A stretch of 64,000 bases of DNA from Mobula hypostoma. Its lineage: Eukaryota. The stretch lies in contig NC_086097.1 in the NCBI RefSeq assembly GCF_963921235.1, positions 164,798,001-164,862,000 on the forward strand. Reading direction: 5' to 3'. This document shows positions 1 to 64,000 of this stretch, piece after piece (the stretch's first letter is position 1; every line of letters starts with the position of its first letter). The notes under the pieces were generated by a model that did no database searches, had not been told where the DNA came from, and worked only from the letters and a program-made list of their open reading frames with translations. The position numbers and the translations under genes were made by a program.

Positions 1-105
1 AAAGTTGAGTGTGCATCTTCAAGCTCCTGTACCTCCTCCCTGATGGTAGTAATGAGAGGAGATATGTCCTTGATGGTGAAGGTTCTTATTGATGGATGCC
101 GCCTA
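1..105 (-). mobile_element. Rex1/Babar-type LINE 3' fragment
   Basis: Minus strand reads LLPSGRRYRS-like, the same C-terminal motif as the Rex copies at 13483 (+) and 54124 (-). Confidence 0.5.
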
Positions 106-1902
106 CATCCAATTTCTAATGCTTTAATTACATAAATTGAAGTACAGAAAAAAATCACCCATGAGATGACCATTAGAACCTAGCAATGCACTAGTTCACT
201 GAACTTATATTCCACAAGCTACGCTGAACAAGTGGGGCACAAATCACCTACCAAGGATGACTGACATTGAAATATTTGATGCAATTCTTTGAAATCAGGT
301 TCAATAAGCTACTAAGAGACGGATGCCAATATTGCAATACTTAACACGACGATTGTGCCAACAACAGGATTCTTCTCTTTCCTCCTTCACTGTCTTGGGT
401 AATTTCTGTATAATTTATGTTCACTATGTTGTCTGAATCTACGTTACTGTGATGCAAGTTTTTCATGGTAGCTGTACCTCATCATACTTGTGCACATGAC
501 AATGGACTTGACTTAATCCCTGTTTGCTCACATTAGAGCTTTGCTTCTGAACTTTCCCCCATAGGTGCAGACTCTGAATGTGGGATAGTTACCTGGAACC
601 CAGGCATGACTAGCTTTTTCAGTTCATCCTGTACAGCAACTGTTGAGGCATGATTCAACTGTAATGCCAACACATCTACACATAACAACAAGTTGTTTTT
701 CAATGCTGGGGCCAGTCCTGTAGTCTCCTATGGTTGGTTGTTCTTCAGTATTATTATGCTTCATGGAAATATCTGTGTGACCCAGTCAATTTCAGCAGGG
801 CTCTTCCTCGAGAATTTTCCCATCTTTTAGCTCTAAAGACAATGCATCATTAAATATTATGGTTGTCAATGTTCAGGAGCATAAATAAATCTTGATTTCT
901 AGTTTTAAGATTTTCAGTTAACTAGAGCATTGGAATAATTTATCATATGGGTGACAGCATTACTGTGTAAAACTTTGGAAAGGAAGCGATTGATGGTTAA
1001 TGGAAGTGCATGTGATTCACTTTTATTGATGCAGGAATTGCGAGATTGATGGAACTGAATAATAGAGCTGAATTTGAAATGTACCCCTTATCACCAAGCC
1101 AACAAAATGCTTCAATTCTCTTTCAGTTATTTGTTTAAGCAGCTTGTCCTGTTGACGTCATGAAAATAGTTCCCTCTGCCCAGCACTGTCCTAGGACAGG
1201 AGCAATGACTGGTGGTAACCATGGTGCTGTTGGAATATGCTCTGTACAAAACAACATTCAGGATCTGTTGAAGTGAAAAAGATGGTTTAAAAAATGAGTT
1301 GATAGATGCCAAACTTGACAATTAAGACATGGACTTTTCCTTGTTGTTGCTGCATAGGGCAACATGAATACCACTGTCTTGTTTTGCTGGTGACAAAAGA
1401 GCTTTGGAAAATAGTTGATCTGGCTTTACTGTTCTCCTTTTTAAAAAGTACAAACTACAGCAGTTTACTAAAAGTTTCATTCACATATGTATATGTATTT
1501 GCATAATTTGGGCAGAATTGCTGCTGCATATCTCCAGGGACCCAGGTTCCTTACCTGGATTTCTTAAATGAGACCAAATGGGTTTCCTTAGAGTCTCTGG
1601 TTTCTTCCTAAAGATGTGCAGGTAAGTTAATTGACTATTGTAAATGACCTCTTAGAGTAGGTAAGTAGAAACAAAACAGAGGGCCATTGAACAGCAGGTG
1701 GAAGAGAAAGAGAGGGTGGGGAATAAATTGCAGGGGTACGAGGAAATAAGAAGAGGGGGAAAGAGATTGCTTTGCCAGCATATGTTCCTTTCTTCTGTGT
1801 TGCAATAAGTAATGCATGGCTGCTGTGGCTTATGTGATTTTCCATTTACTTTTTACCATTGCAATGTTCTAATCTTTCCTCCTTCTATTTTCTGCTTGCA
1901 AG

Positions 1903-2112
1903 GAGTTTCCTTGGCCCTCAGTAGCTCCACCACTGGAACCCTGCTTCTCACGGCCTGCCAGGCCAGCCAACCAGCGCCCACCATCGCGGTGGGCTTCACT
2001 CTCACCTTCTGCCTCACAGTCTTCATCCTCTGGGGATTTAGTTTGCATCGGTCAACCGAGTGAACCTCCTGCAACGGATCAAGAACATGACCCAGAGCAC
2101 AAGCCTGCATAG
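1903..2112 (+). CDS. Putative terminal coding exon of an unidentified host gene (EFPWPSVAPPLEPCFSRPARPANQRPPSRWAS...DQEHDPEHKPA*)
   Basis: Branch-like CTAAT at 1869-1873, a polypyrimidine tract and AG at 1901-1902. The frame is open for 69 codons to TAG 2110-2112, exactly where composition turns AT-rich, and UTR-like sequence follows. A second frame (GVSLALSS...HRSTE*, stop at 2063) is also open, so the frame is uncertain. Confidence 0.5.
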   Translation, partial: EFPWPSVAPPLEPCFSRPARPANQRPPSRWASLSPSASQSSSSGDLVCIGQPSEPPATDQEHDPEHKPA

Positions 2113-3710
2113 TACACAAGTTAATAACAAAAAACACTAATTCACAGTCCCAATGATCCTGTATGGCGGAAAATTCTACTCAACATTCAGTTATGAAGGA
2201 TTCAACAAATCAGGAATGAACTGTTGTGTATCAAACCTATAATATAACTGCAGTGTCTGTGCTTAAGAATGAGAGTGCTATCCAGACAGACGGCTGGAAA
2301 GATAGCAGTTTCTTTGCTTGTAATGCAGTAGTTTATGAGTGTTTATTTTACTTAGCCATATTGTTTGGCAGACAAAGCAATTTGAAAGGTAGACTTTGAA
2401 GATACACTCCTCCCATCTGTCTGCTTTTCCATCAATGGGACTGGGACTGTGGTGAGGATTTTTTTTTCCCACTGCAACCAGGTGACATGCATTCAGTGTC
2501 ATTTTCCTGGCAGCTGGAAATCTTGTGATTACAGTGCAGATCTCCTAAATAAGAATGGGTAGATATGGTTTCTATGTTCCCAGTGCTACCTGTTAGATAT
2601 GTCTGAAACTGCAATTGGAATGAACTTTTCTGTGTTTTTAAGCTGGATAATTTGCTTCAGGTCCAACAGTGAGAAGACAAATGTTCATTGCCATCTTGTC
2701 AAAGATGCTCTGGCTGGCCACCAAGTTGCCCTGCAGTTATGACTTAATCACCCTACCATTCCTGATGGTTGAACAGAGCCATTGGACCCATTCACGTGTG
2801 GATCTTTTATCCAGTGGAAAAAAAATTATAATAAATGCAAAAAAGTATTTTAAAGTATCACAATAAAAAAATAACATTATATCTACACAATCTTGTAATT
2901 CATTGCTTACGGTAGCTTCACAGTATTACCTTACGGCATTGCACGCCTCAGTAGGATGGCTATGGTGCCAAGGTTTTTGTTTGTAAAATGTGTGCTATCC
3001 AAAAGAGGAAGGTTCTAGAGAAATTGAAGGGGTTGGAGTGGTCTCTCAGTAATTTGGGCTGCCTTTCTTTTACATTGCACTGTATTGGTTTCCATGTAAA
3101 ATAGTCCTAATTATATTCTTTTAAAAAACACATTAGTTTTTATTTTACTATTGATGCCAGTGTGATTTTGTAAAGTGCTTCATATGGATTGAAGCTTTAG
3201 TTTTAATGACACAGAGTTTACGGTGCTCTCAAGTAAAGCAAGTAAACCCAGGTTTAGGGACAAGAAAAGAAATTATATTGAATAGAGTTTAATTTTTTTT
3301 TGCTAGAGCATAAAGCAAAAAAGAAGAATGATAAGGACAGTCTTAATAAGTTAGTTAAATGACGGTACAATACTTGACTTGCATGCCATTGGGTCCATAG
3401 CACTTTAGTGCATGTATATAGCTACTGTACCCCAATATCACAAAAATGAACAAAACGACAAAGAATCCACTGTTACGATGTTGTGAGGTTAATCATGTAC
3501 TGTATTTTAATTATTGGTGTTTCTTGCATTAACTAAGGAGAAAGCATTTTTAACTAAATTATTGTAACAGTTCAACTGTCTGTGTACAGTATTGATAATT
3601 TTTGGAAAATATTGAGATATTGTTCAAACTTAATATTGTAATGAATGTCTTTAGGGTTCAGTGTAAGACAATTTACCCATAAATAAAAGTTCAAATTTCC
3701 AACACCTGAT
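2113..3710 (+). other. Putative 3' UTR
   Basis: About 1.6 kb of AT-rich sequence with no recognisable TE, in an otherwise TE-saturated window. It has several miRNA seed matches, a Pumilio element TGTATATA at 3413-3420, and AATAAA at 2862 and 3682. Confidence 0.55.
3682..3687 (+). promoter_or_regulatory. Polyadenylation signal AATAAA
   Basis: Canonical hexamer at the end of the UTR-like block, with T/GT-rich sequence downstream. Confidence 0.45.
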
Positions 3711-6099
3711 TTTGCTTCTCAAATCCTTTTAGAGAGAAACAATGCCTGGTTCATCTTTGCAAGTTGACTTGTGTCTAGGTGTGAGAGTTTGATTGTGTGT
3801 GATAGAGTGAGAAAGTGCAAGGTTCTTTGTATGAAAGAATGTGTTGTGGTTGAGTGTGCATGCAAAAGTTTATGCATCTGGATTTGTGTGAGACTTATCC
3901 TGAAATCCATCTAGGAATATGGAAGAAAGAATATGGGTCAGGATATTCTAGGGTTACCTCTAGTCAATTGCCTTTGTACTACCTTCTACAATTTATTTTT
4001 TTTATGAATTGTGTATATGATGCTAAGTGCCCATGATGCTGCTACACACGTCTTTTACTGCATACGTGTACTTGTATTTGACAATCAATTAAACCATGAC
4101 TGTAGACAAGTCAACACACTACCCACAATACATACTGCTCATTTCCATCTGCAGATACTGCCTGGACTACTGAATTCTTCTAGCAGTTTGTTTTTTTTCC
4201 ATTATTCCTGTTATTTTGTAATCAAATGCCTTTTTGGAACAAATCTCATGTCTTCCCAGTTGTTGGATGTTATGTTCACAAAAGGAACTGTTGTTCCCTG
4301 TTTACACAGTCCTAGCTCCGACTCCGTGTGAACCACAAGAGAATTAAGATCACCAGACCTGATAACATTCCCAGTCTCTGGCACAATGGTTTATGCCAAA
4401 TGAGAAAATAAGCAAAAATTGGTCAGGAGACTTTGAAATCTGCCAGTTTCCCAAAATTTTAACATATTGAGTCTCAATACAAACTGACAGGATGTAAAAA
4501 CAATGTGGCTTTCTTTTATTATTCATGTGGCAAGCCACTTTTTTGTAAATTTGATCTTCTTCTAGAGAGTCATTATCATATAGGATAAAAACAGGCCCTT
4601 TGGCCCAACTGTTACAAGCCAGCCAAGGTACCCATCTAAACTAGTCTCATTTGCCCACATTGGTTGATAGTCCTCAAACTATTTGCCACTTGAAGAATCT
4701 GTCATTTTCCTCTCAGGCACCACATCCTTCCAGAATTCCTGGTTCAGCTTCCAGTCACCTTCATTCTAATCTTTCCCAATATTGTATCATTCAACCACAG
4801 GGGATGCAATAGACCCCAAGATACTTAATTACTCCCACACAATACTCCAGGCCCGCAATTACTATTCCTCAAGACACAGCAATTTATTCCCATAATGGAG
4901 AGATATGCAAGAGGCAGCTGGAAATGCCCTATGGGTCAAGCAGTGTCTGTGAGGGAAAAGGACTGTCTACATTTTTGGTCACAACCCCGCATTGGGACCT
5001 GAAAGGGGCAACGGACAAGCAGAGAAATGTTTGTATATACATTCAAACGGTTGCTTTTTAATTTAAGAGGGGAAGGAACATCGTCCATGGCCTTCAACAC
5101 ATTCCTGCCAACAAATTGAATTACACCACATCTAGGCTGAGGGGAAGTTCCCAGTTGAAGCATTTTTGGGGAGAAAGTTGTGCACAGTGTTGGATGTGAT
5201 GATTGTAACAACATAACATCTTGAAACAGCAGATGATTAGGTGTACAAAGACAGCCATATCAATCTTGGTCAACATGCAAAATCATTCAAGCTCAGAGCT
5301 GCAGTGTGGACCACACAGTCTCACAATGGGTAAACCCCCATGTACCAAGTCAGATTGCCAAATGAATGGGGAAAGTGCTCTACAGAGTTATCACAGAAGG
5401 ACATCACTGGCATTCCCACATCAATCAGTTGCAGCCATGTGCTCCTGAAGGCTCTGTGAAAATGCTGTCCCTCATGTCCCCTGTAAATCTTTCCCCTCTC
5501 ACCTTGTGCCTATTTTTGAACTCCCCTGCCCGAGGAAAATGACTGCGATCATACACCTTATCTATTACCCTCATAATTCTATAAACCTCTAAGGTCACCC
5601 CTCTGCCTTCTGGAATCCTCTCAGAGACTGCAGAGTGCTGATATACCTAAACAATTTCCAAAGTGCAAATCATAGGCTCCAACATTTCCAAAATCACATT
5701 CAAGATGAAAAGGAAACATAAAAGACGTAAGTAGTGAAATATATGGTTTCATGATCTATCCAGAAGATGTTGCCCGAAGGAGCATTATACTGAGGTGCCA
5801 TCCTAACCGGAAGTTCCATTCCGAATCAACCCTCGGTTCAAATCCTTCACGAGGGAGATGTTACAGCGAGACAGAACACTCAGCACCCAGTGGTCAGCTG
5901 AAACCAATCCCAGCCTCACTGATAGGTCGTTATCCCAACCAAGGACTCACTTGTTCTGGGGTAAACCACCTAAGTAGTCGTACTGGAGAGTGAGAGTTTG
6001 GGTTGAGTTTTGAGACTGACATAGTTTTACCAAATAAAGGGTTGTTTTGAATTCCAGCTTGTTCTATTGTCTGGCTATGGATCTCCTCAGTATTTATAG

Positions 6100-6805
6100 G
6101 CAAGCGAGCACCATGTTATCCAAGGCCTGAAATCCATACAAGCCACATGCATCACGCTGTCCTTATCAGCTTTGTTGGTCACCTCAAAAATTTCAATCAA
6201 GTTCCTAAAATATGATCTTTCATACACAAAGCCATGTGACTAATTAACCTCCATCTCTTCGGACGTACATATATATTTACCCCTCAGAATTCTCTCCAGT
6301 AATTTACCCACCAAGGATGTTAGACTTACTTGTCTATGGTTCGCAGGTTTTTCTTTGCCACCCTTCTTAAATAAAGGCATTACATTTGCTACCCACCAGT
6401 CTACCAGCACCTCGCCAATATCTAACAATGATGCAAATATCTCAGTCAGCACCCCTGCAATTTCTTCAGTAGTCTCCCAAAGTGTTCTTTGATAATGTGG
6501 TCAGGTCCAGGAGTTTTGTCTACTTTCATACAAGACCATGAGATATGAGAGCAGAATTAGGCCATTTGACACATCAAGTCTGCTCCACCATTTTATCATG
6601 ACTTATCCACTTCCCTCTCAGACCCCATCTCCTGCCTTCTCCCCTTCTCCCCATATCCCTTCATGCCCCAACTAATCAAGAATCTATCAGCCTCTGCCTT
6701 AAATATACATAAAGACTTGGCCTCCACAGCTGCCTGTGACAATGAATTCCACAGTTGCACAACTCTGGCTAAAGAAATTTCTCCTCATCTCCATTCTAAA
6801 TGTTT
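6100..6805 (-). mobile_element. Degenerate CR1 LINE fragments (RT region plus a nested 3' end)
   Basis: ORF pieces WVANVMPLFKKGGKEKPANHRQVSLTSLVGKLLE and RMEMRRNFFSQ match the intact CR1 ORFs elsewhere in the window. Confidence 0.75.
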
Positions 6806-7982
6806 TTTTTAAAGAATCCAACACCTCCTGTACTGTAATGTGGACTATCCCCAAGACCTCCCTATTTACTTTGGACAGAAACAAACAGTTAACATTTTGG
6901 GCTGAAACCCTTCATTGGGATGTCTGCATCACAAAAAAAGAAGAAGACATCAAATCCTTCAGGTCTTTCTCAACAGTAAAAATGGGAGAAGTATTCATTA
7001 AGGACCTTGCCCATCTGCTGCAGCACCACACCAAGGTGTCCTCTTTGGTCAATCGGGGCCTTAAAGACTTAGTTTTCCCTTGTACTCTCTCAATGTGATG
7101 TTGTGATGAAATGATTTGTACAAATGGCAAGCAAAACTAAGTTTTTTCACTGTACTTCAGTATATGTGACAACAAGAAACAAATTTACCAATTTTATACT
7201 TTACATTTAGCAAGTTGGACATAGTGTGGGAAACAGTTAAGGAGATTATAGTACTGAATCAATTGCCCCCTAGAATGGGCAAATTTGAAGTCAGAGATGC
7301 AAGTATTGGATAAACCCAGGAGTTCATACGGGGATATTTCCATGATCAAACTCTAAAATACAAGCAAAAGACTTACGTGGGAAATACAACAAAAATCTTG
7401 TTTCTGCCTGTTACAACCAGAAAGACAAATATTGTTTGCTCTTTGTTCGACCCTGGACTGAGCCCACACTTGAGCCTCAAGCTAGTACAGATCACTAAGG
7501 AAAACAATGTTATTACATCTACCCATTGTCTGTCACTGTTAGAGCTAGCCAGTTAGTCCCAATCCTCCTTCCCCTTACTCTTGCAACCAATTTCTCTTTA
7601 GTCCAACTCCCTTTTAAAGTTACTATGAAACTTGCTTCCTAAGTTTTGGACAATGCATTCTAGATGACAAGAAACCTTATGCCAGGACAGAGGGCGTGAA
7701 CACCTTCCAGTTGCACCAGTACTTACCCACCAATTCAATTCTGTATCTTTGTGCTCAGAGCATAATATTTGCCTGTGCACTCAATGATGTTGCATTATGA
7801 TTCAGGCTTCCTTGTGTTGTCCAGGATATGAGAATTTGAATCCAGGTTTAGAAACATTACTAATACCCAGCATAGCATGGATGAGCAGCTAACAATAGGC
7901 AATGACAATGATATTAGGCTGATAATATGAACGTAGAAATAGTTGTCAAATTGAGGAAAGCAATGAGATGGCCTACAGAACA

Positions 7983-8170
7983 ACAAACACAAAGTGCTGG
8001 AGGAACCCAGAGGGTCAGGCAGTATCTATGAAGGGAAATGAACAACCGATGAATCAGCCCAAAATGTCATCTCTTCATTTCCTTCCATTGGTGCTGTCTG
8101 ATCAGCAGAGTTCCTCCAGCATTCTATGTGTTGCTCAAGATTTCCAGCACCTGCAGAATCTCGCGTATCC
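7983..8170. mobile_element. Old Penelope-terminus-derived inverted-repeat element
   Basis: Arms at ~7985-8042 and ~8073-8133 are imperfect reverse complements, followed by the ccagcacctgcaga tail seen in other PLE ends here. Confidence 0.6.
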
Positions 8171-8453
8171 CCTAGATGGTTTATAGGTTTATGCACTGGA
8201 CTAGGCCAAGACTTTACCAGCACAGTAGCAAAACATCTGCAAGTAATACACATTAAAAAAATATAAACACTAGCTCTCTTGGGAGCTTCTACAAGAGTTG
8301 CAATATAACTTTCAGGAACCAAGTATTCAAAGCCCCTAGTGTAGTTATGTTAGAACACAGAAATAATCCACAACATCGAGAATCAGGACATACTCTGGCC
8401 TCTGTCCTTCCTCTAGAAAACTCAGCTGTTCCATTTACAAATAGGATAAATAA

Positions 8454-9216
8454 CATTTCCTCTCACAATAAACAACATGTTTAACTTTCCTTCTTCATTC
8501 TAAATGATGCAATAGAATCCACAGATTCTCTGCTTCTTTCACAACACTACCATTGCTAGAGAGGGTGCAGAAAATTTTTACAAGGATGTTGCCAGAAATG
8601 GAAGACTTATTTTGCAGGAGACTGAATAGGTTGTGACTGTTTTTGCCAGAGTGGAGGTGGTAGAGGGGTGACCTTAGAGGTTTATAGAATTATGAGGGTA
8701 ATAGATAAGGTGTATGATCGCAGTCATTTTCCTCGGGCAGGGGAGTTCAAAAATAGGCACAAGGTGAGAAGGGAAAGATTTACAGGGGACATGAGGGACA
8801 GCATTTTCACACAGAGGGTTGTGGGTATACGGAACCAAGTACCAGAAGAAGTGATAGAGACGAGTACAATTACAAAGTTTAAAAGATATCTAGACAGGCA
8901 TATGTGTAGGGATGTGCTCCAATGAGACTTGATCTGGAAGAGAGCTTGTCAGCATAGATATGATGGGCCAAAAGGCCTGTCTCTGTACATGTCCATGCCA
9001 TTGACACAATTTTCCCCAGTACTCGATACTACTAAATCTCATCTGAACAGCTGTTAATCGTACAACTCTCAGAACTCCCGGCACCATCTCACCCTACGTA
9101 ACTGAAGCACAATTTCCTTACTTACTGCATTCATTTCCTCTCACAATAAACAACATGTTTAACTTTCCGTCTTCATTCTACATGATGCAATAGAATCCAC
9201 AGATCCTCTGCTTCTT
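8454..9216 (+). repeat. 85-bp direct repeat pair (8454-8538 and 9132-9216)
   Basis: catttcctctcacaataaac...tgcttctt occurs twice with 3 mismatches by manual comparison. Confidence 0.9.
8550..8995 (+). mobile_element. CR1 LINE 3' fragment
   Basis: EVYRIMRVIDKV...FTQRVVGIRNQVPEEV, homologous to the CR1 ORF2 C-terminus. Confidence 0.75.
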
Positions 9217-11327
9217 AGCCTCACTAAATCTCCTCCAATGCACACTCATTTATCTAGCTAGCTTGTTTCCCCTATCCTCTCCTCTGCCTGGATCCACCTG
9301 CCAACTATTCCCTCTCCACATGTCTCCACCAATCTCCCACCAGCCTCTGAAACACCACTGTTATCTGGTCCAATCTGCCCATCATCCCATCCCCACCTCA
9401 TTCTGCCTATTATGTAGCAGTCTCCATCTCATGCCTCTACATACTACTACAATGGCAGATTTTCCTCCTCAGTTTCTCCAATCCACTGCTTTTGCCTCCA
9501 CAAATTGCAGTGTAGACTGGTGAAAGGCTTACAATCATACAGCTTTAGGGGAATTTTATTCTGGCTGAGCTTTTAACAATAGCATCTTTTTCCATTTCAT
9601 TCACTGCCAAGACAGAAGATGGCTTTGGAACAAAGGAATGCCATAAATCATTTGATGAAATCTCAAGCCTACACAAAGATCAGAGGGAGTATGTTGGTCT
9701 AACAGTGAAACATCGGCAAGGCTCATTAAAGTGATCAGTATGAGACACCTTTGATTTGAGCAGATAGATTAAGATCAGACATCACAAAGAAATATACAGT
9801 AGCTCTGCTTTAGATAAATAACCAGTAGCTTTCCTGTCTATGGATGGAAAATTAAATATTTTGGATGTATAATATGTTGAGATATTTAACAGGACAGTGT
9901 TCCAATCTATATAATTGTTGTGGATAACTTGATAATCCCTCAGGAATATTACCACACAAGCTGGATATTTGATATCAAATCCGCCAGGGGGTTAAATTAT
10001 TTTTTAAGTGCATCATTGTTAAAAGTGGAAACGTGACAGAGACTGCCAACCACCGCACACATAGCCAACTCTTAGCAGACAGACATCTCACAAATGTGAG
10101 AACTAATTGGAGTTCAAGAAGCATGAAGAAATGTGAACAGACTGAGACCCCAATCTTTCAAATGGGATTTTCATTGTTTGAAATGTGTCATAGCTTGCAG
10201 CCATGAACAGTATGTGCAAAACCACGATATGGAACATTTTCCCTGCACCTATCAGAATCATTGGGCCCAATTATATGCAATTAATCTGCATTATTTTATA
10301 CTGAGAGTACCGTCATATCCACAGGGCAGTTAGCTTATATTTGAACCAAAAAAAAATATATATATATATATAAAAGCTATGCAAGGAAATGTTTGAAGAA
10401 TGTTTTAGCAAAGACAATGAGAAACAACTCGATAGGTGTACAAGATGATAATATGCATAGATAGAGCAGGCAGCCAGCAACTTTTTCCCCCCGTGCAAAA
10501 ACGGCTAAAACAAGGGGAAGATTCCCCCCCCCCCACCCCCTGACAGAATGCCAAGTGCCTGGAACACTGCCAGGGGTGGTGGTAGAGACAGACAGCTACA
10601 TTAGGGATATTTAAGGGTCCAGATAGGCACATGGATGAAATTTTAAAAATGGGGGGTTATTTGGGAGGAAAGGGTTATATTGATTTTGGAGTAGGTTAAA
10701 GGGTCGGCACATCAGGGGCTGAAGGTCTTGTACCAGGCTATACTATTCAATGATCCATGTTCTATAAACCTTAGAATGTCCATAACTCAACCTCAACCCG
10801 TCTTACCTTACAAATTGATAGCACGAGTTCAATTTGAAAATCTCATGTGCCTGATTAGAATGGGCCATTTGAGAACTTGCCTAGCTGGATGCCGACAAAT
10901 TGCTGTCCCTGTTTGGAGAATCAGATGCAAGGGTATTAGTTTCATTAAAAGAAAGCAACTATTTAGGACTGAAATAACCTTTGGAACTCTCTGTCCCAGG
11001 CACATTGGTCTTGGGATTAGAGGAAGAAAATAGACAGGGTAGGAGATCAGCTAAGATCAGCTAACAGCATAGCTCAATCAATAAGGAAAATGGCCTACTC
11101 TTGCTCTAATGCCCAATACTACATGCCTAGAAGTTGTCCTATTCTCTAAAAAGTCAGCATACCTCAGGAAGAGTTGGTCATTTTCAAACTTTAGTATATT
11201 CTCAGATTCATTCTTCTATATAAATTCTCTCCTGAATACAAAACAAAAGAACACTCGCTGCTTTATTTCACAGGAAAATAAAGCACTTGTTTGAATTGAC
11301 ACAACTGATCTTTGTGCAGCAGTACAT

Positions 11328-12108
11328 AGTCATAGTCATACTTATTGTTCCCGGGGGAAGTTGGTTTTCGTTACAGTTGCACCATAAATAATAAATAGTA
11401 ATAGAACCATAAATAGTTAAATAGTAATATGTAAATTATGAAATAAGTCCAGGACCAGCCTATCGGCTCAGAGTGTCTGACCCTCCAAGGGAGGAGTTGT
11501 AAAGTTTGATGACCACAGACAGGAATGACTTCCTATGATGCTCTGTGCTGCATCTTGGAGGAATGAGTCTCTGGCTGAATGTACTCCTGTGCCCACCCAG
11601 TACATTATGTAGTGGATGGGAGACATTGACCAAGATGGCATGCAACTTGGACAGCATCCTCTTTTCAGACACCACCGTCAGAGAGTCCAGTTCCATCCCC
11701 ACAACATCACTGGCCTTACGAATGGGTTTGTTGACTCTGTTGGTGTCTGCCACCCTCAGCCTGCTGCCCCAGCACACAACAGCAAACATGATAGCACTGG
11801 CCACCACAGACTCGTAGAACATCCTCAGCATCGTCCGGCAGATGTTAAATGACCTCAGTCTCCTCAGGAAATAGAGACGGCTCTGACCCTTCTTGTAGAC
11901 AGCCTCAGTGTTCTTAGACCAGTCCAGTTTATTGTTAATTCGTATCCCCAGGTATTTGTAATCCTCCACCATGTCTACACTGACCCTCTGGATGGAAACA
12001 GTGGTCACTGGTTTTTAAGCTCTCCTCAGATCTACCACCAGCGCCTTAGTCTTTTTCACATTAAGCTGCAGATAATTCTGCTCACACCATGTGACAAAGT
12101 TTCCTACC
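11328..12108 (-). mobile_element. Rex1/Babar-type LINE, 5'-truncated
   Basis: ORF 11460-12008 (YKYLGIRINNKLDW...RLYFLRRLRSF...FYESVVASAI), an (ATAGTC)n-type tail at 11326-11340, and a possible TSD GTACAT at 11322-11327 and 12109-12114. Confidence 0.85.
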
Positions 12109-13940
12109 GTACATTACCTACAAAGTAATGAATCAATAGATGACTCATCACAGACCCAAAAAAAACAGGCGATATGTCTTCTTACATTGGAGATCACCAG
12201 ACTAGGGACGAACCATCATGCACCCCCATGTCTCCCGATGATCCTTTGGGATCAGTATCTGAAGATGATGTGGCTGGCTGCCTTTAAGAGGAAAGCAAGG
12301 AAAGCATCCGATCCAGACGGAGTACCCGGCTGAATACTGAAGATCTGTGCCGACCAACCGGCTAGTGTATTCACAGGCATCTTCAACCTCTCACTCTGGC
12401 AGTGAGAGATATCCACCTGCTTCAAGCAGACTTCAACCATACCAGTGCCCTAGAAGAGTGTGGTAACCTGTCTAAATGACTATCGCCCAGTGGCACTTTC
12501 ATGCAGTGATGAAGCATTTTGAGAGGCAAGTGTTGAAGCATATCGGCTCCTGTCTGAAGCAACAAAAGCAACAGGTCTGTAGCAGATGCCATCTCATTGG
12601 CTCCTCACATAACTCTGGAACATCTGGACAGCAAAGATGCATACATCAGCATGCTCTTTATTGATTACAGCTCAGCATTTAACACCATCATCTCCCTCTA
12701 AACAAATCAGTGAACTCCAAGACCTGGGCCTCTATACCCCCTTGTGCAATTGGGTCCTGGATTTCCTCACTTGTAAAGCCCAATCAGTTTGGATTGACAA
12801 AAACATCTCCTCCACAATCTCCATCAGCACAGGAGTACCACAGGGATGTGTACTTGGCCCCCTGTCCTACTTGCTTTACACCCAAGTACAGCTCCAACAC
12901 TACATACAAGTTTGCTGATGACTCCACTGTTGTGGGTTGTATCAAAGGGGGTGATGAATCAGAGTACAGGAAGGAGATTGAAAACTTGGCTAAGTGGTGT
13001 AATAACAACAAGCTCTCACTCAATGTCAATAAGACCAAGGAACTAATTATAGACTTCCGAAGACGGAAAACAGACGTCCATGAGCCAGTAATCATTGGAG
13101 GATCAGAGGTGGAGAGGGCCAGTAAATTTAAATTCCTGGGTGTCACTATCTCAGAGAACCTGTCCTAGACCCATCATATAAATATTATTGTGAAGAAAGC
13201 ACAACAGCACCTCTACTTCCTCAGGAGTCTTCAGTGATTCAGCATGTCATTAAAAACCTTGACAAACTTCTATAGATGTGTGGTGGAAAGTTTGTTGACT
13301 GGCTGCAATACGGCCTGGTATGGGAACACCAATACTTTTGAGCAGAAAATCCTACAAAAGATAGTGGATTCAGCCCAGTACATCACAGGTAAAACTCTCC
13401 CAACCATTGAGCACATTTACATGAAACATTGTCATAGAAATTCAGCATTCAAAGATCCTCACCACCAGGCTATGCTCTTTACTTGCTGCTGCCATCAGGG
13501 AGAAGGGTCAAATGCCTCAGGACTCAAATCACCAGGGTCAAAAAGAGTTACTACCCCTCAACCATCAGGCTCTTGAACACTATGATGTTTTGGCTACTAC
13601 AGAGACTTGGATGGTGCAGGGGCAGGAATGGCTACTTCAAGTGCCAGGCTTTAGATGTTTCAGAAAGGATAGGGAGGCAGGCAAAAGAGGTGGGGGTGTG
13701 GCACTGTTGATCAGAGATAGTGTCATGGCTGCCGAAAAGGAAGAAGTCATGGAGGGGATCTCGAGGGAGTCTCTGTGGGTGGATGTTCGGAATACAAAGG
13801 GGTCAATAACTCTACTGGGTGTTTTTTATAGACCACCCAATAGTAACAGGGACATCAAGGAGCAGATAGGGAGACAGATTCTGCAAAGGTGTAATTATAA
13901 CAGGGTTGTTTTGGTGGGAGATTTTAATTTCCCAAGTATT

Positions 13941-15930
13941 AGAACATAGAACATATAGAACATAGAACAGTACAGCACAGTACAGGCCCTTCGGCCCACA
14001 ATGTTGTGCCGACCCTCAAACCCTGCCTCCCATGTAAGCCCCCACCTTAAATTCCTCCATATACCTGTCTAGTAGTCTCTTAAACTTCACTAGTGTATCT
14101 GCCTCCACCACTGACTCAGGCAGTGCATTCCACGCACCAACCACTCTCTGAGTAAAAATTCCTTCCTCTAATATCCCCCTTGAACTTCCCACCCCTCACC
14201 TTAAAGCCATGTCCTCTTGTATTGAGCAGTGGTGCCCTGGAGAAGAGGCGCTGGCTATCCACTCTATCTATTCCTCTTATTATCTTGTACACCTCTATCA
14301 TGTCTCCTCTCATCCTCCTTCTCTCCAAAGAGTAAAGCCCTAGCTCCCTTAATCTCTGATCACAATGCATACTTTCTAAACCAGGCAGCATCCTGGTAAA
14401 TCTCCTCTGTACCCTTTCCAATGCTTCCACATCCTTCCTATAGTGAGGTGACCAGAACTGGACACAGTACTCCAAGTGTGGCCTAACCAGAGTTTTATAG
14501 AGCTGCATCATTACATCGCGACTCTTAAACTCTATCCCTCGACTTATGAAAGCTAACACCCCATAAGCTTTCTTAACTACCCTATCCACCTGTGAGGCAA
14601 CTTTCAGGGATCTGTGGACATGTACCCCATGATCCCTCTGCTCCTCCACACTACCAAGTATCCTGCCATTTACTTTGTACTCTGCCTTGGAGTTTGTCCT
14701 TCCAAAGTGTACCACCTCACACTTTTCCAGGTTGAACTCCATCTGCCACTTCTCAGCCCACTTCTGCATCCTATCAATGTCTCTCTGCAATCTTTGACAA
14801 TCCTCTACACTATCTACAACACCACCAAACTTTGTGTCGTCTGCAAACTTGCCAACCCACCCTTCTACCTCAACATCCAGGTCGTTAATAAAAATAACGA
14901 AAAGTAGAGGTCCCAGAACAGATTCTTGTGGGACACCACTAGCCACAATCCTCCAATCTGAATGTACTCCCTCCACCACCACCCTCTGCCTTCTGCAGGC
15001 AAGCCAATTCTGAATCCACCTGGCCAAACTTCCCTGGATCCCATGCCTTCTGACTTTCTGAATAAGCTGACCGTGTGGAACCTTGTCAAATGCCTTACTA
15101 AAATCCATATAGATCACATCCACTGCACTACCCTCATCTATATGCCTGGTCACCTCCTCAAAGAACTCTATCAGGCTTGTTAGACACGATCTGCCCTTCA
15201 CAAAGCCATGCTGACTGTCCCTGATCAGACCATGATTCTCTAAATGCCCATAGATCCTATCTCTAAGAATCTTTTCCAACAGCTTTCCCACCACAGATGT
15301 AAGGCTCACAGGTCTATAATTACCCAGACTATCCCTACTACCTTTTGTGAACAAGGGTACAACATTCACCTCCCTCCAATCCTCCAGTACCATTCCCGTG
15401 GACAATGAGGACATAAAGATCCTAGCCAGAGGCTCAGCAATCTCTTCCCTCGTCTCATGGAGCAGCCTGGGGAACATTCCATCAGGCCCCGGGGACTTAT
15501 CTGTCTTAATGTATTTTAACAACTCCAACACCTCCTCTCCCTTAATATCAACATGCTCCAAAACATCAACCTCACTCATATTGTCCTCACTGTCATCAAG
15601 TTCCCTCTCATTGGTGAATACCGAAGAGAAGTATTCATTGAGGACCTCGCTCACTTCCACAGCCTCCAGGCACATCTTCCCACCTTTATTTCTAATCGGT
15701 CCTACCTTCACTCCTGTCATCCTTTTTTTCTTCACATAATTGAAGAACACCTTGGGGTTTTCCTTTACCCTACTCGCCAAGGCCTTCTCATGCCCCCTTC
15801 TTGCTCTTCTCAGCCCCTTCTTGGGCTCCTTTCTTGCTTCCCTATATTCCTCAATAGACCCATCTGATCCTTGCTTCCTAAACCTCATGTATGCTGCCTT
15901 CTTCCACCTGACTAGATTTTCCACCTCACT
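13941..15930 (-). mobile_element. Young CR1 LINE, 5'-truncated, inserted antisense in another CR1
   Basis: Simple-repeat tail (TAGAACA)n at 13940-13969, an uninterrupted RT ORF, and a host EN frame that resumes at 15931. Confidence 0.95.
14116..15924 (-). CDS. CR1 ORF2 reverse transcriptase domain (602-aa open segment)
   Basis: KSPGPDG, NYRPVSLTS, QHGF, DFSKAFD, SGVPQESVLGP, KFADD, VRPHLEYCVQFWSP. Confidence 0.9.
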   Translation of the reverse strand: MENLVRWKKAAYMRFRKQGSDGSIEEYREARKEPKKGLRRARRGHEKALASRVKENPKVFFNYVKKKRMTGVKVGPIRNKGGKMCLEAVEVSEVLNEYFSSVFTNERELDDSEDNMSEVDVLEHVDIKGEEVLELLKYIKTDKSPGPDGMFPRLLHETREEIAEPLARIFMSSLSTGMVLEDWREVNVVPLFTKGSRDSLGNYRPVSLTSVVGKLLEKILRDRIYGHLENHGLIRDSQHGFVKGRSCLTSLIEFFEEVTRHIDEGSAVDVIYMDFSKAFDKVPHGQLIQKVRRHGIQGSLARWIQNWLACRRQRVVVEGVHSDWRIVASGVPQESVLGPLLFVIFINDLDVEVEGWVGKFADDTKFGGVVDSVEDCQRLQRDIDRMQKWAEKWQMEFNLEKCEVVHFGRTNSKAEYKVNGRILGSVEEQRDHGVHVHRSLKVASQVDRVVKKAYGVLAFISRGIEFKSRDVMMQLYKTLVRPHLEYCVQFWSPHYRKDVEALERVQRRFTRMLPGLESMHCDQRLRELGLYSLERRRMRGDMIEVYKIIRGIDRVDSQRLFSRAPLLNTRGHGFKVRGGKFKGDIRGRNFYSESGWCVECTA

Positions 15931-18501
15931 TGATTGGCATCTCCCTAGAGTGAGGGGTTTAGATGGGGTAGAGTTTGTTAGGCGTGTTCAGGATGGTTTC
16001 TTGACACAATATGTAGATAAGCCAACAACAGGAGAGGCTGTACTTGATCTGGTATTGGGAAATGAACCTGATCAGGTGTCAGATCTCTCAGTGCGAGAGC
16101 ATTTTGGAGATAGTGATCACAATTCTCTTTACCATAGCATTGCAGAGGGACAGGAACAGACAAGTTAGAGAAACATTTAATTGGAGTAAGGGGAAATATG
16201 AGGCTAGCAGGCAGGAACTTGGAAGCATAAACCGGAAACAGATGTTCTCAGGGAAACATACGGAAGAAATGTGTCAAATGTTCAGGGGATAGTTGCATGG
16301 GGTTCTGCATAGATACATTACAATGAGACAGGGAAAGGATGGTAGGGTCCAGGAACCGTGGTGAACAAAAACTGTTGTAAATCTAGTCAAGAAGAAAAGT
16401 AAAGCTTACGAAAGCTTCAAAAAGCTAGGTAATGATAGAGAGCTAAAAGATTATAAGGCTAGCAGAAAGGAGCTCAAGAAAGAAATTAGAAGAGCCGGAA
16501 GGGGCCATGACAAGACCTTGGCAGACAGGATTAAGGAAAACCCCAAGGCATTCTACAAGTATGTGAAGAGCAAGAGGATAAGACATGAGAGAACAGGACC
16601 AATCAAGTATGACAGTGAAAAAGTGTGTATGGAACCGGTGGAGATAGCAGAGGTACTTAATGAGTACTTTGCATCAGTATTCACTACGGAAAAGGATCTT
16701 GGTGATTGTAGGGATGACTTACAGCAGACTGAAAAGCTTGAGTGTGTAGATATTAAGAAAGAGGATGTGCAGGAGCTTTTGGAAAGCATCGTTGGATAAG
16801 TCACCGGGACCGGACGAGATGTACCCCAGGCTACTGCGGGAGGTGAGGGAGGAGATTGCTGAGCCTCTGGCGATGATCTTTGCATCATCAATGGGGACAG
16901 GAGAGGTTCCGGAGGATTGGAGGGTTGCAGATGTTGTTCCATTATTCAAGAAAGGGAGTAGAGATAGCCCAGGAAATTATAGACCAGTGGGTCTTACTTC
17001 AGTGGTTGGTAAGTTGATGGAGAAGATCCTGAGAGGCAAGATTTATGAACATTTGGAGAGGCATAATGTGATTAGGAATAGTCAGCATTGCTTTGTCAAA
17101 GGCAAATCGTGCCTTACGAGCCTGATTGAATTTTTTGAGGTTGCACATTGATGAAGGTAGTGCCGTAGATGTAGTGTATATGGATTTTAGCAAGGCATTT
17201 GATCAGGTACCCCATGCAAGGCTTATTGAGAAAGTAAGGAGGCATGGGATCCAAGGGGACCTTGCTTTGTGGATCCAGAACTGGCTTGCTCACAGAGGGC
17301 AAAGAGTGGTTGTAGACAGGTCATATTCTCCATGGAGGTCAGTGACCAGTGGTGTGCCTCAGGGATCTGTTCTGGGACCCCTACTCTTTGTGACTTTTAT
17401 AAATGACCTGGATGAGGAAGTGGAGGGATTGGTTAGTAAATTTGCTGATAACACAAAGCTTGGGGGTGTTGTGGATAGTGTGGAGGGCTGTCAAAGGTTA
17501 CAGTGGGACATTGATAGGATGCAAAACTGGGTTGAGAAGTGGCAGATGGAGATCAACCCATATAAGTGTGAGGTGGTTCATTTTGGTAGGTCAAATATGA
17601 TGGCAGGATATAGTATTAGTGTTAAGACTCTTGGCAGTGTGGAGGATCAGAGGGATCTTGGGGTCCAAGTCCATAGGACACTCAAAGCTGCTGCGTAGAT
17701 TGACTGTGTGGTTAAGGCGGCATATGGTGCATTGGCCTTCATCAACCGTGGGCTTGAGTTTAAGAGCTGAGAGGTAATATTGCAGCTATACAGGACCCTG
17801 GTCAGACTCCACTTGGAGTACTGTGCTCAATTCTGGTCACCTTACTGCAGGAAGGACTGGAAAGGGTGCAGAGGAGATTTACAAGGATGTTGCCTGGATT
17901 GGGGAGCATGCCTTATGAGAATTCATTGAGTCAACTCGGCCTTTTTTCCTTGGAGCGACAGAGGATGAGAGGTGACCTGATAGAGGTACATTATCTTTAA
18001 TTAGAGGCATTGATCGTGTGGATAGTCAGAGGCTATTTCCCAGGGCTGATATGGCTTGCACAAGAGGGCATATTTTTAAGGTGCTTGGAAATAGGTACAG
18101 ATGAGATGTCAGGGGTAAGTTTTTTATGCAGAGAGTGATGAGTGTGTGGAATTGGCTGCTGACGGCGGTGGTGGAAGCAGAATCGATAGGGTCTTTTAAG
18201 AGACTCTTGGATAGGTACATGGAGCTTAGAAAGATAGAGGGCTATGGGTAAGCCTAGGTAGTTCTAAGGTAAGGACATGGTCGGCACAGCTTTGTGGGCC
18301 AGTGGGCCTGTATTGTGCTGTAGGTTTTCGATGTTTCTAATAAAGGGGATAACTACACTTTACTTTATTTATTTATATCCGCATTTGCACAGTTTGTTTA
18401 CAGTTCCTGATGTTTGCAGTTACTGTTCTATATACTTGCTCAGTGCCTGCAGAAAAAGGATGTGCATGCAATCTGATAATAAAGTTTACTTTGGGTGTTA
18501 T

Positions 18502-19388
18502 TGTTACGTAACCAGCAACAATGAATATTAGTCGAGACTGGTTATATAAAAACAACCAAACGTTTATTAAACACGTATAAACGATAAGGAAAAATAAAAC
18601 AAAGGAAAACTTTAACCGGAGGTTAACAGGTACGCAGCCGTTCACCAACTCCACTCGGCTCTGGTTCTTAAAGCGTTAAATGCGAAAACAGTTCTTAAAG
18701 TGATACAGTCAGATATAGTTCTTAAAGCGATAACTTCGGAAGTCCAACAGTTTTACACATTCAATTGGGAGAGACTTCTCTGGAGAAGGATTTCTTCACC
18801 GACACACCTTTACTGCCAGTTCTGTCCACAGGATTCACGATGCCGAAAATAAACAGTTTAAATTGACTGACCTTAAATTCCTTTTAGAGAGAGAGCACCT
18901 TTTTGCATGAACTCATTGCGCTTTTGCAAGAGTTATCGCAATGCAGGTTCTCTCCAACGAAGACTCAATAAGGTCGATTCTTTATTAAACTGCCAAACGA
19001 TGCCGACTGCTCTCGATCCCTCAGTTCAATGAATTCTTCACTCTCCCTTCAAAACTGTCGGAATTGAGTAAATTGGCACTTCCAGCCACAAATTCCCAGT
19101 CCAATAATACAAATCTTATAAGAGAACGCACCTTCCGTTTTAAAAATGAAACTGCGTCACAAAAACAAACACGCAACAGAAACGGAGGCACAACTCATTC
19201 TACCTGGAAATCTACAAACTCAAGAACCCACTGCGTCACCTGAGTCGACCCTTATATAGTCACGGGGGCACATGTCATCACGTGACCTCACGTGACCTCA
19301 CATCGGCAGGAAAATCACATCAGCTGACCTTCAAAAGACCATTACATCATTCTCACAAAAAAAAACAGATCTGCTTGAGCATGTAACA
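18502..19388 (-). mobile_element. Solo LTR (887 bp)
   Basis: TGTTAC...GTAACA termini and a 4-bp TSD TTAT at 18498-18501 and 19389-19392. TATA-like (19251-19259) and AATAAA (18563-18568) are both on the minus strand. Confidence 0.85.
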
Positions 19389-19469
19389 TTATAAACAAAA
19401 TTGCTGAAGATTTCTATTGTCTGACTAGCATGCTAACAACAATAGATCAATACTTTGACCATTAATACA

Positions 19470-21256
19470 ACTTTAAGTTCCCTGGCCCCCACTGCTTTAT
19501 TTTCACCATGGATGTCCGGTCCCTATATACTTCCATCCCCCACCAGGAAGGTCTCAAAGCTCTCCGCTTCTTTTTTTCGATTCCAGACCTAATAAGTTCC
19601 CCTCTGCCACCACTCTCCTCCATCTAGCGGAATTAGTCCTTACTCTTAATAATTTCTCCTTTGGCTCCTCCCACTTCCTCCAAACTAAAGGTGTAGCTAT
19701 GGGCACCCGCATGGGTCCTAGCTATGCCTGCTTTTTTGTTGGCTTTGTGGAGCAATCCATGTTCCAAGCCTATACTGGTATCTGTCCCCCACTTTTCCTT
19801 CGCTACATCGATAACTGCATTGGCTCTGTTTCCTACACGCATGCTGAGCTTGTTGACTTCATTAACTTTGCCTCCAATTTTCACCCTGCCCTCAAGTTTA
19901 CCTGGTCCATTTCTGACACCTCCCTCCCCTTTCTAGATCTTTCTGTCTCTATCTCTGGAGACAGCTTATCTACTGATGTCTACTATAAGCCTACGGACTC
20001 TCACAGCTATCTGGACTATTCCTCTTCTTACCCTGTCTCTTGCAAAAACGCCATCCCCTTCTCGCAATTCCTCTGTCTCCGCCGCATCTGCTCTCAGGAT
20101 GAAGCTTTTCATTCTAGGACGAGGGAGATGTCTTCCTTTTTTAAAGAAAGGGGCTTCCCTTCCTCCACCATCAACTCTGCTCTCAAGCGCATCTCTCTCA
20201 TTTCACGCACATCTGTTCTCACCCCATGCTCCCACCACCCCACTAGGAATAGGGTTCCCCTTGTCCTCACCTACCACCACACCAGCCTCCGGGTCCAACA
20301 TATAATTCTCCGTAGCTTCCGCCACCTCCAACGGGATCCCACCACTAAGCACATCTTTCCCTCCCCCCCCCACTTTCCACAGGGATCGCTCCCTACGCGA
20401 CTCCCTTGTCCGTTCATCCCCCCCATCCCTCCCCACCGATCTCCCTCCTGGCACTTATCCTTGTAAGCGGAATAAGTGCTACACATGCCCCTACACTTCC
20501 TCCCTCACCACCATTCAGGGCCCCAGACAGTCCTTTCAGGTGAGGCAACACTTCACCTGTGAGTCGGCTGGGGTGATATACTGCCTCCGGTGTTCCTGAT
20601 GCAGCCTTCTATATATTGGCGAGACCTGACGCAGGCTGGGAGACTGTTTCACTGAACACTTACGCTCTGTCCGCCAGAAAAAGCAGGATCTCCCAGTGGC
20701 CACACATTTTAATTCCACGTCCTATTCCCATTCTGATATGTCAATCCATGGCCTCCTCTACTGTCAAGATGAAGCCACACTCGGGTTGGAGGAACAACAC
20801 CTTATATTCCGTCTGAGTAGCCTTCAACCTGATGGCATGAACGTTGACTTCTCTAACTTCCGTTAATACCCCACCTCCCCTTCATACCCCATCCGTTATT
20901 TATTTATTTATTATGATTGTTAATTTTTTTCCTCTCTCTCCTTTTTCTCCCTCTGTCCCTCTCACTATACTCCTTGTCCATCCTCTGGGCTTCCCCCCCC
21001 TCCCCCTTTCTTTCTCCCTGGGCCTCCCGTCCCATGATCCTCTGATATCCCTTTTGCCAATCAACTTCCCAGCTCTTAGCTCCATCCCTCCCTCTCCTGT
21101 CTTCTCCTATCATTTTGGATCTCCCCCTCTCCCTCCCACTTTCAAATCTCTACTGTACCTCTTCCTATAGGTCCAGCCTGGCCTGCTGCATTCACCAGCA
21201 ATTTTTATGTGTGTTGCTTGAAATTCCAGCATCTGCAGATTTCCTTGTGTTTGCGT
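19470..21256 (+). mobile_element. Penelope-like retroelement, 5'-truncated (RT plus GIY-YIG endonuclease)
   Basis: RT motifs GVAMGTRMGPSYA, LRYIDN, LPFLDL and YYKPTDSHSYL; GIY-YIG-like GVIYCLRC...LYIGET...EHLRSV at 20570-20670 with stops; pyrimidine-rich terminal region. Confidence 0.92.
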
Positions 21257-21689
21257 TAATTCACACCATTCTTGTGCTAATGTTATAAATAATCAACATA
21301 AATCTGGAGGACATTCTCAATGATGATAGAGAACTGACCTTGGTTGCAAGCAGTAAACACATAAAAGAGTGTTGGTGACAGACTTCACTCATTTCACTCA
21401 TTTCATTAACTTCAGTGGAACTGATTGTGTCAAAGGCAAGAACAATCAACAACTGAAATAAATGGCCCAATCAGGAATCAAACTCAGGTCACTGGGTTTT
21501 GAAAATTCAACACTTTACGTCTGCAATCAAACTTCAAATATCTTCCTTAACTTTTCTGTCTTCTCTCTCAAAGTCCATGACAGAATTCTTTCCAGCCACC
21601 CTCTTATTCATTTTGCAGTCTCATGTTTGGCTGGTGCCCATGAAACATTATTTTATGAACAACATGTAGATTAATGCTCATTTTGGAGA

Positions 21690-22880
21690 TGCGACCTGAC
21701 CTTTTATCTTTTTTCTTTTCTCGGTGCAGTCCATTTATTTCTATCTGCCCAACATGCTCTTGGTATGTGTCCTACTTGTTTGTAATTTTCTGCAGGTTTC
21801 ACATTTAAACCTGCATCTGTTTGGTGTAGGGGTACCACAATGGTAACACAATTTGTTCAGCCAGGTGGGTTTCTGTTTAGATGATGCAAGTTTGTTCACG
21901 CTCACTTTCGTTCCTCACTGCAACTCAGTTGCATCTCTGCGGTTTCCATTGAAACAGCAATTTCCACTGCTTCTTTAAAAATATAAGTTGTACTTATAGG
22001 AGCTATTTTTGAATGCTTTCTTTTAAGATTCCACAAACTAAATATATCTTAGTATATCATTAAGGTCATTACCAAACTGACAATGCTCCGCTTCTTTTTG
22101 ATTCCACTTATGAAAGCTAAAGCATCCTGCAATCAACAGTGGCTTCAGTTCTAAATATTCCTGCAACAGTTTTACAATACCTGCAAAGCTCATTTCTGCT
22201 GGTTTGGTTGGAGCAGTCAAACCTTGAAGCAAACAGTATGCCTTGAAACCAGATGCACTTAACAAAATTGGCACTCACTTCTCACTGGCCATTTCATTTG
22301 CTTCAAAATGCTGTTCCAATAGCTCCATGAGCCAATTGCCCATTGTGTAATCAAACTTCTCAATCCTTCCAATGTAACCAACCATTTCTGATTTCTTTAA
22401 ATGTTTGTTATCACCCAGTACTCACTCTTTATGAACCCTGAATTTTCCTGTTTACGGCTCTTCTTTAAACTCGACGATTCTGCACACGCTGGCCTGTATC
22501 CTTTGAATTCAATCGTTCCTCACTTTTTTTTAGTACGAACATCTCGCTGCACTTTAACAGGTCGGTAGCCATATCAGGTTCATTTTAAATGTACCTCATT
22601 GCTAATATTATGTTTAGTATCTTTAAAACATCAAACTAATTCAAAGGAAGATTCAGAAGTCTGGGAATGTAGTTAGAGTTTGAGTTTACTTTAAGCAGAG
22701 TGTGCATGTATCACGTGGTAGTGTGATAACGCATACAATTCATATATTTGTACACATAACCCGTAAGGAATTATTTAAAGAACAAGAATGTATAATCAAC
22801 CTATACTTACACACATGTACAAAAACATATATATACAAACAAGATTATGCAAATATAACTGAAATATTAAATACATCACA
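21690..22880 (-). mobile_element. Degenerate Gypsy-type remnant (5' LTR ~22611-22880, decayed PBS, gag)
   Basis: Gag-like KAYCLLQGLTAPTKPAEMSF...KPLLIA..FHKWNQKE..AEHCQFG. The minus strand at ~22594-22605 resembles a decayed TGGCGACGAGG PBS. Confidence 0.6.
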
Positions 22881-24013
22881 TGTAGTACAGGAAAACAGCT
22901 TACGTGCAAGAGTCATGATAGGGTAACTTGGGAGATCAAGAGTTCACCTTTAGCAAAGTCTGATAACAGCAGGATGAGTCGGGTGGTTCATTCTCTCAGG
23001 CTTTACCATCTTCTGCCCTTTGGAAGAGTTGAGAAGAGAATGATCAGGGTGGGTGGAGGGGTGTCCTTGATTATGTTGGAAGCACAGGAGAACTCAGATA
23101 AAATTTGCAAACTTTGTCATGCATAAACCAAATCCTTGAATTTTAATCCTTTAAAAAGGGATAGCGTGGACTACCTGGCCTATGTGTTGGGGTGAATTAT
23201 GCAGGTGGGAGTCATTACTAGTACTGGAACCAATCAGACAAAAGATCATCATGCTCCATCTCTGTTTTCCCTCATCTCCATGGTAACTGTTTCTGCAACT
23301 GTTGTGTTACTGTTGCATTGCATGACTTTAAGGCTTCGTGCTCTACCAGTGATAAGGGAGGCAAGAAGTAGTGAAGGAATTTTCATGCAGCTCCTCTTGG
23401 ATTCATCACAGATCCCACTTTAGTCCATGATTCTAAGTTTAAAGCACCACTTCTCGCCAATTTCACAATCATCTCTACTTGCAACACATACTTGGCACAT
23501 CAAAAAACTGTGAAATCCAATTTCTAAGCACATTTCAATTTCATACTCTTCAGAATATGACTCATTTGTTCCCATATTAATCTGGTTAAACTCTTGTAGA
23601 AAATACAGCACGTTTAATTGAGATTGATCCAGATTGTTAATCAATTAGAACCAAATTACAAACAGTCACTGCTTTCAGAATGAATCCCAATAATTATAGT
23701 GATTCAAGATAGTGAATGGATTAATGACTTGGCTTAGACGGATATTTTAGTCAAATCTGAAATTCAGGCTAATCCTTCAATTCTTTTGTAACCTGTGTGG
23801 TTCATCTATCATTTGTTCATTTGAATTTTATAGCATGACTAATTTCAAAATAAATATATTAATCAAGTTTTTTTCCTCATTGATATTCAAATTACTTACT
23901 GATTATGTTATCAATGAAAGCGATTAGCTATTGGCAGTGTGATGGGTGATGCCTGCTATTAAAACACTGTTATTTACAGTATTATAACCTTCTGAAATTC
24001 ACAGCTATTACCA

Positions 24014-25060
24014 TAAGACCATAAGACACAGGAGCAGAATTAGGCCATTTGGCCCATTGAGTCTGCTCTGCCAATCAATCATGGCTGATCCTTTTTTTTC
24101 CCCTCCTCAGCCTCACTTCCTGGTCTTCTCCCCATAAACTTTGATGCCATGACCAATCAAGAACCTATCAAGCTCTGATTGAATACACCTAACAACCTGG
24201 CCTTCACAGCTGCCTGTGGTAATAAATTCCACAAATTCACCAGCCTCTGGCTAAAAAAATTTCTCTGAATCTCTGTTTTAAACGGATGCCCCTCTATCTT
24301 GAAGCTGTGCCCTCTTGTCCTAGACCTCCACACCATGGGAAACATCCTTTTCACACCTACCATGTTCAGGCCTTTCAACATTCAGGAGGTTTCAATGAGA
24401 TCGCCCTTCAATCTTACTGGCATTATTAGAGCATTGATTGATTGGTAGGAGGCTGTGAGTGGGAATAAAAGGACCCTTTTCTGATTGGCTACCAGTGACT
24501 AGTGGTGTTTCGCAGGTGTTGGGACTGCTTCTCTTTATGCTGTATATCAATGATTGAGATAATGGAATAGATGGCTTTGTTGCCAGGTTTGTAGATGATA
24601 TGAAGATTGGTGGAGGGGCACGTAGTGTTGAGGAAACAGGTAGGCTGCAGAAGGAAAATGGGAAGAAAGTGGAAAATGAAATATAATGTTGAAAGTGAAT
24701 GGTCATTGACTTTGGTAGTAGAAATGAATATGCAGACTATTTTCTGAATGCAGAGAAAATCCAAAAATCTGAGATGCAAAGGGACTTGGGAGTCCTTGTG
24801 CAAAACAAACTAAAGGTTAACTTGCAGGTAGAGCTGGTGGTAAGGAAGGTAAATACAATGTTAACGTTCATTTCAAGAGGTCTAGAATGTAAGAGCAGGG
24901 ATGTGATGCTGAGACTTTATAAGGCATGGGTGAGGCCAGTGCCTTGAGTGTTGTGTACAGTTTTGGGCTCCTTATCTAAGAAAAGATGTGCTGGCATTGG
25001 AGAGGGTTCAGAGGAGGTTCACAAGGATGACCTGGGAATGAAAGAGTTATCATATGAGGA
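24014..25060. mobile_element. CR1 insertion with inverted 5' part (24014-24418 minus, 24420-25060 plus)
   Basis: Two consecutive CR1 ORF2 segments in opposite orientation, flanked by ATTACCA at 24007-24013 and 25061-25067. Confidence 0.8.
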
Positions 25061-25806
25061 ATTACCACAGCACATAGAAGCATAGCACTCAATCTGTGAA
25101 TGGTATGAACCTCAGAAAAAAAGCCTGCAATGCTCTTTCTGTGTACAACCAATGATAAGACAAAAAGAGAATTGACTACAGGAAAAAAAATAGTGGCAGA
25201 ATGGCGGTTGTCATTTGCTGGTTGTGCCAGAATGACCTATTTCAATATCAAAAGAAAATATGGTAATTGCGACTTATTAATAGGGAGCACTGACCTCAAA
25301 GCAACTATGTTGGGGAACCCCACTAGTGCCATTCCGTTAGTCATGCTGCTGAATTTGTTTTATTTGCAGCCTCACAAACATCAGCCTACTGACCTACAAT
25401 GCTACTTCAATGCAGTTTCTAGGTCAAAAAGCAATTTGTCAAACATCCCAAAAAGCACCATTCAACTTTATTTAGGACCTTATTTTCCCAGGGATAGCCT
25501 TTTACGTTTCAGATCCATCCAAACTGGAATTCAGTTGCCATTTATGTGCCCATTCTGCAGATTTGTTAAAGCCTCTTGTATTTTGTTGCCAATCTCCTCA
25601 GTACTAATTACAGCTCTCAATGCATTGCCAACTTGATAATTATAGTTCTGATTCTCGATTCTAAGTCATTAGTGCAAACTGTGAGCATCAGTGATCTCAT
25701 TGATCTATACTGAGCACCACTCATGATTGAATGACAGAACCGAATCAGGAGATGAATAGCCTACTTCTACCTATTACACCAAAACTATGCAGCCAAATCT
25801 GAAAAA

Positions 25807-26891
25807 AAGGCAACAATTTGTGGGAATAAACGGGACCTTTTCAGAATGGCAGGCGGTGACTAGTGGGGTACCGCAAGGCTCAGTGCTGGGACCCCAGTTG
25901 TTTACAATATATATTAATGACTTGGATGAGGGAATTAAATGCAGCATCTCCAAGTTTGCGGATGACACGAAGCTGGGTGGCAGTGTTAGCAGTGAGGAGG
26001 ATGCTAAGAGGATGCAGGGTGACTTGGATAGGTTGGGTGAGTGGGCAAACTCATGGCAGATGCAATTTAATGTGGATAAATGTGAAGTTATCCACTTTGG
26101 TGGCAAAAATAGGAAAACAGATTATTATCTGAATGGTGGCCGATTAGGAAAAGGGGAGGTGCAACGAGACCTGGGTGTCATTATACACCAGTCATTGAAA
26201 GTGGGCATGCAGGTACAGCAGGCGGTGAAAAAGGCGAATGGTATGCTGGCATTTATAGCAAGAGGATTCAAGTACAGGAGCAGGGAGGTACTACTGCAGT
26301 TGTACAAGGCCTTGGTGAGACCACACCTGGAGTATTGTGTGCAGTTTTGGTCCCCTAATCTGAGGAAAGACATCTTTGCCACAGAGGGAGTACAAAGAAG
26401 GTTCACCAGATTGATTCCTGGGATGGCAGGACTTTCATATGAAGAAAGACTGGATGAACTGGGCTTGTACTCATTGGAATTTAGAAGATTGAGGGGGGAT
26501 CTGATTGAAACGTATAAGATCCTGAAGGGATTAGACAGGCTAGATGCGGGAAGATTGTTCCCGATGTTGGGGAAGTCCAGAACGAGGGGTCGCAGTTTGA
26601 GGATAGAGGGGAAGCCTTTTAGGACCGAGATTAGGAAAAACTTCTTCACACAGAGAGTGGTGAATCTGTGGAATTCTCTGCCACAGGAAACTGTTGAGGT
26701 CAGTTCATTGGCTATGTTTAAGAGGGAGTTGGATATGGCCCTTGTGGCTACAGGGGTCAGGGGGTATGGAGGGAAGGCTGGGGCGGGGTTCTGAGTTGGA
26801 TGATCAGCCATGATCATAATAAATGGCGGTGCAGGCTCGAAGGGCCGAATGGCCTACTCCTGCACCTATTTTCTATGTTTCTATGTTTCTA
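25807..26891 (+). mobile_element. Young CR1 LINE 3' portion
   Basis: Open RT C-terminal frame to 26794 (SGVPQGSVLGP, KFADD, FFTQRVVNLWNSLP) and a (TTCTATGT)n tail at 26870-26891. Confidence 0.95.
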
Positions 26892-27053
26892 ATTCTCGTC
26901 CAACACATACATTAGACTAAAACAATGTTCCCAAAATAGAAGGCAAGTTGGAAGAGAACAAATTATTGACTCACCACAATCCGTAAAGGTGTTAATAGCT
27001 AATATTTTAAACAATAGCTAATAAGTAGGAATTACATAAGTTAAGGAATACAA

Positions 27054-27336
27054 GCAACACACACAAAAGTTGCTGGTGAACGCAGCCGGCCAGGCAGCAT
27101 CTCTAGGAAGAGGTACAGTCAACGTTTTGGGCCAAGACCTTTTGTCAGGACTAACTGAAAGAAGAGCTAGTAAGAGTAAGAGCTCTCACTAGCTCCTCTT
27201 TCAGTTAGTCCTGACGAGGGGTCTCAGCCCGAAACATCGACTGTACCTCTTCCTAGAGATGCTGCCTGGCCTGCTGCATTCACCAGCAACTTTTGTGTGT
27301 GTTGCTTGAAATTCCAGCATCTGCAGATTTCCTCAT
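27054..27336. mobile_element. Palindromic Penelope-terminus element with 14-bp TSD
   Basis: ~120-bp inverted arms (27051-27171 and 27188-27308) and GTTAAGGAATACAA at 27040-27053 and 27337-27350. The arm sequence matches the PLE termini at 32191-32300 and 59600-59721. Confidence 0.9.
27207..27242 (+). ncRNA. Minimal type I hammerhead ribozyme motif (PLE-type, one substitution in stem III)
   Basis: agtc-CTGACGA-ggggtctcagccc-GAAA-CATC-gact: stem I, core, stem II, GAAA and cleavage triplet. Confidence 0.7.
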
Positions 27337-28194
27337 GTTAAGGAATACAAATTGGAACTTTAAATTATAAAGGACAACTTGTGACACAACATTGCTGTTA
27401 CAGATTCTGAATGAATTTATTAGAACTCTATTAACCAGCCTCTTACATAAGTGCTCTTGGGCTCCATATCTGCCATTAGTATCATTATGGTTAAAATAAA
27501 AGGTTGTAGGTGTCAAACAGGAAGGAAATTCATTCACTTCTAAATGAACTGAGGTAAGGAAAACAGAAAAGGTTCAATGATTGTTCATTAATTTTTCAAA
27601 GCGATAGCCTTTCTTCCATTATATGAAATGCAGCTTCAGAAAACATTCCACGCCAGGTTCATGAATTTTCATAATAGCCAAAGTTAAGGGACAGAGCATA
27701 ATGAGCGTGAGATAAAAGTACAGCAAGTTTTCTAGTTTCAGTCTTACAGATTCTACAGGCAGATTTTAGTTGACAGATGATAATCACTTCATTGCAAAAT
27801 CTACCATAACATCAGTGTAAAATTGTGAAAGATGGGGTTGTTAAGAAAGATTGAGATATGAGGTAAACATTTCCAACAGTTTCTTTCAAATACTGCTTTG
27901 TTTTGCACTATAATCTTTTTCCCAATAGGGCTCAGCCCATTTAAGTTAGAGCTAGGTAGAATTAGGGTAAAATTGCACCAGATAATGCTGTTTCAAAGCA
28001 GACTGCTGGAATTTAACTCAGAATTCACAGCTCCTTGTGTTGAAAGTCAGATTTTTAAAAAAGGCCAATATCAATAGAAGTTAATCTTGAGTTCATTTCT
28101 CAATTGGAGTGAAACATAGGAAGAGAACCAGACTCCTTGCTCCTTGAGTCTTTCCTAGCATTCAATCAAACCATGGTTAATCTGCACATTAAAT

Positions 28195-28900
28195 CGAATG
28201 GTTGTGGACCTTAGGAAGGGGAAGTCAGGAGAACACACACCAGTGGAAAGGGTGAGCAGCTTCAAATTTCTGGGTGTCAACATCTCAGAGGATTTATCCT
28301 GGCCCAACATATTGATGCAGTCATGAAGAAGACACACCATATTTCTATACTTTATTAGGAATTTCAAGATTCAAAATTGATTAATGTGAGAATTAAATAA
28401 TTGTTGTAAACGAGAGAAATCTGCAAATATTGGAAACCCGAGCAATGCACACAAAATGCTGGAGGAACTCAGCAGACCAGGCAGCGTCTATGGAAAAAAG
28501 TACAGTCGACATTTTGGGCCAAGACCCTTCAGCAGGACTGGACTCTGGATCCTATGCAACAAAAAAAACACAGTAAGTTAGAGAACACAAATCACCAAAA
28601 ACTCTTGCAACTTTCTACAGATATATGGTGGAGAGCATCACAACCTAGCATGATTTTCCAATGTACAGAATCAAAAGAAGGTACTAGACTCAGCCAGCTC
28701 CACCACAGGAACAATCCTCCCCACCACTTGGCACATGTTAAAGAGCTGTGGCATCTACAACTAAGGACCTTCTGGGACATGCATTCTTCTCATTAGAGCC
28801 ATCAGGGTGGAAGTAGAGGAAGAGGAAGACCCACACTCATTGACTTAAGAACAGCTTCTTCCCCTCTGCCATCAAATTTCGGAGCAGTTCATGACCTTAT
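28195..28900 (+). mobile_element. Old Rex1/Babar fragment interrupted by a PLE terminal fragment (~28405-28545, minus)
   Basis: ERVSSFKFLGVNISEDLSW motif, and a PLE end with a decayed hammerhead at 28504-28539. Confidence 0.65.
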
Positions 28901-29619
28901 GAGCACCACTTCATTCTACCCTTCTTTTGGACTATTTATTTTGCAATACACAGTAATTCTTACATCTTGTGTAAAACAACAAATTTCACAACATATGTCA
29001 TTGATGATAGACCTGATTCTGGTTCTGATATTTAAACATCTTGGTCCGGTAATCCTCAAATTTATCCATAAATCTCAGTTTTGAAGGCTTCAGCTGACTG
29101 GCAGACCTCAAGAGCTTTCCTGGGGGAGACAATTTCAAGCTTCCACCACCTGTTGCATGAAGGTGTACTCTCTGACAGTATCTTTGTAATAATGCAGATT
29201 TGCAGAAAAACTTTCACGCACAACACAGTTATGATTTGGAAATCACTGACCCTGAGGGCAATGCAAACAGAATTAATCTAAACTTTAAAAAGAATACTGC
29301 GTAGCCACTTGAGAAAGAATAATTTGCATTGTTAACAGAAATGAGCAAAGGAATGAAAATTACAGAATTACTTAACTGGGACTCAGCATGGACTTAATAG
29401 GCCATATTTGTTCTGAAATTCAGAATGGTACAGATTTAATTTTTAGATTGTTCCTCCACTTTATGGACCATCTAACATATGGAACTATTCTATCTGCTCT
29501 ATCAGCTCCTTCAACCATTTTAAACCCTTGTTTCATTGCTGCTAAATCTTCATTGATGAAGGTAGTCGTGCTGTTTTAGGCAAGAAATAAAAGAAGGAGC
29601 TAATATAACAGTATAGCAA

Positions 29620-29925
29620 GGAACAGGCCCATGACTGTGTTGACCATGATGTCAATCTAACAACCATATCTGCCTTTACATGATCCTTATCCCTCCTTTC
29701 CTTACCTGTTCATATCTCTATCTTAAACATTGCTCTTACATCTGCTTCCACTGCCACCCCAGAAGTGTGTTCCATGCACCTGCTACTCTCTGTGTGAAAA
29801 CATACCTCACAGATCCCTTTTAAACTTTCTCCCCTCACTTTAAACCTATGCCCTGTTGAATTTGGCATTTCCATCCTGGGAAAACGACTTTGACTATTGA
29901 CCCTATCTGTGCCCCTCATTGTTTT
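29620..29925 (-). mobile_element. CR1 3' fragment
   Basis: MRGTDRVNSQSRFPR...GHRFKVRG. Confidence 0.75.
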
Positions 29926-31189
29926 ATATACTATCAGTACACCCTTCAGAAATCAAAACTACTCTTAAGTGAATGAGGCAAAATAAAATCTTATTTATCT
30001 TCTGAAAATTGTAGCAATAGTAATTTATTTTGCTTTTCCCCCTTTGTTCACTTGTTTTCCTAAAGTTCCACCTTAACACAACCTGCAGTGGCAGCTCAAA
30101 CAAGCCAGTGCCACTGCTGGTGACCTCACGGGTAGTCATCCTTGTATGATGTGCACTCCGATCAATCCTATAATGACGTTCCACTAAGTGGAAAAAATGT
30201 ATTCAATCCTTTATTAGCATCTAGCAAAGCAAACAATCTTGAAGCGATCCAATTAAATGGTCGACAAAGGATATGACACCCGGCGGTCCACGGCTCCAAA
30301 CTGCCCGGAACAAAACATGGATAAGGAGCTTATTCGCTTTGCCTTTACCACACCCCCACCCATGTGACTAGTTACCATAACAAACACGCAACACAAAATA
30401 CAATACAGATGGAAAACAGATACATGGCTCCTACATACCTGCCCCCTAATTATTATACTATAATAATTACAGCTACCAACTACCAAAACACAGGAGACAC
30501 GAAATCCTGACATCCACGCAAATGTCCTCTTTCTGTTAAGTGGTCCATCCTGGATTGTGATCTTCTCTTGACACACCAGGTTGTTCCTTTTGACTGCATT
30601 TGGGAAAATCTGACTTGAATTGCTGCTGCCGAGTTCAAAAATAAAATCCTGTTAACTGTCAGCCCTGGCTGACCGTAATCTCTTTCGCCACCATTGTCTC
30701 TGTCAGCCCTGGTTGAGCGTAGTCTCTTTCACCACCATGGTCTCCTTTCAATGGTCCATTAACAGTCCAACCCAGCATTGATCTGATTGTATAGGGTCCA
30801 CCATTAACACTGCAAATCACTTGCTGTAGCTCCAATACTTTAGGCACATTTGTCCTATGAGCGGCTCAGCTTCTGAATCAAATTCCAACAAGTAGATATG
30901 ATTCAGGTGAGACCATTCCTGAAGATCCCTTTGATAAGGACTGTTCCTGAAATCCTGAAATGACATAGCTTCTCATGACCTCTCTTGACCCATGGTGCAT
31001 AAGAGAATGAGCTCCTTTTTCTGTCAGATTGAGTTTCTTCATGAGTTTCACTGTGCAGAACACTGCCGTACTTCTTTGATCCAGGAAAGCATAAATAACC
31101 ACTGTCTTGTTACCCTTCTTAGACTTCACCCGGCCCCCATAAGGCCATTGGATACCAGGGTGTTACTCACTGCTTTGTCTGATTCTTTC

Positions 31190-31703
31190 ACGGCTTCAAC
31201 TCAAGTCGTCACTTTTTATTGTCACTTCAACCATAACCGTTGGTACAGTACACAGTAAAAACGAGACAACGTTTTTCAGGACCATGGTGCTACATGAACA
31301 ATACAAAAACTACACTGAACTATGTAAAATAACACAAAACTACACTAGACTACAGACCTACCCAGGACTGCATAAAGCGCACAAAACAGTGCAGGCATTA
31401 CAATAAATAATAAACAAGAAATAATGCACAGTAGAGGGCAGTAGGTTGGTGTCAGTCCAGGCTCTGGGTATTGAGGAGTCTGATGGCTTGGGGGAAAAAA
31501 CTGCTACATAGTCTGGTCGTGAGAGCCTGAATACTTCGGTGCCTTTTGTCAGATGGCAGGAGGGAGAAGAGTTTGTATGAGGGGTGCGTGGGGTCCTTCA
31601 CAATGCTGTTTGCTTTATGGATGCAGCATGTGGTGTAAATATCCGTAATGGCAGGAAGAGAGACCCCGATGATCTTCTCAGCTGACCTCACCATCCACTG
31701 CAG
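31190..31703 (-). mobile_element. Rex1/Babar 3' fragment inserted in the BEL/Pao element
   Basis: VRSAEKIIGVSLP...DPTHPSYKLFSLLPSDKRHRSI...FFPQAIRLLN. Confidence 0.85.
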
Positions 31704-32190
31704 AGTCTGGCAATCTGCAATTTTTTCGAATCTGCAGCCTCTTCAGCAGAGTCACTATGAAGTATACTGGGATGCTTGCCACTGCATACCTTGCTTGAAA
31801 AACACTTCCTACAATCCTTGCTGATGTGTCCTGTACACAAACAACCAAAGTACACACCATTTTGTTTTAGGCAGGCTATCTTCCTATTATGAACCTTTTT
31901 CCCCAGCTGAGAGCACAAATCTGAAGTATATTCACCCTGGTAGAAGAGACACACCCTTTTGGCTGACAAAACCGTTTCCCTTTCATTAGTCCTGGGCTCA
32001 GTTTTAGCTTTACTTTTCACAATAGCCACAGTAGTGGCAAAGCTACTTTGGAACAAATTCTTTACTTACTCTTATTTACACGTTTGCTCACTGCCAGTGA
32101 TGTATACATTTCTAACACTAGTTGTGTAGCAATCTTTACTTGCCTTTCAATAAATTGAACAATGTCAGTGAAAGTAATCCAATGGTTGTG

Positions 32191-32699
32191 ACATACATCA
32201 AAGTTGCTGGTGAACGCAGCAGGCCAAGCAGCATCTATAGGAAGAGGCGCAGTCGACGTTTCAGGCCGAGACCCTTCGTCAGGACTAACTGAAGGAAGAG
32301 TGAGTAAGGGATTTGAAAGCTGGAGGGGGAGGGGGAGATCCAAAATGATAGGAGAAGACAGGAGGGGGAGGGATAGAGCCAAGAGCTGGACAGGTGATAG
32401 GCAAAAGGGGATACGAGAGGATCATGGGACAGGAGGCCTAGGGAGAAAGACGGGGGGGGGGACCCAGAGGATGGGCAAGAGGTATATTCAGAGGGACAGA
32501 GGGAGAAAAAGGAGAGTGAGAGAAAGAATGTGTGCATAAAAAGGAGTAACAGCTGGGGTACGAGGGGGAGGTGGGGCCTAGCGGAAGTTAGAGAAGTCAA
32601 TGTTCATGCCATCAGGTTGGAGGCTACCCAGACGGAATATAAGGTGTTGTTCCTCCAACCTGAGTGTGGCTTCATCTTTACAGTAGAGGAGGCCGTGGA
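32191..32699 (-). mobile_element. Penelope-like 3' fragment inserted in BEL/Pao gag
   Basis: Homologous to 20745-21230; TSD CCAATGGTTGTG at 32179-32190 and 32700-32711. Confidence 0.9.
32251..32286 (-). ncRNA. Minimal type I hammerhead ribozyme motif, intact core
   Basis: Minus strand agtc-CTGACGA-agggtctcggcct-GAAA-CGTC-gact, with palindromic ACGT in place of stem III and a GUC triplet. Confidence 0.8.
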
Positions 32700-33269
32700 C
32701 CAATGGTTGTGCCTTTTTTACAGATAACAGGCCACTGTCCTCCATTTATCCCTAAGCATGTAGGGCAATTTCTTTACAACAATCAACATAGTAGCAGGCA
32801 TGTCCAGCTCACACATGTCCTGCACTTCTTCCACGGCATTGCGACAGCCTCTAAGAAAAAGACTGTAATCTTGAAGAGCTTTCACGACTTCTGATTTCAT
32901 ATGCAGCCAAGGAAGAGCCTTTCCAATGTAGGCTGCAGCAATTTTGTTCTCATCACCAAAATGCTCCAGTAGTAAAGCTTTGGCTTTTAAATATCTTTGG
33001 TCCAGGTTGGCTTGCTGGCAAATTTTGACAAGCTCTCTAGGGTAACCTCTAGTGAACTGTTCGACAAAATAGAGATAGTTGCTATAATCATCGGTCTTAA
33101 TTTCAATGCTATTCTTGGATTTTCTCTGCCATGTCAACATAGGAACTCACACCATTGAACTAACTTGCTGAAGCACCTTTACCACCCACAGCATCTGAAG
33201 CTTCATTGCTTTCACTTTGGTCATCCTGGCTGCAATTTCGTCCTGCAAATTAAGCTGCTCCAGCTTTCT

Positions 33270-33380
33270 TCGTAGCTGCTTATGGTTTCTCCAAAGCTGT
33301 TCTTTCATCTGCTCCTTTCCTCCCCAAAGCTGTTCTTCCATCTGCTCCTTTCTTCTCCAAAGCTGTCCTTCCATCCTCTC
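33270..33380 (-). repeat. 33-bp in-frame tandem repeat in the BEL/Pao gag N-terminus
   Basis: MEGQLWRRKEQ MEEQLWGGKEQ MKEQLWRNHKQ. Confidence 0.8.
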
Positions 33381-35527
33381 CACCTCTTCTTCCAATGTAT
33401 GTTTATCAGTCAATATTTGTTGCCTTGCACATAACTCAGCTAAATCAGTCTCTATTCTAATACGTACCAAAGTGTTATCAGATGCACAGGATGCTCTACT
33501 AGCAATAGAACCTGCAGCATGCATGTTAGATGCACTGTCTTCAGGGTGTATGTCATCCTGAAAACCATCAGCTCTATATGTGGTCAAAGCATGCCCTGTG
33601 GCTTGGTAAATATTTTCATATACTCCAGCAATTCGATCTTCAACATTGCATGTTCTTTTCAACCATGGTTCAACCTCTGCTGTGACTGTATTAATAAGAG
33701 TCTGAACATTCGCAAAGCTTTTGGTTTGATTATCTTGCCCTGAGCTAGGCATTAAAGACAACGACACATTATGTTACTTATCAAAATCTTCACAAAGATT
33801 TTTCAAATCGTCCAAACGAGATTGCACTTGAAAGACATTTTGCTTTTCTTGTACTGGGAAATGGCTAATTAATAGTATTAAATCATTAATCTTCTTAACA
33901 ATTTTATAGTCCTTTTGAATACTACCAATTCTACTTGCCAAATTTTTTTCAGTAAATTTAATTTCTCTTTTAGTCCTGACTTTAAGGACGCTGCTTCCAG
34001 TTTGACTCATGTTGTTTTCAAATGTGAGAACTAAACAAAACAACACCATTCAATTCAGATGTCAACAATGAAATATTTCAGCATTTTAACAGCACCAAGT
34101 GCCAAACTCTTAGGTGAACATCACATCAGGATGACCAACCCCAAACATGCAGCATGAATCAACAAAAGATTTCTGCTCGCCACAATGCAGTTAGAAAACA
34201 GATGCATTACTCCTACACAAGCCATTCCACTTCTAGTTCATTCTTTGGGTGCACTAGAAACTAAGTAAGCTAGACATCTATCTAATTGCTGGGATATAAG
34301 AATATATTTGTAAGTCATATTAAAGTTACCATCAAGTGATGTAAACCAGATCGTTTCTATAAAAGGTAGTAACCTATCCTTTAAATTTGGGTATTAAGCT
34401 AAAATTCTATGTAAGTACAGGGAAAACATTCCACTAACAGCATGGAAATCCTTTATAGATTACAGGATCTGTCAACGTCATCATTAACTTGTCAGAGCTG
34501 ATATTGTGGCCTTCATTGACCATGGCACATCCTATTTTACTGGACAAGGATAAGCAAGGAATTCTCTGTACATAGTGCATTGGGCTAAAAGGAATGCAGC
34601 TTCAAGGCCAGGACTAGGGTGCCAAAAATAATTACACTAATGATATAAGAATACAGTAACCAGTTGATGTACTTGCAAACCAGAGAGCATGAAGTCAAAT
34701 TCCATCAAATCAAGTTGGAAAGTTAAAAATAGTAAATGCCATACGATGTCTGACACAAGATAAAATTACCGTGAAAACAGCTGAAGAACTGTAAGTTACC
34801 AACAATTCATTAATGGAACTTAAAGATAGCAAGCTTCCACTCCTAGCAAGCTTAGTGTTATGTACTCATGTATATTTTAACCCTTACTGGTTGCTGTCAA
34901 GATTCCCTGTGTGTTACGTACTGAATGTAATGTGAGAGGGCATTCAGGGCAGATGACTTGCAAGCAAAATAGACAGCTGCAAGTTTGCTCCTCACCTCTC
35001 TGTCTCTCATGTGTGGTATTCACGGCCACCCCACTTCCCAGTATCATAAACGTAACAACTGGCAACAAGGTGACAAGTCCTCACACGATATTTATTGTTC
35101 TGTTCCCTTCAGCAAGAAAAGTCCATGTGCAACGTTGGTGGTGTACCACTGTGAAATATGAGTGAGTGAAAAGAAAACGGTTGCAGGAAACATGGCGAGT
35201 GAAGAATCTGAGGAGAGAGAACTAGGACAAGATGGTTAAGTAAAACAAATAAGAGAGGGAGAGAGAGACGGATAAGACTAGTTAATTTTTCTGGAATGTG
35301 ATTGTATTTAAATATGACAACAATATTTGGAGATATAGGGCCATGTGATAAAATGACAGAGCAATGGAGTCCATATACTGAATGATTTGAATATTTTGCA
35401 CTGGCAAATCAAATTTCAGATGATACTCATGTTCCAACTTTTCTGACTGAGATGGGTGCAAAAATGTTTAATTTATTATGCAGTCTAGTGCAACCTGCTA
35501 TACCCAACGAAAAGTCATAGTTACAGC

Positions 35528-36123
35528 TGAAACCGAATTGTTTCCTTGGCTGCATAAGTCTAGGAAAGACACTCTCCAGTCCTGCCAAACTCAGGAGATT
35601 GAGACAGCTTTCCCACTCCAAACCCCGGTCTGTGTGGATGCTGTGTCATTTTCTACCCTGTTACAAATTAGTGCCATGAAATGACAGACAGTACATTGCA
35701 TACAATTAAAGGAATTATATTTATGAATCTTAACTAAAGGGTTAGTAAAGAAAAAACAAAAAGAAAAGGGCCTATTTTATTTAAACAGTCAAATGTACAG
35801 AAGTTGGAGCTCAACGTTTCACCATATTCATCGATCATCAATTGATCATTGCCCCTGCCTTCATTGAATCATGGTCCCGCTCCAGGTCGAATCCTACGAC
35901 CTGTTCTCTCCAGGAACATCTCTTCATCTCCCGCTGAACAAAATCCCCAAGCCTAAACTTAGTGTCCCTCACCAGAAAAGCCTTCCCTCAGTTCTACCAT
36001 CCTAATTGGATGATACACATTCCTCTTATCCAAACAAGTTGAAAGTAGAACAGATTGCTCTTACAGAACTGCTAAATGAAATACATATAGCACAACAGTG
36101 AAAATATGAACCAGAGCATTACA
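35528..36123. mobile_element. Solo LTR-like element (596 bp)
   Basis: TGAAAC...ATTACA termini with CAGC/CAGT flanks; colinear with the disrupted copy at 40226-46750. Confidence 0.7.
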
Positions 36124-36169
36124 CAGTCTTAAGGGACCACTATTCACCTAAACATTTGATTATTACTGA

Positions 36170-36570
36170 GAGGTTTAGATTTCATAAAAGGAATCAAGAG
36201 GAAGTCAAGACTATTTCACAATTGTCTGAACAGTGTGATTTTGGGCACATTACGTGATAGACTTGTCATGTGGTCTGCATAGTGAACCAATTCAGAAACA
36301 TTTGCTTACAAAAGACAAACTAACACTACTGAAGGTAATTGAGATTAGTACATTTATGGAGAAGGCAGCTAAAGAAGCAAGCTATTGAACAAATCTTCCT
36401 AAGTTCATAAAGTTTCTACTGATTTTAAGAATAAGACACCTGTTGGCAATCAATGTTACCATTGTGGCAAAACTGGGCATTCAGCAAAAGAATGCTGATA
36501 TGAGGATTTAGATTGCCAAAGCTGAGGCAAAAAATGTCATATTGAACACACTTGTAAAAGTAAAACCCGT
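36170..36570 (+). mobile_element. Degenerate Gypsy gag fragment with CCHC zinc knuckle
   Basis: FHKRNQ, IQKHLLTKDKLTL, CYHCGKTGHSAKEC at 36454-36496, and a second decayed knuckle. Confidence 0.7.
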
Positions 36571-36929
36571 GTGTGTGAGTAAATGGGCAACTCTAGTGGT
36601 TCTTGTCAACACCTCAGGTTCCTCTCCAAGTCGCATATCATCCTGACTTGTGTCACCAAGTCCAGCTCTTGGAATTTGCTACCACCAGCATTGTGAGACT
36701 ACGTTCACCAGGATTACAGCACTCAAAAGGTCAAAAAGACCAGGGTGACCACACCATTGACACCAACATTATGAAACAGCTTTAAAAAACACCGGGCCTA
36801 ACAGCTTCTGAATCCTTGAGGACACATCAGATGAACTGGATTGTTTAATGTACCACAAGACCAGCAATGGTTTCCTCGTGTAACAAATTAAATTGAAGTA
36901 AATTTAAGCTAATTTATTTTAACTGCCTC

Positions 36930-37490
36930 AGTTGTTTGGGCATTAGGTTTTTGTGTAAGGCAAGTCATGTTGCAGCTGTATACAATGTTGAATAAGCCAC
37001 ACTGGAAGTATTGAGTGCATCTCTCGATGCCTTATCATAGGAAGGATATGGTGGCTTTGGAAAGGTGCAGAAGAGGATTTTCGGGATACTACCTGAATTA
37101 GAGAGCATTTGCTATAAGTAGAGGCAGTATAAACTTGAGCTGTTTTCTCTGGAGCATCAGAGGTGAAAATCCTGATAAGATGTGTGTAAAATTATGAGAG
37201 GCATAGACAGGGTAGATGGTCAAAATTGTTTACCCAGGATATAACTGTCAAATATTAGAGGACAGGCACTTAAGGTGAAAGGGGGAAAGTTTAGAGAGAT
37301 GTGTAGGGTAAGTTTTTACAAAGGGGTGTTGGGAATGTGGTGTCAGTAGATACTACAGAGGCACTTAAGAGGTTTTTAGATTGACACATGAATATGCAGG
37401 GAGAAGAGATTTAATTTAGTTTGGCATTATGTTCAGCACCGATATTGTCAGCTGCTGGATTGTTCCTGTGATGTATTCTTCTATGTTCAA
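36930..37490 (+). mobile_element. Degenerate CR1 3' fragment
   Basis: Nucleotide similarity to the CR1 RT C-terminus and 3' end (ttctatgtt). Confidence 0.7.
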
Positions 37491-38339
37491 ATACTTGTGT
37501 CTTTCTGGTAGCTAGAAGAGGCCATATATAGTGTAAACTGCCAGAACCTAGGTACCACTGCTGCTGAGATGGAACAGGCGATTAAACAAATTGTGTTGCC
37601 CCAATCATTTTCATGTAACCTGCAATATAAATACACGGTTGTGCAGGAGAAACAGAATGAACAGGCACGTGCATAATTTCATTATCTATTAATACTCCTC
37701 CCGGAGCCTGAGAATAGATCTATCACAAAAATGGGACAAGCTGACATAAATAGAACTCCTTGATCTGTAGAGAGCAGCACACTAGGATTCAGGCTCAGAG
37801 AAGGATGAATGCATCTTCTCAATTTCTAACTGAATATCTATGTCAGTCAGGAAACATTACTACGAGAGTGATATACCTCAAGTAACACATATTTTATAGT
37901 AGCTGAAACATTCATTTATGTAATGACTTTAACACAAGGAAAAAACAAAACCCTTTCATTTATATAAGCCATTCATGGTTAAGTGTAATAAGTATGTACG
38001 TGTTGTATTGAAAGATTTGTTTCTTTATTGTATGACTCCATGGATTCCAAAAGCACTTTACAGCTAGCTAGCAAATACTTGTGATTTATTTAGTTAAAAT
38101 TACAGAACTGGGGATACAGCCGGTCTACATACAGGAAGCTCGCACAAAGAACAACATTATCATGATCAATTGGTGTTTTTTTTTGTGTGATGCCGGTTAT
38201 TGTATAAATGTTGGTCAAGAGTCTGAGGATAATACACCTAATCTAAAAATGAAATAGGTATTGGTATTGGTTTATTCATTTAACATGTACCAAGATACAG
38301 TGAGAAGCATACAGAAAAGCATCCATACAGAGCAATTCA

Positions 38340-39195
38340 AAACATCTGGATGAAGATGTAGGAGATGTGGATGAATACGTTTGCTGATGACACAAAAGTT
38401 GGGGTGCTGTGGATAGTCCGGAGGGTTGTCAGAGGTTACAATGGGACATCAATAGGATGCAGAGAAATGGCAGATGGATTTCAATCCAGATAAGTGTGAA
38501 GTGTTCATTTTGGTGGGTCAAATTTGAAGACTTAATATAATATTAATGAAAGACTCTTGGCAGTGTGGAGGATCTGACAGATCTTGGGGTTGTGTCCATA
38601 GGACACTCAAAGCTGCTGCAGGGGTTGACAGTGTGGTTATGAAGGCATATGGTGTGTTGGCATTCATCAGCCATGGGACTGAGTTCAAGAGCTGTGAGGT
38701 AATGTTACAGCTGTATAAGATCTTGGTCAGACCCCACTTGAAGCACTGTGTTCAGTTCTGGTCACCTCACTACAGATACTAAGGAGAGAGCGCAGAGGAG
38801 TTTACCAGGATTTTGCCTGGATTGGAGAGTGTACCTTTTGAGAATTGATTGAGTGAACTTGGCCTTTTCTCCTTGGAGCCATGAAGGATGAGATGTGACC
38901 TGATTGAGGTGTGTAAGGCATTGATCATATGGATATCCAGACGCTTTTTCCCCAGGGCTGAAATGGCTAACATGAGGGGCATAGTTTTAAGGTGCTTGGA
39001 AATAGGTACCAAGGGGATGTCAGGGGTAACTTTTTCCACACAGAGAGTGGTGGGTGTGTGGAATGCACTGGAGCTTAGAAAAATAGAGGGTTATGCACTA
39101 GGGAAATTCTAGGCAGTCTCTAGAGCAGGTTACATAGTCAGCACAGCATTGTGGACTGAAGGACCTGTAATGTGCTGTAGATTTCTATGTTCTAT
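38340..39195 (+). mobile_element. Degenerate CR1 RT/3' fragment
   Basis: FADDTK, LYKILVRPHLKHCVQFWSPHYR, TQRVVGVWNAL, ttctatgttcta tail. Confidence 0.85.
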
Positions 39196-39492
39196 AAGTA
39201 CTTTGCCATAGTACAGCGGAAAACATTAAAATGCAGAATATAGTATTACCGTTACATTTACAGAAAATTGCAGTGCAGGTAGGTAATAAGGTGCTCGGGC
39301 CAGGACAATGTAGATTGTGTAATCAAGAGTTCATCTTCAACGTCCAAAAGGTACCATGTAATAAAAGCTGTACCACTGATGATGAAGCATTCCCACACTA
39401 GAGAGGCTGTTTGAAATTTTGCCTTCATATCTCTGGAGATGGATTTAAATCCACAAACTTTTGACTCAATGTATGCTCGCAACTTGGTAATA

Positions 39493-40040
39493 TACACTCA
39501 GCAGCCACTTTATTAGAGAGGCCTGTACACCTGCTCTTTAATGCAAATATCTAATTAGCCAATCATGTGGCAGCAACTCAATGCATTGAAGCATGCATAC
39601 ATAGTCAAGAGGCTCAGTTGTTATTCAGAACAAACATCAGAATGGGGAAGAAATATGATTTAAGTGACTATGACTGTGGAATGATTGTTGGTGTCAGATG
39701 GGGAGGTTTGAGTATCCCAGAAACTGCTGATCTCTGGGAATTTTCACACGAGTCTCTAGAGTTTACAGAAAATGATGCGAAAAGCAAAAAATAGATATAT
39801 CCAGTGAGTTGCAGTTGTGTGGAGGCAAAAATGTCTTGTAAATGAGAGGAGTCAGAGGAGAATGGCCAGATGGGTTAAACCTGGCAGAAAGGGACAGTAA
39901 CTCAGGTAACCATGCATGACAACAGTGGTGTGCAGAAGAACACCTCTGAACACACAACACGTCAAATCTTGAAGTGGATAGACCACAGCAGCAGAAAACC
40001 AGAATCATATGCTCAATGGCCACTTCATTTATACAGGACA
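39493..40040 (+). mobile_element. Tc1-like DNA transposon remnant
   Basis: TA-CACTCA...CACTTTATTAG terminus and a transposase N-terminus MGKKYDLSDYDCGMIVGVRWGGLSIPETADL. Confidence 0.7.
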
Positions 40041-40434
40041 TACTGAAATACTTTGCTCCATTGCCAATAGGGATAAATGTTGGGTTGGACACTGGTTATA
40101 CCCTAATATTGATATGAAGATACAGTGAAAAGTTTTGTTTGCATGCCATCCAAATACTCATTACATATTAAGTAGACTGAGATATTACAAAAGGAAAAAT
40201 AATAACATAATGCAGAATATCCAAGTGAAACACCCTGGTTTCCTTGGCTGTGAAAGTCTAGGGAAGACAACGTCTGGCCCCACCAAACTCCTGAGATTGA
40301 GGCGTGTTCGATTCCACCCCAAACGCCAGTTTGTGTGGCTGCTGTGTCATTTGCTACCCTGTTACAAATTAATGCTACAATTAAAGGAATTATACTGATG
40401 AATCTTAACTAAAGGGTTAGTAAAGAATAACAAA

Positions 40435-41980
40435 GGAGGGAGGGAGAAGATGGCGGCGCGATGCAGCATGTGCGGCCATTCCGAATGATATCGTAATGTG
40501 TTAACTGGGGGCCATGCACAATCCTGATTTGATGGAGACAGCCGTGAGAAGCACAGAGGAACACCTGGAGAAACTTCTGAAACGCCCGCTTCGCTGCCGC
40601 TGCTACTGTGCGATTGAGAATCTCCGGAGGGGAGGGCCCCAAATCCTCGGCTTTGCCTATTGCCTGTTGCCAGGGCCGGGGTCGAAGCGCTCAGCAGAGA
40701 TGGTGCTCGATGTTGGAGAGCTGGTCTGAGGCTCGGAGTTTTCAGACGGACTCTGAGTCGGACTGTGGTCGGATGCTTCCAGGATGCTGCATCGGCAAGT
40801 TTGCGGTGCTGGAGGTTCACCGTCTGCATGAGATGATGGGGCTTTCTAGAGACTTTGAGACTTTTACCATGCCCATGGTGTGACAAGAATACACATAAAT
40901 TAAGATGTTAGCTGGCCTGGGCTGGCACCAGTGGGATCAACAGTTGGTCTGTCACCTGTCTTCAGGAGAAAGAGAGATAAGGAAAACAATGGAGCAGCAT
41001 TTGGAGATGTTAATGAAGGGACAGGAGAGAGTAACGGAAGGACAGCTGTCAAGATCGGTTCCCCCTTTGAACCCTGAACTGTTTGAAGTGATGGACAGGC
41101 GATACCCCAGCAGGGGGATAAAAAGGGACAGGTTCACTAAGGCAGGACACACACACGACACCCCGAGGTAACGAGACCCTGGAAGCGGTGCGTCTCCCAC
41201 AAGTCGGTGGGAAGTTTTGGACGGCAGGTCGCGGGATCAAGCCATAGACGTACAGGGTGGAAAGGCACGATCGGCGGGAACCTGGTGTGTGTCCACCCTT
41301 ACCTGGGTGCCAGGTTCACCGCAGAGAAACGATCGTATCTGGAAACGGAGGGGGTCACGGTTGATGACCTCAGATGACATCAAAAAGGACTCGCCCGAAA
41401 GCTGACTGCGAAGGTCTGTGTGGAAGCCGTTTGAATATTCATTCATTTTGCTCTCTCTCTCTCCTTCCCTCCATTGTCCATCTCCCACGGCAGCGATTAC
41501 TGCGAACTGAACTTTGCGTCACTTTGAAACTGGTCATTTACCCCTAGACAACGATAGAGCTTGATTGATCCTGTTATCTTCATTCTGTGTACATGTGTGT
41601 TTATCATTGCTGAACTGTTGCATTTATTATCCTTTTGATTAGAGTACTGTGTTGCTTGTTTCTTTAATAAAACTTTCTTAGTTCTAGTAATCCAGACTCC
41701 AACTGAGTGATCCATTTCTGCTGGTTTGGCAACCCAGTTACGGGGTACGTAACAATGGTCTGTTCTTATCAAATTATGGTATTGCTATGCACTGTTGTGA
41801 CTATATGTTATAATTATGTGGTTTTTGTCAGTTTTTAAGTTGGTTTGTCATGTGTTTCTGTGATACTATTCTGGAAAAACATCGTATCATTTCTTAATGC
41901 ATGCATTCCTAAATGACAATAAAAGAGGACTGCGTGTCCTAATCTAATCTAATCTAATCTAATCTAATCTAATCTAATCT
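40435..41980 (+). mobile_element. Non-autonomous non-LTR retroposon with (AATCT)8 tail, split by a solo LTR
   Basis: CpG-rich 5' end with AAGATGGCGGCG, 3' CAATAAA followed by (AATCT)8 at 41941-41980, and no RT homology. Confidence 0.65.
40879..41754 (+). mobile_element. Solo LTR (876 bp)
   Basis: TGTGAC...GTAACA termini, TSD ATGG at 40875-40878 and 41755-41758, GATAAAA at ~41117 and AATAAA at ~41666. Confidence 0.9.
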
Positions 41981-42445
41981 AAAAAGAAAAGGGCCCATTC
42001 TAATTGAACAGTCAAATGGGTACAAGTTGGAGGTCATCTTGAACTTCTCTGTCACTCACACGCTGGGCCCTCGGTCAACGTGAAAGCACACACCACCTTC
42101 TGAATGTCGCTCGCAATCCATCTTGAAAAAACGCGTCTCCCACCGGATCGTATGCTACTGTGGCGACCCACTTTCTGGCACACATGAACCGGCTCACAAC
42201 AGCACACGCAGGCAGAGGGCCAGCCCCAAAAAGGGCACCAGGCCATCCTCACCAGCAGGGGAAAAATCCTGCGCACAGAAAGGGTCTGGGAATAAGCATT
42301 CCCCACAGCAATCCCGCCCAGGGAGGGCGGGAACGGGAAGGCTTTAAAGCGGGCCGCGAAGTTTGAATAAATCTCTTTCATCACAACTCTAACTCACCGA
42401 CTCCGTGTGGTTATTCTAGCGCTGTGTGTAGCACATCGCTACAAT

Positions 42446-42457
42446 TGGTGACCCCGA
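42446..42457 (+). promoter_or_regulatory. Primer binding site (tRNA-Trp type)
   Basis: TGGTGACCCCGA 2 nt after the 5' LTR, matching the start of the known tRNA-Trp PBS TGGTGACCCCGACGTGA. Confidence 0.8.
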
Positions 42458-42483
42458 TGGCCCAAACGATATTTGGACCAGAG

Positions 42484-43178
42484 ATGACCGACGCTGCATC
42501 TGTTCACGCAGTTTCGTTAAAACTGCCAAGCTTCTGGATGCTGCGACCCCAATTATGGTTCGAACAAGCAGAAGCACAATTCCACATTTGGCAGATAACC
42601 TCAGAGTCCACTCGCTACTACTACGTGCTGAGCTCACTCGACCAGGAGACTGCTGTACAAGTTGAGGAGTTTATACAGTCACCCCCGGAGGACGGCAAAT
42701 ACACAGCATTCAAAGCCCTGCTTTCGGACTCTCACAGCGAGAACGAGCACGCCGCTTAATGCGCCTGGATGGTTTGGGAGACAGGCCGCCGTCAGCATTA
42801 ATGAACGAGATGCTGGCCCTGGCTGAAGGACACAAACCCTGCCTCGTGTTTGAGCAGGCGTTCCTAGAGCAACTGCCCGAGGACATATGCCTGCTGCTGT
42901 CCGACGCAGATTTCAGCAACCCCCGGGAGGTGGCGGCCCGAGCAGATGTGCTGTGGAATGCCAGGAAAGAGAGAGGGGCATCCGTCGCACAGATCACCAA
43001 GCCGCGTGCCCAATGACAGACCAGACCAGGCCTGGCAGCAGAGCCTACAAAACCCGGCGACGGGAGTGAGGAGCCCAACAAACAATGGTGTTTCTACCAC
43101 CAGCGGTGGGGCACAGAGGCCCGCCGCTGCAGACCACCCTGCAAATTCCCGGGAAACGCCAGGGCCAGCCGCCGCTGA
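42484..43178 (+). pseudogene. gag: Gypsy gag (frameshift ~42720, stop at 43014)
   Basis: MTDAASVHAVSLKLPSFW...WFEQAEAQF; LGDRPPSALMNEM; C-terminal CFYHQRWGTEARRCRPPC. Confidence 0.85.
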
Positions 43179-46100
43179 TGGCTACGGCAGCTGGCCATCA
43201 GGACAGCCTCCTGTACGTCTGGGACAAGCAGTTGGGACGCCGCTTTTTGGTCGACACCGGAGCGGAGATCAGCGCCTTACCTCCAACGAGTTACGACACC
43301 CGCAACAGAGAACCGGGACCCACCCTGAGGGCCGCTAATGGCAGCACAATACGAACCAACGGCACCCGCACGGTGCGGCTATGGTTCAGCTCCAGCGGGT
43401 TCACATGGGACTTCACACTGGCCGCCGTGGCCCAACCACTGCTGGGGGCAGATTTTCTACAAGCCCACAGCCTGCTGGTCGACCTGCAAGGGAAGCAATT
43501 AGTCCATGCCAAGACTTTTCAAACGTTCTCCCTGGGTGAAGCGCAGTTGCCAGCCCCACACCTGGACTCCATCACGCTGTCCGACAATGAATTCACCAGG
43601 GTCCTGGCGGATTTCCCATCAGTACTGACACCGCAGTTCACGGCAGCCATGCCCAGACACGGAGTACAGCACCACATCCCGACCCAGGGACCACCTCTCC
43701 ACGCCCGTGCTCGAAGGCTTCCCCCGGACAAGCTCCGACTGGCGAAGGAGGAGTTCAAGAAGATGGAGGAATTAGGGATCATACAACGGTCCGACAGCCC
43801 ATGGGCCTCCCCCCTTCACATGGTGCCCAAGGCAACGGGGGGCTGGAGACCATGCGGTGACTACCACAGAGTGAACGAGGCTACAACGCCAGACCGCTAC
43901 CCTGTGCCACACATTCAAGACTTCGCAGCAAACCTACACGGCGCAAGGATCTTTTCCAAGGTAGACCTCGTTCGGGGATACCATCAAATCCCTGTACATC
44001 CGGACCACATCCACAAAACAGCACTTATCACCCTGTTCGGACTTTTCGAATTCCTCCGAATGCCGTTTGGTCTAAAGAATGCCACACAGACTTTCCAGCG
44101 GCTAATGGACGTGGTGGGACGCAACCTGGACTTTGCATTCATCTATTTGGACGACATCCTCATAGCCAGCAGTAGTCGACAGGAGCATCTGTCCCACCTC
44201 CGCCAGCTCTACTCCCACCTGAGCGAATTCGGCCTTACAATCAATCCAGCCAAATGCCAGTTCGGACTCGACACCATCGACTTCCTGGGCCACAGGATTA
44301 CTAAAGACGGGGCAACCCCGCTGCTTGCCAAGGTAGACGCGGTCCACCACTTCCCCCGACCCAACACAATCAAAGGCTTGCAGGAATTCGTGGGTATGGT
44401 GAATTTTTACCACCGTTTCCTCCCCTCAGCAGCCTGAACCATGCGCCCCCTGTTCACCCTGATGTCGGATAAGGGCAAGGACATTACCTGGGATGAAGAG
44501 GCCGGAACCGCTTTCGTTAAAACCAAAGAAGCCTTAGCAAACACCGCGATGCTAATGCACCCCAGAACGGACGCTCCTACTGCCCTCACGGTGGACGCAT
44601 CCAACACAGCGGTCGGTGGAGTGCTGGAACAACTCATCGAGGGTCGCTGGCAACCCCTGGCGTTCTTCAGCAAACACCTACGACCACCCGAACTCAAATA
44701 CAGTGCTTTCGACTGGGAGCTATTGGCACTATACCTGGCAATCTGGCATTTCAGGTACTTCTTAGAAGGCAGGCCCTTCACCGCGTTCACAGACCACAAA
44801 CCGCTTACCTTTGCGTTCACGAAGGTGTCCGACTCCTGGTCGTCCCGCCAGCAGCGACATCTGTCCTACATCTCCGAGTACACGATGGACATCCGGCATG
44901 TCTCTGGAAAGAACAACGTCGAGGCGGACACACTTTCCAGACCTACCATACAGGCCCTGTCCCAAGGGGTGGACTATGCAGTGCTGGCAGAGGCACAGCA
45001 GGCAGACGCTGAGATCCCCAGTTACAGGACTGCAGTCTCCGGTTTACAGCTCCAAGACCTCCCCATAGGCCCAGGTGAGAGGACCCTACTATGTGACGTA
45101 GCTACCGGCCAACCCCGCCCCGTCGTCCCAGCAGCCTGGCGCCGGCGGGTGTTCGAATCCATTCACAACTTAGCGCACCTCTACATCAGGACAACCGTCC
45201 GGCTGGTCGCCAACAGGTTCGTGTGGCATGGACTTCGTAAACAGGTCAGTGAATGGGCCAAAACGTGTATGCAGTGCCAAACGGCCAAGGTACAGCAGCA
45301 CACCAAGGCTCCGCCACAGCGGTTCGAACCCACCCGCCGGAGGTTCGACCACATCCATGTGGGTATCATGGGGCCCCTGCCAGTGTCGCGAGGAGCGCGG
45401 TACCTCTTAACTATGGTAGACCGGTTCACCAGATGGCAGTCCCGCTCACCGACACCACCTCCGAATCCTGCGCCCGAGCACTGATCGCAACCTGGGTAGC
45501 ACGCTTTGGGGTACCAGCCCACATTACCTCCGACAGGGGCGCCCAGTTCACCTCCAGCCTGTGGTCAGCTATGGCCAGCCTTTTAGGATCACAGCTACAC
45601 CACACAACTGCCTACCACCCACAGTCGAACGGACTAGTGGAGCGTTTCCACCGTCACCTGAAATCGGCTCTCATGGCCCGCCTGGAGGGGCCTAACTGGG
45701 TGGACGAACTTTCCTGGGTCCTGCTCGGAATCCGCACGGCACACAAGGAGGATCTACACACCTCGTCGGCCGAGTTGGTGTACGGCGCGCCCTTGGTCGT
45801 CCCAGGAGAGTTCATACCAGCCCCAAGGGGGCAAGAGGAAGAACCCACAGCAGTCCTGGACAGACTACGGGAGAGGCTTGGTAATCTGGCCCCCATACCC
45901 ACTTCACAGCACGGACAGAGCCCGACCTGCGTACCCAAAGACCTGCAGAACTGTAAGTTTCTTCTTGTACGACGGGGCGGACACCGGGCAACGCTACAGC
46001 AGCCCTACGAGGGACCGTTTAAGGTGATCAGGAGCAACGGGTCCACGTTCGTGCTGGACATTGGGGGGAGAGAAGAGGTTTTCACGGTGGATCGACTCAA

Positions 46101-46437
46101 ACCGACCCATGTGGACTTGGCGCAACCGGTCCAGGCTCAGGCACCGCGGCGCAGGGGCAGACCTCCCAAACAGAGGCCGATCCAGACTGTGGACATTGGG
46201 GGAGGTATCGCCGGTTCTGTGGGGGGGTTATGTGGCGACCCACTTTCTGGCACCCACGAACCGGCTCACAACAGCGCGCGCAGGCAGAGGGCCGGCCTCA
46301 AAAAGGGCGCCAGGCCATCTTCATCAGCGGGGGAAAATCCTGCGCGCAGAAAGGGTCTGGGAATATGCATTCCCCACAGCAGTCCCGCCCAGGGAGGGCA
46401 GGAACGGGAAGGCTTTAAAGCGGGCCGCGAAGTTTGA
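43151..46437 (+). pseudogene. pol: Gypsy pol: protease, RT, RNase H, integrase (stop at 44435, frameshift ~45430)
   Basis: FLVDTGA, SPWASPLHMVPK, YLDDILIAS, TVDASN, FTDHKPL, ITSDRGAQF, SNGLVERFHR, PYEGPF. Confidence 0.93.
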
Positions 46438-46754
46438 ATAAATCTCTTTCATCGCAACTCTAACTCACCGACTCTGTGTGGTTATTCTAGCGCAGTGTGT
46501 AGCACATCGCTACACTACAACCATTTCTCCCCAGCATCTTCTCTCCATCTCCTCTCAAACTAAAGCCCAAAAACAACCTTATTGACTCTCACCAAGAAAA
46601 CCTCCCGCTAATTGGATGGCACACATTCCACATCATCACTTAGCTTCAACGGTGAGCTGAACAGGCTGAAAGCAGAACAGACTGCTCTTACAGAACTGCT
46701 AAGTGAAATACCTACAGCGTATCGGTAAAGATGTGAACCAAGGCATTACACAAG

Positions 46755-47825
46755 CAAAACACTGGAGGAACTCGGCTGGCCAGGCAGCATCTATGAAAAA
46801 AAGAGTACAGTTGACTTTTCGGTTCGAGACCCTTCATCAAGACTGGAAAAAAAAAAGATGAGGAGTCAAAGTAAGAAAGTGGGGTGGGGGGAGGGAGAGA
46901 GAACCCCTCCAAGGTGATAGGTGAAACTGGGAGGGGGGTAGGGATGAAGTTAAGAGCTGGGATATTGATACAGGGCTGGAGAAGGGGGAAATCAGACTGG
47001 AGTCTACCCAGACAGAATATAAGGTGTTGCCTCTCCAACCTGAGTGTGGCCTCATCATAACAGTAGAGGAGGGGCCCTGAATGGTAGTGAGGAAGGAGGT
47101 GTAGGGGGCAGGTGTAGCACTTGTTTCACTTGCAAGGATAATGCCAGGAGGAAGATCAGTGGGAAGGAATGAACGGATAAGAGAGTGCATAGGGAGCGAT
47201 CCCTGTGGAAAGCAGGAAGTGAAGGGGGGGGGGGATTGGAAGGAAAGATATGCCTGGTGGTGGGATCCTGCTGGAGATGCAGAAGTTTCAGAGAATTATG
47301 TGCTGAGCACGGAGGCTGCTGGGGTGGTAGGTGAGGACAAGAGGAAGCCTATCTCTTTTGAGTGGCGGGAGGGCAGATGTGCATGAAATGGAAGAGATGC
47401 GGTTGAGGGCAGCATTGATGGTGGAGGAAGGGAAGCCCCTTTCTTTGAAGAGGAGTGCCACCAGAAAAAGCGGGATCTCCCAATAGCCACCCACTTTAAT
47501 TCCACTTCCCATTCCCGCTCCGACATGTCAGTCCATGGCCTCCTCTACTGTCACGATGAGGCCACACTCAGATTGGAGTAGCAACACCTTATATTACGTC
47601 TGGGTAGCCTCCAACCAGATGGCATGAACATTGATTTCTCAAACTTTCAGTTATGTCCCCCCCCTTCTCCATTCCCCATTCCCATTTCCCTCTCTCACCT
47701 TATCACCTCCCACTGGTGCTCTACCCCCTTTTCTTTCTCCCATGGCCTTCTGTCATCTCCCTTCTCCAGACCCGTATCTCTTTCACCAATGAACATACCA
47801 GCTCTTTACTTCACCACTCCACCAC
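46755..47825. mobile_element. Rearranged Penelope-like element (minus 46755-47458, plus 47459-47825)
   Basis: Both halves are homologous to the C-terminal/GIY-YIG/terminal part of 19470-21256 in opposite orientations, with a decayed hammerhead at 46809-46844 (-). Confidence 0.8.
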
Positions 47826-47844
47826 TTACAATTCCACCTATTAC

Positions 47845-50800
47845 CCCGTTGGTGACCATGGTTTTCCATATAGATCTGTCCCTCATTTTTTGGATGACTT
47901 CCATTTCCTTGATGTGTAGCCACCTGGCTATGCTTTTGATGTACATAAGCCGAGGTCTTCCTCTAGGTTTGCTCCCTTCAATCTTTCCAGAGAGTATGTG
48001 TTTTTCTATTTCATCTTTCCACATGCTGTGTCCTAGGAACCTGAGTTGTCTTTCTCTTATTGTTGGTATGAGTGATCGAACTGCTTGGGCTCTTCTGAGA
48101 ACTTCTTCATTTGATGTGTGTGTGGTCCATGATATTTTTAACATTCTCCTGTCGAACCATAATTCAGCTGCTTCTAGTCTCTTTTCTATTGCTGGGGAAA
48201 TGGTCCAGCATTCACTTCCATAAGTCAGGATAGAATAAATGTAGCACTGCAGTATTCTGTTTTTAGTGTACGTGCTCATCTTTCTGTCTGTTAATATGGT
48301 CTTCATTTTTTGGAACGCTTCTTTTGCCATTGCTGTTCTGTATTTGATATCTGTGTCGCACCTGCCATCACTTGTTATTAGGCTGCCAAGATATCTGAAT
48401 TTGTTGACTTGTTTTATGTTTGTATTTCCAATCTTGATCACACATTGTGGGATGTTTGTCTTTCTGGAGATGACCATGCTTTCTGTCTTCTTGGTGTTGA
48501 TTGAGAGGTCTCTGCGATTACTTTCTGCTGCCACTATAGTGAGTAGTTCTTGAAGTTTTGTTTCTGAGTCAGCTATTAGTACGATGTCATCAGCATATCT
48601 GATGTTATTTATATTATGGCCTCCAATTGTGAATCCTTTGATGTCTTTGATACTTCAAGATATTTTCACTATACAGGTTGAATAAGTCTGGCGAAAAGAC
48701 ACAACCTTGCCTGACTCCTCTCATGATATTCACATACTCACTCACTTCTTCTATTCTGATGGATGCTGTCTGGTTCCAGTATAAGTTTCTTAAGAAATGT
48801 ACATCTTTCCCATCTATGTCAAGATCTTAAAGCATTTCCAGAAGATCTTGCTGTCTGACAGTGTCAAAAGCTTTTGTATAGTCAACAAAACATAGGTAGA
48901 TGTCTTTTTGTACCTGGATGGCTCGTTCACAGATCATCCGTAGCATGAAATTGCATTTCTGGTTCCAGTGTTTTCCACAAAGCCGCATTGTTCTTTACTG
49001 ATTTCTGGTTTTATACAGCATCTTGCTCTCATCATGATTACTCTGAGAATAATTTTTGCCACGTGGCTCATCAGGCTTATTGTACGATGTAACTCACATT
49101 CTGTTGCTCCCTCTTTCTTTGGAAGTGTGATGAACACTGATTTACTTAAATCATCAGGTATCTCCCCATGATCATAGATTTCATTTGTTTGTTATTTCTG
49201 TTATTTTCCCTATTCCAAAATCTTCTAAGGCCAGTATCATTTCAACAGCGATGTTGTCTGGACCAGTTGCTCTGTTACGTTTTGTTTTATTTACGGCTGC
49301 TCGAATTTCTGATTTTAGAATGCTAGGTCCTTCAAGATTCTTCTTTATGTTTGGTTTTTCTCCTCTGGTCTTCAAAAAGTTCTTTTATATATTCTGTCCA
49401 TCTGTTCAAGATTTCCTCTTTGTTCATAATCAAGCCGCCATCTTTTGCCTTGATGCATCCACTTGCTGAGCAAAGTAATTTCCCCATTAGTTCTTTAATC
49501 TTATTGTGCATCAACTTTGTTCCAGGGTTATGGGTTTGTAGCATTTCTATCTTGGAGCATTTCTCACTTAGCCATCTGTCTTTAGCTTCTCTGCATTTTC
49601 TTTTTATTGTCTTATCAAGTTGTTTGTATTCTTCGCTGTCTCTTAGTTTGATGGTCTGTTTTTGTTGCATCAATTGTATTATATCTTCAGTTATCCATTT
49701 CTTCTTACTTTTCCGTTCTTTTCGTGGGTTGGTTTCTTTTGCAGCTACAACCATGGATTCCTTCAGTATGTCCCAGGAAGATTTGCCTCCTTCACCCTGC
49801 AGCAATTGAAAACGGTTTTTCATTTTGATTGTGTATTCTGTTTTCAGATGAGGGTTGTTTTGTAGTTGTTGATAATCCAGTGGTTCTGATCTTTTTGGTT
49901 TCTTTAATTTTCTCATCTTTATTTTCATTTTGCAAATGACTGGTATGTGGTTGCTTCCACAGTCTGCTCCAGGATAGCTTTTAGATTGAGTTATCAAGTT
50001 TTTGAATCTGTTATTGATTGCTATGTAGTCGATTTGATTTTTTTTCTCCATGTCCATTTCCTTCTTGGATGTTGTTTAACCCAAGTGTTGGTGATTATCT
50101 GATTGTTTGTTTTACACCATGATATAAGCTTTTCTCCTCTTTCATTTCTTTCTCCCAATCCCTGGTCTCCAACAATATGGTCTTCTCTTCGCTCACCAAC
50201 TTTTGCATTGAAGTCGCCCATGACTATGATGGCTTCTTGTGATTTGCATTCTTCTGATGCTTTGTCTAGGGAGTGGGAGAAGGCATCAGTTTCTTCCTGA
50301 GCTTGCTATTGTGGGTGCATATACTTGGATGATAGAGATGTTGTTTCCTTGTCCTTTTAGTTTGATTAGCATCATTCTGTCTGAGATATGCCAGTATCCT
50401 AGCAGGCTCTTGGATGTTTCTTTGTCTAAGATGATTGCAACACCCTTTTCATGTTTACCTCCACCAGAGTATCTCATCCTGTAGTCGTCTGATTGGAATA
50501 CTCAAGTGCCTTTCCATCTTATTTCACTCAGGCCTAGGATGCTGACTTCTAGACTCTTCATTTCTAATTTTACGTTTTCTAGCTTACCAGCTTGGTGCAG
50601 GGTTTGAACATGGCAATTCGCAGTCTCTTGTTCTTGCAGACAGTAGTGGTATGACGATCCAGGCTCATCTGTCTGTTTACGTGATATCCTGTACCGAGCG
50701 AGGTGTCTGCACTATTTGGAAGTGGGCTGCCATTTACGCTGCGGTCTTTTACATTTGTGTATTATTAACCATGGCTGTACCAGGGATAAAATACAAGAAG

Positions 50801-51030
50801 TAGCTTCCCCTTGCTTGCTTCCAAAGCAGTGTCTTTACAAGGCGGGTGACCCTGAACATTGTCCTATTAAAAGGATCTACTGCTCAGTGTCTGAGAAGCA
50901 GGAACCATCGATTCTGTTAATCACAACTTGCCTTCTGCTTCATCCACCACCTGCATTCCGTGGCTTCACTGTAACCCAAGTAGGGAGGCTAACAGGTGCT
51001 ACACCTTGCCTAAGGGTGACCCAGAGGTAG
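47845..51030 (-). mobile_element. Near-full-length RTE-clade LINE (APE endonuclease plus RT), decayed
   Basis: IIQVYAPT, MGDFNAKVG, NQIDYI, GADCGSNH, RTISLMSH, GVRQGC, NIRYADD, FRYLGS, LTYGSECWT, GKIEGSKPRGRPR. Confidence 0.92.
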
Positions 51031-51134
51031 CTGTGGTTAATGGTAACCTCATTACCCAAAGCAAATGCTCCACAGCTGGATGTAGTTTATCCTCATACCC
51101 AGGAGAGAAAGAACTGAGTAGTTGAAGAAAATCT

Positions 51135-52155
51135 CCTCTCAATCTTCTATGTTCCAACTAATACAACCCTAACCTATTCAATCTTTCCTTATAACTCATG
51201 TTCTCCAGACCTGGCAACATCCTTGTAAATTTTCTCAGTCCTCTTTCAACCTTTTTTATGTCTTTCCTATAGGTAGGTGACCAAAACTGCACACAATATT
51301 CAAATTAGGCCTCATCAACATCTTATAAAACATCATAACACATCATCACATGTGCTCAATGCATTAATTTATGAAGGCAAATGTGCCTAAAGCTTTCTTT
51401 AGAACTCTATCTACCTCAGATGATGCCACTTTCAATGAATTATGGACCTATATTCCCAAATTCCTCTGTCCTACCACACTCTTCAATGCCCTACCATTCA
51501 CTGTGTAAGACCTACCCTGGTTGGTCCTATCAAAGTGCAAAACTTCGCACTTGTCTGCATTAAATTCCATCTGCCATTTTTCAGCCCATTTTTCCAGCTG
51601 ATGCAGATCTCTTTGCAAGTCAAGATAGCCTTCCTCACTGTCCACTACAACAATCTTGGTGTCATCCACAAATTTGCTGATTGATTGATATAGATGACAA
51701 ACAACAAAGGACACAGCACCAGTCGCTGCGGCACACCAATAGTCACAGGCCTCAGTCAGAGAGGCAACCCTTTACTACCACTCCCTGGCTTCGCCCATAA
51801 GGCCAATGTCTGATCCAATTTACTACCTCATCCTGACCAGCCTCCCATGCTGGATGTTATCAAGTGCCTTACTAACGTCCATGTAGACAACATCCATTGC
51901 CTTACCTTCATCCACATCCCTGGTAACTTTCTCAAAAAACTCTATAAGATTGGTTAGACATGACCTACCAGGCATGAAGCCATGCTGACTATCCTTAATC
52001 AGTCCCTGTCTATCCAAATACTAATATATCCAGTTCCTTAGAATTCCTTCCAATAACTTTCCCACAGCTAATATCAGACTCACCAGCATGTAATCTCCTA
52101 GTTTATGTTTAGATCCTTTTTTTTAAAAAAATAGTGGAACAACATTGGCTATGCT
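51135..52155 (-). mobile_element. Degenerate CR1 RT fragment
   Basis: DSQHGF..GRSCLTNLIEFFE; KFVDDTK; EKWAEKWQMEFNADKC. Confidence 0.85.
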
Positions 52156-52264
52156 CCAAACTTCCATCAGGCAAAAGATACAAGAGCTTTAAAACACACA
52201 TTGCCAGGCTCAAAGACAATTTCTACTCTACTGTTATAAGACTCTTCAATGGACTTCATGTATG

Positions 52265-52700
52265 AGAATTGTATGAGGAGAGTTTGATGGCTCTAGGCCT
52301 GTCCTTACTGGAGTTTAGAAGAATGAGAGGGGATCTCACTGAAACCTATAGAATATTGAAAGCCCCAGATATAGTGGACATGGAGAGGATGTTTCCTATA
52401 GTGAAGGAGTCTAGGACCAGAGGGCACAGCCTCAGAATACAGGAATGTCCCTCTAGAACAGAGATGAGGAGGAATTTCTTTGTCCAGAGGGTGGTAAATC
52501 TGTAGAATTCATTGCCACAGGCAGCTGTGGAGGTCAAGTCACTGGGTATATTTAAAGCAAAGGTTGATAAGCAGTGGATTAGTTAGGGCTTCAAACGTTA
52601 TGGGGAGAAGACAGGAAAATAGGGTTGAGAGAGATAATAAATCAGCCATGATCAAATGATGGAGCAGATTTGATTGGCCAAATTAACCTCATTATGACCT
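52265..52700 (+). mobile_element. CR1 3' fragment
   Basis: YEESLMALGL...EFRRMRGDL...RRNFFVQRVVNL. Confidence 0.85.
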
Positions 52701-53799
52701 TTGCAGCTTATTGTCTACCTACTAAGCACTTTCTCTGTCAGTGTGACACTATATTCTGCACTGTTATTGCTTTCCTCTGGTTCTACATGAATATATTTAG
52801 CTTTGAAATGTTATGTATGGCTTTCAAAACTAAGTTCTTCATTGTATCTCAGTACACATAGCAATAATAAACAATTCCTATGAGACTGTTAAAACATAAT
52901 TGAAGGTGTATGAAACAGTCAATTCTCCAAAAAGGCAGTCACACCTTTTAGCATTGGTTCATGATGCATTGAAAACTTCAGCTCAGTCCTGTGCAAGACA
53001 CACAAAATGGTGAAGGAACTCAGCAGAATAGATAGCATCTATGGAAATGAATAAACAGCTGCTATTTTGGGCCGAGACACTTCATCACGACTTTGTCCTG
53101 TCCTGACAAAGTAGAATTTCACAATGAAAGGAGATCATAAATTATTTAATGATTTGTCATGTAGGTGAAGCCTTCTGCTGTGCCTGCTGCCCTGGTCATT
53201 TCAGGTTGTAGAGATCACAAAATTAGGAAGTATTGTTGAGGAACCTTTGGCAATTTGTTGCAGAAAATCCTGTGGTCTGGTGAAGCAAGGGAATCTTTAA
53301 TTGAACTGAAAATAAATTCAGGCTTAGGGTTCCTGATTATGTATTTGAAGAATTCTCCTGACAGTGTTACCGAGCAGCCAGACAAAATCGAGTAAGTTTT
53401 TGGTATATTAATGAAGGTCATTTAAAAAATAGAACTCCACCTCCAGTGACAGGTTTATAGGATGTATCATAGAGGCGCCTCTCTGAAAATACATTGTACA
53501 GGAGCATAAATTACAGTGACATACAGCCAGGGTCTCACAGGAGATCTGAATGCAGAGTTGAATACAGCATCGGAACGTGAGTGAATATTTCTGGGAGGGA
53601 AAAAAAGATCAGAATGAAATAGTATATTTTACTTTCCATAAACATTAGGAAGAAATATTACTAGTAAATCTGATGGAATTTATACATACTAGCTGGGCAA
53701 AGATAAATCTAGGTTCCCAAACCAATGAATGCCTGCAGTTGCACAAATGCAGTCACAAAGACAGACTGAACGCAAGGATGCTTTTAATTTCCTACCTGA

Positions 53800-54350
53800 A
53801 CTTCAAAGTAAATTTATTATCAAAGTACAGATCCTGTATGTCACCATATACAACTCTGAAATTCATTTTCTTGCAGGTATACTCAGTAAATCCACGAACC
53901 ATAATAGAATCAATGAAAGACCACACCCAACAGGTGCGGACAAACAACCAATATGCAAAAGACAACAAACTTTGCAAATACAAATGAGGAAATGATTAAT
54001 TAATAAATATAGATAAATAAACAAGCAAACAATAAAGATTGAGAACATGAGAACTTGAAAGAGAGTCCATAGGTTGTGGGAACAGTCCAATGATGGGACA
54101 AGTGAAGTTGAATGAAGTTATCCCTACTGGTTCAAGAACCTAATGGTTGAGGTGTAATAACTGTTCCTGAACCTGGTGGTGTGAGTCCTGAGGCTCCTGT
54201 ACCTTCTTCCTGATGGAAGCAGCAAGAAGAGAGAATGGCCTAGCTGATGGGGGTCGTTGATAATGGATGCTGCTGTTCTGTAACGGCGCTCCATGTGGAC
54301 AGGTTTAATGAAGCGAGGGTTTCTCCTGTGATGGACAGGGCCACTGCGAG
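53800..54350 (-). mobile_element. Rex1/Babar 3' fragment
   Basis: AASIINDPHQLGHSLFLLLPSGRRYRSLRTHTTRFRNSYY. Confidence 0.85.
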
Positions 54351-55294
54351 CTGCTGACAAAACTTACCTAAAGATTCATATCTCATTGTTAACAGATCCT
54401 TTCAAGGTGCATATATGAATCTTGACACAATAACAGTAATTCAATCTACCTCAAGCAGGAAATTGGAAATTATTTTCTGCCAACTTCTTAAAGAAAAAAC
54501 AATTACTATGACTGGTATAAATGAGAAATGGAAATAGAAAATGTTAGAAACACTGAAAGAATCAGTAGAGAGATGAACAAGAGCTGATGTTTCATGTCAA
54601 TAATCTAGTAAAATTATTGATCTGAAAAGCTGACCGACTTACTGAGTGCTTTCAGCACTTCCTGCTTTTATCTTAAAGGCAAAGAGAGATATTGTATATC
54701 ATTCAATATAAACAGCTTGTCCGGGTCAGAGTCATGTTAAGTAACATATAAATAAAAATGAAATAAAAGAAAGAAATGTTATTTTGTTTTGTTTAATTTT
54801 GCTCCACTCCTCACAATTATGTCAGAGTTCTTGAATTTTATTTTCTATTCATTTGCTTCCTGCAGGTAATAAACAACACATTCATCATGTGATAACCAGA
54901 GAAAGAATGTCCATCCACTTTCTTCTCTTCCCCTAATAAAAGATACATCAGTCTGACAAGCAGAATTACCTTTTTCACGTATATTATAATGTTACAGCCT
55001 GGGATTTCAGTCACTGTGATCTGCAGTTAGTATTTTTTAATTGTGTAACTATGGTTGACCTTCAGTACATTGTTAATTCATTGTCTGCAGGTGAGTTTGT
55101 GGATATATGAACTAAAGATCATAAAACACAAAAACTGGGCCTTTATACCCACCTTATCTATACTGACTGTGATGTAATATGTATACCATTATATGCCTTT
55201 CTCTCCAAATACCTTTTAAACATTATAATTGTATCTGTCTCTACCATCTGCTCTGGTCATTCCACATCTTCTCAGTGAACAATCTACCCATAAA

Positions 55295-55810
55295 TAATGT
55301 CACAGGTGGATAGGGTCGTAAGAGAGCTCTTGGCACATTTGCCTTCATAAATCAAAGTATTGAGTACCACAGTTGGGAGGTTATGTCAAAGTTGTATAAG
55401 ACATTGGTGGGACCAAATTTGGAGAATTGTGTGCAGTTCCGGTCACCTACCTACAGAACAGATATCAATACGATTGAAAGAGTAGGAGAAAATTTACAAT
55501 GATGTTGCTGGGACTTGAAGACCTAGTGCTCATAAGTTAAGGGGGAAAGATGAAATATTTAAGGGGAACCTGAGGAGGGACTTCTTCTCTCAGAGGGTTG
55601 TGCGAGTGTGGAACAAGCTGCCAGCGGAAGTGGTGGATGTGGTTCATTTGCAACAATTAAGAGAGAATTAGTTATCCATTTATAGGAGGGGTGTGGAGGG
55701 CTATGGTCAAGGTGTAGCTCAGTGACCACGCAGGATAACAGTTTGGCTCAAACTAGATGGGCCCAAGGGCCATCTTCTGTACTGTAGTGCGTTTTGACTC
55801 CATGACTATA
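55295..55810 (+). mobile_element. CR1 3' fragment
   Basis: LYKTLVGPNLENCVQF and FFSQRVVRVWNKLP motifs in the nucleotide sequence. Confidence 0.75.
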
Positions 55811-56829
55811 TCATATCCTTTAAAATGTTCCCCTCTCATCTTCAGTCTGTGTCCTTTAGTATTATAAGATGGGTTCCTGACCTCACAGACTACCTCAATA
55901 TGACCTTGCACTTTATCATTTACCTGCACTGCACTTTTTTTTCAGTAGCTTTTACACTTTATTCAGTATTGCTCTTGTTTTCCCTTATTCACACTTAATA
56001 TACAGTGTAATGATTTGATCTGTAAGGTCAGTGTACAATATACAAGACGAGATTTTCACTGTATTTTAGTACATGTGAGAACAGTAAACCGATACCAAAA
56101 GAATTCCTTGCCCTTGGGAAGACAGTACAAATGGGTTAACGTGGGAATATTATTGAATTGGCTATACCAGAAAGACATTTAATTTGCCTTTCCTCCTATA
56201 CCATCAGAGGAAGAACTAGCACAAATGTTTTAGCTCAGAGGTCGATAATTATAGCACTGTAGTAACTCCAGCATAGGGATGGCATTGCCAATTATATCAG
56301 TGAGTTTTCTGTCCATAGACATTATTCAGGCAGCTAAATGCCACAGTTTAATTGAGCCTACACTTCTATCGCATTTTTCACTGAACTGTATAATAACGAG
56401 GACAAATTGGTCTTGGGTTATAATACAAACTGCTCAATAGTAAACTTACAGCCTATTGTATATCTTGACACATCTTCTTTCTAGTGACAACAACACAGGC
56501 TTTCCAAGTTTTTACTATATTTTGTTTCCTTTTATCTTCACACATTCAACAATGGTACTGGTGTTCTTTTACAGAAGCTTGCACTTGTGTGCAATTTAAT
56601 TGTCAATTTCAGATTTTGCAGAGCTCTGTGGTAATTGCATTGCACCCTTATTACAAGGTTATCCTACATGTGTATCTAATTGTTTATGGTGTATTCTTTG
56701 TAACCACAGCGCAATTTTAATGCATTCACGAAACCAGTGATTGACTGTATAATCTCTTTAGGAATTGAGATTAGCCTTTATCTTATTTTGTCTAGTATTG
56801 AGTCCAGACATTTTTGTCCAGTATTGAGT

Positions 56830-57275
56830 CCAGACATTTATGTCCAGCTTTAGAGAGGATGCAGAGGAGATTTACCAGGAAACTGCCTGGATTAGAGAGC
56901 ATGTCTTGTGAGGACAGGTTTCATGAGCTGGGTCTTTTCTCTTTGGAGCAAAAGGGGACGAGAGGTGACTTGATAAATGTGTATAAAATGATAAGATGAA
57001 TAGACAGAGTGTAAACCAGTGCCTTTTTCTCAAGGCAGCAGTGGCTAATGTCAAAGGGCATGATGCTGAGGTGACTGGAGAAAAGTTTAGGGGGCATGTC
57101 AGAGAGTGGTAGGTGGTGTCAGAGGCAGATATATTAATGGCATTTCAGAGACACTTAGATAGGCACATTGACGAAAGAAACATGAAGGATTAAGTTGATC
57201 TTGGAGTGGGTTAAAAGGTTGGCACACATCATGGGTCACAGTGCCTGTACCATGCTGTAATGTTGTATGTTCGAC
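56830..57275 (+). mobile_element. CR1 3' fragment
   Basis: ALERMQRRFTRKLPGLESMSCEDR...RGDLINVYKMIR. Confidence 0.75.
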
Positions 57276-57786
57276 GTTGATGCAGGAGAGAGAGCAGAGG
57301 CTTTTAAATCTCCAGCATTGTCATTCAGTAAAGCCTGTGCTTTGACATACTTGCTCATTCCACTCAACACTGATCTGTTTTCCTTTCTTCATTAAGGGAA
57401 GTACTGAACTGACTTTCCTAAAGGAAAGATGTACTGGCTTTGGAGGTGGCACATAGGACCTTAACCAGGTTGATTCTGGAGATGAAGGGGTTAGCCTACA
57501 AGGAGCGATTGAGTCACCTGGGACAATACTCACTGGAATTCAGGAGAATGAGAGAAGATCTTATAGTAACATAAAAAATATATAACAAGAGATAGACAAA
57601 ATCGAGGCAAGGGAGTTGTTTCCACTAGTAAGTGAGGTTAGAACTAGAGAACATAGCTTCAAGATTCAGGGGAGTAGATTTAGGACAGAGATGAGGAACT
57701 GCTATTCCCACAGAGTAGTGAATATGTGAAATTCTCTGATCAGGGAACTGGTAGAGGTTCCTTCATTAAATATATTTAAGACACAG

Positions 57787-59721
57787 CCTTGAACTCCAGG
57801 TCGGGTCTTCACGTGCTGCTATTGTGACTCCCCCACCACTACTCTGCTACCCTGTCTCCCTCAGATCCCACCGTCAGCTCCTGGGCCCTCGAGTCTCCTT
57901 CTTCATCTCACCGCAACCCTCCCCGCTCCACTGACACTACCAGCCTCCCTCTCCCTCCCCCCTGACCCCAGCTTTCATCCGAACTGGTCTTTACCATCCC
58001 TTCCGACCTTCAACTGTTTGAGGCAGAACGCTCTGTCCTCGGTAAGGGCCTCACCTTTGTCCCCCTTCGCCCACACCTCAGCGAGTTCGCCATGATGCTG
58101 AACTGTTCTTCTGCCAGCTCCGTCTTCGAACCTACTTCTTCAGCAAGGACTCTCCCACCCCCACCGATGACCCCTTCTCCCATCTTCAACCTCCTCCTCT
58201 TCATGAACACCCTGCTCTGGTCTTCTGCCTGCTCTGGATCTCTACTGCTAACTGCCGACAGGACATTAACCGTCTGACTTCACCACACCTTATTCCCATT
58301 CCAACCTCACTCCTTCCGAATGCGCTGCTCTCCGCTCCCTCCGCACTAATCCTAACCTCACTATAAAACCCGCCGATAAGGGGGGGTGCTGTTCTAGTCT
58401 GGCGTACTGACCTCTACCTTGCAGAGGCACAGCGACAACTAGCGGATACCTCCTCTTATTTACCCCTCGATCACGACCCCACTAAGGAGCAGCAGGCCAT
58501 TGTCTCCCACACCATCACCAACTTTATCAGCTCAGGGGATCTTCCATCCACTGCTACCAACCTTATAGTTCCCACACCCCGCACTCTCCATTTCTACCGC
58601 CTACCCAAGATCCACAAACCTGCCTGTCCAGACAGATCCATAGACACCATCAACTCTGCTCTCAAACGCATCTCTCCCATTTCACACACATCTGCTCTCA
58701 CCCCATCCTCCCTCCACCCCACTAGGAATAGGGCTCCCCTTGTCCTCATTTACCACCCCACTAGCCTCCAGGTCCAACATGTAATTCTCCGTAACTTCCG
58801 CCACTTCCAACGGGATCCTGCCACTAAGCACATCTTTCCCTCTCCCCACTTTCTGCTTTCCGCAGGGATCGCTCCCTACGCGACTCCCTTGTCCATTCGT
58901 CCCCCCATCCCTTCCCACCGTTCTCCCTCCCGGCACTTATCCTTGTAAGCAGAACAAGTGCTACACATGCCCTTACACTTCCTCCCTCATCACCATTCAG
59001 GGCCCCAGACAGTCCCTCCAGGTGAGGCGACACTTCACCTGTGAGTCGGCTGGGGTGATATACTGCGTCCGGTGCTCCTGATATGGCCTTCCATATATTG
59101 GCGAGACCCGACGCAAGATGGGAGACCGTTTTGCTGAACACCTACGTTCTGTCCACCAGAGAAAGCAGGATCTCCCAGTGGCCACGCATTTTAGTCCACG
59201 TCCCATTCCCATTCTGATATGTCCATCCACAGCCTCCTCTACTGTCAAGATAAAGCCACACTCAGGTTGGAGGAACAACATCATCTGGGTAGCCTCCAAC
59301 CTGATGGCATGAACATTGACTTCTCTGACTTCTGTTAATGCCCCACCTCCCCTTCGTACCCCTTCCCTTATTATTAATGTTTTTCGCTCTTTTTTCTCCC
59401 TCTGTCCCTCTCACTATAACTGCTTGCCCATCCTCTGGGCTCCCCTCTCCCTTTCTTTCTCCCTAGGCCTCCAGTCCCATGATCCTCTCCCTTCTCCAGT
59501 CTCGTATCCCTTTTTCCAATCAGCTTTCCAGCTCTTAGCTCCATCCCTCCCCCTCCTGTCTTCTCCTATCATTTCGGATCTCCCCCTTCCCCTTTCAAAT
59601 CTCTTACCAGCTCTTCTTTCAGTTAGTCCTGACGAAGGGTCTCAGCCTGAAATGTCAACTGTACATCTTCCTATAGATGCTGCCTGGCCTGCTGCGTTCA
59701 CCGGCATTTTTATGTGTGTTG
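57787..59721 (+). mobile_element. Internally deleted Penelope-like element inserted in a CR1 3' fragment (CR1 ~57400-57786 and 59722-59870)
   Basis: TSD TTAAGACACAG at 57776-57786 and 59722-59732. N-terminal RT motifs IKPADKG and LPKIHKP are followed by a jump at ~58643 to the TINSALKRI/GIY-YIG region. Confidence 0.9.
59625..59660 (+). ncRNA. Minimal hammerhead ribozyme motif (PLE-type, CpG-decayed)
   Basis: agtc-CTGACGA-agggtctcagcct-GAAA-TGTC-aact. Confidence 0.65.
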
Positions 59722-59915
59722 TTAAGACACAGTTAGATGGATTCTGGCAGAGTAGGGGAATTAGGGGTTTAAGGTAAATGGCAGGCAGATGGAGCTGAGT
59801 TTATGGCAAGATCTTGGATGGACCAGTTTGCCTACTCCTGCTCCTATTTTGTAGTATCTTACATTCTTAAATCTTTCTCCCACTTTGGTGATGTATTTTG
59901 TACTATAGCTATCTT

Positions 59916-60609
59916 TGTATAGCCCCCCTGGCCAGCCTCAGGGTCGCTCGGCTCACTGTCGTCTAGGGAAACAGCCCTCGGCCCCACCAAACTGGGTAAT
60001 CAGTTTATGTGGATGCTGTGTGATGTACCACACCCCACCCAAATAACAGACAATACACCAGATATGATTAAATGATTTACAGTTTATAGATATTACTGGA
60101 ACTATATAATTAATAGAGAAAATATAAAAGGAAAATAAAAGGCACCACACTTATCAAAGTTCAATCTCTTCGTGCACAAACAGTTGGAGCTCAGGACCCT
60201 TCTTCTTCACCCTGCGACCCCTCAGACCACCTCGACCAGCCGCCCGGGACCAACAACGGTGGTCAATCAGACGCTCCACACGAGTCCGTCTCCTCTCCTC
60301 ACCGAACGCCCCGCTTGGGGTCCGACCCCGTTAGCGGACTCACAGCACCTAGTCCATCCTCTATCTCTCTCTCTCCTGCTTTCTCCCCCAAAACCCCGCG
60401 CATACAATTTCTTACAGACACACCAAAGCACAACAACTATCGCAATTGGTTCATTCATCCTCTTATCAATAGATAATCCAAAACAATCTGCTAGTGGGAA
60501 GGACTTTCTCAGCAGTTAACATAACAAAGAAGCCCTTTCAATTATAACATAACAAAGAAGCCATTTTAATTAGACTATGCAGTGACATTAAAAAAAGAAA
60601 CCTCTTACA
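59916..60609. mobile_element. LTR-like element related to 35528-36123
   Basis: TGTA...TACA ends and shared gtctaggga...cccaccaaact...gtggatgctgtgt blocks, with a 28-bp tandem duplication at 60517-60565. No clean TSD. Confidence 0.55.
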
Positions 60610-60919
60610 TTTGCTTCATTGAATTAGAGTTTTACAGCTCAGAAAGGGCCCTTTGACTCACTTCATCCATGCAATAGAGTTGACCATTTACGCTAATCCC
60701 ATTTCCTGCAGCAGTCCACCATGTCTCTACCCTTTTCAAATCCAAGAACCTGTCCAAATGTCTTTAAAGAATTGTAATTGTGCCTGCCCCTACCACTTCC
60801 TCTGGCATCTGAAGCAATAAGGCAAAGAGCAGTGTTCTGGACCATGATCTCAGTAACAGGAAATCATGGCGAGAATACCTCTCTTTGCCTCATTCCTTTG
60901 CTCCCAGTCACGGTCATTA

Positions 60920-61050
60920 TCGATGAACATTGCAAATTTCAAAGAGGTGGCAACATCAACCTGACACTCACCAGCTTCCAAAAGCCATATCACTTGCAGT
61001 TTCACATCCATGCTAATGCTTTTCCAAGACACCTTAGATGTATTACCCTC
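60920..61050 (-). mobile_element. Tigger/pogo-like transposase N-terminal HTH fragment
   Basis: KSISMDVKLQVIWLLEAGECQVDVATSLKFA resembles the CENP-B/Tigger helix-turn-helix. Confidence 0.55.
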
Positions 61051-61209
61051 ACTGGAAGTTGCAGGCCATTTTCCAGACATTATGGATGGAAAAAAAAGGA
61101 ATAAATTGGAAGTGTCATTAATCTTCACCATCCAAGACCTGCCCTACTCTCATCACTACCATTGGGGAGAAAATACAAGAGCCTGAAGATTCTCGATGAA
61201 GAAAAAGTG

Positions 61210-62040
61210 TGGGGGGGGAATCTTATTGAAACCTTTCGCTTATTGAAAAACCTAGTTAGAATGAATGAATGTGGAGAGGATGTTTCCACTGGTGGGAGAG
61301 TCTAGGACCAAAGGGCAAAGCCTCAGAATAGAGGGATACCCATTTAGCACAAGATGAGGAGGTAATTCCTTTTGCCAGAAGGTGATGAATCTGTGGAATT
61401 CATTGCTACAAATGGCTATGGAGGTCATATCATTGGGTATATATAAAACTGAGGTTGATAGTTTCTAGATTAGTCAGGGCATCAAAGGTTACAGGGAGAA
61501 CGTAGGAGAATGGGGTTGAGAGGGATAATAAATCAATCATGATGGAATGGAGGAGCAGACATAATGGCCTAATTCTGCTCCTTTGTTTTATGATTTTATG
61601 GTCTTATTCCAGATTATCACCACTACCTGACAACCGCTCCCCCCCCCCTCACATCGGATCTCCTTTAAATTTCTCCCTTTCTCATCTTAACATATGCCCT
61701 CCAGTTTTAGACTACTCTGCTGAGGGTAAAAGACTGACTATCTACCCTAACTATACCCCTCATAATTTTATGAACCTCTATAAAGCTGACATTCAATCTT
61801 TTACTCTGCAGTCAGAACAAATCTAGCCAATCCAATTTCTCCTTGTAACTAAGCAACATCCAGGAACCATCCTGGTGAATCTTTTCTAATACTATCACAT
61901 CCTTCCTGCAGTCTGCCAACCAGAACAGTGCACGATACTCCACGTGCTTCCTAACCAACGTTTTATACAGCTGCAACATGATGTCCCAAATCTTATATTC
62001 AATGTCTCAGCCTATGAGGACAAGCATACCAAATGCACAT
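61210..62040. mobile_element. CR1 fragments (61210-61605 plus, 61640-62040 minus)
   Basis: Nucleotide similarity to the CR1 3' ends at 52265-52700 and 14150-14560. Confidence 0.7.
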
Positions 62041-63725
62041 TTTCCCTCTGTTTCTTTCTCTCACTATGAAGTACTAAGCAAAAATCCTTTAGTTAAACAT
62101 CCAAGCCAAAGGAAAGACCATTCCATAGTTATCCTGATGAACACTCTGTGAACCTTGTGGCTTTCATTGAGATAATTTTGTATGTTTCAACAATTTTTAT
62201 GTACAGAGAGCTTCACTTGAACATCAACATCTTTGCCTGTTATGGAATTATGGAGTACCTGGAGTGAGGTGAAGGGTGCAGGTCTGAATGTGAGGGCTGC
62301 GGATAATATGGAGGGTTGAGTATTAGGTACAAGGCTGATATGCGGTAGAAGGCTTGAATTACTGGCATCTGCATCAAGCCTGCAAACTGAGATCAGATCA
62401 CACTGCAGCAGGAGAACATGTTACCTAGCAACACAAGGTGTGTTCTACAGAATAAGGAATCAAACAGGAGGAGAAATAGATGAAAAATTTAATATTAAAC
62501 TAAAAAGGACATTTTTGGCCTCAAGGAAGAAGACTAGCAAGAAGGTAATTGCTTATTTTTTAGCTTAAATGCCAAACTGGGAATTTCAAATCCTGCTAAA
62601 TAATTGAAATTAAAGTCTACTTTTTCCAGCCAACAGGACCAACAATGTTCATGAGGCAATGGCCCAGAGTCAAGGAATAATCCAGGTGATAATTTAGGAA
62701 AATACAGGCCAATGATCTCTTTCTGAACTTTGGTTAAATTGTCAGTAAAGCATGTCATAATTTCAGACACAGCACAAGTTTAATATGTGACAGCAAAGCT
62801 GGGAGAGTGAATTTCTGACGTGCAGTGCGATATTAGGCTTCTGCGGAGTATAATATTGAAGTGGATTTATCTGCATTTGGAGTAAATATACTTAATCACC
62901 TCTTTGATTTACAAGAGACAAGTTAGGTCAATCCAATGAACTCTCCAAGGAATCTTGATGTTAGTCCCACCAGCTAGGAGTCAGATCAGTGTTGTTCCTT
63001 AGAGAAATGACAGGTGCTAGGAATAAAAGGTGGTATCTCAAAAGCTATCATGCAGGGAAAAAAAGCGTGACAAAATTAAATGCTGCAGAATTTTGGAATT
63101 CAGCTAAAAGAGTAGGGAAGTAATTGATGAGGAATCATGAAGCAAAATGCATGAAGTTTCAGGAAATACTAGTGTACCAGCACTAAACTGCAGTGGACTC
63201 GCATGGGGTCACTGACACTTCAGTTATATTTAGGAACTGTCTGACTTAAACATTGAAGGGTAGAACTTTACAACGCTGAAAGCCATTTGTCAACCATAGC
63301 TGTGAGAAGATCCATCCAAAATTCCCTTTATAGGTTTTATTGTTTGTGTCAACCACACACTGTGGCAAATTATGCTCTAACACCTCCCTCTGTAAATAAA
63401 TCCCACCTCCCAACCTATTTCCACACTCTCAGTTAAAATCATCACTGAATTCTCAGATAGAAAATTACCACTCTCAAAACCCATCATCAGTTAAAAAAAA
63501 TCAACTAAATCTCTAAGCCTATTGTTAATGAATATTCACAATAGCTGCAGTACAAAAAGTTTTTGATTGGTTGAGAAGAGTTTTTTTGATTTGAAGACAT
63601 GGAGCTCTTTCTTCACAATCCTATCACCATCTTTACGCAGCTTTGTTGTATGCTCTCCATAAGTGATCCAACTTCAATAATTATATTGTTTAGTTCAAGG
63701 TTATAATTTCATTATTGCTCATACT

Positions 63726-64000
63726 TACACTCAGTGGCAACTTTATTAGGTACCTCCTGCTCCTAATAAAGTGGCCATTGAGTGTATGTTCATGGTCTTC
63801 TGCTGATGGAGCCCATCCAGTCCAAGATTTGACGTGTTGTTTATTCAACAATGCTGTTCTGCACACCACAATTGTAACACGTGGTTATTTGAGTTACTGT
63901 CACCTTCCTGTCAGCTTGAACCAACATGTCCATTATCCTCCGACCTCTGTCATTAACAAGATATTTTTGCCCACAGAACTGCCACTCACAGAATTTTTTT
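63726..64000 (-). mobile_element. Tc1-like remnant, same family as 39493-40040, running off the window
   Basis: Reverse complement of 39800-40030 and a TA-CACTCAGTGGCAACTTTATTAGG terminus. Confidence 0.75.

Follow-up and report, generated by a model that had tools for sequence, protein, structure and literature searches.

Inverted copies and inverted hammerhead motifs have been described for several Penelope-like elements (PLEs), and we draw here on the available portions of the papers cited. These portions describe a 5'-truncated, inverted PLE copy with a 30-40-bp tail at one end only (PMC8557442), and head-to-head PLE junctions with palindromes and 8-10-bp duplications that were read as self-priming (PMC3846280). 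For rotifer PLEs, self-priming was proposed to occur on an antisense template (PMC3846280), and the origin of the tandem and inverted structures of PLEs is called undefined in PMC8557442. The minimal type I hammerhead (min-HHR) of metazoan PLEs was defined in PMC4209133, where dual min-HHRs lying 100-700 bp apart on opposite strands were ascribed to truncated PLEs. As presented in the excerpts of PMC11167929, a PLE protein cuts and extends both target strands with two reverse transcription (RT) start sites a tail apart, and its activity in vitro does not need hammerhead cleavage. Hairpin self-annealing has been described at L1-made ends (excerpts of bioRxiv 10.1101/2024.12.14.628481), and retrozymes are described as tandem direct repeats (excerpts of PMC7229834 and bioRxiv 10.64898/2026.07.22.740005). 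Among the titles and abstract openings covered by our literature search, twin priming in PLEs was not found.

The locus studied here lies in a 64-kb stretch of DNA, hereafter the window, which was analysed over its whole length. We interpret it as a single, old and dead insertion of a Neptune-type PLE, of which only the last ~150 nt were laid down, in head-to-head orientation (probability about 0.88). The insert occupies positions 27054-27336 (283 nt) inside a perfect 14-bp target-site duplication, and comprises the following features.

27040-27053, no strand: left target-site duplication, 14 bp, identical to the right flank; single copy in the empty site of run X10 by length arithmetic
27054-27176, minus strand: left arm, the inverted, tail-less 3' end of the pLTR of a Penelope-like element, 123 nt
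27117-27152, minus strand: minimal type I hammerhead motif, degraded by G8>A, G12>A, C17>U and disruption of the first pair of stem II
27177-27182, no strand: turning point, a 6-nt tandem duplication of 27171-27176
27183-27305, plus strand: right arm, the sense 3' end of the pLTR, 123 nt, starting at the base of the parent where the left arm stops
27207-27242, plus strand: minimal type I hammerhead motif with G16.2>A; predicted cut after 27238
27306-27336, plus strand: one-sided PLE tail, 31 nt
27337-27350, no strand: right target-site duplication, 14 bp; its first 3 nt match the continuation of the tail

The 14-mers at 27040-27053 and 27337-27350 were identical and occurred nowhere else in the window, which bears out the 283-bp insertion with a 14-bp duplication reported in an initial annotation of this DNA. 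As a control, 1500 random pairs of 36-nt segments lying 300 nt apart in the window shared words of 3-10 nt; the sole exception, of 14 nt, was the duplication of the insert itself. An inverted-repeat search recovered 126 nt around the insert at 90% complementarity, with arms 6 nt apart, and the RNA fold of the insert had a minimum free energy of -223 kcal/mol (z -27.7), a stability reached by none of 200 shuffles. The inverted repeat measures 126 rather than 123 nt because three extra paired bases are supplied by the target. Each end of the insert has 3 nt in common with the target: the last 3 nt of the left target copy are the continuation of the element, and the first 3 nt of the right copy that of the tail. 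The tail is present on the right end only, and measures 34 nt if these common bases are counted. The two arms share their end point in the parent, to the base, and differ from each other at 12 positions, seven of CpG type (by reading of the alignment) and five non-CpG. Three changes in the right arm were of the T>C or A>G type, for which RNA editing before insertion was considered as a source but not adopted, their number being too small.

The initial annotation had described inverted arms around a 16-nt spacer, followed by a unique tail. The arms were recovered, but the spacer consists of arm sequence plus the 6-nt tandem duplicate, leaving no unique letters between the arms. Likewise, the tail is the 3' tail of the parent family, which is also carried by the copies at 21221-21252 and 28410-28440.

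Two other classes of hairpin-forming DNA were considered and rejected. A miniature inverted-repeat derivative of a DNA transposon (MITE) is contradicted by the 31 extra nt at the right end, which make the ends asymmetric, by family duplications of 11-14 bp rather than one fixed length, and by the retroelement origin of the sequence. A miRNA gene was rejected as well; of the 15 sub-threshold Rfam matches at 27000-27400, 11 were to miRNA-precursor models, which fit any long hairpin, and none was to a hammerhead. At gathering scores, Rfam gave no match in the 64-kb window. The Pfam cut-off was passed by none of the 43 stop-to-stop frames of at least 62 aa at 21264-33773 (197 frames were listed outside masked repeats).

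Every base of the insert derives from the 3' terminus of a PLE, that is, from its pLTR and 31-nt tail. The arms and tail aligned to longer copies in the window at 59590-59721 (86-88%), 32191-32308 (86%) and 21149-21252 (88-93%), and to older copies. The longer copies extend as follows.

19477-21255, plus strand: longer copy of the parent family, with RT and thumb, CxxxxCxxC linker, broken GIY-YIG endonuclease, 3' UTR, pLTR and tail
57787-59721, plus strand: one-armed, tail-less, internally deleted family copy with an 11-bp duplication
32191-32699, minus strand: one-armed, tail-less family copy of 509 bp with a 12-bp duplication

The RT-thumb frame of the first of these copies had 200 relatives at an E value of 0.001 or better. 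Among the best 120 of these 200, identities were 39-66% and PF00078 was present, often together with PF01541; the best named relatives in this set were shark proteins (64-66% identity). The GIY-YIG-like domain lies in a separate frame downstream of the RT, is interrupted by two stops, and matched Pfam at an E value of 0.024, below the cut-off. Between RT and endonuclease lies a CxxxxCxxC linker; in the available part of PMC8557442, a CX2-5CxxC linker is given as a Neptune feature, with such a motif in Nematis too. Taken together, the linker and the RT and GIY-YIG relatives identify the parent as an endonuclease-bearing PLE, which by its linker was probably of Neptune type. The host genome is probably that of a cartilaginous fish. 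The family is very abundant: in each of four DNA runs, 18,615-64,864 contigs aligned to the stretch.

As a separate observation on the 19477-21255 copy, its hammerhead region alone has been deleted (21143-21152), between short repeated words, and the rest of the pLTR and the tail have been kept. Single-arm pLTR stumps of older subfamilies were also seen on the minus strand at 28410-28548 and 52993-53095, both ending just upstream of the hammerhead.

Contigs of four public DNA runs (X1, X5, X9 and X10; organisms A-D) were aligned at 85% likeness. One contig from run X10 (organism D) matched 26893-27031 and 27337-27733 with 9 letters in between, where an empty site predicts 8. By the length arithmetic of the aligned pieces, this contig spans the empty site with a single target, and the 14-bp duplication therefore arose on insertion. 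In run X9, a 1-nt insertion was found at 27029. Flank divergence increased from no differences in 634 nt in X1 to 1.4% in X5, 4.0% in X9 and 6.4% in X10. Contigs of X1 and X5 joined 19-20 tail letters to the right flank, and X5 also had 11 arm letters at the left; these joins are shorter than our bridge threshold of 31 letters, and fit a filled site. In X9 (organism C), one contig matches as far as the end of the left target copy and no further, with 13 letters of the contig remaining, which is suggestive of an empty site, albeit one that is not bridged. Hence, the insertion took place after the split from organism D and probably before the split between A and B. This age is in keeping with the five non-CpG differences between the arms. 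Further to the right, X9 and X10 both have about 330 extra letters at 27731-27735 that are absent from the window, reflecting either a deletion in the lineage of the window or an insertion in the relatives.

The anatomy of the insert follows that of published PLE insertions. It combines an origin from the element's terminus, a min-HHR within the pLTR, an inverted, 5'-truncated head-to-head copy, a tail at one end, and a target-site duplication. Compared with Pen2a_Av of Adineta vaga and the scheme in Fig. 2 of PMC8557442, insofar as these are given in the portions of PMC3846280 and PMC8557442 at hand, it has the same inverted pLTR ends and the same 30-40-bp tail at one end. It also shares the target duplication of 8-14 bp and the palindrome at the junction with these endonuclease-bearing (EN+) insertions. 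In contrast to insertions of the Pen2a_Av type, its arms are cut to 123 nt with no ORF left, and it belongs to a Neptune-like family of shark or ray type. One of the two origins put forward in the initial annotation, a truncated and inverted PLE insertion, is supported by this published anatomy, by the empty site and by the presence of parent copies in the window.

The other origin put forward there was a retrozyme-like family, whose members would share the same centre; turning points that differ from copy to copy were named as evidence against it. The four runs yielded 359 distinct joints between parts of the insert, with a maximum depth of 95 among the best 15 of the 359. In fourteen of these best 15, the left arm is joined to the right arm or to the tail; no two of them use the same pair of positions, their short sides measure 21-34 nt, and they are the head-to-head junctions of other copies. 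The joint from 27102 to 27146 was left out of the counts, being a deletion inside a single arm. Two further head-to-head insertions in the window also turn elsewhere, at about 8040-8060 and at 47449/47458. Turning points thus differ among copies, which is the outcome that had been named as speaking against a same-centre family; the low depth at the centre of the insert points the same way.

At the centre (27182), this depth was 114 in X1, where the arms reached 0.7-7.2 million and the flanks 6-10; in X5, X9 and X10 it was 111, 8 and 19, respectively. Contig depth is not copy number; contigs are broken up by repeats and perfect palindromes, and part of the centre depth is contributed by contigs that lack 1, 2 or 7 nt at this point. 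The centre depth, at 13-18 times the flank depth in X1 and X5, may reflect about ten near-identical centres, and small families at other centres are conceivable. Seven of the 14 best-supported joints were present in two organisms, and could represent old insertions common to both, hot spots or small families.

These numbers bear on a further explanation, in which the insert belongs to a small non-autonomous palindromic family that is transcribed and re-inserted by the PLE protein with one centre kept. Such a family could draw on the pLTR cis-sequences at both ends of the insert, and pLTR-flanked cargo moved in trans has been described (available portion of PMC3846280). The excess of centre over flank depth and the recurrence of some joints, at depths of 30-95 and in two organisms, would also agree with it. 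Against it, the centre depth lies four orders of magnitude (about 10,000-fold) below that of the arms, deletion-bearing contigs contribute to it, and the joints differ by the hundreds. A second copy of the insert's centre was not found in the window, and at 27087, 27140 and 27218 the insert carries private non-CpG differences, with the other letter in 94-99% of the depth. We consider this explanation very unlikely. It is similarly improbable that some fold-back stumps have by now become elements, that is, short palindromic RNAs with a fixed centre and PLE start sites at both ends. If they had, small families would be re-inserted by the PLE protein with the hammerheads as passengers, and a by-product of PLE integration would have given rise to a MITE-like class of retroelement. 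Among the titles and abstract openings covered by our literature search, none described a palindromic family of non-autonomous PLEs.

A turning point at the hammerhead cut site was also considered, and rejected for the insert, whose turning point lies 55 nt upstream of the predicted cut; one of the 14 best-supported joints (27121 to 27239) does turn at the cut site.

The two other head-to-head insertions in the window are as follows. The one at 7981-8170 is a second, older PLE stump of a diverged subfamily, with a tail-less left arm and a tailed right arm; it turns inside the hammerhead and no longer has a clean duplication. The one at 46745-47845 is asymmetric and turns inside the ORF, has an internal deletion in its left arm, and its right arm is cut off at the point where a minus-strand LINE RT frame ends.

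For the truncated PLE insertion, we propose the following mechanism. The PLE endonuclease would have cut both strands of the AT-rich target with a stagger of 14 nt, and each target 3' end would have primed reverse transcription on element RNA through 3 nt of pairing. Priming by the top-strand end at the inner start site would yield the tail-less left arm, and priming by the bottom-strand end at the outer site, 31-34 nt further out, would yield the tail and the right arm. The first cDNA would have stopped after ~123 nt and then folded back on itself; alternatively, both cDNAs could have run off one RNA end. The ends would finally have been joined with a 6-nt templated slip, so that the mirror half was built at insertion.

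Priming on both target strands has counterparts in known systems. In the available sections of PMC11167929, the Poseidon element PAc of Anolis likewise extends both target strands in vitro, and its two RT start sites are one tail length apart, in agreement with the insert, where one arm end lacks the tail and the other carries it. PAc differs in that it belongs to the Poseidon clade and its ORF starts inside the hammerhead, and inverted junctions were not reconstituted with it. Similarly, in L1 twin priming both target strands prime cDNA and the inversion lies inside one duplication (PMC12016303, in part). In contrast, L1 pieces overlap by a median of about 12 bp, whereas the pieces of the insert overlap by a whole arm.

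We infer the join step from geometry only. Self-priming fold-back of the first cDNA has, in our estimate, slightly better than an even chance, whereas end-joining on one RNA is a possible but rather doubtful course. A third course, which concerns the join step alone and is compatible with the identification as a truncated PLE, is that two independent truncated cDNAs from two RNAs were joined end to end and that their matching ends are coincidental. It could accommodate the 7 of the 20 listed joints that differ by more than 16 nt, as well as the asymmetric insertion at 46.7-47.8 kb. However, symmetry to within 16 nt was found for 12 of the 14 best-supported joints, where independent ends would give a fraction of 0.235 (binomial 1.6e-6), and for 13 of the 20 listed joints (the 14 and six further ones; binomial 9e-5); these statistics rest on best-supported rows, which are not independent. 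The variants at 27256 and 27295 also speak against two RNAs: they are common to both arms but missing from the three window copies nearest to the insert, consistent with a single template. We therefore regard two independent cDNAs as unlikely. The correlated turning points favour the fold-back step, or a run-off of both cDNAs at one RNA end.

Four of the 20 listed joints link an inverted arm to a bare tail (to 27305-27313), and form a second class of junction resembling L1 twin priming as presented in part of PMC12016303. Near-symmetric fold-backs and arm-to-bare-tail joins are the products expected if both strands prime on one RNA, a tail apart, and the inner cDNA is afterwards either folded back or directly joined.

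The motif of the family is a minimal type I hammerhead, with a 4-bp stem I, a bulge after A9, a 4-bp stem II and a palindromic 15.2-16.2 (positions in standard hammerhead numbering), and its core and stems I and II were present in seven aligned family copies. Like the min-HHRs of PMC4209133, it has a short stem I, a base bulged out after A9, a pair between G10.1 and C11.1, no loop on helix III and, in the family, a palindromic 15.2-16.2, and two motifs lie on opposite strands. Unlike the dual min-HHRs of that paper, the motifs of the insert are only 55 nt apart, have a stem II of 4 bp, and are both decayed. A degenerate pattern of the hammerhead region had no match in metagenome contigs.

The initial annotation placed the motifs correctly at 27207-27242 (+) and 27117-27152 (-), and its account of the decay of the left motif by CpG loss agrees with our result, as G8>A and G12>A both lie at CpG sites; C17>U and the break of the first stem II pair add to this decay. 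G8 and G12 are the catalytic guanine pair of the hammerhead. In the excerpts of PMC11167929, G8C abolishes cleavage. Damage to the right motif had been overlooked. There, C3-A9, G12-A15.1, U16.1 and C17 are kept and stems I and II are intact, but G16.2>A breaks both the C15.2-G16.2 pair and the palindrome needed by the dimer.

Folding predictions depended strongly on context. For the right 44-mer alone, the pair probabilities of stems I and II were 0.71-0.99. Inside a single arm, those of the stems were 0.01 or less, an alternative fold of the arm being favoured by about 6 kcal/mol. They fell to 0.0 in the complete insert, whichever strand was folded, as well as in nascent transcripts, and forcing stems I and II was predicted to cost 47 kcal/mol (+) and 49 kcal/mol (-) for the whole insert and 46 kcal/mol for nascent transcripts. 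In the head-to-head geometry, the complement of each motif is always transcribed before the motif; with the antisense arm made first, the motif would therefore be trapped in the transcript of either strand. The long hairpin that had been expected from transcription in either direction thus holds as a prediction of folding. In all likelihood, the hammerheads are the pLTR's own motif, copied twice, since decayed, and predicted to be unable to fold in a transcript of the insert.

The presence of hammerhead motifs on both strands, the rod fold and the stems formed by the isolated right motif might suggest a rod of retrozyme or viroid type, with ribozymes functional in both polarities and circular RNA as its product. 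With one motif per strand, however, each transcript would be cut once, and release of a unit-length RNA is therefore impossible. Moreover, the left core lacks G8 and G12 and the right motif lacks G16.2, the predicted folds trap each motif behind its antisense arm or in the alternative fold of a single arm, and monomeric min-HHRs showed no cleavage in the portion of PMC4209133 available. The insert shares with metazoan non-LTR retrozymes, as outlined in the same excerpts on retrozymes cited above, its non-coding nature, a length of about 300 nt, a type I hammerhead, a PLE origin and a long target duplication. Those elements, in contrast, are arranged head-to-tail with ribozymes on the same strand and have circular monomers, whereas the insert is a single inverted pair. 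Tandem hammerheads on the same strand were not found here, the motifs being one per strand and inverted, and the only long direct repeat at 26000-28500 was the target duplication. The unit is not fixed either, given the 359 joints and a centre depth of 114 against millions on the arms, and cleavage is predicted to fail by the core substitutions and a penalty of 46-49 kcal/mol. These varying turning points, absent tandem motifs and trapping hairpins lead us to abandon the retrozyme-like origin, which we consider extremely improbable.

The elements of this structure are already in print: inverted copies with a one-sided tail (PMC8557442), palindromic junctions (PMC3846280) and min-HHR pairs on opposite strands (PMC4209133). 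The insert is an ordinary case of a published insertion pattern that exists in very many copies. Its interest lies in the record of the mechanism, since such miniature insertions keep both priming sites, the cut stagger and the join within 300 bp. As a statistical lead, thousands of junctions of this kind could settle how PLEs form inverted ends. Furthermore, if such inserts lie in transcripts, they would provide ready-made 120-bp dsRNA for editing or small-RNA production.

Elsewhere in the window, stop-broken pol frames of Gypsy type were observed at 43070-46437, with an RT match and with RNase H-like and integrase-like motifs recognised by eye. A palindrome of 57 bp with TA on both sides was found at 63726-63786, which may be a miniature derivative of a Tc1/mariner element.
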